DNA of 64,000 nucleotides from Candidatus Binatia bacterium (GCA_963664015.2 CAXXLF010000001.1:928001-992000), one strand, 5' to 3'; counted from the first letter of the stretch, positions 1 to 64,000 are shown. Numbers and translations are program-made. The notes: a model not told the origin generated them from the letters alone.

Positions 1-351
1 GGACAGTAGAGACAATTTTTTGAGATCCGGATTCTCACCCTGACATTCCTGTTCACCCACGAATATTTTGTGGACCAGATCGAAGAGGGCCTGTGCCTCA
101 GCTTCTGTTTTTCCCTTCAGGGCATCGGTCATCATGGATGCTGACGCCTTAGAAATCGCGCACCCCATACCCTGAAAGCTGATCTCCTGGATGACTCCAC
201 CGTTAAGTCGCACATAAACGGTCACCTGATCCCCGCACAGTGGATTATAACCGTCCGCCGACCGGTTTGCGTCTTCCAACTTTCGAAAGTTGTGAGGACT
301 CTTGTTATGGTCCAGGATTACCTCCTGGTAGAGTTCGCTCAAATCGGACAT
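1..351 (-). CDS. sufU: SUF system NifU/IscU-like protein SufU (3' end runs off the window)
   Basis: Not in the ORF track. Manual translation from the ATG at 351, which overlaps the sufS TGA: MSDLSELYQEVILDHNKSPHNF...GYNPLCGDQV...GMGCAISKASASMM, typical SufU motifs. Confidence 0.93.
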   Translation of the reverse strand, partial: MSDLSELYQEVILDHNKSPHNFRKLEDANRSADGYNPLCGDQVTVYVRLNGGVIQEISFQGMGCAISKASASMMTDALKGKTEAEAQALFDLVHKIFVGEQECQGENPDLKKLSLLS

Positions 352-1622
352 CAATCGAATACCTCGATGACTCTATGCAACCCACGTACCAGCGCATCCA
401 GTTCCTCTTTGGTATTGTATAAGGCCAGTGAGGCTCTCGCCGTAGCTGGCACCCCAAAACGCTGCATCACCGGCATGGCGCAATGATGACCGGTACGGAT
501 GGCAATCCCTTCCCGATCCAAGATCGTACCAATGTCGTGAGCATGGATCTCACCCAGAACGAATGACAGGACCCCGGCCTTGTTCTTCGCCGTCCCTACC
601 CTTCGTAAACCTGGAACCTCCGACAGCGCTTCTGTTCCGTAGGAAAGGAGCTGGCTCTCATAGACCTCAATTGCGTCCAGTCCAATTTCATTGACGTAAT
701 CAACGGCCGCACCCAATCCGATGACGCCGGCGATATGAGGGGTTCCCGCCTCGAATTTATACGGCAGGACATTATAATGAGTCTTTTCGAAGGTCACCAG
801 GCTTATCATGTCCCCACCACCCTGGTATGGAGGCATAGCCTCGAGCAACTTGGCTTTACCGTAGAGCACACCGATCCCGGTGGGACCAAACAACTTGTGT
901 CCGGAAAAGGCGTAAAAATCACAACCCAGGTTACGGACATCCACCTTCATATGGGGAGCGGCCTGGGCTCCGTCGACGAGGACCGGGATATCGTATCGAT
1001 GGGCCTCATCGACCATCTGGCGAATCGGATTGATGGTACCAAGGGCATTGGACACATGAGTGATTGCAACCAGCCTTGTTCGGTCATTCAGCAGACTCGT
1101 GTATTCACCCAACAATAGCTCACCGTCGTTGTTGATGGGAATGACGCGGAGCCGGGCTCCTACTTGTTCGCAAAGGATTTGCCAAGGGACGATGTTGGAA
1201 TGATGTTCCATGGCAGAGATGACGATCTCGTCGTCTTTCTTGATAAAGCTCCGGCCGTAGCTCTGAGCCACAAGATTGATGGCCTCGGTGGTGCCACGTA
1301 CAAATATGATCTCCCGAGTGTCTGAAGCGTTGATAAAATTCCTGATCTTCTCGCGCACGTTTTCGTAATCCTGCGTCGCCTGCTCGCTAAGGTGGTGAAC
1401 CCCCCTATGTATGTTGGAGTTTTCAGAAGTATAATAACCGTTAAGGGTATCGATCACAGATTTAGGCTTCTGGCTCGTAGCCGCGTTGTCCAGATAGACC
1501 AGCGGCTTGCCATGAATCGTTTGACCGAGAATCGGGAAATCCTTGCGCACACGCTGAACGTCCAGAGACTGGGGCGTGTCTTTCCACGAATCGGGCACAC
1601 TATTTTGACTTCCGGTGGTCAT
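351..1622 (-). CDS. sufS: Cysteine desulfurase, SufS subfamily
   Basis: YLDNAATSQKP, FSGHK (PLP lysine), RTGHHCA catalytic loop; suf operon context. Confidence 0.97.
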   Translation of the reverse strand: MTTGSQNSVPDSWKDTPQSLDVQRVRKDFPILGQTIHGKPLVYLDNAATSQKPKSVIDTLNGYYTSENSNIHRGVHHLSEQATQDYENVREKIRNFINASDTREIIFVRGTTEAINLVAQSYGRSFIKKDDEIVISAMEHHSNIVPWQILCEQVGARLRVIPINNDGELLLGEYTSLLNDRTRLVAITHVSNALGTINPIRQMVDEAHRYDIPVLVDGAQAAPHMKVDVRNLGCDFYAFSGHKLFGPTGIGVLYGKAKLLEAMPPYQGGGDMISLVTFEKTHYNVLPYKFEAGTPHIAGVIGLGAAVDYVNEIGLDAIEVYESQLLSYGTEALSEVPGLRRVGTAKNKAGVLSFVLGEIHAHDIGTILDREGIAIRTGHHCAMPVMQRFGVPATARASLALYNTKEELDALVRGLHRVIEVFD

Positions 1623-1646
1623 TGGGTGATGCCAGGGCTGTGTTGT

Positions 1647-2960
1647 CTACTGCAAACGCGTAAGAAGCGTCTCTTCCAGCCAACTCCGGGTCCGTTCCAA
1701 TCGGATTCGGCCCACGACCTCACTGGCAAAGGCATAGGTCAAAAGCGCTCTCGATTCCTCTAACCCGATACCCCGGGACCGCAGGTAAAAGAGACTATTG
1801 GGATCCAGTTGCCCGACCGATGAACCATGGCTACATTTGACATCGTTATTGTAAATCTCCAACTGGGGTTTGGTATCAATGCTGGCACCTTCGGAGAGCA
1901 GCAGGTTCTTATTGGTCTGCTTCGCATCGGTCTCTCTCGCGTCCGGATGAACGTAGATCTTGCCGTTAAAAACCCCCCTTGACTTACCCGCTAACACTCC
2001 TTTATAGAGCTCCCTGCTCGTACAATGGGGTTTGACGTGATCCACTCGCGTGTGATGGTCGACGTGTTGATTCCCATCTGCCAAGTAGAGACCGTTGAGC
2101 GTGCAATCGCACCCTTCACCGTCCAGTACAGCGTTCAAATCATTACGTGCTAGAACACCCCCCAAAGCAACCGAATGAGACAAGAAGCTGCTGCCACTGT
2201 CCTGATGGATCTGCAGGGTCGCCACGTGGAACGCCTGCCGGCTTTCCCGCTGCAACTTGATATGCTCGACCACCGCGTTCTCGCCCATCACGACTTCAGT
2301 AACCGCGTTGGTAAAATAGGCCTCATCGTCCATCCCCACATAGCTTTCCACCACGGTAACCTGACTGTTGGACTCGGCTACGATCAAATTTCGTGGATAC
2401 GACGCACTCGCCTCGTCCTGACCGGTGGAGAGATACAACAGGTGAATGGGCTCATGGAGAACCGCGCCCTGGGGCAAATAGATGAACGCACCGTCTTTCA
2501 TCAAGGCCGTATTAAGGGCGACAAAGGCCTGCTCCTGATAACTGGCGTAACGGGCCCAATGGGAGTCCACCCCTGCCACAGCGCCACCCATGGCCGCCGT
2601 GAGGCTACCGGCCAGGATTTGCTCGGGTAAACGCGTCACCGACGAATGCTCAGGAGCGTAGTAACCATTTATGAAAACAAGCCGATTCTCCGTTTTAGCG
2701 TCCAGGGCAGCGCGTAGCACGCTTTGGGAAGTGAGGCCATCCGGCTGGTGCTTAGCCGGTTGGAATGGAACCTTGGCTATGGGAGCGACACTGGTGTACT
2801 TCCACTCCTCGTTTCCGGTCGTTGGGAATCCCATATCAAAGAAACGGGAGATTGCCTGCCTGCGGATGTCGCGGGTCCATGACTGGCCATTACGAAGCCC
2901 CTTCTCAAACCGATCAAACTGAGTTCGGTAGAGATCCATGACGTCAACCGTTGCCATCAT
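1647..2960 (-). CDS. sufD: Fe-S cluster assembly protein SufD
   Basis: [38 protein letters not shown] motifs. Confidence 0.96.
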
Positions 2961-3778
2961 GTCTGGGTGCTTGTCCCCAAGTCTGCTTGTGGGCCGCGGA
3001 CTTTTTCTTCAATCCAACCGTAACCTTTTTTCTCCAGCTCAAGAGCAAGACTCTTGTCGCCGGATTTTACTATTTGCCCGTCGGAGAGCACGTGAACAAA
3101 ATCCGGAACGATATAGTTCAACAACCTCTGGTAATGAGTAATCAAGATCATCGCGTTCTCTGAACTGCGAAGGGCATTTACGCCATTGGCTACGATCTTC
3201 AAGGCATCGATATCCAGTCCCGAATCGGTCTCGTCAAGGATGGCGAGCTTAGGTTCCAATACGGCCATCTGAAAGACTTCGTTGCGCTTTTTCTCACCAC
3301 CGGAGAACCCCTCGTTGATCGAGCGGTTGAGAAGGCCCTGATCCATTTCCACCAGTTTCGTTTTCTCCTTCGCCAGGGCAAGAAAGTCCATGGCGTCCAG
3401 CTCCTGAAGGCCACGTGCCTTGCGAAGGGCATTCAAAGCGGCCTTGAGAAAATAGGCGGTGCTCACACCGGGTATTTCCACCGGGTACTGGAAGGCGAGG
3501 AAGATACCTCGATGGGCCCGATCCTCCGGGGCCATCTTGAGCAAATCCTCTCCTTCATAGGTCACCGTCCCGGAAGTGATTTCATACCCTTCACGACCGG
3601 CAAGGACATGGGACAGGGTACTTTTCCCGGAGCCGTTGGGCCCCATAATCGCATGCACCTCCCCGGCCCTCACCGTTAGATCGATTCCCTTCAAAATTTC
3701 GGTGTCGCCCACACTGGCGTGCAAGTTTTTGATGCTCAACATGACCTTCTTATCCTGTCCTGCCATAACTCTAACCAA
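2957..3778 (-). CDS. sufC: Fe-S cluster assembly ATPase SufC
   Basis: [42 protein letters not shown]. Confidence 0.97.
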
Positions 3779-5219
3779 CGCTCCCTTCCAGGCTCACGCC
3801 CAGAAGTTTCTGGGCTTCCACGGCAAATTCCATGGGCAGCTCTCGGAAAACCTGCTTACAAAACCCATTGACAATCATGGTGATGGCGTCCTCGGCTGAT
3901 ATTCCCCGCTGCTTGCAATAGAAAAGCTGATCCTCTCCGATCTTGGAGGTCGAGGCTTCATGTTCAATTTGGGCAGAATTATTCAAGACCTCCAGATAGG
4001 GAAAGGTGTGAGCGCCGCATTGATCACCCAGGAGCAGTGAATCGCATTGGGAGTAATTGCGGGCACCCGTCGCACCTTTGAGCACCTTGACCAGCCCCCG
4101 ATAGCTGTTCTGCCCATGGCCCGCGGAGATCCCCTTGGAGAGGATCGTGCTCCGGGTGTTTTTGCCCATGTGAATCATCTTGGTCCCCGTATCCGCCTGC
4201 TGGTAATTGTTGGTCAGGGCTACCGAGTAAAACTCCCCCACCGAGTTGTCTCCCTGAAGGATACAGCTCGGATATTTCCACGTAATGGCCGAGCCCGTTT
4301 CCACCTGGGTCCAGGAGATCTTCGAGTTCTTGCCAAGACATTTGCCGCGCTTGGTGACAAAGTTGTAGATGCCCCCTTTCCCCTCTTTGTCGCCGGGGTA
4401 CCAGTTTTGCACCGTCGAATATTTGATCTGGGCATTGTCCAGGGCGACCAATTCGACTACCGCCGCATGCAATTGATTAATGTCTCGCATGGGTGCCGTA
4501 CAGCCTTCCAGGTAACTGACGTAGCTGCCCTCTTCAGCAACGATCAGGGTGCGTTCGAACTGACCCGTCTCAGCCGCATTGATACGAAAATAGGTCGACA
4601 ACTCCATGGGGCAACGAACACCCTTTGGGACATAGCAAAAGGAGCCGTCGCTGAAGACCGCCGAATTCAGCGTGGCAAAAAAGTTATCCGTGTAGGGGAC
4701 GACGGAACCCAGGTACTGCCGAACCAGTTCAGGATAATCGCGGACCGCATCGGAAAACGAGCCGAAGATGATCCCCATCTCGGCCAGCTTCCCCTTGAAG
4801 GTAGTGGCCACGGAGACACTGTCGAACACCGCGTCGACGGCAACTCCGGCTAGTTTTTCCTGTTCCTTGAGCGGGATACCGAGCTTTTCATAGGTCTTTA
4901 GCAGCTCAGGATCCACCTCCTCCAGGCTCTTGGGACGATCGCTCTGCGCCGTGGGGGCCGCATAGTAAATCATGTCCTGGTAGTCAATGGGAGGATAATC
5001 GACATTGGCCCATTTGGGGGCGCCTTCTTTTTTCTCTAATTTGACCCAATGCCGGAAGGCGCGAAGGCGCCAATCGAGCAACCACTCGGGCTCGTTCTTC
5101 TTCGCAGAAATCATTCGGACAATCCCCTCGTTCAACCCGCGAGGGATTGTGTCCGAAGCGATATCCGTGACGAAACCGTACTTATAGTCTTGCCCAATTA
5201 AGGAATTTTCGGGAGTCAT
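3771..5219 (-). CDS. sufB: Fe-S cluster assembly protein SufB
   Basis: [42 protein letters not shown]. Confidence 0.97.
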
Positions 5220-5298
5220 AAATAGTCCATTTTAAGTATCCGCTTAGCCCAAAGAAAAGCGAGAAGCGATTGACGGCAGGAAGCGGAGCCGAACAGCC

Positions 5299-5790
5299 TC
5301 ACGCCGACACGGCGTTCTTGACCAGCCATCGCTCCTTCATGATCTTATCCTGAATCCGCAGTAACCCCTCGGTAAGGGCCTCGGGCCTGGGAGGACAGCC
5401 CGGGACATAAACGTCGACTGGAATGATCTTGTCGACTCCTTTGCACACCGAGTAGGCCAACTGAAAGAGACCGCCACAATTGGCACAGCTACCCATGGAG
5501 ATCACGTATTTCGGATCTGGCATCTGGTCATAGAGGAGCTTGGTCCGTTTGGCCATCTTGTAAGTCAGCGTGCCAGCCACGATCATCAGGTCCGATTGGC
5601 GTGGTGTCGCACGTGGGACACAGCCGAACCGGTCTATATCGGCTCGCGGTCCGCCAGTCTGCATCATCTCAATGGCACAGCAGGCCAGTCCGAACAGCAT
5701 GTACCACTGGGATGACGCCCTGCCCCAATTTAGGAGGTCATCCACCTTTGTGGTGAAGACGGTTTCAGGTAAGGTGTTGGTAATCGGCAT
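5299..5790 (-). CDS. nuoB: Stand-alone NADH-quinone oxidoreductase subunit B-like Fe-S protein
   Basis: [39 protein letters not shown] give the four N2 cluster Cys; no other nuo genes adjacent. Confidence 0.9.
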
Positions 5791-5924
5791 TAATCTCCTC
5801 CGGTATTGTTATTGATTTAGTCTTATCGTTACCTGTAAATACCCTATTATGCTGGAACTCTCAACCAAGACAGTTTCTTCCACAAAAAGTGGACCTATTG
5901 CATCTACTTTGAGGTCAAAAAAAC

Positions 5925-6419
5925 TCAAATCTGAGCCGCGTCGATCTCCCGCCGCTTGAGACCACCTTCGTCCGCAATGCTCCCTAGGGAAATCCCCGCG
6001 AGGTAATTTGTCAGGAGCCTCTGAGCCTTCTCCCACACGGAGATCTGGGTACAAACCCCATCGTAAGGGCAGGTAAGCTCCTTTTTATCCAGGCACTCCA
6101 TGAGGAGCAGGGGTTTCTCAACAGCTTCGTAGACCTCTTTGAGACTGATAAAGTCAGCCGATTTGGCCAGGCTAAAGCCGCCTCTACAACCAACATGAGA
6201 CTTCACCAATCCTCTAGCAACCAGATCCTTCATTATTTTGGACAAATAATGCGATGGTATATCCTGTCTTTGGGTGATCTCACGGCTTCCAATGACCCGA
6301 TCGATAGGCTGAGCTGCCAGGTATGAAAGTGCTCGGACGGCGTAATCAACGCGGCGCCCGACATTCATCAAGGAACTTCTATCGCTTTTTGTAGACTTTA
6401 ATGAGCCGTCAGCCTGCAC
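5925..6419 (-). CDS. Rrf2 family transcriptional regulator (IscR-like, three C-terminal Cys)
   Basis: DYAVRALSYLA, wHTH GGFSLAK, C-x7-C-x5-C (ECLDKKELTCPYDGVC); AAGGAAGG RBS upstream of the GTG at 6419; heads the suf operon. Confidence 0.9.
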   Translation of the reverse strand: MQADGSLKSTKSDRSSLMNVGRRVDYAVRALSYLAAQPIDRVIGSREITQRQDIPSHYLSKIMKDLVARGLVKSHVGCRGGFSLAKSADFISLKEVYEAVEKPLLLMECLDKKELTCPYDGVCTQISVWEKAQRLLTNYLAGISLGSIADEGGLKRREIDAAQI

Positions 6420-6466
6420 GGGGTGACACCTTCCTTTAAAAGTCGCTTAAAAGACACTATTTCAGT

Positions 6467-6496
6467 AATATAGACCTAGAAAATCCATAATGTCAA
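6467..6496 (-). promoter_or_regulatory. Candidate sigma-70 promoter of the rrf2-nuoB-suf operon
   Basis: Minus strand TTGACA-N18-TATATT, about 50 nt upstream of the Rrf2 start. Confidence 0.55.
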
Positions 6497-6667
6497 TAGG
6501 CGCAAGGGAACCTGAAAACTGTGGAATTGCAGCCAATCCTCTGATTGAACGTTGACTTACCGGTCAATCGAGGAGGAACCACGACCCAGCGTGCCGTCCG
6601 CCACCGCCGAGAGAACTGCCAGGTAAGAACCCTCCCCTAATGGCTAAAGGTGTGATATTAACCAGGT

Positions 6668-7198
6668 ATGTCCATTCTCAAGGTAGCCAGACTCGGCCAT
6701 CCCGTACTGCGTAACCGTGCCGAGCCCCTAGACCCGAAAGAGATTACCACTGCCGAGACTCAGCAGTTGATCGGCGACATGGTCGAGACGATGAACGAGT
6801 ATGACGGCGTGGGCCTCGCCGCCGTCCAGGTCCATGTTTCACGCCAGATAGCCGTCCTGGAGGTGGCTGATAACCCCCGCTATCCGGGTAAAGAGAAGGT
6901 GCCCCTATCGGTTCTGATCAACCCGACGATCGAGCCGGTCACGCAGGATATGGAGGAGGACTGGGAAGGGTGCCTGAGTATCAATGAATTACGGGGCAAG
7001 GTGCCACGCTATACGAAAATCAAGGTCGCGGGGTGGGACCGGGAGGGAAAACAACTCGACTTCATCGCAACGGATTTTCATGCTCGAGTCATCCAACACG
7101 AATGGGATCACCTGCAAGGAAAAGTCTACCTGGATCGAATGAAGGACCTAACCACTCTCACCTACCGGACTGAACTCTCCCGCTACTGGATTAAATGA
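6668..7198 (+). CDS. def: Peptide deformylase
   Basis: GVGLAAVQ, EGCLS, HEWDH motifs. Confidence 0.96.
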   Translation: MSILKVARLGHPVLRNRAEPLDPKEITTAETQQLIGDMVETMNEYDGVGLAAVQVHVSRQIAVLEVADNPRYPGKEKVPLSVLINPTIEPVTQDMEEDWEGCLSINELRGKVPRYTKIKVAGWDREGKQLDFIATDFHARVIQHEWDHLQGKVYLDRMKDLTTLTYRTELSRYWIK

Positions 7199-7246
7199 AG
7201 CCTCCACCGGCAAACGCCCGTAGCATCCTCCCTTGTCTTCGGCGGA

Positions 7247-7309
7247 ATCCGCAGTCGCAGCCTGCTTGCCTACTCCGCAGAAGCGACCGCCCCGGCTGCG
7301 AAGGCGGAT
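7247..7309. repeat. REP-like imperfect palindrome between convergent def and aspS
   Basis: ATCCGC-AG-TCGCAGCC ... GGCTGCGA-AG-GCGGAT arms pair. Confidence 0.45.
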
Positions 7310-7346
7310 AAAATTTAAAAAAGTCGCCTAAAACCCAAGAGTCGGC

Positions 7347-9158
7347 TCAATCGTCAACCACGGTTTTGATTCCCAGCTCCCTAAGCTGCTTCGGTTTTAC
7401 GTTGCTGGGCGCGTCCGTGAGCAGGCACACGGCCTTTTGGCTCTTGGGAAAAGCAATCACGTCCCGGAGTGACTTGGCACCGCTAAGCAGCATCGCAAGA
7501 CGGTCGATCCCAAAGGCAATCCCTCCGTGGGGCGGCGCACCGAAGCTCAGTGCCTCAAGGAAAAAACCGAACTGGGCTTCTGCCTCGTCATGACCGATAC
7601 CGAGGAGCTCCAGGATCTTCCGCTGCAGCTCCACCTGATGGATACGGATACTCCCACCGCCGACCTCGACACCGTTCAGGACCAGGTCATAGGCGCGTGA
7701 GCGTACCTTCAAGGGGTCGCTTACGAGTAATTCGATGTCTTCTTCCCTGGGTGCCGTGAACGGGTGATGGATAGAGACATAACGTTTCTCCCCCGGATCG
7801 TATTCCAGGAGAGGGAAATCAACGGTCCACGACAGGCTGTACTCCTCCATGGCCTTTAGCCCCATCTTCTCGACCAAGCGCAGCCGGAGATTGGCCAGGG
7901 ACTCGTATACGATCCTCGGTTTATCAGCACAAAAGAGGATGATGTCCCCTTCCTTTGCCTTGGTAATATCCTGAATATGTTTCCGTTCACCTTCGGATAG
8001 GAACTTTGCCAAGGGCGATTGCCAACCCTTGTCTGTGATCTTGATCCAGGCCATGCCCTTGGCGCCGAAATCGGCAATGTAGGCAGTCAGGTCGTCCAAA
8101 TCCTTACGTGAGAGGCTGGCCCCTCCCGGCACACAAAGGCCTTTGACGATTCCGCCATTTTCCAAAGCCCGGGCAAAGATCGCAACTTTGGACCCCTGGA
8201 AGGCGTCGGAGAACTCGGACAGCTCGAGGCCATAGCGGAGGTCCGGTTTATCTGAACCGTAGAGCGACATGGCATCCACATAGGAGAGGCGCGGGAACGG
8301 TGTCCGGATCTCTATGCCTTTGAGCTCCTTGAACACCAGGGCGATCATCCCTTCCACAGCGCTATAGACGTCCTCCGGCTGGACGAACGACATCTCCACG
8401 TCTAGCTGGGTAAACTCGGGCTGCCGGTCCGCCCGCAGATCCTCGTCGCGGAAGCAGCGCACGACCTGAAAATAACGGTCGATTCCTCCTACCATGAGGA
8501 TCTGCTTGAAGAGTTGCGGCGACTGGGGCAACGCATAAAACTTGCCGGGATAGATCCGGCTAGGGACCAGATAGTCCCTCGCCCCTTCCGGCGTGCTCTT
8601 GGTCAGCATCGGTGTCTCGACCTCGATAAATCCCTTGCCGTCCAGATAGTCACGAATATGCTTCACCATCCGATGGCGCAGGGTGAGGTGCTGCAGGCTC
8701 TGGGGCCGCCGAATGTCTAGGTAGCGATATTTGAGGCGCGTATTCTCATTGGCCTCGGTCTCGTCCTCCACGGAAAAAGGCGGTACCCGGGAAGCGCTCA
8801 GGAGCTTGACCTCCCGGACCATCAGCTCGACTTCGCCCGTAACCATTTCGGGATTGATGGTCTCGGGAATACGCTTGGCCAGGACCCCGCGGACGGCGAT
8901 AACATCTTCGTGCCGGATATGTTTCGCTTTCTCGTGAGACGCAGGATCGATCTCTGGATTAAAGACCACCTGAACGATTCCCGTGCGATCGCGCAGGTCG
9001 ACAAAGATGAGTCCCCCATGATCGCGACGGCGCAGGGCCCAGCCCATTAGGGTCAACTCCTTATCGACAGACGTTAGGCCAGACTCGCCGCAGTAGCAGC
9101 TTCGCTTCCAATCGCCCAGCGGGTCGGAGAAGACTCTTTCTGTTGTTTCCTGACTCAT
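7347..9158 (-). CDS. aspS: Aspartate--tRNA ligase, probably the non-discriminating Asp/Asn type
   Basis: RRDHGG (His typical of ND-AspRS), [31 protein letters not shown]. Confidence 0.97.
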
Positions 9159-10441
9159 TGATTTGTTCGAAGGGGGAAGGTTGGCAGCTTACCCGCCAGT
9201 TCCGTTTCCACCTCATGGAGACTCACATCGACCTGCTCTTTACTATCCATATGCCGGAGGATCCCCTTCCCCTTGCTCAGTTCATCCTCGCCCACGATGA
9301 AGACGTATTGGGCCTTGAGCTTGTCGGCGTGTCGCATCTGGCTCTTGAGGCTCTTCTCCACCCCTCCCATCTCCACCGCGATTCCTCTGCGGCGCAAGAC
9401 ATGGGCAACGGGGAAGGCCCAGTCGCCAGCGGCCTTACCCATCCAGGCCAGATAGAGGCTCGGGCTGTTGAATCTACTTTCTTCTTTCATGCCTAACAAG
9501 AGTACCAGCCGCTCTACGCCGAGGGCGAAACCCACCCCGGCCACCGCTGGGCCCCCCAGGTCCTTGACCAGACCGTCATAGCGACCCCCCGCGGCCACCG
9601 CATTCTGAGACCCCAGGCGATCGGTCGTCCATTCGAAGGTCGTCCGCCCGTAGTAGTCCAGACCGCGAACCATCCTGGGATTGATCACATAAGGCACACG
9701 GGTTTCTTCCAGCAGCCGTTTCACCACGCCGAAGTGATACTGACAAGCCTGGCAGAAATAATCGATGGTGAAGGGCGCATTCTTGGTTGCCTGAACGCAG
9801 GACTGTTCTTTGCAGTCGAGGATGCGCAGAGGGTTGCGCTCGATACGGCGCCGGCAGTTCTCACACAGGTTCTCCTCCAGTGCCTTCAAGAAGGACAGGA
9901 GTTCCTTCCGATAACGGGGACGGCATTCGGTACAACCGAGGGAGTTCAACTGAAGCGTTAGCCCGTCCAGCTTCAAAGCAGCGAAGAAATCGTTCAGCAG
10001 CAAAAGCAGCTCTGCATCCGCCATCGGGTCCTTTCTTCCCAGAACCTCAGCCCCGATCTGATAGAACTGGCGGAACCTCCCTTTCTGGGGGCGCTCACGG
10101 CGAAACATGGGACCCAGATAGTAGAGCTTCTGCACCGGCTCCACCTGGGCGAGCCCCGCCTCGATATAGGCCCGAACCACCCCGGCAGTCCCTTCCGGTC
10201 TCAAGGTCAGCATGGAACCCTTGGCGTCCTGGTCGGCAAAGGTGTACATCTCCTTTTCCACGATATCCGTCGTCTCACCCAGCGACCGGCTGAACAACTC
10301 GGTCTTCTCGAGAATGGGGATCCGGATCTCGGAGAAGTTGTAGCGACCGAACACCTCCCGTGCTACCTGCTCGACAAACTGCCAGCTTTCGGTCTCGCCC
10401 GGTAGGAGATCGGAGAATCCTTTAATCCTTGTGATTTTCAT
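9155..10441 (-). CDS. hisS: Histidine--tRNA ligase
   Basis: [36 protein letters not shown]. Confidence 0.97.
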
Positions 10442-10462
10442 TGAAACGCAACCCGTCGGGTT

Positions 10463-10999
10463 TCACGCCCGGGGTAGATATGGGCTCCCACCTTGTCCTG
10501 CTCTTCCTGAGCACGCCAAGTCTAACAAAACAAAACAGCGATACCTAGGAGTAAATGAAACCTTCTCTGGTCCATGTCCGTAGTCTTTCGCTGTGGCAAA
10601 GCATTGGCCACTCGGATAATCGACGGGCACATGAGTATTGCGATAGAGAAGGTGTAGACCATGATAGAAGCGGGAACTCCACCAATCAACCACGAATTCA
10701 TAGGCGGTGCCCCCGCGCATAAACCTCCCGAGAATATCCATTGCAACCAAACCCAGCAGGAGATAAGCCGGCAACATAAGGATCGCGGCGATTACCCTCC
10801 GACGGACACCCCGATCGCATGAAAAGGGACTTATCAAGAGCCCGATCTGAAAGAGTGTTCCTAGCATGACGTCGAAGACAAAGCTGCCCAGCCCGGCAAA
10901 TTCTGGTTCAACTGTCGCAAAGTGGAACATCAGCATTCCCGCTCCCACCGAGAGGCCTGCGGCTACGAGAAGTACGCTGATGGTCCAAATTGCCCTCAT
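10463..10999 (-). CDS. Hypothetical membrane protein, possibly frameshifted in its 3' half
   Basis: Three hydrophobic segments in the N-terminal half; a fourth TM-like segment lies in another frame (ORF 10522..10746). Confidence 0.4.
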   Translation of the reverse strand: MRAIWTISVLLVAAGLSVGAGMLMFHFATVEPEFAGLGSFVFDVMLGTLFQIGLLISPFSCDRGVRRRVIAAILMLPAYLLLGLVAMDILGRFMRGGTAYEFVVDWWSSRFYHGLHLLYRNTHVPVDYPSGQCFATAKDYGHGPEKVSFTPRYRCFVLLDLACSGRAGQGGSPYLPRA

Positions 11000-11147
11000 C
11001 GTTCTTCCATTGGGTCTAACTCAGCCTACTAAAATTGTTTCGGGCCAGAACATTCTTAGAAGGGAATTGCCCAAAAGACAACTTACCCCTGGAGAATGCA
11101 GAAACAAAATCCGTTAAAACCCAGCTACTTACCCCCTGGTGCCAGTC

Positions 11148-11163
11148 TGGCACTCCTTTTGCT
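11148..11163 (+). promoter_or_regulatory. Sigma-54 (-24/-12) promoter
   Basis: TGGCAC-TCCTT-TTGCT matches TGGCAC-N5-TTGCW exactly, about 45 nt before the ATG at 11207. Confidence 0.65.
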
Positions 11164-11206
11164 CAACCTCTTAGCAAATTAGCAAAACAATCTTACGAGT
11201 TTAACT

Positions 11207-11404
11207 ATGATGAGAAACAGATCCGGCTTCAGCTCATACCACAACTACATCCAGGTGCTGACCATTTTTACCAGCGTCGGCATTCTCAACGCACTAGCCA
11301 TAATAATCCTCGTTGCGTCACAGGTTGCTGAAAACCTTTCCAGGTTGAGCTGGTCTTGTTCATCTTCATCGCTGGGAATACCTCCGTTAAGTCTTCTCGT
11401 GTAG
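11207..11404 (+). pseudogene. Degenerate type IV pilin-like ORF
   Basis: MMRNRSGFS...IQVLTIFTSVGILNALAI aligns with the prepilin pattern (basic leader)-GF-TLIELLIVVAIIGILAAIAI, but has an insertion after GF, no Glu at +5 and no clear globular domain. Confidence 0.45.
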
Positions 11405-11710
11405 GATTTGGAGTCTCCGTCTGGTTCGCTTATTGCGCTCGAACGAATAAGTCAGAACCGGCAGAGACTCGTGATCGAATTCCGGTGCTTTAATAAACCC
11501 TCGCTGAGTTGCCAAGAGATTGCGGCGCAGCTGAAGAAACCTATAATTTTGGTGATATTACACCAGCGATTATTTAGGCACAATTGGGAGCATGGCGGCC
11601 AAGAACGATACCGCAAATTGAAACTTAGAAAAATTTATTTAGACGCATCAGGCTGGATGACCTGATAACGAGAAGACTGATTCGTCCGGAGACTCGAGCA
11701 CTACCGATGC

Positions 11711-12100
11711 TTACTTCAAGACCGCGATGGCCTCGATTTCGATCAAGAACTCATCGCGCGCCAGCCCCTTAACTATAATCAGCGTGCTTGTAGGTGGGTC
11801 CTTAATCATGTACTGGCTTCGGACCTTGCGCTGCCCTTCCCGGTACTTTGCATCAGTAATGTAGACAGTGGTCTTGACGATGTCGTCCAGAGTTCCACCA
11901 GCCTCTTCAACGATAATCTTGATCTTTTCGAACACCTGCTTGGCCTGGGCTCCGATGTCCCCCAATCCCACCACGTTGCCGTCCTTATCCGAGGCCGTCT
12001 GACCGGCAATGAAAAGCAGTCTACCACCTTCCGTCATGATGGCTTGCGAATACCTGGGCCGGGGATCTTGCAGATTCTTGGGTTGAATGATTTTTTTCAT
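11711..12100 (-). CDS. RidA/YjgF/YER057c family protein
   Basis: YSQA, LFIAGQ, PPTSTLI, LIEIEAIA; start moved to the ATG at 12100, preceded by a GAGGAGGAGG RBS. Confidence 0.9.
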   Translation of the reverse strand: MKKIIQPKNLQDPRPRYSQAIMTEGGRLLFIAGQTASDKDGNVVGLGDIGAQAKQVFEKIKIIVEEAGGTLDDIVKTTVYITDAKYREGQRKVRSQYMIKDPPTSTLIIVKGLARDEFLIEIEAIAVLK

Positions 12101-12119
12101 TGTGGCCTCCTCCTCTGAG

Positions 12120-12794
12120 CTACCTGATCGTTTTGCGAATGCATGCCAGCCATGCATCGGGATCGAATCCGTGCGGACCCATGGCCCCCTGGTAAGCGAC
12201 GGCACCTGATTTGTCGATCAACACCAGGCGGTCAGGCAGCGCCGAGTATTTTTCCGCGGTGGCGTTGTCTATAGTATCCAGGAGAAGCGGTAGCTGGAAG
12301 TCCATCGCCTCGACAAAGGACCTGGCTACCCCGATCCGCTCATCGAAGGTCTTGGGCTGGAGAAAGCAGATACCGGCATCGACGTTATGCTGCGACACCC
12401 TTCCGTCCGTAGGGTGGGCCTCGGAAACGTAGATCCCCAGAAACGTGACTCTGTCTTTGTACTCGCTGTAAATCTCATTCAGGCGCGCGACCCGCGCCCG
12501 AAACGGCCCTCACGTGTAAGAGCCGAATGCCAAAGCGACCGGTTTACCGCGCAGAGATGACAAGCGTATGGATCTATGGCTTCCATCGCCGTTGGGCGGC
12601 AAGAACTCGAGTTCGAAGTCAGGAGCCATGGCGCCAACCGGCGCGATCCGGCTCTCTCGTTTGAGCTTCAAGGCCTGGAGACGGTCGAATTCTTCGCGGG
12701 AGATATTCCACTCCTTTAGCTTGGCTTCAATCTCCTGTTCCGAACGTGCTGGTGGGTCCTGGACTCGTGCCCCAGTTTGCGTTACCATAATCAA
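12120..12794 (-). CDS. Iodothyronine deiodinase-like thioredoxin-fold selenoprotein (UGA at 12510-12512 read as Sec)
   Basis: ORFs 12510..12794 and 12120..12398 share a frame and are separated by one TGA: KPVALAFGSYT-U-GPF...IYVSEAHPTDG...YSALPDRL. This matches deiodinase FGSCTUPPF, YIxEAHxxDGW and YxAxPERL. Confidence 0.88.
12478..12502 (-). promoter_or_regulatory. Bacterial SECIS-like hairpin
   Basis: UUCGGGCGCG-GGUCG-CGCGCCUGAA: 10-bp stem, G-initiated 5-nt loop starting 17 nt after the UGA. Confidence 0.7.
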
Positions 12795-12991
12795 CTTCCT
12801 CCGTTCTTTGACTTATCCACACCAATGCGTCCCAGATCAGGATACCCATATCACAAGGGGAACTACCGTCAAGGGACCTATTCATGGTCAGAAAGTCCCG
12901 ATACGGCTTTAGCAGGAAAGTCTTTTCTAGGGTTCAACCGTGCTACAATCATTTCAATATCAACAACGGCGGGCAAAATAATGAGGAACCT

Positions 12992-13309
12992 GTGAAATTC
13001 GTAAGACTCTATAGTGGTACGGATGGGCAGTCCCACTTCGAAGATCTGAACCCTGCTCAATTTGCCGAATTACAACCGGCCGAGGGTGTCATTTTCAGAG
13101 ATATCGCACCGGACCAAAATAGCGAATGGCACAACGCACCCCGTCGTCGGTTTCTGATTACCCTTTCCGGTTCGTTGGATGTGACCGTTGGAGACGGCAA
13201 TGCTATGAATTTTGGACCCGGTGACGTTTTCCTAGCCGATAATCTCACCGGCCAAGAACATACGATCCATCCGAAAGACAACTGGACACGAGCGATTATT
13301 GAACTCTAG
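12992..13309 (+). CDS. Small cupin-domain protein
   Basis: GTG start after GAGGA; RLYSGTDGQSHFED...WHNAPRR...GPGDVFLADNLTGQEHT cupin pattern. Confidence 0.75.
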   Translation: MKFVRLYSGTDGQSHFEDLNPAQFAELQPAEGVIFRDIAPDQNSEWHNAPRRRFLITLSGSLDVTVGDGNAMNFGPGDVFLADNLTGQEHTIHPKDNWTRAIIEL

Positions 13310-15555
13310 CAACATGGTTGAGTTCACCCATTATCCCGCTTAGATGGGTCCAGTAAGCTAACCTTTTCCCATCGGCCTCGACTGTGATCGCGCCGTCACG
13401 ATCGGTGCGGAGGGTTTTTACCCCACCCTTCTCATATCGGGCGACGACACTGGAGTTAGGTAAGCCGAACCGACTCCTCCCAGCGACGGAAAATATGGCG
13501 AGCTTCGGTTGCACCGCGGCCACAAAGGCATCGCTACTGGAGCTCTTGCTGCCGTGCCGAGGAACCTTCAAGACCTGGCTGGACAAATCTCTTTCCAAGT
13601 CGACCAGTCTCCGCTCCCCCCTTTTCTGGATATCCCCGGGGAACAAGAAGTGAAATCCTCCCATGCTCAATCGAAGGATAACCGAAGTTTCCCTCTCCTC
13701 CTCTGTGGGCGGATACAGAATGCAGAGCCGTGCGTAACCGATGGCACGGCACCTTTTTTCACGGCCTAAAATCACTCGTTTAATATTCAAATCCGAAATG
13801 GTTCTTTCCAATTCATCATACCGCAAAGAATTGGCCCGGAAATAACTCGGCCAGAATGATCCGGGTGAGAATTCCTTGAGAACGCTTTGCATCCCTCCGT
13901 AGTGATCTACCCTGGGATGGCTGACCAGGACGTAATCCAGATTTGCGATCCTCCTGGACCGAAGGAAAGGGGCGATAATCGACCTGCCCGGATCGAAACG
14001 GCCAAAGCCGCTTCCCCCGGAATCGATCAATAAGACTTTGGAGCCGGGAAACTCGACGACCGCCGCACCTCCTTGCCCCACGCTAAGGTAGGTGATGCGA
14101 AGATCTTGTCGACTCCACCTCTCCCGCCACCAGTAGGCACCGTCCAACACAACTGCAGTCAGCACGCAGGTCAGGAGCAGATAGAGTTGTCTTCGCTGCC
14201 GCAATACCAGGAGACCGCAGAAGGCGAGATAGACAAGTCCCAACTCGATTAGCCCCGGCGGCGGCACCCGAATGCTTCCCATGGGCATCTCGGCAAAGAA
14301 ATCAACCAGGAACAATGTCAATTACAAAAGCGGTTTGACGAGCCAGACCAGGGGGAGTGCGAGGACTGTCGCAAATAAACTAAGGAAGCCGAGGAGAAGC
14401 CCTAACGGGACCAAAAGAAACCCCACCAGGGGCACCAGGACCGGATTGGCCAGGAATCCTGCCAGAGACAACCGGCCATACCAGGCCAACGATCAAAGCG
14501 GCAAGAGCGAGGCTTGAGTAGAACTCCTCCTCCCTATCCAGCAGCACTGCCAACCCATAGACAGCCACCATGATCGTGGCACGGATGGTCGGTATCCTCC
14601 CCCCCCCCGACAGACCCGTATAGAACAGAACCGCCAGGAACGAGAACACGGTGGCAACCTTTCACAGGTTCCATCGCAGCATCAGGGTGGTACTGAACGA
14701 GCCCAGGGTGCGCGCCATAAGAAAGGCGGCCAGGCCCAGCATGCCCACGTGAAGCCCAGAGATCGACAGGAGGTGGGCCACGCCAGAATTGGTAAACCGC
14801 TCGCGGTCTTCCCTGGGAAGGCCCTCCCGGTCACCTATCACAAGGGTCTTCAACACCGCACCCTCACGGCCGGGGAGATAAGCGTCGACACTGCGCAGGA
14901 TCTGTAACCAAAACCACAGTCCACCGGCTTCTCGATGAAGCAACTCCACTGAAGCATCGGTCTCGAGGAATCCAGTCAGGTAGATTCCCCGCCGGGCCAA
15001 ATAGGCCTGATAATCGAATCCCCCTGGGTTAGCGGCTGGACGTGGGGGCCTAACCCGCACACGGAAAAGCACCCGGTCTCCGTAAAACCAATCCTGTTGG
15101 CTCGCCCTAACAGTTACGAGCACCTTACTGGTCGTCTCCTCGGCACCCAGCGGACGCCAGATTCGTCCCACTCGCAGATACCACCGGCTCCGATTCGGAA
15201 GCCGCTCCGGCTCACGGTAAAAAACACCTTCCACATAGAGGGGCTTGCTCCCGTCCGTTAGCTGGGTCAGGTGCTGCTCTGGGGAATCAGGCCGGAGCAA
15301 GCCCGCATGCATGGAGAAGCCAATCCAGAAGGTCACACTAGAAAATAGTATGAGCAGGGACAAGCGCCGCTGGCGCCGCCAGCCTTGAAGGCCGGCGTAA
15401 ACGAGTACCGGGATCACGATAAGAAATATCCAAAGGTGGTGAAGAGAAAAGAGTGCCTGGCCCAGAAGCAGGGACAGCGTGGGGACAACCAGTAGGGCCG
15501 CTGGGTATCTTTGCAGAAAGTCCTTCCCAGTAGAACCGTGGGGAGGTGGGTCCAT
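13296..15555 (-). pseudogene. comEC: ComEC/Rec2 competence channel, disrupted
   Basis: NPGGFDY, SGVAHLLSISGLHVG, RATIM, ANPVLVP and C-terminal MBL motifs are split by an in-frame TGA (14662-14664), a frameshift with apparent deletion near 14470, and an in-frame TAA (14322-14324). Confidence 0.88.
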
Positions 15556-15559
15556 GGCT

Positions 15560-17413
15560 TCAGTCGCTTTCCGAGTCCGATCTCAAAGAGTCGAGAATTT
15601 CCCGAGCCGTCTTGTCGTTGATCGATGGGACCTTGAGAAGATCTTCCATCGTAGCCTCTTCGATTCGCTTGGTGCTGCCCAGGGTCCGCAGCAGTGCCCG
15701 CTTGCGCACCCCTCCTATGCCCGGTATCCGGTCCAGAACCGACTCCAGGATTTGTTTGGATCTCAGTTTCTTATGGTGCGTAATGGCAAACCTGTGTGCC
15801 TCGTCACGGACTCGCTGCAACAGGAATAAGACGTTGGAGTTGCGGTTCAGGACGATGGGGTTGGACTGGCCAGGCCGAAAGACCCTCTCCTCGATGCGTT
15901 GGATCTCCGGGCTTCTAGGTGCGGCTTGAACCCGCATCTTTGCCAGTGCTACTACGTCCACCTCCTTCACTCCCAGATCCGCCATTGCTGTGAGGGCCAT
16001 TCCAAGTTGTCCTCTGCCCCCATCGACGACTACCAGATCCGGTAGATCGCCATGTTCCATCCCCCTGCGAAAGCGGCGTTCCAGCACCTCGTGCATCATG
16101 GCGAAGTCATCGCCGCCAGTGACCGACTGGGGCGTACGAATCCGATAATGCCGGTAGCGTTTCTTGTCTGGCTCGCCGTCAAAGAACGTGACCTGAGAAC
16201 CCACGGCCTGTTTGCCCGAAATGTTGGACATATCATAGCACTCGATCCTCTGGGGATAGTTTTTGAGGCGTAGCTTGCGTTGCAGCTCGACCAGCATCTT
16301 TTCCCGTTCTTTCTCCTGATTGTGCCTTTCGAAAAAGCTCTGACGGGCGTTCTGTACGGCCATCTCGACCAGCTGCCTTCGGTCTCCCCGCCGGGGGTGC
16401 AGGAAAACAACACGCTTGCCCCTCCGCTCGCTGAGATAATCTTCCCGCACCGCTTTATCACTCAAACCGACCGGTAGCAGGACCTCATCGGGGACAAAAC
16501 GCTCCCCCTGATAGAACTGGGTCAGTAGGGACTCCATCACGTCCTCGTCGGAGAATTCCAGATCCTCAAAGAAATAGGCCTGGTTTCCCGTAAGCTTTCC
16601 CTGCCGGACAAACAGGACCTGGACCTCGATAAACCCACCCTCCCGGTAAAGCCCCAAGATGTCCTGGTCTGCCCCCCAATGGGAGACCATGTGCTGCTTT
16701 TCCAGGGTCTTTTCCACCGCCTGGATCTGGTCCCGGATTTTGGCCGCCGCCTCGAATTCCAGGGTCTCCGCCTTCCCTTCCATCTTCCCCTTTAGTTCAT
16801 CGAGCAAGACGTCACTCTTCCCTTCGATGAAGAGCATGGCCTGCTTGAGGTGTTCTTCATACTCATCCCGGTTCACGGGCAAGATACAGGGGGCAAGGCA
16901 ACGCCGAATCTGATACTGAAGACACGGCCGGGCTCGGTTCTTGAAGTTATGGTCCGTACAGGTACGCAGCAAAAAGTGCTTTTCGATAATATCGATGGTT
17001 TCCCGCGCGGCAAAGGCCGAGGAATAAGGCCCGAAATAACGGCTTCCGTCCTTAACAATCTTACGGGTCGCCAGGATTCTGGGCCAGGAATGGGGCATGG
17101 TCACTTTGATACTGATATAGCTCTTGTCGTCCTTCAGGCGAATGTTGTAGCGCGGCTTGTACTGTTTGATCAGATTGTTTTCAAGGATCAGTGCCTCTTT
17201 CTCATTAGCGGTGACCAGGGTCTCCAGGTCCCCCACCCGCCGCATGAGGAAATCGATCTGCAAACGCCCGTCTCCACCTCGAAAGTAGCCACGCACGCGG
17301 CTTCTAAGCCCCTTGGCCTTACCTACGTAAATCACCTTACCGCCCTTGTCCTTCAGGAGGTAGACGCCGGGCTTGGACGGCAGGCTATCGAGTTTTTCCT
17401 CAATGGTAGGCAC
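15560..17413 (-). CDS. uvrC: Excinuclease ABC subunit C
   Basis: GIY-YIG (PGVYL...IYVGKAK), RIECYDMS, DGGRGQ, RDEAHRFA, HhH tail. Confidence 0.97.
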   Translation of the reverse strand: MPTIEEKLDSLPSKPGVYLLKDKGGKVIYVGKAKGLRSRVRGYFRGGDGRLQIDFLMRRVGDLETLVTANEKEALILENNLIKQYKPRYNIRLKDDKSYISIKVTMPHSWPRILATRKIVKDGSRYFGPYSSAFAARETIDIIEKHFLLRTCTDHNFKNRARPCLQYQIRRCLAPCILPVNRDEYEEHLKQAMLFIEGKSDVLLDELKGKMEGKAETLEFEAAAKIRDQIQAVEKTLEKQHMVSHWGADQDILGLYREGGFIEVQVLFVRQGKLTGNQAYFFEDLEFSDEDVMESLLTQFYQGERFVPDEVLLPVGLSDKAVREDYLSERRGKRVVFLHPRRGDRRQLVEMAVQNARQSFFERHNQEKEREKMLVELQRKLRLKNYPQRIECYDMSNISGKQAVGSQVTFFDGEPDKKRYRHYRIRTPQSVTGGDDFAMMHEVLERRFRRGMEHGDLPDLVVVDGGRGQLGMALTAMADLGVKEVDVVALAKMRVQAAPRSPEIQRIEERVFRPGQSNPIVLNRNSNVLFLLQRVRDEAHRFAITHHKKLRSKQILESVLDRIPGIGGVRKRALLRTLGSTKRIEEATMEDLLKVPSINDKTAREILDSLRSDSESD

Positions 17414-17428
17414 GACTGATCGCCGAGA

Positions 17429-19471
17429 TTATCCCTCGGACCCTCGCGCGGTAAGCGGATCGGCCAAACCGATCTCACGCTCTTGCAGCTTCTGAATCTT
17501 ATCCCGAATTTCCGCAGCTTTTTCAAAATCCAGACTGGCGGCGGCCCGCTTCATCTCCTTTTTGAGACGGTCAACCATGCGGGGGATATCCTCGACGGGA
17601 AGGTGATTCTCGCCCTTTTCTGCGGCCACCGGGACCGTGATATAATCGGCCTCGTAGATCTGAACCAGCGGGCTTCCTAGGGACTTGACCACCGTTTTCG
17701 GGGTGATCTTGTGCTCCTTGTTGAAGGCCGCTTGACGCTGGCGACGACCGTTGGTCACGTCGATGGCCTGTTTCATCGACTTGGTCATAGAATCCGCATA
17801 GAGAATCACGGTACCATTGACGTGGCGAGACGCGCGACCGATGGTCTGGACCAGCGACCGTTCCGAACGCAGAAAGCCCTCCTTGTCCGCATCCAAAATC
17901 GCCACGAATGACACCTCCGGCAAATCCAAACCCTCTCGCAAGAGGTTGATACCGATCAATACATCGAAGACACCCTTTCTCAGGTCGCGAAGGATCTCGA
18001 CTCGCTCGAGAGTCTCGATATCCGAGTGGAGATAGCGCACCTTCACGTTCAGGTCCTGATAGTAGTCGGTCAGATCCTCGGCCATGCGTTTGGTGAGCGT
18101 GGTGACCAGAACCCGCTCGTTTTTTTCCGTCCGCTTGCGGATCTCCTCCAGGAGATTGTCCACCTGGGTCCGGGCCGGGCGGACCGTCACCTCCGGGTCC
18201 ATGAGCCCCGTAGGACGAATGACCTGCTCCACAACGACCCCGTGGCTCATCTCTATCTCGTACTGTGTCGGGGTAGCGGAGACGTAGACTACCTGTTTCA
18301 CCAGCGTGTCGAACTCTTCAAAGTTGAGCGGCCGGTTGTCCAGAGCGGATGGGAGCCGGAACCCGAATTCCACCAGGGTTCCCTTTCGCGAACGGTCGCC
18401 CCGGTACATCCCGCCAATCTGCGGCACCGTCACGTGGCTCTCGTCAATAAATAAAAGGAAATCATCGGGGAAGTAGTTCAGAAGCGTCGGTGGCGGTTCC
18501 CCTGGCTTGCGGCCGGTAAGATGACGCGAGTAGTTCTCGATCCCCGGGCAGAACCCCATCTCCGCCAGCAACTCCAGATCGTAGCGAGTCCGCTGCTCCA
18601 ATCTCTGAGCTTCCAGGAGTTTCTCCTCGGCCAGGAGCTCTTCCAGCCGCTCCTTTAATTCCACTTTGATTGCCGCAACTGCCTTCTTGACACGACCATC
18701 GCTGGTCACGTAGTGGCTCGCAGGATAGATAGCAAACTTATCGACCCGCCGCTGGACACTGCCGCGAATCGGATCAAATTCAACGAGGGACTCGATCCTG
18801 TCATCGAAAAATTCGATGCGGACCGAGGACCTATCCTCGTACGCGGGGAAGATCTCCACCATATCGCCGCGAACCCGGAATGTGCCGCGATGGAAGTCGT
18901 AGTCGTTGCGCTGGTACTGGATATCCACCAGTTTTCTGAGCACCTGGTCTCGGTCTATCCGCATCCCCACCTCCAGGTACACCATCATCTCGAAATAGTC
19001 CTCGGGAGAGCCGAGGCCATAGATGCAGGAAACGCTGGCGACGATCAATACGTCCTGCCGCTCGAGCAACGCCATGGTCGCCGCGTGGCGCAGCTTATCG
19101 ATTTCGTCGTTGATGGAGGCGTCCTTCTCGATGAAGGTGTCGGTGGAGGGGACGTAGGCCTCCGGTTGGTAGTAGTCGTAGTAACTGACGAAGTAACGCA
19201 CCGCGTTGTGCGGGAACAGTTCCTTGAACTCGTTATAGAGCTGAGCGGCCAGCGTCTTATTAGGCGCGATGACCAGGGCCGGCTTGTTCACCTTGGCAAC
19301 GACGTTGGCCATGGTAAAGGTTTTGCCCGACCCCGTAACCCCTAACAACACTTGACGGGGCAGCCCCTTTTTAGTCCCCTGGACCAGTTTTTCGATGGCC
19401 TGCGGCTGATCCCCCTTGGGCTTGAATCCGGTGACCAGGCGAAACTGCCCCTCTCTTCTCTGTCGTTCCAT
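17429..19471 (-). CDS. uvrB: Excinuclease ABC subunit B
   Basis: [35 protein letters not shown] domain. Confidence 0.98.
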
Positions 19472-19578
19472 TAAAAAAAACTATCAGGGAAGCCGAGACC
19501 GAGCAACCGGTAATTTTTCTAGGGCTATGATCAGGGAGGGCCGTATCGTCCCGAATCGGACTATTAGGACTATTCGCA

Positions 19579-20274
19579 CTATTTAATTGTTCCCATCTGA
19601 ATCGTCTGAACAACCGATGGCAGTTCGCTAATGTTATGGATAATTCGATCAGCGCCCGCCTCTACTAACTTTTCTTGCTTGGCAAGCCCCGATACAACCC
19701 CGACGGTGTAAATGGAAAGCGGTTTGGCAGAGAGAATATCATCTGGGCTATCGCCGATTAGCATCGTTTCTTCCGCCTTCCATCCCAGCGAGTTGAGACA
19801 GGCCCGGTTCTGATCGGGCGAGGGTTTCAAACGGCAGGAAGCGTCGCGCCCGAAGATTCCTTTGAAAAAGCCACTTAACTTCAAACGCGCCAGTATGCGT
19901 TCGATCGCGTTACTACCGTTTGAGCTGACAATGGCGCATTGATAGTCGTTGGAATGCAGCCATGAGAGAACCTTTGCGGTGCCGTCCACAGGCGTGGTTT
20001 TTTCCATGCCGAGAAACTCGCGGGTCTCGAGAGAGCTGAACACTCGTCCCTGCACGTGACAAACCCGATCCGGCGGGAAGACCTCCACCATGTAGTCATA
20101 GACCGTCCGCATCAGTTTGAACCCCAGCCCCTTGGCCTGCTCCACGATGGCCGGAGGAATCCCCTCTTCGAGATAAATGCTTTCAATGTCCAGGACAGCC
20201 TGACGCCAGTCTACGTGGGGTCCAAGCCTGACCAGCGTATGGTCAAAATCAAAGATGATCTTGCTGAAGGCCAT
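19579..20274 (-). CDS. HAD family hydrolase (phosphoglycolate phosphatase-like)
   Basis: DFDHTL motif I, VSSN, KPSP, IGDSPDD. Confidence 0.88.
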   Translation of the reverse strand: MAFSKIIFDFDHTLVRLGPHVDWRQAVLDIESIYLEEGIPPAIVEQAKGLGFKLMRTVYDYMVEVFPPDRVCHVQGRVFSSLETREFLGMEKTTPVDGTAKVLSWLHSNDYQCAIVSSNGSNAIERILARLKLSGFFKGIFGRDASCRLKPSPDQNRACLNSLGWKAEETMLIGDSPDDILSAKPLSIYTVGVVSGLAKQEKLVEAGADRIIHNISELPSVVQTIQMGTIK

Positions 20275-20291
20275 AGTGATTGCAAGCTTTC

Positions 20292-21635
20292 TTACATGTA
20301 GGGTTTGAGGAGAAGGCTGACTTTGCCACGTACGGCCTCGGAAACCCCGACACGGCGAAAGAGCACCGCGTCATCGGCAATGGCCGTGGCATCGATTCCC
20401 ACACGGGCAACCGGCTCTCCCGGCCTGACCGAAGGATCGATCCCCATTCCGCGACCGCCCCGCTCGATCCAGAGTCCCTGGTCTGCACGCATCCGGGTCG
20501 ACAGGGCCCACAGAAGATCCGAACCGCCCTCCAGGGGAACATCTGCGTCAACCACAATGACGTTCTTGGCTACGGGCATGCTCTCCCAGATAGCCTGAAT
20601 CAGTGCCTTTACGTCCGTGTGGGTTGTGGGTTCCACAGCTGCCAGGACGGTCAAGCCCAGGCTGCGCGGCGGAATATGGATGCGAACCAGTGACGGGAAC
20701 CTCTGTTTAAGACGGGGTAGATTTTCTGCTTCCCATAGGAATTCTGACAGAGTGGAATCTTCCCCGCTGAAAGGAACCAGGGCGTGGTAGATCGCATCCT
20801 TTCGATGCATCACCGATTTAATCCGTCCTACCGGACACTCGAAGCCCAGATAGTACCCGGAAGACTCGCCGAAGGGGCCTTCGCTTTCTCGTATTTTCGG
20901 AAGGATCTCGCCCTCCAGAACAAACTCGGCGTGTGCTGGAACCTCAATGTCCGATTGCAAACAGCGAACCATCTCAATAGGCCGTGAGGCCAGTCCTCCA
21001 CCCATGGCAAACTTTTCACCATCAGGTGCTCGAATCACCGAGGCGAGTAGAGTCAAGGGATCGCAACCGATGACGAAGGCTATGGGCAACGGTTGATTGC
21101 GAGCTTCCGCGTTTCGGAGGAACGAAGCGATGGGTGGGTTGTTGAGCAGGATCCCTATCCTGTCGCCGCCTTTAATTTGGACACGGTGGATGCCGCAGCT
21201 CAGCGTCCCCGTCTCCGGATCGCGCGCAACGGCAATGGCACTGGTGAGATAGGGGCTCACGTCACCCTCGTGGTGAGTCAAGACCGGTACGAGCTTCGGC
21301 ACATCGATGTCCTTGCCGTGAACGACCTCCTTGACCGGACCATCGCTTAATAATTTGGGCGGGATGAGCTGCTTGCGCCGTGCCCCATAAAGGGCAAGGA
21401 GATCCTGAGGGTTTCCGAAGGCCAGCTCCACTCTCCGGCGGTGGCCGAGAAGGCCTCCCACCAGGGAAAAGGCGGAACCCTTTACATGGGGCAAAAGGGT
21501 GGCCTTGCCAGTGCTCTCTTCTACCAAACGTATGGCCGCTGCGGCCTCTTCCTTAGGGGAAAGCTCGACAGGGACATCCAAAATATCGTCGGTTTTCTTC
21601 AGGCGGTCAATAAACTCTCTAAGGTCGCGAAACAT
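20292..21635 (-). CDS. UbiD family (prFMN-dependent) decarboxylase #1
   Basis: DLREFIDRL, GIHRVQ, EGPFGE, DPS..GIDAT; start set at the ATG at 21635 after GGAGG. Confidence 0.9.
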   Translation of the reverse strand: MFRDLREFIDRLKKTDDILDVPVELSPKEEAAAAIRLVEESTGKATLLPHVKGSAFSLVGGLLGHRRRVELAFGNPQDLLALYGARRKQLIPPKLLSDGPVKEVVHGKDIDVPKLVPVLTHHEGDVSPYLTSAIAVARDPETGTLSCGIHRVQIKGGDRIGILLNNPPIASFLRNAEARNQPLPIAFVIGCDPLTLLASVIRAPDGEKFAMGGGLASRPIEMVRCLQSDIEVPAHAEFVLEGEILPKIRESEGPFGESSGYYLGFECPVGRIKSVMHRKDAIYHALVPFSGEDSTLSEFLWEAENLPRLKQRFPSLVRIHIPPRSLGLTVLAAVEPTTHTDVKALIQAIWESMPVAKNVIVVDADVPLEGGSDLLWALSTRMRADQGLWIERGGRGMGIDPSVRPGEPVARVGIDATAIADDAVLFRRVGVSEAVRGKVSLLLKPYM

Positions 21636-21845
21636 GGCATGCCTCCATGGCCCTCGGTGAGGATAGCAGGTGAATGGTTGCAACAGTAATCTTACGGACC
21701 CAATACTCTGGAGTTACCGGGCAGTCAAGCAACTGAATTCGGAACACAGCGGTTTGCTCAGGGTCCCCTTGCCCTTTGAGGACAATACGACAAAGCGTCG
21801 CTGGATGGGCAATTCGGTTCGGTTATTAAACCCGCCGGACAAGAG

Positions 21846-22856
21846 TCACAGGGAAAGCCCTGAACCAGGCACCACTCCATGAGGCCTCATCCTGGACTCG
21901 AAACGAAAGTCCCGGAACGGGGCGTCAAAAAGCTCCTCCGGCTCGAGTCTTTTCTGCGTAAGCCCTTGGTCCTGTGCGTAGGCCAGGAATTGGGCCAGCT
22001 CGGAGCGATTTTTTTCGAATCCATAGGGCCAAGGGTCTTCCCCGAAGGTTTGCACAGTATCATCGAGGTAGGCGCGCATCAACGGCAGACTGGTCATCCG
22101 CTCGTTTTGAAGTAGATCATAAGCGCACTGCTTGGCCTGATCGAAAGCCACGGAAAGTTCATCGGGAAGCCCCGGCCTCATCTCCAGAACTTCTTTTCGC
22201 ACCACGATAACATGGACGATGACATGAAACCCTGTCTTACGATAGAACTCCCGCTGTAGCGAGTGGGCATCGGGATAGAGGCGGATCAGTTGGTGACGCC
22301 GATTTTCCGGGACCATGGGCATCCCTTCGTGCATGAGGCAATCGACAGTACCGTCCAAAAGCGGTTCCGCCCCCCAGTGGGGCCCGGGGCTTACAGCGAC
22401 ATTGACCCCCTTGGGGAAACCCATCCTCGAGTCACGCTCTTTCGAGGTCGTGGTCCATTGGATCTCCTCCGGCAGGACACTGTAGTCGTCTTTAAGGATG
22501 CCCCGATGCCAGATGGAAGAGGTCATATAGTACTGGGGAACGGCAACCCGGCGTCCGCGCAGATCTTCTGGCGATTGGAGGCCGGCGTCCCTACGGGTAT
22601 AGACATACTGGTGAAGGAATATCCGATCGGGAAACACCGGGATGGCGCTGAAGGGTTCCCCTTGATCCCGCAAAAAGGCGTAATGGGCTAGGGGCATCTC
22701 GGCCGCATCAAAGACCCCACCTACCAGTCCCGCCACACCGGTACCCGCGGGAACAACTACCACCGTCACGTTCCGGACCGGAACCTTTCCCGTGTGCAGC
22801 GCTGCGGTGCGATCAAACCTCTGAATGGCTAGGGTTATGGGCCTGAGAGCGGGCAT
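21846..22856 (-). CDS. 4,5-dihydroxyphthalate decarboxylase (Pht5/OphC)-like protein
   Basis: FDRTAAL, FDAAEM, AIPVFP, YYMTSSIWHRGIL, DPWPYGF pattern of this periplasmic-binding-fold family. Confidence 0.75.
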   Translation of the reverse strand: MPALRPITLAIQRFDRTAALHTGKVPVRNVTVVVVPAGTGVAGLVGGVFDAAEMPLAHYAFLRDQGEPFSAIPVFPDRIFLHQYVYTRRDAGLQSPEDLRGRRVAVPQYYMTSSIWHRGILKDDYSVLPEEIQWTTTSKERDSRMGFPKGVNVAVSPGPHWGAEPLLDGTVDCLMHEGMPMVPENRRHQLIRLYPDAHSLQREFYRKTGFHVIVHVIVVRKEVLEMRPGLPDELSVAFDQAKQCAYDLLQNERMTSLPLMRAYLDDTVQTFGEDPWPYGFEKNRSELAQFLAYAQDQGLTQKRLEPEELFDAPFRDFRFESRMRPHGVVPGSGLSL

Positions 22857-24033
22857 AGTTTTCCCCTTGGGTTTCCTTGAGCGAAGGATTTCCATGAGTC
22901 CGTTTGATGCGGCTGGCGTGAAACCCTTCGAAAACCATTTTCCTCCATCCAATCACGACGGCATCGGTCCACGACAACCGTTCGGTTGCACTGTAATCCT
23001 GCGCGGCAACGATCTTCAGGTCTTGCTCGGAAAGGTTGATATTCCTTGCCCAACGGCGAAAAAGGTAATAGCGCACACAAAACCAGGCCTTGGACAGGAT
23101 CGATCCTTTGACAAAATGCCAGTAGAAATTGGTCACACCACGTTCGTCAATAGGCACGCCCCATCGGATATAGAGATGATCCGGGTAGGCGATCCGGGTC
23201 ATGCCCGGCAAGACGATCTCCTGCGTATAGGGTTTGCCGGTAAAGGTTCCCTTTTTCCAGTTGGGCTTGAACAACCACAACCAGGCTTTGCGCATCAACC
23301 GCTTGGGGAAGCGTCCAAGCCCAGGATAGTCCTGCTGCATAGGCGGAAAGGACTCTTTGATAACCGCAATCCCCCGGCCCTCATAGGTCAACTTTGGGGT
23401 CAGCTTCTGCCCGAGAGGACCGATCGTGGTCAGCAACCCTTCAGCCGAATCACGATGAACGTACGGTGCATGCCCATCAATGGCGTTCTCGATCAGGGGC
23501 CGCCAGTTGATGGGCCAATTCATTACCTCTGTAAGGATCAAGACATCCGGATTCAGAAACTCTTCCGGAACATCCTCCTCTACAGGCACCGGTGTACCGT
23601 CCCCGATCCATATCCAGACAATGTCACGGAACTCACGGACGGTCCGGGACGGGACCCGAATTCCCAAGCTTGGGATCTTGGAATCTGGGCCTTCGACGAG
23701 AGCTGCCACACAATGGCCTTCGCTGTCGAAGGTCCACGCGTGATAGGGGCAAGTGACCGTACCTGGGAAGTGACAATCCCCTTGCGACAAGCGGCCCCCG
23801 CGATGGGGGCATAGATCCCGGAGGGCAACAATCTTGCTATCACGGCTGCGAAACAAGACCAGGTTTTCCCCCAACAACCGCACGCCCACCGGCTTTTTTT
23901 TCCCAACCTTCTTTGCCTGAATGGCTGGATACCAGTATTCCTTGAGGCCACTGGCGGGGATCTGGTCCCTCAAGTTGGTCTCGGGGGTCGACTCAACTTT
24001 GACGATCTTCTGAGTTGAAGCTACGGTAGGCAT
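22813..24033 (-). CDS. Rieske oxygenase alpha subunit (alpha3 type, CarAa/OxoO/VanA-like)
   Basis: YWYPA, CPHRG...CPYHAW Rieske motif, NWRPLIENAIDGHAPYVH, EQD. Confidence 0.88.
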   Translation of the reverse strand: MPTVASTQKIVKVESTPETNLRDQIPASGLKEYWYPAIQAKKVGKKKPVGVRLLGENLVLFRSRDSKIVALRDLCPHRGGRLSQGDCHFPGTVTCPYHAWTFDSEGHCVAALVEGPDSKIPSLGIRVPSRTVREFRDIVWIWIGDGTPVPVEEDVPEEFLNPDVLILTEVMNWPINWRPLIENAIDGHAPYVHRDSAEGLLTTIGPLGQKLTPKLTYEGRGIAVIKESFPPMQQDYPGLGRFPKRLMRKAWLWLFKPNWKKGTFTGKPYTQEIVLPGMTRIAYPDHLYIRWGVPIDERGVTNFYWHFVKGSILSKAWFCVRYYLFRRWARNINLSEQDLKIVAAQDYSATERLSWTDAVVIGWRKMVFEGFHASRIKRTHGNPSLKETQGENYARSQAHNPSHSEV

Positions 24034-24114
24034 GGGATTAGAACCTCAACCGTTTCTGAGCACCTCTTAAACCCTAATAGGCCCAAACCACTGAGACAGC
24101 ATGTCGAGCAACCA

Positions 24115-25332
24115 TCACTGTGGACTTGGAACCTGGTGAGACAGAAATACCTCTTCTCTCCGAGCGGCTGACTCCAGTATGGCCAGGCAGACTTCCAGCG
24201 TGGCCTCACCCCACCGACCGTCGTGAAAAAGTGGGCGATCATTCATGACGGCCTGATAAAACTCGTTCATTTCCATGGCACGGGAATTCGCTCCTTTCTC
24301 CAAGGCTACCTCATGTCGACCCTGATCATCATAGACGTAAATTCCGTCACGAGATTGGCGTATCTCGCCACGTTCGCAGGTCACGATCGTCAGGCCAAAA
24401 AACGGCTGGTGCGGAGCCGCGTTCCCTCCATGGACGCCGAGACCGTCAAGGGCCCCCCCGGATTGGGTAGGCGCACCGTAGCGCCATTGCTCCAATCGTT
24501 CTTCCAGCAACTGGGCCTTGTCGGGACCATGGCCGATTTCACGGAAAAACTTTCTTGCCTTGGGGGGGCGTTGGGGGTCCTTGATATCCCCTCCCTCTCC
24601 AATCCCCCACACCAGTTCTCCCGTGTCGAAGAAGGCATAACCGCTGTAGACCAAACTGGCCACAACGCCACTTTCAAACTCCAGGTAACACACGTAATGC
24701 CCTTCACCAGGTCGATGGTGATCTCCTATCCCAGACATCGCACGCACACTCCTCACCATGCCACCGCCGATGAGCCGTACGATATCCACTTGATGGGGGC
24801 CCTGGTTCAATACCACCCCCCGACTCATCCGGATATCGTGATCTGAAAAGGGCCGGTAAATATGGTCTTTGTAATAGGATGTCCCGATCATCAGGAGCCG
24901 GCCTAACTCTTCCCTCACCACCATCTCGCTTATCTTTTTCACCGGGGGATCGAAGCTATGGGTATGGCCGGCCATAAGCTTGACCCCGTTCTGCTCCGCT
25001 GCTCTGTTCATCTTCTCGGCCTCGTCGATGGACAGGGCCATGGGTTTCTCGACGATGACGTGCTTGCGATTTTCTAAAGCGGCGATGGCATGTTGGGAAT
25101 GGAACTCATGGGGGGTCGCAACATACACCGCATCGATGTCCGGGCTCCGAACCATCTCTTCAACGCTGGTGTACACCGCCCCGTTAAAATCTCTTTTGAA
25201 CCGGTGCAATGGCGGCTGTCGTAGATCGGCCCCTGCGGCTAATCGGATGTATGGGAGCGCAGCTATATCCGGGAGCAGACGCCCCCCCGCCATGCCAAGC
25301 CCGGCAAATCCGAGTCTTAATACCTGGGACAT
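24115..25332 (-). CDS. Gfo/Idh/MocA oxidoreductase, phthalate cis-dihydrodiol dehydrogenase (Pht4/OphB)-like #1
   Basis: GLGMAG, EKPMAL, GHTHSFD, QGPHQVD, HDGRWGEATLEVC. Confidence 0.85.
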   Translation of the reverse strand: MSQVLRLGFAGLGMAGGRLLPDIAALPYIRLAAGADLRQPPLHRFKRDFNGAVYTSVEEMVRSPDIDAVYVATPHEFHSQHAIAALENRKHVIVEKPMALSIDEAEKMNRAAEQNGVKLMAGHTHSFDPPVKKISEMVVREELGRLLMIGTSYYKDHIYRPFSDHDIRMSRGVVLNQGPHQVDIVRLIGGGMVRSVRAMSGIGDHHRPGEGHYVCYLEFESGVVASLVYSGYAFFDTGELVWGIGEGGDIKDPQRPPKARKFFREIGHGPDKAQLLEERLEQWRYGAPTQSGGALDGLGVHGGNAAPHQPFFGLTIVTCERGEIRQSRDGIYVYDDQGRHEVALEKGANSRAMEMNEFYQAVMNDRPLFHDGRWGEATLEVCLAILESAARREEVFLSHQVPSPQ

Positions 25333-25400
25333 CTGGGTTACATCTCCGCAGTCAAAGTTTCGTTAATTCGGGCATGAGCCTACCCACAGGGGTCGACGGT

Positions 25401-25429
25401 TTTATATCCGGTCGTCCCAAACCTGTCAA
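25401..25429 (-). promoter_or_regulatory. Sigma-70 promoter candidate for the 25.3-19.6 kb gene run
   Basis: Minus strand TTGACA-N17-TATAAA. Confidence 0.65.
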
Positions 25430-25497
25430 GTGCCACACTGTGGACAGAGGCCCACATTCCATGATAAAAGAAGCATAATCACGAAAGGAGCACACCT

Positions 25498-26046
25498 GTG
25501 GAAAGAGAAAAAATCAGAGAGAATGAACCTGTCCAGCTCGAATATGGCGCCCATTACACAGAAACCTTGCGACAATACGCGACGGCCAGAGACCAAGCCA
25601 AGAACGGCAAGATCGTTATTCGGGCCAAAGATCTACCTTGGCGCCAGGGCCAACAGGGATACTCCAAAAGATATCTGAATTGGCACAGGGTTGCCGACGG
25701 CCATGTCTTGGAAGCAGCAGCCCAGGGTTGGACCTGTTTTATTCAGCATGTCAAAACACATTCGGGTAAACACCGCCATCAAGGTGGAATCCAGTTGTTT
25801 GTTCTGGAAGGGGAAGGATACACCACGGTGAATGGGAAAAGGGTCGATTGGGACAAATGGGACCTGATCATCTTACCCGTGCAGCCCAAGGGATGCGAGC
25901 ACCAACATTTCAATAAGAACCCTGGCACGCCGGCCAAGTGGATGGCGTTCCGTTACCATCCCTTTTCCGAGGTGCTAGGCAATATGTTTGAACATGTGGA
26001 AGATTCACCCGACTGGAACCCCAATCAAAAAGCTGCAGGAAAATAG
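25498..26046 (+). CDS. 3-His monocupin (gentisate dioxygenase-like), most divergent paralog
   Basis: SGKHRHQGG...VLEGEG...CEHQHFN; AAGGAG RBS before the GTG; clearly homologous to the four copies at 52-60 kb. Confidence 0.85.
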   Translation: MEREKIRENEPVQLEYGAHYTETLRQYATARDQAKNGKIVIRAKDLPWRQGQQGYSKRYLNWHRVADGHVLEAAAQGWTCFIQHVKTHSGKHRHQGGIQLFVLEGEGYTTVNGKRVDWDKWDLIILPVQPKGCEHQHFNKNPGTPAKWMAFRYHPFSEVLGNMFEHVEDSPDWNPNQKAAGK

Positions 26047-26103
26047 CCGACAGCACCATTCCCGCCGTACACAACATCCCACAATACGGGGATAACGACG
26101 TGG

Positions 26104-26135
26104 TTTTTTTGCAACGGCCTCGGCCGCTGCAAAAA
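26104..26135. terminator. Possible bidirectional intrinsic terminator
   Basis: TTTTTTTGCA-A-CGGCC-TC-GGCCG-C-TGCAAAAA downstream of the cupin stop. Confidence 0.4.
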
Positions 26136-26474
26136 GACACCCTGCGGAGTCATCAGAATGACTGGGCGAATCCGCAGGTCCGTCGAACACCTCCAGAAAA
26201 ACGGCTACCAGTTTGACGCACAGGAGAACTACCGGGAGTTGCCCTTTCCCGCACTGAATGAAAAGGCAGTAACTTAGCCTGGATTTCTTGCCTTTAATTA
26301 TTAAACAATTCAGTTGGAAATCAGGAATACGATTCTCTTAGGCGGGTGAGGCCAGCCTTTACACAAGGACGGCCCTTGCGGGGGATCGAACTGAAAGCGG
26401 CGCTGTACTCTCCCTTGCTTCAAGCTCGGTCAGTACAGCGCCAATGCTTCAGTCAGTTGTTTAAAACCACTGCT

Positions 26475-26855
26475 CTACTTTTTCTTCTTCTTCTTGCTTC
26501 TCCTTGCCTTCGCCACTCCCTTGCCGTAAACCTTGATCGACAAGGCAGGAAAGTACGGATCGTCAGGATTTTTATAAAGGGTGACCAGGGCCTTGTCACC
26601 TTTTTTCAAATCCTTGAGCGCGATATCCTTATACTTGGCCTTCTGGACCCTCGTGACATCAGCGACACCGATGTACGATGTCCGCATTCTCCCCCTACGT
26701 AGGGTCTGGTAACCGATGGTCGCCTCCCCTACCTCATGGATGAGGATGTCCAATTGCACGATGGTCGGACCCTTGGCCTTCTTCTGCGCATCAGCGGTCC
26801 CGACAAATACGAAAAATGCCAAGGCCACCATTGTAACGAGTTTAATTACTTTCAT
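26475..26855 (-). CDS. Hypothetical exported Lys-rich protein
   Basis: AAGGAGGAG RBS, signal peptide ending ADA-Q, C-terminus RRSKKKKKK. Confidence 0.7.
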   Translation of the reverse strand: MKVIKLVTMVALAFFVFVGTADAQKKAKGPTIVQLDILIHEVGEATIGYQTLRRGRMRTSYIGVADVTRVQKAKYKDIALKDLKKGDKALVTLYKNPDDPYFPALSIKVYGKGVAKARRSKKKKKK

Positions 26856-26957
26856 GCTGCTCCTCCTTTCAATTCTCCAAACAAAGTCTAACATTTTAGA
26901 CCATACCGACTTTTTTTTGTCAAGCCCCCCTGGACCGTTTTTCATTAAAAACTCGCC

Positions 26958-28064
26958 CTATCGGGGCCAAAGGGACAGGTTCTCGGATTGCAATTCCAGG
27001 TAGATCGGCTGACCCGTCTTAAAAACCTGGGAAGCAGGTAGCACCAGGACTCGGGTATAGGAGCCTATAGACACGGTGTATTCGTACCGGTCCCCCAGAA
27101 AATGGACGCTGTCCAATTTGGCTTGAAGGATATTTCGCTTGCCATTAGGTACCGTATCCCAGACACGGATGTGGTCCGGTCGGATAGCCACCATAACATC
27201 GCCCCCCTCTACCAGACTGTCGGAAACGGTCGAGCGGATGTTTCCCTGCTCGACCCATATGGGGCAATTCGTCATTCCATCGGGTTCCACCTCTACGGTA
27301 TCTCCCATCTTTACCACTTTTCCCATGATGATAAACGTCTTGCCTAGAAAATCCCGGGCAAAAGTCGTTTCCGGTTTATGGTAGACCTCTTCCGGGGTAC
27401 CGACCTGCTCCAGTTGTCCTTTGTTCATTATCCCGATGCGGTCGGAAAGGCTCAAGGCCTCAATCTGATCATGGGTCACAAACAAAACGGTTACTTTCAC
27501 ACGGCTTTGAAGCGACTTTAACTCCCGGCGCATTTCATCCCTCAGTTGGGCATCCAGATTACTCAAGGGCTCGTCCAGCAAGAGGACACCGGGGGAAAAG
27601 ACAAGCGCCCTGGCCAACGCAACTCGCTGCTGCTGACCACCGCTCAATGCGGGGATAGGACGATCCTCCAACCCAGTTAGGCCCACAAGGTCCAGGGACG
27701 CCAGCACCTTCTCCCGAATCTCGGGCCGCTTCATCCACCGAAGTTTTAGCGGATAGGCCACGTTCTCGAACACCGTCATATGGGGCCAAAGGGCGTAGGA
27801 TTGAAACACCATACCCATGTTGCGCTTCTCGGGATTGACGAACAGGTTTTTGCTTACCGATACGAGTGTCCTATCACCCATGATGATATCGCCCGCATCC
27901 GGCTCCTCCAACCCTCCCACCATTCGGAGCATCGTCGTCTTACCGCATCCGCTTGGGCCCAAGAGGGTAAAGAACTCCCCTTCTTTAACCTCAAGATTTA
28001 CGCCGTTGACTGCAACAACGCTACCAAAATACTTGTATAGACCTTGCAGTTTAAGAAAACTCAT
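26958..28064 (-). CDS. ABC transporter ATP-binding protein (FbpC/PotA-like)
   Basis: GPSGCGKTT, LSGGQQQRVALAR, LLDEPLSNLD, TOBE-like tail. Confidence 0.92.
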   Translation of the reverse strand: MSFLKLQGLYKYFGSVVAVNGVNLEVKEGEFFTLLGPSGCGKTTMLRMVGGLEEPDAGDIIMGDRTLVSVSKNLFVNPEKRNMGMVFQSYALWPHMTVFENVAYPLKLRWMKRPEIREKVLASLDLVGLTGLEDRPIPALSGGQQQRVALARALVFSPGVLLLDEPLSNLDAQLRDEMRRELKSLQSRVKVTVLFVTHDQIEALSLSDRIGIMNKGQLEQVGTPEEVYHKPETTFARDFLGKTFIIMGKVVKMGDTVEVEPDGMTNCPIWVEQGNIRSTVSDSLVEGGDVMVAIRPDHIRVWDTVPNGKRNILQAKLDSVHFLGDRYEYTVSIGSYTRVLVLPASQVFKTGQPIYLELQSENLSLWPR

Positions 28065-28098
28065 ACCCCCCCCTTGTTTGCCCCACGAGACAAATGAA

Positions 28099-29826
28099 TT
28101 AATCGCCTCGGATCCCAACCCGGAGACCCAATATCCTGGCAACGACAGCGATCCCGGTCGTAAGCACCACGATCAACAGTACGGTAATGCTAGCGGCCTC
28201 ACGGTAACCCGCTGCAATTTGGTCCAAGGCTAACAGCGCCAGTGTCCGGGTCTCCGACGTTGCCAAGAGTATTACACTAGACGCACTACGGGCTGCAAAC
28301 AGGAATTTCAATACCCCGATCAAGACCATGGTCTGCGCCATCAACGGGAGCACCACATGAAAATAGGTCCCCCAGAAACCCGCCCCCGACATGCGCGAGG
28401 CCTCCTCCAGTTCCTTGCCCAATTGAACAAAATTGGCTTTAAAAACCTGAGTCGCAAGCGTCACCCCTCCCATCATGGAAGCAATGATGAGTAGAAAGAT
28501 GGTTCCATACATGGGCCTAAAGACAGGCGTCCCAAGAAACATCCACAGAAGCCCCAAACCGGACAGAACACCGGGCACGGCAGAGGGCAGCCAACAGATT
28601 GAGTCGAGAGTCGACCTGCCTGGGAGACGCGTCCGGACGATAATGTAGGCGATGATCGAAAAAAGGAACGGCCCAATCAGTGCCGCACTACAGGCGATGA
28701 TCAACGTGTTTTTCAAGGCCAACATCAGGCGCGGATCCTGAACGGCGATAGCCCAATATTCCGTGGTCCAGGTCGTGGGTAAATTAAAAAACCCAAACCG
28801 TACCATCAGACTACCGCCCAATACGCTAATGATCGGCACCCCGACGGCAAGAAAGCACGTGAGCGACAAACCACCTACGGCAACGTACTTCCAAGCGCCG
28901 AGATCGATAATCTTGGGCTTGAACTGACTGGTAACAGTCGTGAACTGTCTCCGACCAATGAGTTTCCGCTGCAAGGGGATAAAGACCGCGAGAAAGAGCA
29001 GGATGAGGCTGCCTAAGGCCGCCGCTTGGTTGGTCAGGGGCGGCTCCTGCCTTGCCAGGTCCACGATCATCGTCGAATAGACGTAAAATCCCCACGGTAC
29101 TCCGAGAAGGAGCTCGGTTTCAAAGGACTCAAACAATCGGACCAGGCTCAACAACATGACAACGATCAGGACAGGTGTCATAACAGGCAGCGTCACCTTG
29201 AACATGGTCCTCAAGGTGCTGGCCCCCGACATACGGCTGGCCTCCTCCATGTTCGAATCCATCCTGCGGAAGGCGGGGGTCAAGATCATGACTTTGGTGT
29301 CCAACCCACTCAGGGTGTGAACCCAGATAATGCCCCAGAGGGAATAAATATTAAACGGCATCACACCAAACATGTTGCTGAACCATGAGTTGACCAGTCC
29401 TGTGTCCGGATCCAAAAGTAACATCCAGCCGTAGGTCGTTGCCACGCTGGGCAGCATAAAAGAGATCCAGAAAAAGAACTCGAACCCCCTGGCGAAAGGG
29501 ATGTTCGTTCGTGCCAAAACCCATGCCAGGAATACGCCGATGACAAAGACGATGGATTGGCGGATCAACGTTACCTTGAGCGTGTTCCAGAGGGCCTCCC
29601 GGACTCCATATTCGCTAAAGGCCTCGATCCACGCTCCAAAGCCGTAAACGGGATCCTCCGCAATAGTTGCGATATTGAAGCTGTTGATGAGGATCAGGCA
29701 CAACGGGTACAGGATATAAAACCCCATGGTCCCGATGAGGACGATCATCAGAAACAGCCCCCAATTGAGGACCGATATCTTTGGTCGAGATACCGATTGG
29801 ACGGCGGCGCTATTTATCTCAGGCAT
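28099..29826 (-). CDS. ABC transporter permease (FbpB-like, duplicated domain)
   Basis: Multiple TM segments and two EEASRMSGA (EAA) motifs. Confidence 0.92.
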   Translation of the reverse strand: MPEINSAAVQSVSRPKISVLNWGLFLMIVLIGTMGFYILYPLCLILINSFNIATIAEDPVYGFGAWIEAFSEYGVREALWNTLKVTLIRQSIVFVIGVFLAWVLARTNIPFARGFEFFFWISFMLPSVATTYGWMLLLDPDTGLVNSWFSNMFGVMPFNIYSLWGIIWVHTLSGLDTKVMILTPAFRRMDSNMEEASRMSGASTLRTMFKVTLPVMTPVLIVVMLLSLVRLFESFETELLLGVPWGFYVYSTMIVDLARQEPPLTNQAAALGSLILLFLAVFIPLQRKLIGRRQFTTVTSQFKPKIIDLGAWKYVAVGGLSLTCFLAVGVPIISVLGGSLMVRFGFFNLPTTWTTEYWAIAVQDPRLMLALKNTLIIACSAALIGPFLFSIIAYIIVRTRLPGRSTLDSICWLPSAVPGVLSGLGLLWMFLGTPVFRPMYGTIFLLIIASMMGGVTLATQVFKANFVQLGKELEEASRMSGAGFWGTYFHVVLPLMAQTMVLIGVLKFLFAARSASSVILLATSETRTLALLALDQIAAGYREAASITVLLIVVLTTGIAVVARILGLRVGIRGD

Positions 29827-29889
29827 TAGGATCTCCTCCTGAAGCACTGAGTCAACGATTCAGTCTGCCAATGACCATCCACAGGCCAG

Positions 29890-29917
29890 AATTTATCGCT
29901 TACGGGAACAATGTCAA
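29890..29917 (-). promoter_or_regulatory. Weak sigma-70 promoter candidate for the permease-ATPase pair
   Basis: Minus strand TTGACA-N16-TAAATT. Confidence 0.35.
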
Positions 29918-30124
29918 ACAAATTATTGCTCTATCTCAATGGTTCAACTCGTCAGGTCGGCACCTTCTAGTTACTTGAAAAATCGAACATTTCCATATAG
30001 CGAGGAAAAATGCAAGAGTCAGCGGGCTATTAAATGCAGCCACCCCGCTTCTGCATCCTACTATCTTCCTATGATCGGACATCCCATGCTCGCATGAGAT
30101 CGTCAAGTGAGCCGGATTCGAAAC

Positions 30125-31225
30125 TCACCGCCGTTTCCGCCAGGCTTTTTTAACGAGTTCATTGATCGAGCCCATGTCTTTAAACCCAGGGCCGGCCAAT
30201 ACCAGGTAGTCGACTCCGTCCCTCCGCCTGACACGGGACGGGACCTTATCCTTGGGAATATCAATTCTCAACGAGTCCTTATCGTAGCCATACCTTTGGT
30301 AGGCCTGTTGCCCTTCTCTGGAAAGCAACCAGTTAATCGCCACCTTGGCCGCATTGGGATGGGGAGCCCGATCGAAGAAGGCGACGTTGCCATTGCTCGT
30401 GCTCAGAGGTCCCCCCTCCTTGAAGGCCGAGGAATCAAAGGTATCAACAGGAAGGCCCTGCTCCCTGGCCGTGTAGATACCGGCCCGGTTGGGACCGACA
30501 AGGGCGGCCAGCGGATACCTCCCTACGGCCAACCAGTCGACCAGCTGGCGGCTATTGCGGGTTGCTTTGAGGTCCATTTCTTTCAGAATGCGATTGATAA
30601 ATTTGAGGCCGAGTTTGGGATTGTGATAAAGAAACATCAAGACCCCGCTCACGGCTCCTCCCATAGTGGGATCGTAGGAAACGATCTTCCCTTTCCATTT
30701 AGGATCGAGGAAATCCCAATATGAACTGAACCCTTTTGGACTGACAAGCTCCGTATTATAAGAAAAATACGTTTGAGCGTTGCCGTTGAAGGCCAGAATG
30801 AAGCTCTGCTCATCGTCGTGATAGACGTGCTTCCCCCCCCACCATTTAGATTTGTCCAGAACTTCGGGGAGAACGAGCAGAGGTTTCAGTGGGCTCAACA
30901 CCTTTCCCGCGTAAAAGATGTTATATACCGTGCCGGAGCCGCCGATATAGATGTCGGCCAGGAATTTGCCGGCTCTTCGTTCGGCCATAGCCCGCTGGGC
31001 GACCTGACTCCCCCGGCCGGTAACGGTGATTACTTTTATATCCGGAAATTTTTCCTGAAATTCCTGGAAAACCTCGTAATAGACGTCGCTAACGTAAAGG
31101 GCCACTTGGCCCTCCCGCTTGGCCGCCATTAGGGTCTCGTCCCAATCGGCCTGCCCACTAGCACATTCCGAGAAGGCGCCGAAAAGGGCCCAGCACAGGA
31201 CCCCGAGCATACACAAAAATCGCAT
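30125..31225 (-). CDS. ABC substrate-binding protein (FbpA/AfuA-like) #1
   Basis: Signal peptide, AAKREG, AERRAGK, LDPKWKGKI, APHPNAAKVAINWLLS. Confidence 0.88.
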   Translation of the reverse strand: MRFLCMLGVLCWALFGAFSECASGQADWDETLMAAKREGQVALYVSDVYYEVFQEFQEKFPDIKVITVTGRGSQVAQRAMAERRAGKFLADIYIGGSGTVYNIFYAGKVLSPLKPLLVLPEVLDKSKWWGGKHVYHDDEQSFILAFNGNAQTYFSYNTELVSPKGFSSYWDFLDPKWKGKIVSYDPTMGGAVSGVLMFLYHNPKLGLKFINRILKEMDLKATRNSRQLVDWLAVGRYPLAALVGPNRAGIYTAREQGLPVDTFDSSAFKEGGPLSTSNGNVAFFDRAPHPNAAKVAINWLLSREGQQAYQRYGYDKDSLRIDIPKDKVPSRVRRRDGVDYLVLAGPGFKDMGSINELVKKAWRKRR

Positions 31226-31226
31226 A

Positions 31227-31636
31227 CTAAACCTCCCTTGGTTTAAACTTGGCCAATGAAATTGCATCGGTTACTTTTTCGAAAAACACTCGTACAGGCA
31301 TTCCGATCTTAACCCGCTCGACCGGGACACCCGCCACGTTACTCACGAGATGAGGGCCTTCGGCCAATTCGATGATGGCCACCACATAGGTGACCTCCAA
31401 CACCACGCCCCTCAAGGGCTTATGCACAATGACATAGCTATATACCGTCCACCACCATCGGTAGCCACCCACTCGTGGTCCGCCGAATGGCAGACATGAC
31501 AGATGGGGCTCGGCGGATGTCGACATTCATGGCATGAGGAACACCGTTGAAGCAATAGCTCACCACGGGCACACCCCTGCCAGAAGGGTTCCGTATCCGG
31601 GTAGGAAATAGGGAGAGGTTGAGCTGTCTTTTCCAC
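31227..31636 (-). pseudogene. Zn-ribbon/OB-fold (DUF35, ChsH2-like) protein with a 1-nt frameshift near 31449
   Basis: PFWQGCARGELLLQRCSSC...PICHVC...EWVATDGG in one frame continues as TVYSYVIVH...YVVAIIELAEGP...IGMPVRVFF in another. Confidence 0.8.
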
Positions 31637-31652
31637 AGAGTCAAGCCGGGAT

Positions 31653-31759
31653 TTAATTGGTATTGGACGCCAACAGAAGCGTGGCATGGATGCTGAGCTG
31701 GCCGCACTGCCCGCTCACCGCGGCGATTTCATGGCGTATCGCCCCCGAATACTTCCCAT
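31653..31759 (-). pseudogene. Deletion remnant of a thiolase-like (SCP-x/Ltp2 type) gene
   Basis: GGAG RBS, then MGSIRGRYA (thiolase-like N-terminus) joined out of frame to EIAAVSGQCGQLSIHATLLLAS* (thiolase-like C-terminus), immediately before the DUF35 gene. Confidence 0.55.
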
Positions 31760-31798
31760 GATTCACTCCAACTGCTGGCCTAAGGACCGACGACAGTC

Positions 31799-32923
31799 TT
31801 ACAGCGCGCCCCCTTCCACCAACTCCTGGATGTCGGCTTCTTTGTACCCAAGTTCGGCTAAGATCTTGGCATTCTGCTGCCCCAGAGACGGCGCAGGGTT
31901 TAGCTTGTTTCCCCACAGGCTGCCGATGGCGCCCAAGGGGAACAAAATGCGGCCGAAGTCCGGGTGATCCGTTTCGGAGAGGAAACCGCGCGCCTTGAGC
32001 TGTGGGTCATCCACCAGGTCCAATGGAGTAGAGACCGGCGCTGCTGGCACGTGGCGTTTTTGCGCCTCGGTAACAATCTCTATCTTGGAGAATCCCTTGG
32101 ACCACATTCCCAAACGCTCGACGATCAAATCCTTTTTTGCATCACGCTCCGCCTCATCAACGAGAGAGGCGTCTGCCGATAGTACCGGGTCCTGAACCCA
32201 ATCCACGAATTTACCCCACCCATCAGGTGATTGGGGAACGCTAACCATCCAGTAACCATCGGTACAGGGAAAAGCACCGGAAACCGCCGTGATGGCCCCA
32301 CGATAACCAACCCGTTCCGTGACCTGCCCCCAACTGGTGTAGTCCACCATGGCCTGTTCGACGAAGGATTCTAAACATTGTCGAATGGAGACTTCGACGA
32401 CCTGGCCTTGACCGGTTAGTTGCGAGCAAAACAACGCACCCGCAGCCGCCACCGAAACATAAAGGCCGGTCGCAGCGTAAACCACATGACCTCCCAACAG
32501 GACCGGACGTTGGCCCGGGTGACCGGTAAGCGCTAAAAGTCCCGATCGGGCAACGGCACAGAGCTCGGGCTCGTCGTTAATAACCTTGATGAGGACCAGG
32601 CGCGGGTTGGCCTCCAATATCTCACTCTCTTCCAATAGCAGGGGCGAGCTGGCAATCAGGGCATCAGCCGTACCTATAAGATCGAGCACGACTCGGCGAG
32701 CCGCAGGGGCCTCCAAGTTTAGTTTCAGGCTCTGTTTCCCGGCATTAAAAAATTGGTGGTAGGCGCCCTTTTCCAGATCCGGCTTGTCGCCCAGGTAGGG
32801 CCCCAGTCTCCTGAGGGAGTCACCTTGGGAAGACTCGATACGAATCACTTCATTCCCGGTCTCCGCCAAGAGCCGCGCGGCATATACCGCCGGATGGGCG
32901 GCCATGTCAATAATGCGAGCCAT
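31799..32923 (-). CDS. CoA-transferase family III, probable non-catalytic subunit
   Basis: YAARLLAE, NAGKQS, FPCTDG, APSLGQQ; no Asp at the catalytic position (LLGGHVVYAATG). Confidence 0.82.
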   Translation of the reverse strand: MARIIDMAAHPAVYAARLLAETGNEVIRIESSQGDSLRRLGPYLGDKPDLEKGAYHQFFNAGKQSLKLNLEAPAARRVVLDLIGTADALIASSPLLLEESEILEANPRLVLIKVINDEPELCAVARSGLLALTGHPGQRPVLLGGHVVYAATGLYVSVAAAGALFCSQLTGQGQVVEVSIRQCLESFVEQAMVDYTSWGQVTERVGYRGAITAVSGAFPCTDGYWMVSVPQSPDGWGKFVDWVQDPVLSADASLVDEAERDAKKDLIVERLGMWSKGFSKIEIVTEAQKRHVPAAPVSTPLDLVDDPQLKARGFLSETDHPDFGRILFPLGAIGSLWGNKLNPAPSLGQQNAKILAELGYKEADIQELVEGGAL

Positions 32924-32993
32924 CTTATCTGCACCTCCTTGGTAAGGATTCCGTGTCGATCGCTTGATTCATAGTTGATCTCCGTTCGACCCC

Positions 32994-34244
32994 TTACACC
33001 AGGCCGCCTTGATCTTCCAATTCCCTAACCTCGACCTCCGTAAGCCCCAACCAATCGTTCAATGCGTCTCGTGTATGCTCACCCAGGACGGGTGCCGGAC
33101 GCAGGCGCGACAATAGACTCGAACTGAAAGAAAAAGGTACTCCCGTGGTGAGAGTCGATCCACCTTGTGGGTCATCCCAAGGGTGAAAGACCTGGGCCCC
33201 GTCGGGCCCCTCCAGGACTTCGTTGATGCGTCGCATTCGCTCCGCAGGGACCCCCGCTTCTTTCAGGCACCTCTGGACTTCCTTTTTGGGCAGCCGGCTG
33301 GTCCACGACTCGATCAGCCTATCGAGTTCATCGTGGGCATCCATCCTTCCCTGCACCGTGGCAAACCGATCATCCCTCGCCCAACCAGGATTGCCGAGAG
33401 CCGAGGCGAAAGCTTGCCACTGTTCGTCGTTCTGGACACTAATGGCACACCACTCGTCGGCGCCCTCACAACGGTAAACACCCTGGGGAGCGGCGACCAT
33501 GGAACGATTACCCAACCGCGGCGCTGTACTTCCATTGACGATGCTGCTTAACAGGAGGGGACCAAACGTGGAGACGCTGCATTCGAACTGACTCAGATCT
33601 ATGTTGGTGCCCTGGCCGCTCTTCGCGCGTTGAGTCAAGGCCTGAAGGATACCGAAACAGGCATGGAGTCCGCCCATGTAGTCATTCCAGGAATTGGCGA
33701 TGGCTGTCGGCGGGTCCTTCTCCTCTCCGGTAACCATCATCAAACCCGTGTAGGCTTGAAGGTTCATATTCATACTGGTCCAGGATTTGCGCGGGCCGCT
33801 GTGTCCAAATCCGGACATACTGACGTAGATCAGCTTGGGATTCAGCGGTTGCAGATCCCCATAACCCAATTGAAGGCGATCCATAACACTGGCGCTAAAA
33901 TTCTCCACTACGATGTCAGCCATGCCCGCAAGTCGTCTGGCCAGGAGACGACCTGCCTCGGTCTTCAGATTTATGGTTATGGACCGCTTGCTCCGATTGG
34001 TGTTCAAAAAAGACGGAGCACGATCCTCACGGGTTCTGGGAGCAGCTCCTGCCGAGGTTTTCCTTGAGCCCAACCGTTCGGGCCTCGTAGCCGACTCGAC
34101 CTTGAGCACATCGGCACCCAGATCCGCCAGCAATCGAGTGCAGAATGGACCGGCAAGGACATGAGTAAAATCTAGTACACGAGTACCCGCTAGCGGCGAT
34201 CCATCTTTTTCGTTCGAGGAAGCACTTTGGCCATGGTGGTTCAT
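32994..34244 (-). CDS. CoA-transferase family III (CaiB/BaiF), probable catalytic subunit
   Basis: VLDFTHVLAGPFC, NRSKRS, VVENFS, WNDYMGG (catalytic Asp), APVLGEHT. Confidence 0.9.
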   Translation of the reverse strand: MNHHGQSASSNEKDGSPLAGTRVLDFTHVLAGPFCTRLLADLGADVLKVESATRPERLGSRKTSAGAAPRTREDRAPSFLNTNRSKRSITINLKTEAGRLLARRLAGMADIVVENFSASVMDRLQLGYGDLQPLNPKLIYVSMSGFGHSGPRKSWTSMNMNLQAYTGLMMVTGEEKDPPTAIANSWNDYMGGLHACFGILQALTQRAKSGQGTNIDLSQFECSVSTFGPLLLSSIVNGSTAPRLGNRSMVAAPQGVYRCEGADEWCAISVQNDEQWQAFASALGNPGWARDDRFATVQGRMDAHDELDRLIESWTSRLPKKEVQRCLKEAGVPAERMRRINEVLEGPDGAQVFHPWDDPQGGSTLTTGVPFSFSSSLLSRLRPAPVLGEHTRDALNDWLGLTEVEVRELEDQGGLV

Positions 34245-34280
34245 AACGATAATCTTTTAGAAAGAAAATTCGCTGTGCTT

Positions 34281-35645
34281 TCAATCATTTACAACCTCCA
34301 TGGCCTGCATAATGAGGCGTTGCCAGTGACGGTAAAAAGCTCGCTCGCTGTCTTCGTTCAATCCCCCGTCCACCAGATCCCTTAGCGCTGGAACGGGTCG
34401 GTTTTTTGGGGAATCACCCAAACCCTTGCCGTATTGAAGCATCAACCGCTTCGCTATGGGACCCTGGAGCGAATGAGTGATTCCGGCCCAGTTTTCCATG
34501 TCATCTTGTTCAAACATCCCTCCCATGCCGAAAACACGCAGGTAAGATTCCCGTGAAGCCTGCTTCCACTCTTCCGATGCGTTCTTATCGACAAAATTCC
34601 ATGACCAGATTTCCATTCGATCCGCACCTTTAGGCTGCCACAGCCTCAAGGTCAGAAAAGATATCGCACCCTCCCCGGATTTTCCTCCGCCCCATTCCTC
34701 CGAGGTATGCTGGCCGCTGTTAAGGAAACTCATATTGGGAAAGACATTGCCGACAACGAACAAGAGCGGTTCGAGCATCTTCGACTGCTCTTCTGTGAGG
34801 CGGCTGTGGATTTCCGGGTACAAAGTCTCGGGTAATCCCAGGTTAAATTTGCCCTTAAAACTCGAGAGCGAAGAGGCATGGCCATTGTCGGTAATCAACC
34901 TATGATTGGTGCGTTCCCCTAGCATTTTGTCTTCCAAACCAAGGGCGGACCGAAAGCCATGAGTCGTAGCGAGATGGACGCCATCGCCGGAGAAATTGGC
35001 CGCCCCCAACTTCCAATTAGCATCAACCTCCCACCTCATTGGAGCACCCATGACTTCCATCTCTGCCGTTCTCCCGAACAGGATATCCAGGACCCACTTC
35101 ATCTCCCCCAGATAATCACCCAAGGGCTCGGCCTGAGCATCCCAATTGGCGAATATGAGACCATGATAACTGTCAACTCTGGCGGCCTGGTGAAGCCCCA
35201 GCTTGCTCATGTCCAATTTTCCGTTATAGCCCTCGAAAAAGGGGACCGCAATTAGCTCCCCACTGCTGTTGTAGGTCCAACCGTGGTACGAACAGCGGAA
35301 TTTGGCGGCCATGCCGCTGTCCAAAGGACAAACCCTCATACCCCGGTGACGACAGACATTTAAAAACACCCTGACCTTGCCATCCTGACCACGGCACACG
35401 ATGACCGGATCATCACCCATGAAGCGAGTTACAAAGTTCCCCGCCTGAGGCAACTCGGATTCATGGGCCACGTAAAGCCAGCACCGGGTAAAGATCCGCT
35501 CCATCTCCAAACGGTTGATTTCCGGGTTCGTAAAAACCTGTGAGCTGATCATTCCAGTGTCGACCCTAACGAGATCGCTCAAGAAACGCGCCTCGGCTTG
35601 ATCCATTTTCGATTCAGAAGGTGTGACGTTTTTTTTCATCGACAT
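34281..35645 (-). CDS. Aromatic ring-hydroxylating dioxygenase alpha subunit (HcaE/BphA1/NahAc class) #1
   Basis: CRHRG...CSYHGW, NWKLGAANFSGDGVHLATTH, FEQDDMENW. Confidence 0.92.
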   Translation of the reverse strand: MSMKKNVTPSESKMDQAEARFLSDLVRVDTGMISSQVFTNPEINRLEMERIFTRCWLYVAHESELPQAGNFVTRFMGDDPVIVCRGQDGKVRVFLNVCRHRGMRVCPLDSGMAAKFRCSYHGWTYNSSGELIAVPFFEGYNGKLDMSKLGLHQAARVDSYHGLIFANWDAQAEPLGDYLGEMKWVLDILFGRTAEMEVMGAPMRWEVDANWKLGAANFSGDGVHLATTHGFRSALGLEDKMLGERTNHRLITDNGHASSLSSFKGKFNLGLPETLYPEIHSRLTEEQSKMLEPLLFVVGNVFPNMSFLNSGQHTSEEWGGGKSGEGAISFLTLRLWQPKGADRMEIWSWNFVDKNASEEWKQASRESYLRVFGMGGMFEQDDMENWAGITHSLQGPIAKRLMLQYGKGLGDSPKNRPVPALRDLVDGGLNEDSERAFYRHWQRLIMQAMEVVND

Positions 35646-35746
35646 TTTTCCCTCACCAGGCAATCGGTTTTATCAAAAAAAGCAAACCCCATGGGTTCCC
35701 TTTTGCGTCAGCCCCTCATTCACAAAATCACCAGGAACCCAACCCA

Positions 35747-36520
35747 CTATTGGGAGCAGCCGTTACAATAGGACGTGTAGAGGGCGTCGGGCCAGGAAAA
35801 GCCCTGGGGCCCTTGTTGGGTTCCTCCCATGGCCCGATCCACTTGCAACTTCATCCCACCATAGTCCTCTGCCGTGACCAGATTCAATCTATACAGCTTT
35901 GCCAATAACATGGCCCCCTCGGGTCCGTGCTCTTCCAGGTCCGCCACTACATGGAGATCAAAGTACTCGAGCAAGTCGTCCGGAACACCGTACTTGTCAT
36001 GTAAAATTTCTCGGTAGGACTTCATATAATAGCCCACAAAACCTTCAAGCATCCACCGGACAGCCGTCTGAGCCGGGCTCTGAGAACGGTAAAGCAGGCT
36101 CGTATTCAACCGAGCCTCCAACTCGGGGATGGGCTTTGAATAAAAAAGCTCCTCATCCTTCAGACCGAGATAATGTGCAAATTTTAGATACGTCCGACCG
36201 TGGCCACCCGGTCTAGGGTCAGATAACTCGGAGCCGATCTTTGCCGCTACAATGTCGTAGAGGTCCGGGTTCCGGCGCCACAAATCCATGTAACTCACCA
36301 GCGTCCAGGTCACATTGATGTTCGTCGCCTGAATAAAGATGTAATACTGTTTCGCGTACTCCTTTAGAAACTCAATGGAGACTTTTCCCCGGGAAAAATC
36401 ATCGTGAAACAGCCCCCGACCCCGGCCCGTTTTAAACGGATGATCCCTGGTCCTGTCATCAAACCAGATTTGAAAAGACTCAAAGGTGGGGAATACCGTG
36501 CGTTGATCAGCCTCCATCAA
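35747..36520 (-). CDS. Heme-oxygenase-like fold (CADD/PqqC/TenA) putative diiron enzyme #1
   Basis: E-x8-H (ELSDPRPGGH), LEG, H-x3-D-x3-H (HVVADLEEH). Confidence 0.72.
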   Translation of the reverse strand: MMEADQRTVFPTFESFQIWFDDRTRDHPFKTGRGRGLFHDDFSRGKVSIEFLKEYAKQYYIFIQATNINVTWTLVSYMDLWRRNPDLYDIVAAKIGSELSDPRPGGHGRTYLKFAHYLGLKDEELFYSKPIPELEARLNTSLLYRSQSPAQTAVRWMLEGFVGYYMKSYREILHDKYGVPDDLLEYFDLHVVADLEEHGPEGAMLLAKLYRLNLVTAEDYGGMKLQVDRAMGGTQQGPQGFSWPDALYTSYCNGCSQ

Positions 36521-36665
36521 TTAATGGCCTCGACACAACCGCCAGTGGGAATTTTCTGGTCTATCAAAAATGCAAACATGTGCAAGTATGGGAATTTGGC
36601 ATTTCACTCGGACGTCGCCCTCAACGAACTAGCATCCTGGTTTTGCTGTTAAAGGTTCCCACAAA

Positions 36666-37202
36666 TCAGAAAAAGATGCTCAGATTTCTCGACCCAACGA
36701 CAACCTGGTCCAATAGTATCGTCCTTGATGCCAACCGCCACTGATCCTGGACCCTGCGCATCAGATCCTTCCTCTCACCGGACAATATATCGGCACCCGA
36801 CGAATTGGTACGGTTGCGATAGACAAGAAAGTAGCTCATCACTTCAAGCTCCAGCGGGTTGGGAGTCGAATGCACACGCACATTCGTAATCAGATGGCGG
36901 GTCCTGGAAGGTGGACTCTCGGCCCAGGCAAAGTCCGTACCCAACCGTTTGATTCGCGTCTGGAGTGACGCCAGGTTTTCGGAAAATATTTCTGTCTTTT
37001 CAGTATAGTCTGGTTTCAAGGAGCGGCCGCGGTTTACACGGACCGGCATCCGGTAGTGAATATCCTCCGTCATCATCTCCAACCACTCTGAGAAACGCCC
37101 ATGGTCTAAAAATTCCGCCTCTTGCAGAAGAAATTCCAGGATCTCGGCGTATCGGGGATCGCCTGGACTAACGTTTTTTCCGTTTTCGGCCATTTGAGTC
37201 AT
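36666..37202 (-). CDS. Aromatic ring-hydroxylating dioxygenase beta subunit
   Basis: FLLQEAEFLD, WAESPPSRTRHLITNV, RTILLD, NLSIFF. Confidence 0.92.
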   Translation of the reverse strand: MTQMAENGKNVSPGDPRYAEILEFLLQEAEFLDHGRFSEWLEMMTEDIHYRMPVRVNRGRSLKPDYTEKTEIFSENLASLQTRIKRLGTDFAWAESPPSRTRHLITNVRVHSTPNPLELEVMSYFLVYRNRTNSSGADILSGERKDLMRRVQDQWRLASRTILLDQVVVGSRNLSIFF

Positions 37203-38517
37203 GTCCCGTTCGCGTCATGAGTTTTTGCCAATAACTATAAAACGCACGTTCGCTGTCTTCACTTAAGGCTCCATCTCTCACGTCCTTGAGGGACGGAATC
37301 GGACGTCCCTTGTGGGGCCGCCCCAACCCCATCTTGTATTGGAGCCAAAGCCGATTTGCAATGGGGCCCTGTAAGGCATCTGTGATATCGGCCCAGTTCT
37401 CCATGTCGTCCTGCTCGAACATCCCACCCATACCAAAGACGCGCAGGTAAGATTCTCTGGAATCTTCTTTCCATTTCGGTGAAGCATTCTTATCCACTAA
37501 GCACCACGACCACACCTCCATTTTACCCGCACCCTTAGGCTGCCACTGGCGTAGCGTCACGAAAGAGACCAACCCGCTCCCACTCCCCCCCCATTCCTCC
37601 GACGTATGCTGGGCACTGCTTAAAAAGCTCAAATTAGGGAAGATATTGCCTACGATAATGAGGAGAGGTTCCATAACCTTGCATTGCTCATCCGTGAGGT
37701 TGGACCGCATCTCCGCCTGCAGGTCCTCAGGAAGCCCCATGCAGTAGTTCCCCTTGAACCCCGAGAGCGCGGAGGCGTGTCCCCGGTTCGTCGTTAACCT
37801 ATAGCTGACACGTTCGCCTTTCAGCTTGTCCGCCAAACCGAGAGCTCCGCGAAATCCGTGGGTGGTAAAGATATGGGTTCCATCCCCGGCAAAATTGGCC
37901 GCTGCGAGCTTCCAATTAGCATCCGCCTCCCATCGCATCGGAGCACCCACAACTTCCATTCCCTCCGTGCGTCCGAACAACAGGTCCAACACCCACCGGG
38001 CCTCGCCCAGGTAGTCCCCCAACGACTCTGCCTTGGCGTCCCAATTGGCAAAAATGAGCCCGTGAAAGATCTCCAACTGGGGTGTCTCGTAAAGGCCCAA
38101 TAGGTCCTTGTCCAATTGACCTTGATAGCCTTCAAAAAAAGGGACCGAAATCAACTCCCCGTTGTTTCCGTAGGTCCAACCGTGATACGGGCACTTAAAA
38201 TGGGCCGCCTTGCCCATATCCTCGGAACAGACCCTCCTGCCCCGGTGACGGCAGACATTCAAAAATACCCGCACCTTGCCGTCCTGCCCCCGCCACACAA
38301 CCACCGGATCATCCCCCATCGTACGAGTGACAAAATCGCCGGGATTAGGGATCTCAGACTCATGGGCCACGTAGAGCCATGTGCGAGTAAAGATCCGCTC
38401 CATCTCCAAGCGGTTGGTCTCCGGATCGGTAAAAATGCGAGGATTCACGACCCCTTCCTGCGCCCGGAATAAATCCGCATGGGACCCGACTACTTTCTTA
38501 ACCGATTTGTATTTCAT
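37168..38517 (-). CDS. Aromatic ring-hydroxylating dioxygenase alpha subunit #2 (close paralog of 34281..35645)
   Basis: CRHRG...CPYHGW, NFAGDGTHIFTTH, FEQDDMENW. Confidence 0.92.
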   Translation of the reverse strand: MKYKSVKKVVGSHADLFRAQEGVVNPRIFTDPETNRLEMERIFTRTWLYVAHESEIPNPGDFVTRTMGDDPVVVWRGQDGKVRVFLNVCRHRGRRVCSEDMGKAAHFKCPYHGWTYGNNGELISVPFFEGYQGQLDKDLLGLYETPQLEIFHGLIFANWDAKAESLGDYLGEARWVLDLLFGRTEGMEVVGAPMRWEADANWKLAAANFAGDGTHIFTTHGFRGALGLADKLKGERVSYRLTTNRGHASALSGFKGNYCMGLPEDLQAEMRSNLTDEQCKVMEPLLIIVGNIFPNLSFLSSAQHTSEEWGGSGSGLVSFVTLRQWQPKGAGKMEVWSWCLVDKNASPKWKEDSRESYLRVFGMGGMFEQDDMENWADITDALQGPIANRLWLQYKMGLGRPHKGRPIPSLKDVRDGALSEDSERAFYSYWQKLMTRTGHDSNGRKRKKR

Positions 38518-38804
38518 CGCAACTCTTACCTGGGAAGGTTTGATAGGCTTTTTTTCTGCCTTCTTTTACCTAGTATCCCCAATACCTGACTCAAAATACG
38601 GTATGATTTTCCAAAAAGACCGGCAAATTCAATCTTTCGGTAAGTCACCGGCGGCATTAGACAATCGACTCACTTTTTTCGGAGTTCTTACTCGTAATCG
38701 TGTCTGATCGCGGCGTGGGGAACACTCCAAGGTTGAGGTCGGCCGAACTTTCGTTCGCACCTGACGCTTAGGACAAACCGGTCGGCTTCCCATCCTCAAA
38801 CCAA

Positions 38805-40226
38805 TTAGAAACGGAACCCGTATTCAGCCCAGCGACGGTTGACCAAATCCAGGTGTTCTTTATTGGGATCAGCGGAGGCGGGAAAATCTTCCTTCTCCAG
38901 GCTATACTCGAACTCGGGCCGAGTTGCGTCGATCCCCATCTTGTCCGAATGCAAGGCCTGGGATGGGGGTGTCGAAGGATCCAGGGCAATACCCCTTCCC
39001 TGACGAAGAATCTCAACGTCGCGCCCTGCCTGAACTCGAGTGGCTTGAGCCCATTCGACCTTCTGAGGATTCCAGGGGTCGACATCGTCATCCACCACAA
39101 TGCAAAGTTTGACCGACAGGGTAGGCATGCCCCAGACCAGGCTGAAGATGTCGCGCACTTGCCCCGGGTAGCTCTTCTTGATGCTCACGACGGCATGAAA
39201 CGTGCCGCAACCGCCTTCCGTCACGCACGCGTCCACGACACCGGGGATCCCGGCTTTCTCCAGGAACTGTTTCAAGCCCATGGATCCGCCCATGGCCCGT
39301 ACCGTCGTACTCTCGTTCGGCGAGCGTCCTTCATAAGTCCCCTGGAACAGAGGCTGCTCACGATGAGTCACCATCTTAACGACAATATAATTTTTGCGTG
39401 ACCGTGAAGTGCCCATGTACCCGGCAAATTCACCGAAGGGACCATCTGACGCACCGTACGCCTTATCGGTGGGCATCTCCCCCTCGATAATGATCTCCGC
39501 CCGAGCCGGGACCAGTAGATCGCTGGTCTTGGCCTTAATGACATCAATGGGTGCCCGTTTGAGGCCACCGGCGACGGAGTAATCCCCCAGCCCCGGCGGG
39601 ACGGCGCTCACGGTGATCAATGCAAGATAAGGATCCAAACCGATGGCAATAGCGATCGGCATGGGTTTCCCCATGGCCTTCCATTTGTTCCAGTGCTGCC
39701 AGAGGTGGCGCCGCGGGGACGAACTGCAGCCGAGAATATTGGGTTCGAAGATGGCGCTTCGATAAGTCCCCATATTGATCCAACCGAACTCGGGGTCCTG
39801 GGTAATGACCGTATGATAGGTCCCCAGCATGTATTTCCCATCCAGGTGATGCCAACGGGGAACCGGGAAAGGGTCCTTGAACAGATCGATATTGTCGATC
39901 ACCACCTCGTGGCAAGGAGCCTCGTGAACTTCCCGCGGCTGAACGGGACAGGCATAGGCTTGGGCCCAACGGTCCCCAATTGCCGAAATATTCGGCTCGA
40001 CCCCAAGGGCCTGCGCGTAGCGTTTACGTGTCCCCAAAACGCCGGTCACCAGAGGGGTTGAGAAGCTGCCCACTCGTTCGAAGATCAAGGCTGGGCCGTT
40101 GCGGTCCGACACCTCACGGCATATGGCCCCAACTTCCCATTCACGGTCGACGGGGACGGTGATGCGATGCAGCTCGCCCTCTTGCTCAAGCGCTGTTGTA
40201 AATTCTCTCAAGTCATTGAAGGCCAT
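38805..40226 (-). CDS. UbiD family decarboxylase #2
   Basis: FNDLREF, NMGTYR, DGPFGEFAGY (first Glu of EGPFGE is Asp), VVDDDVDP, MGIDAT. Confidence 0.9.
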   Translation of the reverse strand: MAFNDLREFTTALEQEGELHRITVPVDREWEVGAICREVSDRNGPALIFERVGSFSTPLVTGVLGTRKRYAQALGVEPNISAIGDRWAQAYACPVQPREVHEAPCHEVVIDNIDLFKDPFPVPRWHHLDGKYMLGTYHTVITQDPEFGWINMGTYRSAIFEPNILGCSSSPRRHLWQHWNKWKAMGKPMPIAIAIGLDPYLALITVSAVPPGLGDYSVAGGLKRAPIDVIKAKTSDLLVPARAEIIIEGEMPTDKAYGASDGPFGEFAGYMGTSRSRKNYIVVKMVTHREQPLFQGTYEGRSPNESTTVRAMGGSMGLKQFLEKAGIPGVVDACVTEGGCGTFHAVVSIKKSYPGQVRDIFSLVWGMPTLSVKLCIVVDDDVDPWNPQKVEWAQATRVQAGRDVEILRQGRGIALDPSTPPSQALHSDKMGIDATRPEFEYSLEKEDFPASADPNKEHLDLVNRRWAEYGFRF

Positions 40227-40259
40227 TTTTTTGATCTCCTAGGGTCATCATCCCAAGAA

Positions 40260-41396
40260 CTAACCCTGGACGACGCTCCCTGGTAACGCCACAGGGGACA
40301 TCTGGCATGCAACGCCTGCCTCTCCCAGTGCCTCGATGAAATCTCGACGAATTTGAGGATCTTCATTTTCATAATCGATCATCGCGCCCCCTTTCTTGAT
40401 ACTGAGAACCGTAGCCCTCGTGTTGTCACGGCCGCGAAGCCCGATCCGATATTTGGCACCTCCGGTGCGAAAAGCAATGTGGCGGGCGGGTTCCCCTCCG
40501 GTATTGAAGTGTTGATGAAACCAACCATCGCCGGGACTGTAGACGGCTCCGTCACCCCAGTTGATTCGGAGCACTCGATCGCCATAGCCATCCTTGAACG
40601 GAGTGGTCCCAAACTCCTTCGGCCACATTAATACGTATCCCTTGGATCTCAAACCGAGGAGGATCGCGCCCGGCCCGTGATAGTGGGCCTTGTGATACAT
40701 CCCCACCGGCCATTGGGAGATATGCCCGGTTAGAATATTTTCCGAAATTTCGAAGCCCATGATGCTCACTCTTTCACCCTTGGGACGCTCCCGGGGATCC
40801 ACGAAGGCGTTTCTCAAATCTGGAATGAAGTTGGTCTCCCAGACCACATGTTCTCCTGCGGCCCGTTCCACCCGCTCCCCAACCTTGAAGTAATCCGACT
40901 CCCCGTTGTAACGATCCGTAAAGACAAAGCTGTCTCCAAAGACGAACTCCGGATTGTGAAAAAGATCCATAACAATGGGGGCGTTGGTTACTCCAAGGAA
41001 AATGACCGGCTCTTTGCCCACGTTGTACAGGCGATGCCATGCATTTAAAGGCGGGGCAAAGAAGCTGCCTTCGCCCCATTCGAAGCTCTTTTGGGGTTGC
41101 CCTTCCTGCCAGATCTGAGTCGCTCCCTGGCCATTTAGGATATAAATTAGCTCTTCATAGAGGTGTTTCTCAGGATTGAGAGCAGCTCCGGGCGGGATTT
41201 CTCCCACGTACATCCCGGTGAAACCGCTTTCCCTTACCCCATTGAGATAAAGAAAGGCCCCTTTTCCCCCGGTCCGGGCCCACTCCCTACGGTCGACCTT
41301 TCGGACGTCTTCGATACCCCCTTCCGCCTCTACGATGGGTATCCCCTCTCCCTTCATCCACTCCTCGTAGGACGTGGCCTCCGGGACTTTGCTCAT
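40260..41396 (-). CDS. Bicupin protein (gentisate dioxygenase-like fold); start uncertain, up to 41450
   Basis: Two cupin repeats: PEKHLYEE...PLNAWH and KAHYHGPG...WFHQHFN. Confidence 0.8.
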   Translation of the reverse strand: MSKVPEATSYEEWMKGEGIPIVEAEGGIEDVRKVDRREWARTGGKGAFLYLNGVRESGFTGMYVGEIPPGAALNPEKHLYEELIYILNGQGATQIWQEGQPQKSFEWGEGSFFAPPLNAWHRLYNVGKEPVIFLGVTNAPIVMDLFHNPEFVFGDSFVFTDRYNGESDYFKVGERVERAAGEHVVWETNFIPDLRNAFVDPRERPKGERVSIMGFEISENILTGHISQWPVGMYHKAHYHGPGAILLGLRSKGYVLMWPKEFGTTPFKDGYGDRVLRINWGDGAVYSPGDGWFHQHFNTGGEPARHIAFRTGGAKYRIGLRGRDNTRATVLSIKKGGAMIDYENEDPQIRRDFIEALGEAGVACQMSPVALPGSVVQG

Positions 41397-41474
41397 ACTA
41401 ACTGGCCTCTTCATCAAAAACTCTGTTTCAGCTCTGGACCTCCGAACCAATGATCGTCAAATGGTCACTCCTAC

Positions 41475-43031
41475 TTATCTATTTTTATCTATCCAGGTGT
41501 GACTCAAACCGCCTCCCCACCACCGGAATGCGGCATCGCTGTCCGTTGTGAAGCCCTTGATGTTATCGCGAAAGGCATGGAACTGGGGGCCGAAGCCGAC
41601 ATAAAGGATAATGACGTCATCAACCACTTCCTGAACCATCTGCTTGAGCAATTGCTTTCGCTTACTCTGGTCCATCTCCGTTTCGAGCTTATCAATCAAG
41701 GCGTCCATCGATTTTCTGCAGAATCCGGATGTATTATTGCTCCGCTTCTTGAGGTTGGGGCCACACCTCAGATCGGACCCGTAGGTCAGTGCAGGGTCCG
41801 GGTAGAAGCTACCCCCACCGAGGTGAAAAGAGTACTTGCCCTTACGAAGAAGCGCATGATAGACCCCACGCCCCACCATATTGAGCTTGAGGTTTATCCC
41901 AACTTTTTTGAGCTGTGCCTGCATCATGGCGGCCTCGCCCTCTCGGGCCGCCGACTGCTGGACTAACATCACAATCGGTTCTCCTTTGTAACCGGCCTCT
42001 TTAAGGAGCGCTCTGGCCTTGTCAGGATTGTACTCGGGGGCGGGAACGTTATCTATGTACCACGTATGCCCCTTGGGATACTTTTGATCCGTCGGATCGC
42101 CGAAGCCAAAGAATCCGGCCTGAAGAAGCTGTTTTTTGTTTACCGCGTGGGCAACCGCAAGGCGCATCTTCTTGCTGTCAAAGGGCGGTGCAGCAACGTT
42201 AAACTCCACGCTGCGAAACTCCGCATGAGTGGCCACAGCAAATTGTACCCCCTTGACTTTCCCCTTGGCCACCTGTTCGATCCACTCCAGCGGTGCCCGT
42301 TCAATGATGTCGACGTCACCTGTACGCAGGGCGGTGAAACGAACGGTCGCGTCTCTCACCGGTCGAAGAATCATTTTATCCACAAAAGCCTTCGGCCCCC
42401 AGTAGTCGTCGAAACGCTCAAGGACGAGTCGCTGAGCAGGCTTCCATTCCACGAACCTGAATGGACCAGTTCCCGGCGGGTACTGATCGAGTTTTTCAAT
42501 TCCCTCGGGCAAAGACTCCTTGGGAATGACCGAGAAGGTCTGGATGTTGGTGAGTACAGAGAGAAACCCCGGGCCGGCCTTCTTCAGGTGCATTCTCAAT
42601 GTGTGTTTATCGACGATCTCGGCCCGGTCCAGCAAGGCGAGCCGCGTATACCCATATGCACCGTTCTTTGGATTCAACGTGTAGTCGATAGAGAATTTGA
42701 CGTCGTCCGCCGTCATTTCTCTCCCGTTGTGAAACTTGACCCCTCTGCGAAGCTTGAAGGTGTAGACCTTGCCGTCTTTGGACATCTCCCACGACTCGGC
42801 TAGGTTCGGTTGAACCTTACCCGCTAGGTCTATGCCCAAGAGTGGCTCGAACATGGTCTCGCGGATCCGGCCGTCGGTTGACTTAGTCCCCACCAGGGGA
42901 TTCATGATATCCACGTCTTTCCGGATGGCCATTTTGAGCGTCCCCCCGCGTTTAGGTTCATCCGCGAGACCCGCCTGCACAAACCCGAGGAGAAAAATCC
43001 ATAAGAAACTGACCAGAATATATCGTCTCAT
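41475..43031 (-). CDS. ABC substrate-binding protein, family 5 (DppA/OppA-like)
   Basis: PKRGGTL, PNLAESWE, LRRGVKFHNG, GTGPFRF; no cognate permease in the window. Confidence 0.9.
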   Translation of the reverse strand: MRRYILVSFLWIFLLGFVQAGLADEPKRGGTLKMAIRKDVDIMNPLVGTKSTDGRIRETMFEPLLGIDLAGKVQPNLAESWEMSKDGKVYTFKLRRGVKFHNGREMTADDVKFSIDYTLNPKNGAYGYTRLALLDRAEIVDKHTLRMHLKKAGPGFLSVLTNIQTFSVIPKESLPEGIEKLDQYPPGTGPFRFVEWKPAQRLVLERFDDYWGPKAFVDKMILRPVRDATVRFTALRTGDVDIIERAPLEWIEQVAKGKVKGVQFAVATHAEFRSVEFNVAAPPFDSKKMRLAVAHAVNKKQLLQAGFFGFGDPTDQKYPKGHTWYIDNVPAPEYNPDKARALLKEAGYKGEPIVMLVQQSAAREGEAAMMQAQLKKVGINLKLNMVGRGVYHALLRKGKYSFHLGGGSFYPDPALTYGSDLRCGPNLKKRSNNTSGFCRKSMDALIDKLETEMDQSKRKQLLKQMVQEVVDDVIILYVGFGPQFHAFRDNIKGFTTDSDAAFRWWGGGLSHTWIDKNR

Positions 43032-43128
43032 AGCCTTGCCCCTTTCACTCGGTTAGATTCCAGTTTTAAGATCACCAACCCGATAATCCATTACTCCACA
43101 TCCGCCCCAATGACGGAGCGACAATCGA

Positions 43129-43899
43129 CTACGCAACCTTTTGCTGTTCCTGGTAACTGGCGTAAAGGGCATCCGGCCAAGGCAACATTTGACTTCCCGG
43201 CCGGGCACCTTGAACAGCCCTTTCCACCTGCACCCTCATGCCATCGTAGTCCTCTTCCTTCACCAGTCCGAGTTTGTAGAGTTTGGCCAGCAGCAGTTCG
43301 CCTTCGGGACCGTGTTCCTCTAGATCCGCCACCACATGGATATCCCAATACTCGAGTAGGTCATCGGGAATGTCATACTTCTCATGCAGGATCTCACGCC
43401 AGAACTTCATGCTGTAACCGACAAATCCTTCCAGCATCCACCGAACCGCCGTTAGTGCCGGGCTCTGGGAGCGGTACACCAAGGCCGTATTGAAACGCGC
43501 CTCCAGCTCGGCAATGGGCTTGGAAAAGAAGAGATCCTCGTCTTTCAGTCCCAGATAGTGAGCGAATTTAAGATAGGTCCGTCCATGCCCGCCGGGACGT
43601 GGGTCCGACAGTTCGGAACCGATCTTTGACGCCACAATGTCGTAGAGGTCCGGATTTCTACGCCACAGGTCCAGATAGTTCACAATGGTCCAGGTTACGT
43701 TGGTATTGGTGAGCTGGATAAATATGTAGTACTGTTTCGCGTATTCTTTTAGAAACTCCAGCGGGACTTTCCCCGCACCAAAATCGTCGTAGAATCGCCC
43801 CCGCTGTTTCCCCGTCTTAAATGGATGGTTTTCGGTCTTTACCTCAAACCACGATTTAAACGATTCGTACGTAGGAAAATTCAATTGTTCACCAGCCAT
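43129..43899 (-). CDS. Heme-oxygenase-like fold putative diiron enzyme #2 (paralog of 35747..36520)
   Basis: Same ELSDPRPGGH, MLEG and HVVADLEEH motifs; long identical peptide blocks. Confidence 0.72.
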   Translation of the reverse strand: MAGEQLNFPTYESFKSWFEVKTENHPFKTGKQRGRFYDDFGAGKVPLEFLKEYAKQYYIFIQLTNTNVTWTIVNYLDLWRRNPDLYDIVASKIGSELSDPRPGGHGRTYLKFAHYLGLKDEDLFFSKPIAELEARFNTALVYRSQSPALTAVRWMLEGFVGYSMKFWREILHEKYDIPDDLLEYWDIHVVADLEEHGPEGELLLAKLYKLGLVKEEDYDGMRVQVERAVQGARPGSQMLPWPDALYASYQEQQKVA

Positions 43900-43945
43900 G
43901 GAGGACTCCCTTCCGAATCAGACAAAATGATTCAAAACCCAACGA

Positions 43946-44689
43946 CTACAATCCCTGATACACCCGGATCAGGTACTCTGCATATCGTTTGGCCACGTGT
44001 TGAATGCCAAAGTTGGGTCGCTCCTCGACCAGCCCTCGATCAAAAAGAGATTTGAGCAAGAACCTTCCCGGGCTCCCGTGACTCGTCAGCCAACACGCCT
44101 CCCAGTTCTCAAAATAATCCAAGGCATCCCCCTTGAGACCGAACGGAGGCTTACCGAGGGCTTCCTGAAATAGGGCGCAAAACTTCAAAAGATACTCTTC
44201 ACCGATTAGCTGTGCGGCAAACTCGGCCAATGTCCCTTCCAAGTAAACCGATTTGAGAAAACTTGTCATATGAACCGTGTAGGGTCCCGGGCGCGAGGTG
44301 AGCAGCTGCTCATGGTTCATCCCCAGGGCCCGGCCCAAGAGCAGGAGCCCTTTGACATGGCCACCGGGATACGGATAGTTGAGCGACTTCCCCGCCCGCT
44401 CGGTTACGATTTCTTCTATATCAGGATATCGCCCCAATATATAATGATGCCGCGACCAAAGCAGCGCTCGGTGCATGTCGGTTTCCTGAACGTGGTTGTA
44501 CCAGTTCCCCAGCCAACCCTTGAGCCGGTCCTCGGTCAACCGTCCTGCCCGCAGGTCTTGAAAAAACGGTAGATCGATCCATTGCTCAAACAACGGCTTT
44601 GCCTCTCGCTCCCACCAACTCTCGTAATCCGCATACGACCCCGGGCTCGACTCCGTAATGTTGGCTTCCATTAGGTAGGCCTCCTCCAT
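43946..44689 (-). CDS. TenA/heme-oxygenase-like fold protein lacking most metal ligands
   Basis: PFFQDLRAGRL start and PGGH shared with its neighbour, but the upstream Glu and the H-x3-D are replaced (YFENWEACWLTSH). Confidence 0.6.
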   Translation of the reverse strand: MEEAYLMEANITESSPGSYADYESWWEREAKPLFEQWIDLPFFQDLRAGRLTEDRLKGWLGNWYNHVQETDMHRALLWSRHHYILGRYPDIEEIVTERAGKSLNYPYPGGHVKGLLLLGRALGMNHEQLLTSRPGPYTVHMTSFLKSVYLEGTLAEFAAQLIGEEYLLKFCALFQEALGKPPFGLKGDALDYFENWEACWLTSHGSPGRFLLKSLFDRGLVEERPNFGIQHVAKRYAEYLIRVYQGL

Positions 44690-44699
44690 TTATAAAGAC

Positions 44700-45686
44700 T
44701 CAAATTTGATTTTGTGTCGTTTCTTTACACCACTCGACGAATTCCTTCAGTCCCCTGGCCAGATCGTACTGGGGCGCGAACCCGAGACCCTGACCCGCCC
44801 TGGTAATATCCAGCGGGCCCCGAGTGGGCCTCAGCGGGTTATCCTGAGCGCCAGGAAAAAATTCAAACTCGGCTTGGGGAATGGATCTCTGAATCGCCGC
44901 TGCGATCTGCCGATAAGATACCAATTGCCCCGAGCTGATATTGTACACGGCATGTTTTTGATCTCGCTTGGAATAGGCGAGAGAGACGGCGTCAGCGATA
45001 TCCTTAATATAGGTCAGATCGGTCAACGTGTCCGCAGCCTTGATCTCCACAGGATCGCCTTTCATGGCCTTCCCAATCCAAGCGCCCAGAAAAAGCGATT
45101 TTCCTCTCATGTGCCCTACGCGATCCGACGAACAGGCCGGGCCGTATATGGAAAGAGGCCGAAGACTAACACAACTCATCCCATATACCTCTCGATACAT
45201 CTCCACGAGGATCTCACCCATATAATGGCTCGGATGATAGATCGTTCCTCGCCAACGGATAGCTTCGTCTTCTTTGATGGGGGATTGATCTTTGCGAAGA
45301 CCATAGACACCAGCGGTACTGATGTATACGAATCTGGAGACCTGGGCCTTGCGCGCGGCCTCAAGGACATTCAATGTTCCTTGAACGTTCAGCGTAATCG
45401 CCGGGTGCGGCTCTTTTCTCGCCGCCGCCTCATTACCCGCAGCCGCGGTATGAATGACCCCCGCTACTTTAAGCTCTCGAACGCAATCGGCCAAGGCCTC
45501 TGGATCCAGAATATCACCCTTGATAAACCGAACGGATCCGCTACCGCTCGTCGGTTGGAGCAGGGAGAGTTCGGGGGAGCGCACGTCATAACAGAGAACC
45601 GCATGGCCCTTTTCTGCCAGGACTCGACACACGTGGGTGCCCAGAAACCCGGAGCCACCAATAACCAGAACGGGCAATAGAACCAT
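44700..45686 (-). CDS. NAD-dependent epimerase/dehydratase (extended SDR)
   Basis: GGSGFLG, HTAA, STAGVYG; catalytic YxxxK appears as YHPSH. Confidence 0.85.
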   Translation of the reverse strand: MVLLPVLVIGGSGFLGTHVCRVLAEKGHAVLCYDVRSPELSLLQPTSGSGSVRFIKGDILDPEALADCVRELKVAGVIHTAAAGNEAAARKEPHPAITLNVQGTLNVLEAARKAQVSRFVYISTAGVYGLRKDQSPIKEDEAIRWRGTIYHPSHYMGEILVEMYREVYGMSCVSLRPLSIYGPACSSDRVGHMRGKSLFLGAWIGKAMKGDPVEIKAADTLTDLTYIKDIADAVSLAYSKRDQKHAVYNISSGQLVSYRQIAAAIQRSIPQAEFEFFPGAQDNPLRPTRGPLDITRAGQGLGFAPQYDLARGLKEFVEWCKETTQNQI

Positions 45687-45713
45687 AATACCTACTCTGT
45701 CCCTTCAAAAGAG

Positions 45714-46877
45714 CTATCTCCCACTCTTTGCTTTTCGCCCTTTCCAAACTTCCCTAATTATTCGGTTAACCTTGCCCATATCCTTCAAGCCGGGTCCTGC
45801 AAGGATCTGATAATTAACTCCAGTTTGTCTCCGAACGTGGGGCAGTACATGCTCGTCCTTAGGAATGTCAATCCTCAGTGAATTTTTATCCAGATTGACC
45901 TTTTGATAAATAATTTGCCCATCTCGGGACAACAGCCAGTTGATGGCCACCTTTGCCGCGTTGGGATGGGGGGCCTTGTTAAATAAGGCCACGTTACCGC
46001 TGCTAGTGCTGAGAGGGATCCCTTCCTTGAAATTTCTGGAATCAAAGATATTTACGGGGAGCCCTTGTTTCATTCCGTCATAAATTCCCACCCTGTCCGG
46101 AGGGGCGAGAGCAGAAATCGAGAACTTTCCCACGCCTAGCCAGTTCACCAACTGGCGACCATCACGGGTAGCCGTAAGGTCCATTTCGGTGAGAAAACGC
46201 CTTAAGAATTTTTCGCCCAATGCTGGATTGTGGTAGATAAATGCCAGTACGCCACTAACTGCTCCCCCCATAGTGGGGTCCAGACTGATTATCTTGCCTT
46301 TCCATTGGGGGTCGAGAAAATCCCAGTAAGACGTGATCATTTCACGTTTAACTAGTCGGGTATTAAAAGCAAAATAAGACTGCGGGACCCCATTAAAAGC
46401 AAGAATATATTTGCCTTCATCATCGTGGTAGAAATGCTTCCCCCTCCACCATTTTGACTTGTCCACGACCTCGGGCAAGACCAAAGTGGGTTTGATCGGG
46501 TCCAGGTTCCCTCTCTTATAAAAATGCCTATAGGGCGTGCCGGACCCGCTGAGATAGAGATCCGCGAGGAATTTCCCCGCTCTCCGCTCTGCCAATACCC
46601 GTTGCGCAATCTGGCTACCGCGTCCAGAGACCGTGACAACCTTGATTGCAGGAAATTTTTTCTGAAATTCCGCAAAGATCGCTTCATAACTCTCAGAAAC
46701 GTGAAGCACCAAGCGACCTTCTTTTTTGGCGGCCCGAAGGGTATCTTCCCAATCCGCCTTCCAGCGGTCCTGAGCCTCCAGGTTTGACTGCGGGCCCAGG
46801 ACGGATAGGACGGCCATAGAAACTAAAGCAAGGGCCCAGGTTCTGAGCCTTAGCATCAAATTACGCTGTTTAATCAT
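45714..46877 (-). CDS. ABC substrate-binding protein (FbpA/AfuA-like) #2, paralog of 30125..31225
   Basis: Signal peptide, AAKKEG, AERRAGKFLAD, APHPNAAKVAINWLLS; start moved to the ATG at 46877. Confidence 0.88.
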   Translation of the reverse strand: MIKQRNLMLRLRTWALALVSMAVLSVLGPQSNLEAQDRWKADWEDTLRAAKKEGRLVLHVSESYEAIFAEFQKKFPAIKVVTVSGRGSQIAQRVLAERRAGKFLADLYLSGSGTPYRHFYKRGNLDPIKPTLVLPEVVDKSKWWRGKHFYHDDEGKYILAFNGVPQSYFAFNTRLVKREMITSYWDFLDPQWKGKIISLDPTMGGAVSGVLAFIYHNPALGEKFLRRFLTEMDLTATRDGRQLVNWLGVGKFSISALAPPDRVGIYDGMKQGLPVNIFDSRNFKEGIPLSTSSGNVALFNKAPHPNAAKVAINWLLSRDGQIIYQKVNLDKNSLRIDIPKDEHVLPHVRRQTGVNYQILAGPGLKDMGKVNRIIREVWKGRKAKSGR

Positions 46878-46921
46878 CAAGTTTCCTCCCATTAACAATT
46901 TGTTTCTCCGTTGGGTTAAAC

Positions 46922-48112
46922 TCACTCGGGACTTGGAACCTGGTGGGAGACTCCGATCTCCCGTCGTTCCTTGGCCGACTCCAGGATCGCCATGCAAACT
47001 TCGAGGGTGGCCTCGCCCCACCGGCCATCGTGGAAGACCGGCCGGTTGTTGACGACCGCCTGGTAGAGCTCCTCTACCTCGGCTTGCCGTCCGATCCTTC
47101 CCTGGGGAATATCCAACTCTTTTATCTCTTCGTCACCATAAACCAACAGCCCATCTGCTGACTGCCGGATATCACCCTTTTCGCACGTCACCACCGTAAA
47201 ACCAAAAAAAGGCTGCCTTCTCACGCTTTTTTCCGACCGATGACTGAATGCTCCTTCCTTCTGCCCCCCGTACCGCATCTGTTCCTTAAGCATTTCTTCT
47301 TTATCAGGATCACTGATGGCTTTACTGGTTTTTCTAACCCTCAGATTGGTGCCTGGATCTCTGGGCTGCCCCCCTTCTCCCACCCACCAATGGAGCTCAG
47401 CCGTGTCGAAGAAACCGTATCCGCTATACACCAGGGTTGCGGGCACTCCGTCCTCGAACTCCAGATAGCAGGTGTAGCTCCCCTCATGGCCGCGAGATGC
47501 ATCCCAAATCCCGGTCATGGCACGAACGCTTCTGACCATGCCACCGCCGATCAGTCTGACCACATCCACATGGTGTGGGCCTTGATTTAAAACCACCCCG
47601 TGACTGGTCGCCAACTCATGCTTCATCCTTGGCCGGTACATAAACTCATTAAAATTCCATGTGTTGATCATGCAGAGCTTACCCAATTCTCCAGTTTTTA
47701 CGATCTCTCGAATCTTGCGAATGGGGGGATCGAAGCTGTGAGTGTGCCCGCACAGGAGTTTGGTACCGTATTTGTCCGCTGCCTCGTTCATCCTCTCGCA
47801 CTGTTCAATTGTGAGCGCCATAGGCTTTTCCACAATGGCATGCTTCCCATTCTTTGCCGCCGTTATGACATGTTCGGCGTGCCATTGGTTGGGCGTCGCC
47901 ACGTAGATAAAATCGACCTTATCGCTCCGGCACATGGCCTCCACGCTATCGAAGGCTTCACCCCCGAATTCCTGGCTAAACTTTTGCAGGGCGTCTTTTC
48001 GAACATCGACGGCCGCCGCAATCTTGATATATGGGATCTGGGCCAATTGAGGCAAAATCTGCGTGCTCGCCACCCCAAGCCCTGCCATCCCCATCCTTAA
48101 AACCTCTGCCAT
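46922..48112 (-). CDS. Gfo/Idh/MocA oxidoreductase, Pht4/OphB-like #2
   Basis: GLGVAS, EKPMAL, GHTHSFD, HDGRWGEATLEVC; directly follows a Pht3-like oxygenase. Confidence 0.86.
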   Translation of the reverse strand: MAEVLRMGMAGLGVASTQILPQLAQIPYIKIAAAVDVRKDALQKFSQEFGGEAFDSVEAMCRSDKVDFIYVATPNQWHAEHVITAAKNGKHAIVEKPMALTIEQCERMNEAADKYGTKLLCGHTHSFDPPIRKIREIVKTGELGKLCMINTWNFNEFMYRPRMKHELATSHGVVLNQGPHHVDVVRLIGGGMVRSVRAMTGIWDASRGHEGSYTCYLEFEDGVPATLVYSGYGFFDTAELHWWVGEGGQPRDPGTNLRVRKTSKAISDPDKEEMLKEQMRYGGQKEGAFSHRSEKSVRRQPFFGFTVVTCEKGDIRQSADGLLVYGDEEIKELDIPQGRIGRQAEVEELYQAVVNNRPVFHDGRWGEATLEVCMAILESAKERREIGVSHQVPSPE

Positions 48113-48145
48113 GACACCTCCCTTTGCAATCTCACCATGCCCCGA

Positions 48146-49456
48146 TCAACTCGATACAGGGCTCAATTTCTCCCTAGCTTCGGCTCCCACCTTTTGAGTG
48201 TAGCTTTTCACATCCGTCGAGGTGGAAACGACCTCCGAAATCACCACCATGTGAGGAAAACGATTCTGGGCAGGATCCCTGACCACGTGAAGCGGATCGC
48301 GACCCTCCTGAACATCTCGAATCGCTTTCAACAGCTGTTTCCTAGCAGCCACGATGGCCTTGTCCGAAGTCACCAGATGCTCCCGCGTACGATTCTGAAT
48401 CGCACCTTGACTCTCCGTGGCAAAGAGGTCATGCCCAGGGAAAAACGGCCCCATGCCCGTGTAGGATTTATTCTTTAACTCTTCCCGATCCTGGAGGTAG
48501 CGGTTACCCGCCGTGCGAACGGGCCGATAATCGGAACCAACCTCCTTGATGTAACGACCATTAAACAACTCTTTGTTCAACGGCGCTTCGCGACTGAAGA
48601 CGATCATAAACTTCCAATGGTTTTCGTCGTCGATGGGCACGTGCCAATTGACGAGATACCCCGCCCCCTGAGTCTCACCGGGGACGGCGCAAAGGCTGGG
48701 CATGATAAAATTTGAAACCCTGAGATAGGCAGTCTCACCGACCGGGCGAAAGGTAAAGATTCGAACACCGAAGTCCTCTAACTCCAGCTCGACCGTGGGA
48801 GCAAGATTATCCCCGCATAGCTGATTGGGTGAGGTTTCACTCCCTGCCACTTTCCTAAATCGCGTGGGCCTGCCACTCCCTGCCAAATTCTCATCGAAAA
48901 ATCGATGCAAGAACGAGAGGTGAACAGGATCGATATTGCCTTCGTTTGCCTGCAGGTAGTTACACTCAGAGTATACCTTGTAGGAAAACCGATTCTCATC
49001 GGGGACATCGAAGATCTCGTAAGTGGGCAGTTGGGGAGGATCTCCCGGGCCCATGTAGGCAAAGATCAGCCCTGCCTTCTCAATGCAGGGATAGGCTTTC
49101 TGCCGGATGCTCTCACGGTTGCGACCGCCTTCGGGCTCCCCCGGCTGGTCCAAGCAGCGCCCTTCCCGGTCATAGAGCCATCCGTGGTAAATGCATCGAA
49201 GCCCCCCGTCCTCAACACGGCCATAACTCAAATCTGCGCCTCGATGAGAGCAGTGAATGTCTAATAGCCCCGGCTTTCCATGATCATCCCGGAAAAGGAC
49301 CAGATCCTCCCCAAAGAACCTGACCGGTTTCGGCGCGCTATTGGCAGGTAATTCTTCGGCCAGTGCGATGGGATGCCAATACCGCCGTAACATCTCCCCT
49401 GCCGGTGTTCCCGGACCCACACGGGTTAACAAATCGTTTTCTTCTTGGGTCATCAT
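48146..49456 (-). CDS. Rieske oxygenase, phthalate 4,5-dioxygenase (Pht3/OphA2)/LigXa-like
   Basis: LTRVGPGTPAGEMLRRYWHP, CSHRG...CIYHGW, EGNIDPVHLSFLH, EHLVTSD. Confidence 0.9.
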   Translation of the reverse strand: MMTQEENDLLTRVGPGTPAGEMLRRYWHPIALAEELPANSAPKPVRFFGEDLVLFRDDHGKPGLLDIHCSHRGADLSYGRVEDGGLRCIYHGWLYDREGRCLDQPGEPEGGRNRESIRQKAYPCIEKAGLIFAYMGPGDPPQLPTYEIFDVPDENRFSYKVYSECNYLQANEGNIDPVHLSFLHRFFDENLAGSGRPTRFRKVAGSETSPNQLCGDNLAPTVELELEDFGVRIFTFRPVGETAYLRVSNFIMPSLCAVPGETQGAGYLVNWHVPIDDENHWKFMIVFSREAPLNKELFNGRYIKEVGSDYRPVRTAGNRYLQDREELKNKSYTGMGPFFPGHDLFATESQGAIQNRTREHLVTSDKAIVAARKQLLKAIRDVQEGRDPLHVVRDPAQNRFPHMVVISEVVSTSTDVKSYTQKVGAEAREKLSPVSS

Positions 49457-49539
49457 AGCTTCTTCCTCCGTGATAGGATTTTTCTAAATCGTCGAATCTC
49501 CTCTCCCAATCCTCCCGGTCCAGTGCACGAAAAGACCCT

Positions 49540-50997
49540 TTACAATTTTGGAAATGGGATGATCCCCTGAAACTTGCGGATGGCCTGCTCACGCATCTCC
49601 CGACTGCTCCGGCTCACTTTGGGAAATTTATCACGCCACTCAAACGGCCGGACCGCGTAAAACACCGCCCGGCTGTTGGTGTAATCACCGGACGCTCTCT
49701 GCTCCGGCGACATGCGCGGATCCAAGGGGGTACTCCAGCACTTATCGATAATATCGATGTTCGTTTTGGGATCGACACGGGTCATCATAGCCCACTCGAC
49801 TTCCTTCAGGTTCGTCGGGTCGATATCTTCGTCCACGACCACAACGTAGCGTCCGTTTCGGGCCGCGGCAGAACAGCTAAGAGCAGCCAGACCCGCTTGC
49901 CTGGCGTGCCCGGCATAGCGCTGCTTGATCGCAACCACCACCATGTAAGGGCTGTGGCTGTACACCCCCACGACGTCCTGAATCCCGGCGCTTTCTAACT
50001 GATCCCACAGAACCCCTGAGGATAAGCCGAGGTCCATCTTCATAGCACCGGTCCATTGGGGTGCCTCGTCTTCGAGTATGGGATCGTTTCTATGGTAAAG
50101 AGCCTTGACCTTGATCACCGGTTGGGCTTCACCCGTCCCGATCGTCCCGCCGGAGTAGTATCCAGGCCATTCACCAAAAGGACCTTCATCCCGTGCTTCC
50201 GTTTTCGGGGGAGGGATCTCTCCCTCGATGGCAATCTCCGCACTTGCCGGGATAGGAAGACCCGTGACGGGCCCCCGAATAATATCAAACGGCTTCCCCA
50301 TGAGGCCCCCCACAAGTTCCAGTTCCGAATGGCCCCAGGGGACTTTAGAATGGGCGACCATAAAAGCAAGGGGGTGTACGCTGAAAGCCGCTACGACGGG
50401 GCAGGCCTTGCCCTGTTCCCAATACTTCATACAGATGAGACGCCCATGCTGTCCGGGGCTCATCCACAAACCCAGAAGGTTCCGTTCATGGAGTTGCATC
50501 CGGTAGGTCCCCATGTTGATAAAATCACCCTCCAGCTCGGCATTGATAAGACAATCACCGGTTCCTATATAACGCCCTCCATCATGTTCATGAAAGTGCA
50601 AGGCTGGGAACTTAAAAAGATCCACATCGTTACCCGTGGAGACGTTCTCCATTACCGGTGAGGTGGTCACCTCACGGGGAGGAATCGGGGTAGCAGATTT
50701 CAGTTTACGGGTAGCCAAACGCAGGACCTCAAGCTTGCTCTTATCCGTGGGAAGTCCCAAAGCAAGGGCCACACGTTTGTAAGAACCGAATGGAAGGCTC
50801 AATACCCTATAACCCGGAGGATAACCTTTTATGTTGTTGAACATGAGCATGGGAGGTTGTGGAACCAATTCAGAAGTTGCCTCAATCAGGGCGCCAATTT
50901 CGTTATTCCAATCGGCTCCTTCGATCTCGCGGTAATCGCTAATTTTCTTGGCCGCTTCTATAAACTCCCGTATGTCATTATACTCAATTTGTCCCAT
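49540..50997 (-). CDS. UbiD family decarboxylase #3
   Basis: YNDIREFI, NMGTYRMQ, EGPFGEWPGYY, STPLDP. Confidence 0.9.
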   Translation of the reverse strand: MGQIEYNDIREFIEAAKKISDYREIEGADWNNEIGALIEATSELVPQPPMLMFNNIKGYPPGYRVLSLPFGSYKRVALALGLPTDKSKLEVLRLATRKLKSATPIPPREVTTSPVMENVSTGNDVDLFKFPALHFHEHDGGRYIGTGDCLINAELEGDFINMGTYRMQLHERNLLGLWMSPGQHGRLICMKYWEQGKACPVVAAFSVHPLAFMVAHSKVPWGHSELELVGGLMGKPFDIIRGPVTGLPIPASAEIAIEGEIPPPKTEARDEGPFGEWPGYYSGGTIGTGEAQPVIKVKALYHRNDPILEDEAPQWTGAMKMDLGLSSGVLWDQLESAGIQDVVGVYSHSPYMVVVAIKQRYAGHARQAGLAALSCSAAARNGRYVVVVDEDIDPTNLKEVEWAMMTRVDPKTNIDIIDKCWSTPLDPRMSPEQRASGDYTNSRAVFYAVRPFEWRDKFPKVSRSSREMREQAIRKFQGIIPFPKL

Positions 50998-51246
50998 TTT
51001 CTTTCTCCTCTCGATCCTTCGGGTCCCAGTTTCAGTATCTTCCACAGTTGAACCGGCAATACTTTGAGGGAATCAACCTATGGGTATTGCAAGTCTTTTA
51101 TTCGAAAGCGGGTAGGGTGTCAACTTGGAATTGGGGCCATGTCAGGGTAGAATCGCCTACCTGCATTAGACCTTGCCGCGGGAAGTGGTTGTTGGTATGG
51201 CTATAGGCATGCGCCCAAAGTGCATTCGAATCAAAGGAGGAGCCCA

Positions 51247-52206
51247 ATGATAACTGCAAAAAATCTCCACGGATTGATGGCCATGATGCCGGCATTCGCC
51301 ACCGCCGATGCCCATGACATTAACGCCACATCGACCATCGACGTGGAGAACCTCAAGGCGAGTGTGAATCGAATGATCACCGACGGGGGCGATGTGATCG
51401 CAACCACCGGGAGCTTTGGCGAGTTTCACACTTTGCTGTGGGATGAGTTTGAGACCTTGACCCGGGCCACCGTCGAAGCCGTCAAGGGGAGGGTTCCACT
51501 CTTTATCGGTTGCACCAGCCTACACAGCAGAGAGACTATCCGAAAAATGAAGTTCATACGTGACGCAGGCGGCGAAGGGGTCCTTGTTGGCGTCCCCTTT
51601 TACTTTCCTTCGACCGTCGACAACGCGGTGCAGTTTTATCACGACATTGCCGAGCTGTTTCCCGACCTGTCCATCATGGTCTACCACAACCCGACCCTCC
51701 ACAACGTTACCTTACCGGTGGAGGCTTTTAAGAAAATCACCCAGAGCCCCAACGTCGTGGCCATGAAGGATAGCCACCGAACGACCACCGAGTTTATGAA
51801 TCTCATGGAAATCGTCCGCGGTAAGATGAGTATCTTTGTTAATCAGCTCCAATACCATCCTTTTGCTTCCCTTGGCGCCGCCGGATTCTGGTCCATCGAC
51901 TCATGGATGGGTCCCTGGCCCCTGCTCCGCCTGCGCGACGCCATCAGGGTCAACGACCTGGAAACGGCGAAACAGATCATCTTCGAGCTCGCTCCCGGTG
52001 GCGCACCACCACCGGACCTGAGGTGGCGCGAGACAGCCGCCAAGATCGCCATTCAACATGCCGGCTACTGCAATCCTGGACCGCTCCGCCCACCCTTTGT
52101 CAATATACCGGATAACGTAAAGGAGAACGTAAAAAAGCGTGCCCAATACTGGAAGGGCCTCTGTGAAAAGTACGGGCCAAAAGCAAAGGCACGAGTAACC
52201 GCTTGA
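51247..52206 (+). CDS. DapA/NAL-superfamily hydratase-aldolase, NahE-like
   Basis: AAGGAGG RBS; GSFGEFHTL, GVPFY, QFYHDIAE, YHNP, AMKDSH (Schiff-base Lys), GPLRPPF. Confidence 0.85.
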   Translation: MITAKNLHGLMAMMPAFATADAHDINATSTIDVENLKASVNRMITDGGDVIATTGSFGEFHTLLWDEFETLTRATVEAVKGRVPLFIGCTSLHSRETIRKMKFIRDAGGEGVLVGVPFYFPSTVDNAVQFYHDIAELFPDLSIMVYHNPTLHNVTLPVEAFKKITQSPNVVAMKDSHRTTTEFMNLMEIVRGKMSIFVNQLQYHPFASLGAAGFWSIDSWMGPWPLLRLRDAIRVNDLETAKQIIFELAPGGAPPPDLRWRETAAKIAIQHAGYCNPGPLRPPFVNIPDNVKENVKKRAQYWKGLCEKYGPKAKARVTA

Positions 52207-52260
52207 GGCCATCATTGGAATTCTACCAATTGAGGCTGAACCATAATAAGGCCTCCAATC

Positions 52261-52782
52261 ATGGAAAGAGAACGAGTTAGAGAAAAAGAACCGGTACAGA
52301 AAGACCAGGGGAAACACTACGAAGCGACCTTGCGACTCAACGCCGAGGCCCGGGACCGCGCCAAGTCTGGCAAGATCGTGATCAAGGCTAATGAGCGTCC
52401 CTGGTACCAGTGCAGGCAAGGATTGATCCGCCAGTATCTCTCATGGCATGACATGGAAGACACCGCAGCAACCGATTGGTCGTGCTTCGTCCACGACGTC
52501 AAGCAGCACTCGGGAAGACACCGGCACCAGGGTGGATATAATCTATTCGTTCTCGAAGGTAAGGGATCAACGGAAGTGGATGGTCAGATCTTCGATTGGG
52601 AGACATGGGATTTGATTCTCCTCCCGGTAAAACCCGGCGGCTGTGTCCACAAGCACTACAATAAATTCGCCGGGAAGTCAGCCCAGTGGATGGCATTCAA
52701 ATACAACACCTTTTCTCGCGTCCTGGGCAGCATGTTCGAGCAGGTGGAAAATTCGCCCAACTGGAAGGGCACGGACAAATAG
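52261..52782 (+). CDS. 3-His monocupin paralog (tandem copy 1)
   Basis: MERERVREKEP leader, SGRHRHQGG, CVHKHYN. Confidence 0.87.
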   Translation: MERERVREKEPVQKDQGKHYEATLRLNAEARDRAKSGKIVIKANERPWYQCRQGLIRQYLSWHDMEDTAATDWSCFVHDVKQHSGRHRHQGGYNLFVLEGKGSTEVDGQIFDWETWDLILLPVKPGGCVHKHYNKFAGKSAQWMAFKYNTFSRVLGSMFEQVENSPNWKGTDK

Positions 52783-52840
52783 GATTCGGCTGATTCTAAA
52801 CCCGCCGAGACATCGGCGGTAACATCACGGAGATAGACAA

Positions 52841-53362
52841 ATGGAAAGAGAAAGAGTAAGAGAAAAAGAACCGGCTCAAAAAGACCAGGGAGAGCACTAC
52901 GAAGCGACCTTGAGGCTCAACGCCGAGGCCCGTGACCGCGCCAAGAAGGGCAAGATCGTCATCAGGGCCAAGGATCGACCGTGGGAACAGGGACGCCAGG
53001 GCCTATCCAAAACCTATCTCTTCTGGCATGGAGTCGACGACACGGCGGCCACTGACTGGACCTGTTTTATTCACGACGTCAAGACCCATTCGGGGAAGCA
53101 CCGCCACCAGGGAGGGATCCAGTTATTTGTCCTTGAGGGCGAAGGTGGCACGGAAGTGGATAATGGGACCGTGGAGTGGCAGAAATGGGATCTAATTATC
53201 CTACCCGTCAAACCCAAGGGCTGTGTGCATAAGCACTACAATAAAGTTCCGGGAACACCGGCCAAGTGGATGGCCTTTCGCTACAATCCCTTTGCCAAGG
53301 TCCTGGGAAACATGTTCGAGCAGGTCGAAGATTCTCCTGACTTCAAGGGTGGACAAAAATAG
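52841..53362 (+). CDS. 3-His monocupin paralog (tandem copy 2)
   Basis: MERERVREKEP leader, SGKHRHQGG, CVHKHYN. Confidence 0.87.
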   Translation: MERERVREKEPAQKDQGEHYEATLRLNAEARDRAKKGKIVIRAKDRPWEQGRQGLSKTYLFWHGVDDTAATDWTCFIHDVKTHSGKHRHQGGIQLFVLEGEGGTEVDNGTVEWQKWDLIILPVKPKGCVHKHYNKVPGTPAKWMAFRYNPFAKVLGNMFEQVEDSPDFKGGQK

Positions 53363-53435
53363 GCCTCGGCTTGATTCGGACTCGTGAGGCTGTCGATAGG
53401 CTGAGGCATTAGAGATAGAATAGAGGGGAAAAATT

Positions 53436-53969
53436 ATGGAGAGAGAGAGAGTAAGGGAGAAAGAACCCGTACAAAAAGATCAAGGGGAGCACTACGAAGC
53501 CACCTTGAGGCTCAACGCCGAGGCCCGGGACCGCGCCAAGTCTGGCAAAATCGTTATCAAGGCCAAGGAACGGCCGTGGCACCAAGGCCGCCAGGGATAC
53601 ACAAGGACTTATCTCTCCTGGCACGGAATGGATGATACGGCGGCAACGGACTGGACCTGCTTTATCCACGACGTCAAGGTCCATTCAGGGAAACACCGTC
53701 ACCAGGGGGGCATCCAGTTGTTTGTCCTCGAAGGGGACGGCTATACGGAGGTGGAGGGACAGAAGGTAGACTGGGAAAAATGGGATCTAATTATTCTGCC
53801 CGTCAAGCCCGACGGCTGCGTGCACAAGCACTACAACAAAGTTCCGGGAACCCCGGCAAGGTGGATGGCCTTCAGATACAACCCTTTCTCAAATGTACTT
53901 GGTAATATGTTCAATCAGGTGGAGGATTCGCCCGACTTCAAGGACGAGAAAAAGGCCTCACTTAGCTAA
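53436..53969 (+). CDS. 3-His monocupin paralog (tandem copy 3)
   Basis: MERERVREKEP leader, SGKHRHQGG, CVHKHYN. Confidence 0.87.
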   Translation: MERERVREKEPVQKDQGEHYEATLRLNAEARDRAKSGKIVIKAKERPWHQGRQGYTRTYLSWHGMDDTAATDWTCFIHDVKVHSGKHRHQGGIQLFVLEGDGYTEVEGQKVDWEKWDLIILPVKPDGCVHKHYNKVPGTPARWMAFRYNPFSNVLGNMFNQVEDSPDFKDEKKASLS

Positions 53970-53975
53970 ACCTGG

Positions 53976-54722
53976 CTAGACCTCCTTCGGCCACAGAACT
54001 TTGATCATCGCTTTCGTCGTCGACTTGATCGTCTTTCGCGGCCTCACCTGGTGTTTGTACAAAAGGAACGGCCAGGCTCGGTACGGGTTTTCGTCCTTGC
54101 CTTTGACTTGCGTAGCGTATTCCTCGGTCATGGGCTTGATCGTCGTAGAACTTGCCAGCAGCAGTTGATCCGCACAGGACCTTTCCAGCTGGATCGCGGA
54201 GACGCAGGTACCTTCTATGCTACGCGCCGTGACCACAATGCCGTGTCCCCGCAACAAAACCACCGAGTGCTGGCCCAGGCAGTCCGCCATTCTCTGAGCG
54301 AGGCCGTCGTTGTTGATGCCATTGCTATTGGGAAAGATCGGCACTCCGCCTTCAAAGGCCCGTGCCTCTCTGTGAAACGGAATAAGGCCGCCATCCAACA
54401 ACCCGACCATGATCGCATAACGGGCGTGACAGTGAAGGACACTCACCACGTCCGGTCTGTTTCTATAAATGGTGCTATGAATGGTGGTTTCCAGCGGGAT
54501 GGGTTCGGAGCCGGCGATCCGGTTTCCCGACAGATCCACCGTGCAGATGTCTTTGAAGTCGGCGAGGATTCCAGCGTACCTGGGGTTAATCAAGAAGGAA
54601 TCGGTACCCGGGATTCGGACGCTCAAATGGCCCGATCCGGTGAGAACCCCCTCTCCGGTCAACACTTTGATCCCATCGAGGAGACGGTTCTTAAGGTTTT
54701 TTACCTCGGTCAGTTTGGCCAT
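53976..54722 (-). CDS. Class II aldolase/adducin family protein
   Basis: GHLSVR, ETTIH, RPDVVSVLHCH, LLRGHG. Confidence 0.88.
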   Translation of the reverse strand: MAKLTEVKNLKNRLLDGIKVLTGEGVLTGSGHLSVRIPGTDSFLINPRYAGILADFKDICTVDLSGNRIAGSEPIPLETTIHSTIYRNRPDVVSVLHCHARYAIMVGLLDGGLIPFHREARAFEGGVPIFPNSNGINNDGLAQRMADCLGQHSVVLLRGHGIVVTARSIEGTCVSAIQLERSCADQLLLASSTTIKPMTEEYATQVKGKDENPYRAWPFLLYKHQVRPRKTIKSTTKAMIKVLWPKEV

Positions 54723-54787
54723 GACCTGAGCCCCCTTTCGCGGAACGTGATTTCATCCCATTAAAAACGCAGGCTTTCCCTTTTGGA

Positions 54788-56947
54788 TCAACCTGCCGAC
54801 GCCTCTTTATTTTGCCCCTGGTAAAACTCCCGGGCAATTTCCAAGTCAACCAGAGCCTTTAGAAAATGGCTGGCCTCGAGCACCTCGGCCCCTTTGTAAC
54901 CGGAATCCTTCAGGGCATTGAGTTGAGCATCATTGCACAGGGAATCGAGCTCAGCGCCTGAAAATCCATCGGTCTTTTGCGCCACCTCAGCGACAACCTT
55001 CTTCCGGGTGGCATCGTCCTTGAAGGGAGTCTTCTTGAGTTTGGACTCCATGATGGCCTTGCGATCGGCCAAGTCGGGTAGAGGCACATAAATATGTATT
55101 CCAAACCGCCCGGGCCGAAGGATAGCGGGATCCAGAAGATCCAACCGATTGGTTGCCGCAACAACAATAATGCGGCCAAAGCTCTCAATGGAGTCCATTT
55201 CCATCAAAATCTGATTGACCACGCGCTCCGCCGCCTTGGTGTCGCTGTCACCGCGACGGTTGGGGGCAATGGCATCGATTTGATCGAAGAAGATTACAGC
55301 CGGGGCGACCTGCCTGGCCACTTGAAAGGCGTGGCGAACACTCTCTTCGGATTCGCCCAGCCATTTGCTGAAGACCTCGGGACCCCGAATATAGAGGAAG
55401 TTCGCTCCCGACTCCCGGGCGATGGCCTTGGCTAGAAGGGTCTTTCCCGTCCCCGGGGGGCCGTAGAGGAGGATTCCACTGGGCGGCCGGATTCCCATGG
55501 CACGGAAGGGTTCGGGGTTGGTCAGCGGCTTTTCCACCAGGTCGCGAAGTTTTTCCTTAACGCTTTCCATCCCGCCGATATCATCCCACCCAACGTCCGG
55601 AATACTTGTGATGGTTTCTCGCATGGCGGAGGGACGGATAAGACCCGTCGCCTTCATAAAGTCATCACCGGTAACCACCAAATCGTCAAGACTTACCTTG
55701 AACCGAGCGGGCGAGAGGCGACGATCCCCCATGATTCTTCTCAGGCAGTTAAGACCAGCCTCACGGCACAGCTCCATCAGGTCCGCCCCAACAAAGCCGT
55801 GGGTAATTCGTGCCACCTCCCTCAATGTCTCAAAAATTCCTTCCGCGAGGGGCATGCCCCGACTATGGATCTGTAATATTTCCAATCTCCCTTCAGTATC
55901 GGGAGGTCCCATGAAGATCTCCCTATCGAATCGGCCAGGACGCCGTATGGCCTTATCCAGAGTTTCCACCCTATTAGTGGTCCCCAGCACCATGACTCCC
56001 TCTACTTTGTTAAGCCCATCCATCAGCTCCAACAGCTGGCCAACCATCCGGGTATCCGAATGGGAACCGCTCTCGCCCCGGATAGGCGCGATGGCGTCCA
56101 CCTCGTCAATAAAAATGATCGAGGGGAGATGATGGGACGCCTCCTCAAAGATCTTACGCAAGTTAGCTTCCGTCTCACCATATACCGAACTCACGATATC
56201 GGGACCATTGATATAAAGAAATTTTGCATTGATCTCATTGGCAATGGCTCGCGCCGTGTGACTCTTCCCGCTTCCCGGAGGTCCGTACAGGATAATCCCC
56301 CGAGGCGGATTAATACCAAGGTGACGAAAAACATCCGGAAAGAGCAAGGGAAGTTCCACCAGCTCTCGAATAAGACCGATTTCCTTTTGGAGTCCTCCAA
56401 CGTCTTCAAAGGTGACCTGATCCGAGACCACGCCCCATGATGAGAAGACATAATCCAGGTCAAGTTTTGTTTCTGCTGTCATCAAGCCCGCTTCCGGCTC
56501 GATTTCGGTGACCTTGAATGCGGTCCCCTGAGTCTGCCCCGGTAATGTCGCGTAGAGGACCTGGCCGTCGCTAACGAGCAAACCCTTGGAGGCAAAATTC
56601 TTGATCAGATAGGCATCGACCCCTTTGACGTCCGAGATGTTGACGAAGGGCGCCAAGGTGACCTTGCTTACCGTCTTCATCTGGATCGGAACGACCGAAA
56701 CCCAGTCGCCCAGAAGGCTCTTGGTTGAATGCCTGAGGTACTGGTCCATGCGGATGAGCTTCCTTCCCTTATCCCCCTCCTGCGGTTTGGCCACTCGCGC
56801 CAGAACACTTCGGCCGCTGTTAGTCTCGACCTCAATGGCATCGTCCACCTTGATGCCGTCTTTCTCCATCACCTCCGGATCGATCAAAACCCGCCCCTGT
56901 GCACTATAGACAGCGGGACACTCTTCTACTTGCAAAAATACTGCCAT
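54788..56947 (-). CDS. Cdc48/VAT-type double-ring AAA+ ATPase
   Basis: N-domain, D1 GPPGSGKS/FIDEVD/RRPGRFD, D2 GPPGTGKT/FFDQID/LRPGRF. Confidence 0.92.
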   Translation of the reverse strand: MAVFLQVEECPAVYSAQGRVLIDPEVMEKDGIKVDDAIEVETNSGRSVLARVAKPQEGDKGRKLIRMDQYLRHSTKSLLGDWVSVVPIQMKTVSKVTLAPFVNISDVKGVDAYLIKNFASKGLLVSDGQVLYATLPGQTQGTAFKVTEIEPEAGLMTAETKLDLDYVFSSWGVVSDQVTFEDVGGLQKEIGLIRELVELPLLFPDVFRHLGINPPRGIILYGPPGSGKSHTARAIANEINAKFLYINGPDIVSSVYGETEANLRKIFEEASHHLPSIIFIDEVDAIAPIRGESGSHSDTRMVGQLLELMDGLNKVEGVMVLGTTNRVETLDKAIRRPGRFDREIFMGPPDTEGRLEILQIHSRGMPLAEGIFETLREVARITHGFVGADLMELCREAGLNCLRRIMGDRRLSPARFKVSLDDLVVTGDDFMKATGLIRPSAMRETITSIPDVGWDDIGGMESVKEKLRDLVEKPLTNPEPFRAMGIRPPSGILLYGPPGTGKTLLAKAIARESGANFLYIRGPEVFSKWLGESEESVRHAFQVARQVAPAVIFFDQIDAIAPNRRGDSDTKAAERVVNQILMEMDSIESFGRIIVVAATNRLDLLDPAILRPGRFGIHIYVPLPDLADRKAIMESKLKKTPFKDDATRKKVVAEVAQKTDGFSGAELDSLCNDAQLNALKDSGYKGAEVLEASHFLKALVDLEIAREFYQGQNKEASAG

Positions 56948-57055
56948 GAAAACTCCTCCCTAACCTTTCAAAATAATCATCTTTTAAAAACACTTCAGGT
57001 ACGCCCATGCGCGCACGATCTCACACCAACCTCCTGCCACCATCGGCCGGATTCA

Positions 57056-58615
57056 TCAACGGAATACCAGCGAGCGAACGACCACCGGGACCTCCGTATC
57101 ATGACCGACCTCTCCCACTTCGATGAAGTCCATGTCATGGGAGTGGAAGCCGCTGAGTCCGACGATTGGGGTATGGGCCGAATCTTCAGAGGCCATCTTT
57201 TTTGCAATGGCACAGGCTGCCGCTGTCTCCCCCACCAGGACCAAGGGTAAATCCCGATTCCACGGCACAAGCGTAGCGGCCAGTCCGGCCGCGATCGCAT
57301 CATAGGACGACTCCTCATCGGCATAATCCAAGGACAGGGCAAAAGGCTGATCCGAACCGGTCAGAGAATCGAACCGGGACAGGGCCTCCTCAACGTCCCT
57401 TTGAGCCTGGGCCGAATCGCTCAGTCCCTGCGGGAATTTGGGAGCCACCACCATGAGATTTTTGAAGACATGCAAGTGGCCATGAGAACAAAAGATGGAG
57501 TCGAGAGGCAAATGGACCGAATAAGTCGCCACGCCGACGGGCGTAGCACGTAACCGGCTGACCGGCGTCAATACCCCCATCTTTACCCCGAGCCTCGGAG
57601 CACGCTTCCGGATCGTGGTGCCCCAATCAAAACCCACATCCGCCCCCGGTTCGGTTTCATATCCATAGACGTATTCAGCCACCCCACCAGAGAACTGCAG
57701 ATAATCGATATTTTCCAACGATGGCGGAGGTGACGGAAAAACAATCTTCCCCTCTTCCGAGACCCCCTCCCCTTCCAGGTAGTCTAGCAGCGTCTCGCCC
57801 AGGAATCGGCCGACCGCCTGCTTATGGGACCGAGTAACCGGTTGACCTATCTGCAGATTCAAACCCAATTGAGAGACAATTCTCTGCCCCGTCTCATCCA
57901 GATGGCTTAGCATTCCCTGTTCGTCGATGCCAAGCACTTTGGCCCCTACCGAAGTTGAATAAAAGCTTTCGAAAGAACCATTGGCAATCCAGGCAAATCG
58001 GGCCCCTTCCGCGCCCAGGTCCACATTGAGGACTCGCTTCTTCTCGTTGCCTGATTTATCGACGGCCCCCGCCCCAAAGGCGGCCAGCATCCCCTGGATT
58101 TTTGACTTTTCTGTTATGAATAGAAAGCGAGCTACCTCCCGGCCAAAGACCTCCTCGATGACAGGACGGCTCTTGGAATCGGCAGCTTTCCCGCTCACAA
58201 CCACCACACCGGTTTGGATCAGATCGGCAATCAAGCGTGCCTCATCGTAGCAACGGTGAAGGAAGGCCTTCAGCTGCTCTCCATCAAGCACCCCATCCGC
58301 ACGATAGGGGGTTGGCAGCACAGGTGACTCGTAAAAGACCTCTTTCGTCTTGACCACCGACCTGCTGGTCAGGTTGTGCCCCCCCTTCCGTAACACGAGC
58401 CGGCTCAATTGGAGATGGGTCGTTGCGGATCCGATGTGGAACCCTCCACTGGTCACATTGGCCAGATCCGCTTTCCCGTGGAGAAATTCCTCGCCGAGAA
58501 CAATGTCCAATGCCTCCGAGAATTCGTCCTCGTCCCAGTGCCCATCATGAAGATCCCATATGGGGAACGGCAACTGGACGATGGGCCTTCCAATTTGGAG
58601 GTTATTCAAAATCAT
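57056..58615 (-). CDS. EutA (ethanolamine ammonia-lyase reactivase)-like protein with degenerate ATPase motifs
   Basis: HIGSATTHLQLSRL, YESPVLPTPY, TGVVVVSG, FSGGVAEYVY, LRATPVG, VPVVVRSLVF follow the EutA layout. Confidence 0.75.
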   Translation of the reverse strand: MILNNLQIGRPIVQLPFPIWDLHDGHWDEDEFSEALDIVLGEEFLHGKADLANVTSGGFHIGSATTHLQLSRLVLRKGGHNLTSRSVVKTKEVFYESPVLPTPYRADGVLDGEQLKAFLHRCYDEARLIADLIQTGVVVVSGKAADSKSRPVIEEVFGREVARFLFITEKSKIQGMLAAFGAGAVDKSGNEKKRVLNVDLGAEGARFAWIANGSFESFYSTSVGAKVLGIDEQGMLSHLDETGQRIVSQLGLNLQIGQPVTRSHKQAVGRFLGETLLDYLEGEGVSEEGKIVFPSPPPSLENIDYLQFSGGVAEYVYGYETEPGADVGFDWGTTIRKRAPRLGVKMGVLTPVSRLRATPVGVATYSVHLPLDSIFCSHGHLHVFKNLMVVAPKFPQGLSDSAQAQRDVEEALSRFDSLTGSDQPFALSLDYADEESSYDAIAAGLAATLVPWNRDLPLVLVGETAAACAIAKKMASEDSAHTPIVGLSGFHSHDMDFIEVGEVGHDTEVPVVVRSLVFR

Positions 58616-58876
58616 CTCTGCCTTCTCACTGGCGGGCTTGATACGAATCTAGCCCCATGTGCATTTCCCCACCCTCAACCTTAATTCCATCGAGCACCAG
58701 CAGCATGGGAATCCTTGGGCCACAATTTTTTGTCATTGGATCGGGGACAGGACGAAAACGGGAAGCGGCAATGCCACAAGACCCCAGAAGCGCTGGCAAA
58801 GCATAGGGTGCCAGCACTATCGGGCGATCAAGCAGCCGCACGCTTCCCGCTCGGAAACGGCTGAAGGTGATAAACC

Positions 58877-59362
58877 CTAACCGGCCTGATACTCGGGACA
58901 AGCCTCGAGCTGCTCGAAACCGGACCCCATGTCCACTCCGAAGATGTCGAAAAAATTGGGCATGGCAGCCACAAGCATTACAGGCTTTTCCGGGTTCGAA
59001 TTATAATGCTGGTATTCCAGCCCATCCGGTAGAAATGGCAATGCCACCACATCCCCGGCTTCCCAGTCATGTTTCACGCCGTCGACGATGGTGTACCCTT
59101 CCCCTTCCAGAATGTGGTGAACGATTCCGCCCTGCACTTTCTGCTTGCCACTGCGGCTACCCGGAGGGATCTCCTGCATGAAAAACAGATGAGCAGGACT
59201 GGCGATATCCTCGATATCCGGATGGAGGTACCACTTGATCTTGCCATGCTTATTGACTTCCCACTTGAGATCACTAAATCTAATCAGCGACCGTGCACCT
59301 TCCATCTTTTTGCGCCACGCATCCCGCTTTTCGAGTAACTTCTCGAGTAAATCTTTTGCCAT
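58877..59362 (-). CDS. Cupin homologous to the paralog family but lacking the metal-binding His residues
   Basis: SGKQKVQGG in place of SGKHRHQGG, and LEYQH in place of CVHKH. Confidence 0.82.
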   Translation of the reverse strand: MAKDLLEKLLEKRDAWRKKMEGARSLIRFSDLKWEVNKHGKIKWYLHPDIEDIASPAHLFFMQEIPPGSRSGKQKVQGGIVHHILEGEGYTIVDGVKHDWEAGDVVALPFLPDGLEYQHYNSNPEKPVMLVAAMPNFFDIFGVDMGSGFEQLEACPEYQAG

Positions 59363-59402
59363 CAGAGAACCTCCATGTTTATTCCTTTTTTGTTTTTAAA
59401 GC

Positions 59403-59930
59403 TTACGCAGACTTTTTCTCTTCCTTGAAATCCGGCGAGTCTTCCACCTGTTCAAACATATTGCCCAGGACCTTGGAAAAAGGATTGTACCTGAAGGCCA
59501 TCCACTTGGCCGGCGTTCCCGGAACTTTATTGTAGTGCTTGTGGACGCAGCCTTTGGGTTTAACCGGCAAGATGATGAGATCCCATTTTTGCCAATCTAC
59601 CGTACTACCATCCACCTCGGTAGCCCCGTCACCTTCAAGAACAAACAGCTGAATTCCACCCTGATGCTTGTGTTTGCCCGAGTGCTGTTTGACGTCGTGA
59701 ATAAAGCAGCTCCAATCGGTTATTGCCGTGTCACTGATGCCGTGCCAGGAAAGATAGGTCCGAATAAGTCCTTGCCGGCCCTGATGCCAGGGGCGCTCCT
59801 TGGCCTTGATCACGATCTTGCCTGTCTTGGCTTTTTCCCGTGCCTCCGCGTTGAGCCTCAAGGTGGCTTCGTAATGTTCCCCCTGGTCTTTCTGTACGGG
59901 TTCTTTTTCTCTAACCCTTTCTCTCTCCAT
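59403..59930 (-). CDS. 3-His monocupin paralog (operon copy)
   Basis: AAGGAG RBS, MERERVREKEP, SGKHKHQGG, CVHKHYN. Confidence 0.87.
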   Translation of the reverse strand: MERERVREKEPVQKDQGEHYEATLRLNAEAREKAKTGKIVIKAKERPWHQGRQGLIRTYLSWHGISDTAITDWSCFIHDVKQHSGKHKHQGGIQLFVLEGDGATEVDGSTVDWQKWDLIILPVKPKGCVHKHYNKVPGTPAKWMAFRYNPFSKVLGNMFEQVEDSPDFKEEKKSA

Positions 59931-60092
59931 GTAAATTCTCCTTTCCTAGTCCAATCCTGTCTTGCCTTCCCGGCCATTCCGACCAGCACTAAGTAGCCGG
60001 ATATAGCTTTCGAATTTTCTGAAAATTAATTAGATTAATCGCATAACATACTGGTGAGTGAACCGTCAAGCACCGCCCCCCTCGGGGGTTGT

Positions 60093-61514
60093 TTAACCCC
60101 ATGGCTCGATGGGAATTCGATCCCACTGCTCCCGACTCAAGAGTTTCAGGGGGTCGATTTTCTCTAGCACATCAGACGGTATTGAAAGGCGCTCCGCAAA
60201 GGCCGAGCCCAACGGCTTCGTGCAGTCGAAACCGACCTTGGTCGTGGTCGTTCCATCCAGAGAGCTCGGGTCCAGCACGCCTCCGGTCAGTCCAGGTAAC
60301 ACAATAAGTCCGCGATCGGCCTGGAAACGCATCGCCATGGCCAGTAAAATCTCTTTCTCATCGAAGATGTCCACGTCCTCGTCAAATACGAAGACGTGCT
60401 TGTGGCCGAAGGAAGCCGACAGGGCCGCCACGGCGGCAACCTTTCCCTGCCCCTCTACGGTCTTACGGATCTGAACGTAAACATGCATGCATCCTCCACC
60501 CGACATGGGAAGGTGCACCGCACGAGCCCCGGGCACCACGCTTCGCACCGCCCTTAGAACTTCGCCTTCCTTGTTGAGACTGCTGATCCAATGGGTGTGA
60601 CCCACCATGACATTGTCCCAATAGGCATGGCGACGACGGGTGATAGCGGTCACCTTGAACGTCGGGTTCCATCGCTGCGGCCCCACGTAGCGGGTAAATT
60701 CGCCAAAGGGACCCTCCGGCCTACGGTGCCCCTTGGGGACGAATCCTTCGATGACAACTTCCGCATCGGCCGGGACCAGGAAGTCGTCCCCCAGGGTCTC
60801 GGAAGGAACGAGACGAACCGGCGACCCAAGGGTCCCCCCTGCCGCCTCGTAATGACTCTCATCGGGTCCTACATGGCTAGCGGCACCCAGCAAGACCAGC
60901 GGGTGGTGCCCCACCCAGTAAGCTGCCGGCATATCTTCGCCCGCCGCTTCGTATTCCCGGAGATTATGGGCATTGTGGGAGTTCCGCCCCAAAAATACCC
61001 GAATTTCATTTTGGTTGAATAACCATCCCCGATGCATCGCCGAGTTGTCCAGCCGGGACTCCAAGTTATGGGTGAGAAACAACCCTTCGGTAATGTACCG
61101 TCCGGGATCCATGCGGTGGTGGAGGGGCGCAGGGAACCGGCGGACATCCACATCAGATCCCTTTTCCACCACCTCTTTAACCGGCGCCTCGTTACGGGCA
61201 ACCACCACCGGCTTGCGTCTTTCCTGTACCCGCTCATAGCAGGCCACTCCCGCCTGCTGGACATCCGCTCCCAGGGCGCGAGCCAGGCGAATGCGGCTGG
61301 CCATAAGAAAAGTGACCAGCGGCATCTCCATCCGTTGCCCGTCCACTATAACGTTATGGCAAACGAGCACAGGGAAACGCTTTGCCTTTTCAAACTTGGT
61401 GGCCAATGCGGTAATCTCCCAGGCCGCATTCAGGGGCTCCTCGATATGCACCACCTCATCGGGGTAGTCCTTCTCGTATTGGTCCAAATAGGAATGCAAG
61501 TCATACTGACTCAT
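60093..61514 (-). CDS. UbiD family decarboxylase #4
   Basis: DLHSYLD, DPGRYIT, AMHRG, EGPFGEFTRY, LDPS, VGFDCT; start set at the ATG at 61514. Confidence 0.88.
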   Translation of the reverse strand: MSQYDLHSYLDQYEKDYPDEVVHIEEPLNAAWEITALATKFEKAKRFPVLVCHNVIVDGQRMEMPLVTFLMASRIRLARALGADVQQAGVACYERVQERRKPVVVARNEAPVKEVVEKGSDVDVRRFPAPLHHRMDPGRYITEGLFLTHNLESRLDNSAMHRGWLFNQNEIRVFLGRNSHNAHNLREYEAAGEDMPAAYWVGHHPLVLLGAASHVGPDESHYEAAGGTLGSPVRLVPSETLGDDFLVPADAEVVIEGFVPKGHRRPEGPFGEFTRYVGPQRWNPTFKVTAITRRRHAYWDNVMVGHTHWISSLNKEGEVLRAVRSVVPGARAVHLPMSGGGCMHVYVQIRKTVEGQGKVAAVAALSASFGHKHVFVFDEDVDIFDEKEILLAMAMRFQADRGLIVLPGLTGGVLDPSSLDGTTTTKVGFDCTKPLGSAFAERLSIPSDVLEKIDPLKLLSREQWDRIPIEPWG

Positions 61515-61630
61515 AGCTAGACTCCCTAAAAAGCCACTCAACCTCTATTATAGTGGGCTTTGGTTGATAACCGACACGACTCCACCTGTTATATCCCCAG
61601 CATTTCCAATGATTCAATGAATGACTGGGT

Positions 61631-62809
61631 TCAACGTGAATCGGGTTGAGAGGCGAGTACCACGTTTTGATCCGCCAACCCTATCGGCGTCACCCACTGT
61701 TTGAGCGGAAGTCCCGCCCCATAGGCCCCGAGCTCACGCTCCCAAATCTTTCGTATGAAGACCAGCCCGATATCGTTCGGAACCAGTCGTTCATTGGTGC
61801 GATCGGGGATGGCGCCCTGACCAACCAGAGTTACGTAATCCTCCACCCAGAAAGAGTAGTATGTTGGTGTTTCCCGATCCATGTCCTCGATACGAGCCTT
61901 CCCCGCAAGCACGGCCTCAGCTATATCGTTCGGCGATTGGCTCATAGTGGCCCGAGCCTGTTGCCGGCGTTCCTGATACCGACCGGCCGCCTCTCCCGTC
62001 AGCGGGATCCAGTCTACGATGAAGGTCACGTTGCTTTCGTCGTCGATGGGAACATGCATCAAATAGCGATCCACAAACAAGTTCTTCACGTCTTCCAGGG
62101 AACCTTCCACCCGAGCTCGAGAACGCGACTGGATAACATTCGGCATATGAAAATGGATGTATTGCACCGGTGCTCCAGGGACATTGGACCCCATTCTGCA
62201 CCCGTACTCGGTCTCCTCCGCAGACACCTTGCGCGGGACGAGACGGTCCGTTTGCCCCGCCCGCGATAAGGACTCACGATGGACGAAGGGCACGTGAGCC
62301 GGATCGTTTTCAATCCGGTTAAAGTAGTTGCACGGCCAGATCTCCGGGGTCCCCGCCTCCAAGATACCTGGCCTCTCCATATCTGGGTACCGTCGTAACG
62401 GCGGAGGCTCCCCTTCACCTAGGTAGGCAAAGATAAGCCCCAGATATTCCTGCGTGGGGTAGCTGCGGATCTTCACTTTGGGCCCATTGGATTCCTCTTC
62501 CCCAGGTTGCTCGACACATTGTCCAGAACCGTCGTACTTCCAGCCATGGTAACGGCACCGGACGCAATCCCCCTCCACCCAACCGGTGGCTAGTTGAGTC
62601 CCCCGATGGGCGCAACGAAAGGCCACCACATAGGGCGTCCCGGTCTCGCCCCTGTAAAGAGTGAACCACTCGCTCATGATTTGAATTGGGACTATCTTCC
62701 CTGACGGTAAATCCTGAGCTCGATAGACCGGTTGCCAGAACCTCCGCAGGTAACTGCCAGCCATCGTGCCAGGGCCGGTTCGTGCAAAATCAATAGACGC
62801 ATCACTCAT
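61631..62809 (-). CDS. Rieske oxygenase (LigXa/phthalate dioxygenase-like alpha3 type)
   Basis: TGPGTMAGSYLRRFWQP, CAHRG...CRYHGW, ENDPAHVPFVH, VEDYVTLVGQG. Confidence 0.88.
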   Translation of the reverse strand: MSDASIDFARTGPGTMAGSYLRRFWQPVYRAQDLPSGKIVPIQIMSEWFTLYRGETGTPYVVAFRCAHRGTQLATGWVEGDCVRCRYHGWKYDGSGQCVEQPGEEESNGPKVKIRSYPTQEYLGLIFAYLGEGEPPPLRRYPDMERPGILEAGTPEIWPCNYFNRIENDPAHVPFVHRESLSRAGQTDRLVPRKVSAEETEYGCRMGSNVPGAPVQYIHFHMPNVIQSRSRARVEGSLEDVKNLFVDRYLMHVPIDDESNVTFIVDWIPLTGEAAGRYQERRQQARATMSQSPNDIAEAVLAGKARIEDMDRETPTYYSFWVEDYVTLVGQGAIPDRTNERLVPNDIGLVFIRKIWERELGAYGAGLPLKQWVTPIGLADQNVVLASQPDSR

Positions 62810-62857
62810 GACCTTGACTCCTGCAGCCTGAAAACCGACATTGGAAAAGATCCGTAA

Positions 62858-63898
62858 TCAGCCCAAAATCTCCCCAACTTTATAAAATCTCTTGGCGTTA
62901 CCACCCAGGAGCGCGGCCTTGTGCTCTGCCTTGATATCTTTGCGCTCCAAGATTTCGTCGATTTCACCCATGGCGTTGTCAACGGCGATCTCGTGGGGAA
63001 AGTCCGAGGCGAACATAAACGGTTCGGGACCTACCCTCTCGATGGAATAGGCTAGGGCCGTTTCATTACCTTCACATCCAACGAAGATCTTTCCGCAACG
63101 GAAATAATCGGCCGGGGCACGTCCGAGATTTAGGCTCCCATATTCGACCTCCCGCGCCAGCCGGTCAATGACCAAGGGGATCCAGCTGGTCCCGCCTTCC
63201 ATGAAGCCGACCCTCAGATTGGGGAAGCGATCGAACACGCCGTCGGCGATCATTCCCGTCGTCGCTATGGCCAGGGGGAAAGGCATGCCGAGGGCCCGGG
63301 TCGGTGGAAAGACCGTAAAGGTGTTGAATCCCAGGTCGATGTAACTTCCACCGTGAACCGCCATGACACAGTCCAGTTTCTCCGCCTCCTCATAGATCGG
63401 CCAAAACTCTTTGGCACTGATATGCTTTTTGAGACCGTTAGACGGGATCATGGCGCCAACCATCCCCAGTTCCTTGACCGACCGTCTCAACTCTACCACG
63501 GCAGCAGAGGGATCCTGCATGGGAATCAATGCCACCGCCTTAAAGCGGGGGCTGAACTTCAGGTATTTCTCATACATCCAATTGTTATACGCCTTGGCAA
63601 AGACTATCGCCCAGTCCGGATAGACAACATGGCCATAGGCCAAACCCAGTGTCGGAAATAAGACGGAACATTCGGTCTCTGTCTTATCGAGAAACTCAAG
63701 CCAACGTTCTGGCCCGACGCTGGGATCAAATGTCCCCGGTTGGCGCGGCCGAGCATTCGGAGTATGGAACTCGTCCAGACTAGGCAGCATGAGCCGTGAC
63801 GAGATGTACCGATCGTTAAACGGGGCTTCAATGAACTCGTTAAGCTCTTGCTCGTTTTCCATCACGTGCCCATCGGCATCAATATATCCTTTTCCCAT
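62858..63898 (-). CDS. Amidohydrolase_2 family protein (ACMSD/LigW/LigJ-like decarboxylase or hydratase)
   Basis: IDADGH, AYNNW, AVHG, FDRFPNLRVGFMEGG, FASDFPH. Confidence 0.87.
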   Translation of the reverse strand: MGKGYIDADGHVMENEQELNEFIEAPFNDRYISSRLMLPSLDEFHTPNARPRQPGTFDPSVGPERWLEFLDKTETECSVLFPTLGLAYGHVVYPDWAIVFAKAYNNWMYEKYLKFSPRFKAVALIPMQDPSAAVVELRRSVKELGMVGAMIPSNGLKKHISAKEFWPIYEEAEKLDCVMAVHGGSYIDLGFNTFTVFPPTRALGMPFPLAIATTGMIADGVFDRFPNLRVGFMEGGTSWIPLVIDRLAREVEYGSLNLGRAPADYFRCGKIFVGCEGNETALAYSIERVGPEPFMFASDFPHEIAVDNAMGEIDEILERKDIKAEHKAALLGGNAKRFYKVGEILG

Positions 63899-63946
63899 AT
63901 GCGTTCCCCCCTTTTGTACTATTTGGAATTGACAGTTTCGTTATGA

Positions 63947-64000
63947 CTACAGAAAATGGCCCCCACCATCCACCAACAGGAGTTGTCCCGTCATAAAGTC
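63947..64000 (-). CDS. C-terminal end of an SDR family oxidoreductase (partial)
   Basis: Manual translation DFMTGQLLLVDGGGHFL*, the classical SDR TGxxxxVDGG tail. Confidence 0.75.
   Translation of the reverse strand, partial: DFMTGQLLLVDGGGHFL

What the first reader, a model, noticed from the sequence alone, without database searches (positions are those of the whole stretch)
52261..59930. Candidate new system: exchangeable metallo-cupin subunits with one His-less partner, an EutA-like protein and Cdc48
Seen: a minus-strand run of 3-His cupin, His-less cupin, EutA-like protein, Cdc48 and class II aldolase converges on three more 3-His cupins. A fifth copy is at 25.5 kb and a bicupin at 40.3 kb. 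Only one His-less cupin exists for five metal-binding ones. Known: gentisate-type dioxygenases are bicupins in which often only one domain binds Fe(II); Fe(II) dioxygenases inactivate oxidatively; EutA and diol dehydratase reactivases rescue damaged enzymes, the latter by subunit exchange; Cdc48 extracts subunits from complexes. Inference: a split bicupin in which alternative catalytic subunits dock on a common structural subunit, with EutA-like and Cdc48 proteins as assembly, repair or exchange machinery. I know of no description of such a system.
Basis: partly seen in the sequence, partly recalled or inferred. Interest (0 to 1): 0.85.

Follow-up and report, generated by a model that had tools for sequence, protein, structure and literature searches.

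The report
Split cupin oxygenase with dedicated Cdc48-like ATPase
An uncultured Binatia bacterium splits a gentisate-dioxygenase-like enzyme into many metal-binding subunits and one metal-poor partner, next to an unusual Cdc48-type ATPase that sits beside such cupins in distant bacteria, pointing to an undescribed enzyme-plus-helper module.

Summary
All eight genes are as described. The counts need correcting: the genome has 10 intact 3-His cupins ("alpha") plus one pseudogene, and one His-less cupin ("beta").

- **Split bicupin.** Alpha matches the N-terminal domain and beta the C-terminal domain of solved gentisate 1,2-dioxygenases. Fused forms exist.
- **Alpha-beta pairing.** It recurs in Binatia, Chloroflexi, Elusimicrobia and Betaproteobacteria and in metagenomes.
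- **Cdc48 is a real partner.**
  - Homologues about 50% identical sit directly after beta or after a fused bicupin in other Binatia, in Betaproteobacteria, and in 23 of 80 metagenome loci.
  - They form one clade in which the D2 Walker-B glutamate is lost.
- **EutA-like protein.** Canonical paralogues pair with a different fused bicupin subfamily. The window's copy has eroded ATP-binding motifs, and with one exception (L085) it follows beta only in close relatives.

Best reading: a heteromeric cupin oxygenase with a dedicated AAA+ remodeller. Subunit exchange, repair and metal loading are all untested. I found no description in five literature searches.

The parts
59403..59930 (-). alpha-4: 3-His cupin, 175 aa, with the MERERVREKEP leader. 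It corresponds to the N-terminal (metal) domain of a gentisate-dioxygenase-type bicupin.
   Evidence: H87, H89, H130 and H132 are invariant in 15 of 15 aligned alphas. A profile dominated by alpha sequences matches N-terminal domain residues 101-193 of PDB 3bu7, E 7e-14. An orthologue occupies the same position in L013 and L014.
58877..59362 (-). beta: His-less cupin, 161 aa. It corresponds to the C-terminal domain of the bicupin and is the only stand-alone copy in the genome.
   Evidence: It has Q-K-V and Y where alpha has H-x-H and H. The beta profile matches residues 276-364 of 3bu7, E 1.5e-19. It is 49% identical to the C-terminal half of a fused 364-aa bicupin in the same genome. dN/dS is about 0.02-0.04, with dS saturated.
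57056..58615 (-). EutA-family (ASKHA-fold) protein, 519 aa, with degenerate nucleotide-binding motifs. Candidate adaptor.
   Evidence: PF06277 scores 193.6 bits, but the NCBIfam EutA equivalogs score at most 138 bits against cut-offs of 598 or more. Phosphate-1 Asp is His, DTGA is QTGV, and DxGGGT is DLGAEGA in this protein and its 2 orthologues; all 14 other paralogues aligned are canonical. The AF2 model has pLDDT 82.8, and fold hits are Ppx/GppA, PilM and DnaK. dN/dS is about 0.08-0.10.
54788..56947 (-). Cdc48-like double-ring AAA+ ATPase, 719 aa. D1 is canonical; D2 Walker B reads D-Q instead of D-E.
   Evidence: Family assignment. Motifs. It belongs to a 41-row clade (SH-like support 99) in which every member lacks the D2 Glu; that clade holds all 23 cupin-linked sequences. 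It is the only full-length copy in the genome.
53976..54722 (-). Class II aldolase/adducin-family protein, 248 aa. Probably a pathway decarboxylase or aldolase.
   Evidence: PF00596 scores 111 bits. One of the better named NCBIfam hits is 3,4-dihydroxyphthalate decarboxylase, 83 bits against a cut-off of 200. The gene is syntenic in L013, L014 and L065. The same family sits beside the bicupin-EutA pairs of Phyllobacterium and Sinorhizobium.
53436..53969 (+). alpha-3: 3-His cupin, 177 aa
   Evidence: It is 87% identical to alpha-4.
52841..53362 (+). alpha-2: 3-His cupin, 173 aa
52261..52782 (+). alpha-1: 3-His cupin, 173 aa
51220..52206 (+). DHDPS-family protein that heads the tandem alpha array.
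   Evidence: PF00701 scores 112 bits. The order DHDPS-alpha-alpha is syntenic in L043 and L044.
60093..61541 (-). UbiD-family decarboxylase directly upstream of alpha-4, on the same strand.
   Evidence: Family assignment. Syntenic in L013, L014 and L065. UbiD lies in 16 of 80 metagenome beta loci and next to D-Q Cdc48 in Chloroflexi MAGs.
61631..62809 (-). Rieske oxygenase of the same co-directional run.
   Evidence: Family assignment. Syntenic in L014.
62858..63898 (-). Amidohydrolase_2 protein of the same co-directional run.
   Evidence: Family assignment. Syntenic in L014.
25498..26046 (+). alpha-5: 3-His cupin, 182 aa, in another catabolic cluster.
   Evidence: Cupin_2 scores 29.7 bits. 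It is 66-67% identical to alpha-4.
40260..41450 (-). Fused bicupin of a different subfamily. This is the type that pairs with canonical EutA-like proteins elsewhere in the genome.
   Evidence: Family assignment. It is 31-48% identical to the four EutA-linked bicupins. Motif alignment.

Best explanation
The locus encodes a gentisate-dioxygenase-type bicupin oxygenase split into two polypeptides.

- **Alpha** is the catalytic 3-His subunit. It has many paralogues scattered through aromatic-catabolic clusters.
- **Beta** is a single metal-poor subunit.
- **The Cdc48-like ATPase** encoded next to beta is a dedicated AAA+ remodeller of this enzyme.
  - D1 is the motor.
  - D2 has lost its catalytic glutamate and probably only binds ATP and holds the ring together.

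The most likely mechanism is as follows. The ATPase engages an alpha/beta complex, either directly through its N-domain or, in this lineage, through the ATPase-dead EutA-like protein acting as an adaptor. It then uses ATP to pull the complex apart or open it. This could let alpha be assembled, metal-loaded, freed from a dead state, or replaced.

What is shown:
- the split-bicupin homology
- the conserved gene linkage
- the distinct Cdc48 clade
- the eroded EutA-like motifs

What is inferred:
- physical alpha/beta pairing
- Cdc48 acting on the cupins
- the kind of remodelling

The Rieske, UbiD, amidohydrolase and class II aldolase genes are ordinary pathway enzymes that feed the ring-cleaving step.
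For: **1. Split bicupin**
- A profile dominated by alpha sequences (A1) matches the N-terminal cupin domain of 3bu7, 2phd and 2d40. The beta profile matches their C-terminal domain.
- The fused 369-aa protein in L033 has an alpha-like N-terminal half (38% identity) and a beta-like C-terminal half (43%), and carries the same leader.
- 11 of 11 longer beta homologues are bicupins of 287-401 aa.

**2. Alpha next to beta**
- 12 of 12 non-close genome loci, from four phyla.
- 56 of 80 metagenome loci have alpha within 400 nt of beta, and 66 of 80 have alpha anywhere in the locus. The 14 loci without alpha are contigs of about 4 kb or less.

**3. Cdc48 linkage**
- All 4 full-length homologues in family f2 Binatia follow cupins directly.
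- 3 of 3 betaproteobacterial loci read alpha-beta-Cdc48.
- In 23 of 80 metagenome loci beta is followed within 500 nt, on the same strand, by Cdc48. Seven further loci have other arrangements.
- On the beta tree the link needs at least 9 changes among 53 labelled rows, so it is spread across the family.

**4. A distinct Cdc48 subfamily**
- Every cupin-linked copy in which D2 could be read lacks the Walker-B Glu. Most read D-Q; L033 reads E-Q, L086 D-H, and L132/L140 D-N. D1 reads D-E in all of them.
- Unlinked paralogues read D-E in D2.
- One clade of 41 rows holds all 23 linked sequences.
- 9 of the 14 best database representatives lack the Glu.

**5. Phyletic pattern in the order**
- This Cdc48 type occurs in 6 of 41 genomes. 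All 6 lie among the 17 genomes that have the beta family, and none among the other 24.

**6. Leader**
- Among the window's paralogues, codons 1-36 show 1-4 non-synonymous against 6-12 synonymous differences. Codons 37-170 show 18-42 against 33-57. This fits a shared binding partner.

**7. Synteny and constraint**
- Synteny of the whole run in L013, L014 and L065.
- dN/dS well below 1 for all five genes.

**8. Transcription (weak)**
- Contigs from 4 metatranscriptome libraries match alpha and beta. In 2 of them contigs also match EutA-like, Cdc48 and the aldolase.
Against: **Cdc48 is not obligatory**
- Of 49 metagenome loci with at least 1200 nt downstream of beta, 36 have no Cdc48 directly downstream.
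- 11 of the 17 beta-positive genomes in the order lack this Cdc48.
- In Chloroflexi MAGs the D-Q Cdc48 sits next to UbiD. Cupins are about 4 kb away in L150 and not seen within 14 kb in L151. UbiD, or the pathway as a whole, could therefore be the client.

**No physical evidence**
- No beta-AAA or bicupin-EutA fusion was found.

**Weak or limited data**
- Single-sequence Cupin_2 scores fall just under the Pfam cut-off.
- The alpha model is poor: pLDDT 63, with the N-terminal 71 residues largely below 50.
- No enzyme activity or metal is known.
- Neighbour genes in foreign loci were named by tblastn against the window's proteins, not by HMMs.
- Both trees are FastTree trees and carry long-branch warnings.
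- RNA-library contigs do not prove transcription.

**Non-independence**
- Many metagenome loci are close kin of each other.
Confidence: 0.55

Rival explanations
1. Metal-centre assembly. The cupins are nickel or cobalt enzymes rather than Fe(II) enzymes, and the Cdc48-like and EutA-like ATPases are maturation factors that open the apo-enzyme for metal insertion. Beta would act as an assembly partner, in the manner of the beta-like activator in cobalt nitrile hydratase 'self-subunit swapping'. This is a specific version of the main explanation.
For: - In the two betaproteobacterial loci L058 and L059, a NicO (PF03824) Ni/Co transporter lies in the same-strand cluster after alpha-beta-Cdc48. It starts 47 nt after Cdc48 in L059.
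- In a Phyllobacterium plasmid, the bicupin-'EutA' pair is followed by a HoxN/NixA transporter and NikR.
- In the window's own genome, NikR plus a ZnuA-type binding protein lie 3.5 kb after a bicupin-EutA pair.
- Nickel quercetinase is a cupin precedent (abstract of PMC4416304, seen in the search listing).
- Cobalt nitrile hydratase matures through an activator-alpha complex (abstract of PMC3511329, seen in the search listing).
Against: - Only three lineages show the nickel link.
- phmmer and tblastn with NicO, HoxN and NikR found none in the other roughly 140 loci.
- The window's own genome has no PF03824 hit.
- The Sinorhizobium locus lacks HoxN.
- Solved relatives are annotated as gentisate dioxygenases, which are Fe(II) enzymes (recalled).
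Confidence: 0.2
2. Beta, and perhaps alpha, are not enzymes here. They are substrate adaptors or regulators of a general-purpose bacterial Cdc48 unfoldase used for protein quality control or regulated degradation.
For: - Beta is catalytically degenerate and is the gene most tightly coupled to Cdc48: it sits directly upstream in 23 of 80 loci.
- Its C-terminal GVDMGSGFEQLE motif is nearly invariant across phyla.
Against: - Alpha keeps an invariant 3-His cupin site.
- Alpha paralogues sit inside catabolic clusters with Rieske, UbiD and amidohydrolase genes, far from Cdc48.
- Most beta-bearing genomes and loci lack the ATPase.
- The genome has only one proteasome-family (PF00227) hit. I read it as HslV-like because the E. 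coli control also matches; that is an inference.
- The ATPase has no C-terminal hydrophobic-Tyr-X tail (the motif definition is recalled).
Confidence: 0.1
3. Hitch-hiking. Cdc48 and EutA-like genes merely travel with catabolic islands and have unrelated clients.
For: - The window is a dense catabolic island with massive paralogy: 50-67 tblastn matches (HSPs) each for the Rieske, UbiD and amidohydrolase queries.
- Neighbours in such regions recur by chance more often than elsewhere.
Against: - The adjacency survives at about 50% Cdc48 identity, across Binatia families, Betaproteobacteria and many metagenome lineages, always with the same small cupin pair.
- The linked ATPases form one clade with a shared derived motif.
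- 13 of 18 sampled EutA-like paralogues in other genomes, and 4 of 6 in this genome, have a bicupin directly upstream.
Confidence: 0.07

Closest known systems
Gentisate / salicylate 1,2-dioxygenase bicupins (PDB 3bu7, 2d40, 2phd)
   Same: They are the best solved relatives. Alpha aligns to their N-terminal cupin domain and beta to their C-terminal domain. The H-x-H ... H site is kept in alpha.
   Different: Here the enzyme is split into two genes and the subunit ratio is very unequal. Scores are far below the gentisate dioxygenase equivalog cut-off: 16-22 bits against 442. The substrate is unknown. No accessory ATPase is known for these enzymes (recalled; searches found none).
Cdc48 / VAT / p97 (archaeal and eukaryotic), and NSF
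   Same: It has an N-domain plus two AAA rings, D1 Walker A and B motifs, and aromatic pore loops in both rings. As in NSF (recalled), one ring looks like the motor and D2 looks like a nucleotide-binding, non-hydrolysing ring.
   Different: It is bacterial. The D2 Walker-B Glu is replaced throughout a whole clade. TIGR01243 scores below its cut-off. There is no 20S proteasome pair in the genome and no HbYX-like tail. It is genomically tied to one small enzyme.
AAA+ enzyme activases encoded beside their client (Rubisco activase Rca, CbbX, CbbQ/O) - recalled
   Same: The logic is the same: an AAA+ hexamer gene sits next to the genes of one metabolic enzyme and is presumed to remodel it.
   Different: The AAA+ clade is different (double-ring Cdc48 type) and so is the client (a cupin oxygenase). 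No biochemical evidence exists here.
EutA and diol-dehydratase reactivases
   Same: It is a member of Pfam PF06277 with an ASKHA fold. Canonical paralogues are encoded directly after a partner enzyme.
   Different: The genome has no eutB. The partner is a bicupin, not a B12 enzyme. The window's copy has lost the phosphate-binding motifs. NCBIfam EutA equivalog cut-offs are not reached.
Cobalt nitrile hydratase maturation by 'self-subunit swapping' (PMC3511329; only the abstract in the search listing was seen)
   Same: A heteromeric metalloenzyme whose metal-binding subunit passes through a helper complex. In three lineages here a Ni/Co transporter or regulator lies nearby.
   Different: The fold is unrelated. 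The nitrile hydratase activator is not an AAA+ ATPase (recalled). Swapping has not been shown here.
Two-subunit hydroquinone 1,2-dioxygenases (PnpCD / HapCD type) - recalled, not retrieved
   Same: A ring-cleaving dioxygenase built from a catalytic subunit and a non-catalytic subunit.
   Different: Neither cupin profile listed such a chain among its PDB matches at E up to 1; for the beta profile only the best 60 of 64 matches were shown. The family appears unrelated at sequence level.

Membership tests
Gentisate 1,2-dioxygenase (TIGR02272 equivalog) | Score at or above the curated cut-off (442 bits) | tested here: not met
   Alpha scores 16-20 bits and beta 21.6 bits.
Gentisate 1,2-dioxygenase (TIGR02272 equivalog) | Two cupin domains in one chain | tested here: not met
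   Alpha (175 aa) and beta (161 aa) are separate genes 40 nt apart. Fused relatives exist elsewhere.
Gentisate 1,2-dioxygenase (TIGR02272 equivalog) | 3-His metal site in the N-terminal cupin | tested here: met
   H87, H89 and H130 are invariant in 15 of 15 alphas. The profile aligns to the N-terminal domain of 3bu7, 2phd and 2d40.
Gentisate 1,2-dioxygenase (TIGR02272 equivalog) | Ring cleavage of gentisate | not testable with these tools
   This needs an enzyme assay.
Cupin superfamily (PF07883 Cupin_2) | Pfam gathering score (27.2 bits) | tested here: inconclusive
   Alpha-1 to alpha-4 score 23.2-24.2 bits and beta 26.4 bits, all below the cut-off. Alpha-5 scores 29.7 bits, above it. Profile searches against PDB are clearly significant, at E 7e-14 and 1.5e-19.
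EutA, ethanolamine ammonia-lyase reactivase | Pfam PF06277 gathering score | tested here: met
   193.6 bits against a cut-off of 27, covering residues 53-518.
EutA, ethanolamine ammonia-lyase reactivase | NCBIfam equivalog cut-offs (598-952 bits) | tested here: not met
   The best score is 138 bits.
EutA, ethanolamine ammonia-lyase reactivase | Client enzyme EutBC present | tested here: not met
   PF06751 gave 0 matches in the 97%-complete genome, while the E. coli control matched. EutC was not searched.
EutA, ethanolamine ammonia-lyase reactivase | Intact ASKHA phosphate-1 and phosphate-2 motifs | tested here: not met
   D is replaced by H in phosphate-1, and GGGT by GAEG in phosphate-2, in the window's protein and its 2 orthologues. 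All 14 other paralogues aligned are canonical. The motif names are recalled.
Cdc48 / VAT / p97 (TIGR01243) | CDC48 N-domain plus two AAA domains | tested here: met
   PF02359 scores 46.2 bits against 35.1. PF00004 matches two stretches, 288.6 bits.
Cdc48 / VAT / p97 (TIGR01243) | Curated subfamily cut-off (802.65 bits) | tested here: not met
   729.5 bits.
Cdc48 / VAT / p97 (TIGR01243) | Catalytic Walker-B Glu in both rings | tested here: not met
   D1 reads IIFIDEVDA and D2 reads VIFFDQIDA. The substitution is shared by the whole cupin-linked clade.
Cdc48 / VAT / p97 (TIGR01243) | Proteasome partner and C-terminal docking tail | tested here: not met
   The genome has one PF00227 match only. 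The C-terminus reads ...NKEASAG. The docking-motif definition is recalled.
AAA+ enzyme activase (Rubisco-activase-like logic) | Gene conserved next to one client enzyme across lineages | tested here: met
AAA+ enzyme activase (Rubisco-activase-like logic) | ATP-dependent remodelling or reactivation of the client | not testable with these tools
   This needs biochemistry.

The most novel reading that the evidence does not exclude
Beta plus the D2-dead Cdc48 form an ATP-driven subunit-exchange machine. About ten alternative catalytic alpha cupins, each sitting in its own catabolic operon, time-share one structural beta subunit. The segregase strips one alpha off beta so that another can dock, or so that a dead one can be discarded. 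In this lineage the ATPase-dead EutA-like protein serves as the adaptor. This would be a 'hot-swappable' oxygenase, with no known counterpart among ring-cleaving enzymes.
Probability: 0.15. Interest if true: 0.9.

Novelty: new variant of a known kind. Interest (0 to 1): 0.75.

Why it matters
Three things would follow if the reading holds.

- **A first physiological client for a bacterial Cdc48-type ATPase outside proteasome contexts.** The ATPases form a monophyletic group defined by a natural Walker-B Glu-to-Gln change in D2. This is the same substitution that laboratories engineer to trap substrates.
- **Ring-cleaving cupin oxygenases may need ATP-dependent helpers.** Cupin oxygenases in widespread, uncultured degraders of aromatic compounds (Binatia, Chloroflexi, some Betaproteobacteria) can be heteromeric. 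They appear to need either Cdc48-like or EutA-like helpers. This bears on heterologous expression of such enzymes, on how metal sites are loaded or repaired, and on annotation: hundreds of 'EutA' and 'Cdc48' calls in these genomes are mislabelled.
- **It is directly testable.** Four small genes are enough for a first experiment.

Tried and rejected
- **Complex prediction.** I submitted four chains: beta, alpha, EutA-like residues 46-519, and the Cdc48 N-domain as the scored partner. The result was 'no answer' (score 0.00 against a mark of 0.32). It counts neither for nor against binding.
- **The look-up of encoding contigs.** I named neighbours by tblastn with the window's proteins and a naive ORF caller. 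In high-GC loci that caller picked wrong-strand ORFs.
- **Fusion search.**
  - Long open frames reported around some EutA-like hits are not bicupin-EutA fusions. There is a stop codon, or a different frame, between the two genes.
  - No beta-AAA fusion appeared among 11 longer homologues.
- **Clustering of neighbours in 23 Cdc48 loci.** No further recurrent partner appeared beyond cupins, Cdc48 and UbiD.
- **Ni/Co genes.** Apart from the own-genome NikR/ZnuA, NicO, HoxN and NikR were found only in L058, L059 and L153. The only other match was a ZnuA-type one in L018.
- **Promoter and terminator scans.** No more sites than in shuffled sequence.
- **Rfam.** No matches.
- **Repeats.** Only the alpha paralogues themselves.
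- **Alpha AF2 model.** Too poor (pLDDT 63) for a fold search.
- **RNA-library contigs.** No contig has 31 or more letters on both sides of any gene junction, so co-transcription is not shown. Stretches without cover mean nothing.
- **Literature searches.**
  - Searches found nothing on EutA or Cdc48 together with cupin dioxygenases.
  - One search found nothing for two-subunit hydroquinone dioxygenases. The PnpCD comparison is therefore recalled.
  - I read no paper beyond the abstract starts in search listings, and did not request supplements.
- **Rejected idea.** I considered that Cdc48 is a housekeeping gene. It is absent from all 18 genomes of family f3.

Full report
**What is there**

The window lies at C1:928001-992000 of a 3.51 Mb, two-contig genome. 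Its closest relatives carry record titles naming uncultured Candidatus Binatia.

On the minus strand there is a co-directional run with gaps of 40-261 nt:
- amidohydrolase_2, 62858-63898
- Rieske oxygenase, 61631-62809
- UbiD decarboxylase, 60093-61541
- 3-His cupin, 59403-59930 (called alpha here)
- His-less cupin, 58877-59362 (called beta here)
- EutA-family protein, 57056-58615
- Cdc48-like ATPase, 54788-56947
- class II aldolase-family protein, 53976-54722

This run converges, with a 6-nt gap, on a plus-strand operon: a DHDPS-family gene (51220-52206) followed by three more alphas. A fifth alpha lies at 25498-26046 and a 396-aa bicupin at 40260-41450. The rest of the window is dense aromatic catabolism, with further Rieske alpha and beta subunits, UbiD, CoA-transferases and ABC transport.

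**Corrected counts**

- The genome has 10 full-length alphas, at 61-100% identity to the query alpha, plus one broken copy.
- It has only one stand-alone beta.
- It has 7 EutA-like paralogues.
- It has one full-length Cdc48; the only other AAA hit is FtsH-like.
- It has no EutB.
- It has a single proteasome-family hit. I read this as HslV-like, because the E. coli control also matches; that reading is an inference.
- The other alphas sit in their own catabolic clusters without a beta.

**Alpha plus beta is a split gentisate-dioxygenase-type bicupin**

- Fifteen alphas from four phyla keep H87, H89, H130 and H132 invariant.
- The window's beta has Q-K-V and Y at the ligand positions. Betas of other phyla keep at most one of the three His (Q-K-H ... 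F).
- A profile dominated by alpha sequences matches the N-terminal cupin domain of solved gentisate and salicylate dioxygenases: 3bu7 residues 101-193 at E 7e-14, plus 2phd and 2d40.
- The beta profile matches their C-terminal cupin domain: 3bu7 residues 276-364 at E 1.5e-19.
- Natural fusions exist.
  - A 364-aa protein in this genome has an alpha-like N-terminal half (35% identity) and a beta-like C-terminal half (49%).
  - A 369-aa protein in L033 carries the same charged leader.
  - All 11 longer beta homologues found are bicupins.
- It is not gentisate dioxygenase itself. The equivalog scores 16-22 bits against a cut-off of 442.

**The pair is widespread and unequal**

- In a scan of one genome per species, 12 of 12 loci outside the close relatives have beta next to alpha. 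They come from Binatia, Chloroflexi/Dehalococcoidia, Elusimicrobia and Betaproteobacteria. Several have two or three alphas to one beta.
- A metagenome scan with the beta alignment found 241 relatives, of which the best 80 were kept.
  - Alpha lies within 400 nt of beta in 56 of 80.
  - Alpha lies somewhere in the locus in 66 of 80.
  - The 14 without alpha are contigs of about 4 kb or less.
- Stand-alone alpha to beta ratios are 10:1 here, 10:1 and 9:1 in two related genomes, and about 19:3-4 in a Chloroflexi MAG.
- So either beta is shared in trans, or most alphas work without it. The data cannot tell which.

**Cdc48 is genuinely linked**

This was the surprise.

- In the order, full-length homologues are patchy. 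They occur in 6 of 41 genomes and in none of the 18 genomes of family f3. It is therefore not a housekeeping gene.
- All 6 carriers lie among the 17 genomes that have the beta family. None lies among the other 24. Kin are not independent, so I apply no statistical test.
- The two orthologous loci in another genus keep the whole run, at these identities: alpha 80-83%, beta 89%, EutA-like 64-66%, Cdc48 88%, aldolase 79%.
- All four homologues in family f2, at about 50% identity, lie directly after fused bicupins or arrays of four to five bicupins, with no EutA-like gene.
- Three betaproteobacterial MAG loci read alpha-beta-Cdc48.
- Among the 80 metagenome loci:
  - 23 have Cdc48 within 500 nt downstream of beta on the same strand.
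  - 2 close relatives (L064, L065) have the EutA-like gene between beta and Cdc48.
  - 7 have other arrangements: L078, L089, L090, L110, L127, L132, L140.
- Against an obligate link: of 49 loci with at least 1200 nt downstream of beta, only 13 have Cdc48 directly downstream.

**The linked ATPases are a distinct subfamily**

- Every cupin-linked copy in which D2 could be read lacks the Walker-B glutamate. Most read D-Q; L033 reads E-Q, L086 D-H, and L132/L140 D-N.
- D1 reads D-E throughout, and both pore loops are kept.
- Unlinked double-AAA paralogues (L037-L040, L147, L148) read D-E in D2.
- The tree had 142 rows: 30 from loci or the window and 112 database representatives of 600-900 aa. All 23 cupin-linked sequences, one Chloroflexi sequence with no cupin seen nearby, and 17 representatives form one branch (SH-like support 99). 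All 41 rows on that branch lack the Glu. This is a FastTree tree with long-branch warnings elsewhere in it.
- Among the 150 best representatives of 1.8 billion proteins, 20 lack the Glu, including 9 of the top 14.
- On a beta tree the Cdc48 link needs at least 9 changes among 53 labelled rows, so it is dispersed across the family rather than confined to one recent lineage.
- The C-terminus has no hydrophobic-Tyr-X tail (the motif definition is recalled).

**EutA-like proteins**

- Four of the six other paralogues in this genome lie directly after a fused bicupin on the same strand. So do 13 of 18 sampled in five other genomes.
- The remaining 5 of those 18 sit beside a roughly 200-aa protein, whose homologue in this genome has a metallo-beta-lactamase fold, and a roughly 1100-aa protein.
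- These bicupins belong to the subfamily of the window's 40.3 kb gene. They have a different motif pattern from alpha/beta.
- The pair also occurs in cultured Alphaproteobacteria. In a Phyllobacterium zundukense plasmid the order is Rieske oxygenase, ferredoxin, class II aldolase, 412-aa cupin, annotated 'EutA'. Sinorhizobium has the same core.
- So 'bicupin plus EutA-like', often with a class II aldolase-family gene, is a second recurrent module.
- The window's EutA-like protein differs from the rest. It and its two orthologues have His for the phosphate-1 Asp, QTGV for DTGA, and DLGAEGA for DxGGGT. All 14 other paralogues aligned are canonical.
- It is nevertheless under purifying selection (dN/dS about 0.08-0.10, with dS saturated). 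It folds confidently as an ASKHA protein (pLDDT 82.8; best fold matches are Ppx/GppA, PilM and DnaK at low TM-scores).
- With alpha/beta it occurs only in the close Binatia relatives (the window, L013, L014, L064, L065) and once in L085.
- I read it as a lineage-specific, ATPase-dead addition, possibly an adaptor. That reading is an inference.

**The leader**

- The charged N-terminal leader (MERERVREKEP...) recurs in related form in Chloroflexi and Betaproteobacteria, whether or not Cdc48 is nearby.
- Among the window's paralogues, codons 1-36 show 1-4 non-synonymous against 6-12 synonymous differences. The body shows 18-42 against 33-57.
- So the peptide is more constrained than the catalytic body, and this is not recent gene conversion. 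It fits a shared partner, whether beta, EutA-like or Cdc48.
- The alpha model gives it as low-confidence helices.

**A metal lead**

- In two betaproteobacterial loci a NicO (PF03824) Ni/Co transporter follows alpha-beta-Cdc48 on the same strand, with a 47-nt gap in L059.
- The Phyllobacterium pair is followed by a HoxN/NixA transporter and NikR.
- In the window's genome, NikR plus a ZnuA-type protein lie 3.5 kb after a bicupin-EutA pair.
- Against this: no other locus shows it, and this genome has no NicO.
- I keep it as a rival version of the mechanism.

**Expression**

Contigs from four metatranscriptome libraries, from four studies, match alpha and beta at 92-100% identity. In two of them contigs also match EutA-like, Cdc48 and the aldolase. 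DNA carry-over cannot be excluded, and no contig bridges a gene junction.

**Mechanism**

What is shown:
- homology of alpha and beta to the two domains of one enzyme
- conserved gene linkage
- a derived ATPase clade
- an ATPase-dead EutA-like protein

What is inferred:
- Alpha and beta form a heteromer.
- The Cdc48-like hexamer works on that heteromer, with D1 as the motor and D2 as a nucleotide-binding ring (NSF-like by recall).
- The outcome is assembly, metal loading, reactivation or exchange of alpha.

The closest logic is that of AAA+ activases encoded beside their client enzyme (Rubisco activases, recalled). For the exchange idea, the closest precedent is cobalt nitrile hydratase maturation through an activator-alpha complex (PMC3511329, abstract in the search listing only).

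**Novelty**

Five full-text searches found nothing on EutA or Cdc48 with cupin dioxygenases. The library lacks most subscription journals, so this is not proof. I file the finding as a new variant of a known kind: an enzyme with a dedicated AAA+ helper. The subunit-exchange reading is the boldest version that the evidence does not exclude.

Noticed in passing
Own genome C2:1746163-1754780 (locus L156), outside the window: A bicupin-EutA-like pair is followed within 3.5 kb by an OprB-type porin, NikR (PF08753, 90 bits) and a ZnuA-type metal-binding protein. A ZnuA homologue also lies at the edge of the corresponding locus L018 in a related genome.
   Followed up: partly
L059:3457-4266 and L058:14784-15593: A NicO-family Ni/Co transporter, TctC receptors and an AMP-binding enzyme follow alpha-beta-Cdc48 on the same strand in two betaproteobacterial MAG contigs.
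   Followed up: partly
Own genome C2:1065566-1070024 (L157); also L015, L021, L025, L027, L031: One EutA-like paralogue group has no bicupin. It is conserved across the order beside a roughly 200-aa protein, which has a metallo-beta-lactamase fold (PF14597) in this genome, and it faces a divergent protein of about 1100 aa (590 aa by my ORF call in this genome). Function unknown.
   Followed up: partly
Own genome C1:627375-627892, outside the window: A broken alpha copy lies in three frame pieces with TGA stops.
   Followed up: no
Whole genome: Extreme paralogy for a 3.5 Mb genome. tblastn gives 62-67 HSPs for the two Rieske queries, 64 for amidohydrolase_2, 51-54 for UbiD and 51 for the bicupin. 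These are HSP counts, not gene counts.
   Followed up: no
L150, L151 (Chloroflexi MAG contigs): The D-Q type Cdc48 there lies upstream of a UbiD gene on the same strand, adjacent in L150 and about 3 kb away in L151. Alpha/beta lie about 4 kb away in L150 and are not seen within 14 kb in L151. UbiD may belong to the same functional unit.
   Followed up: partly
window 54788-56947 compared with L014 and L065: Cdc48 has a much lower synonymous distance (dS 0.9-1.2) than its four neighbours (dS 2-3) at similar dN/dS. This may reflect codon constraint or recent exchange.
   Followed up: no
window 35747-36520, 43129-43899, 43946-44689: Two PF14518 'iron-containing redox enzyme' (haem-oxygenase-like) proteins and a TENA/PQQC-family protein sit among Rieske and transport genes.
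   Followed up: no
window 21846-22952 and 26475-26945: Two ORFs of 368 and 156 aa have no Pfam match at E 1e-5. The first overlaps the neighbouring Rieske ORF by 140 nt, so its start or its reality is uncertain.
   Followed up: no
L035:11130-15781 and L036:1669-8880: Arrays of four to five tandem fused bicupins of 373-389 aa lie directly upstream of one Cdc48 in family f2 Binatia. This is the fused counterpart of 'many cupins, one ATPase'.
   Followed up: partly
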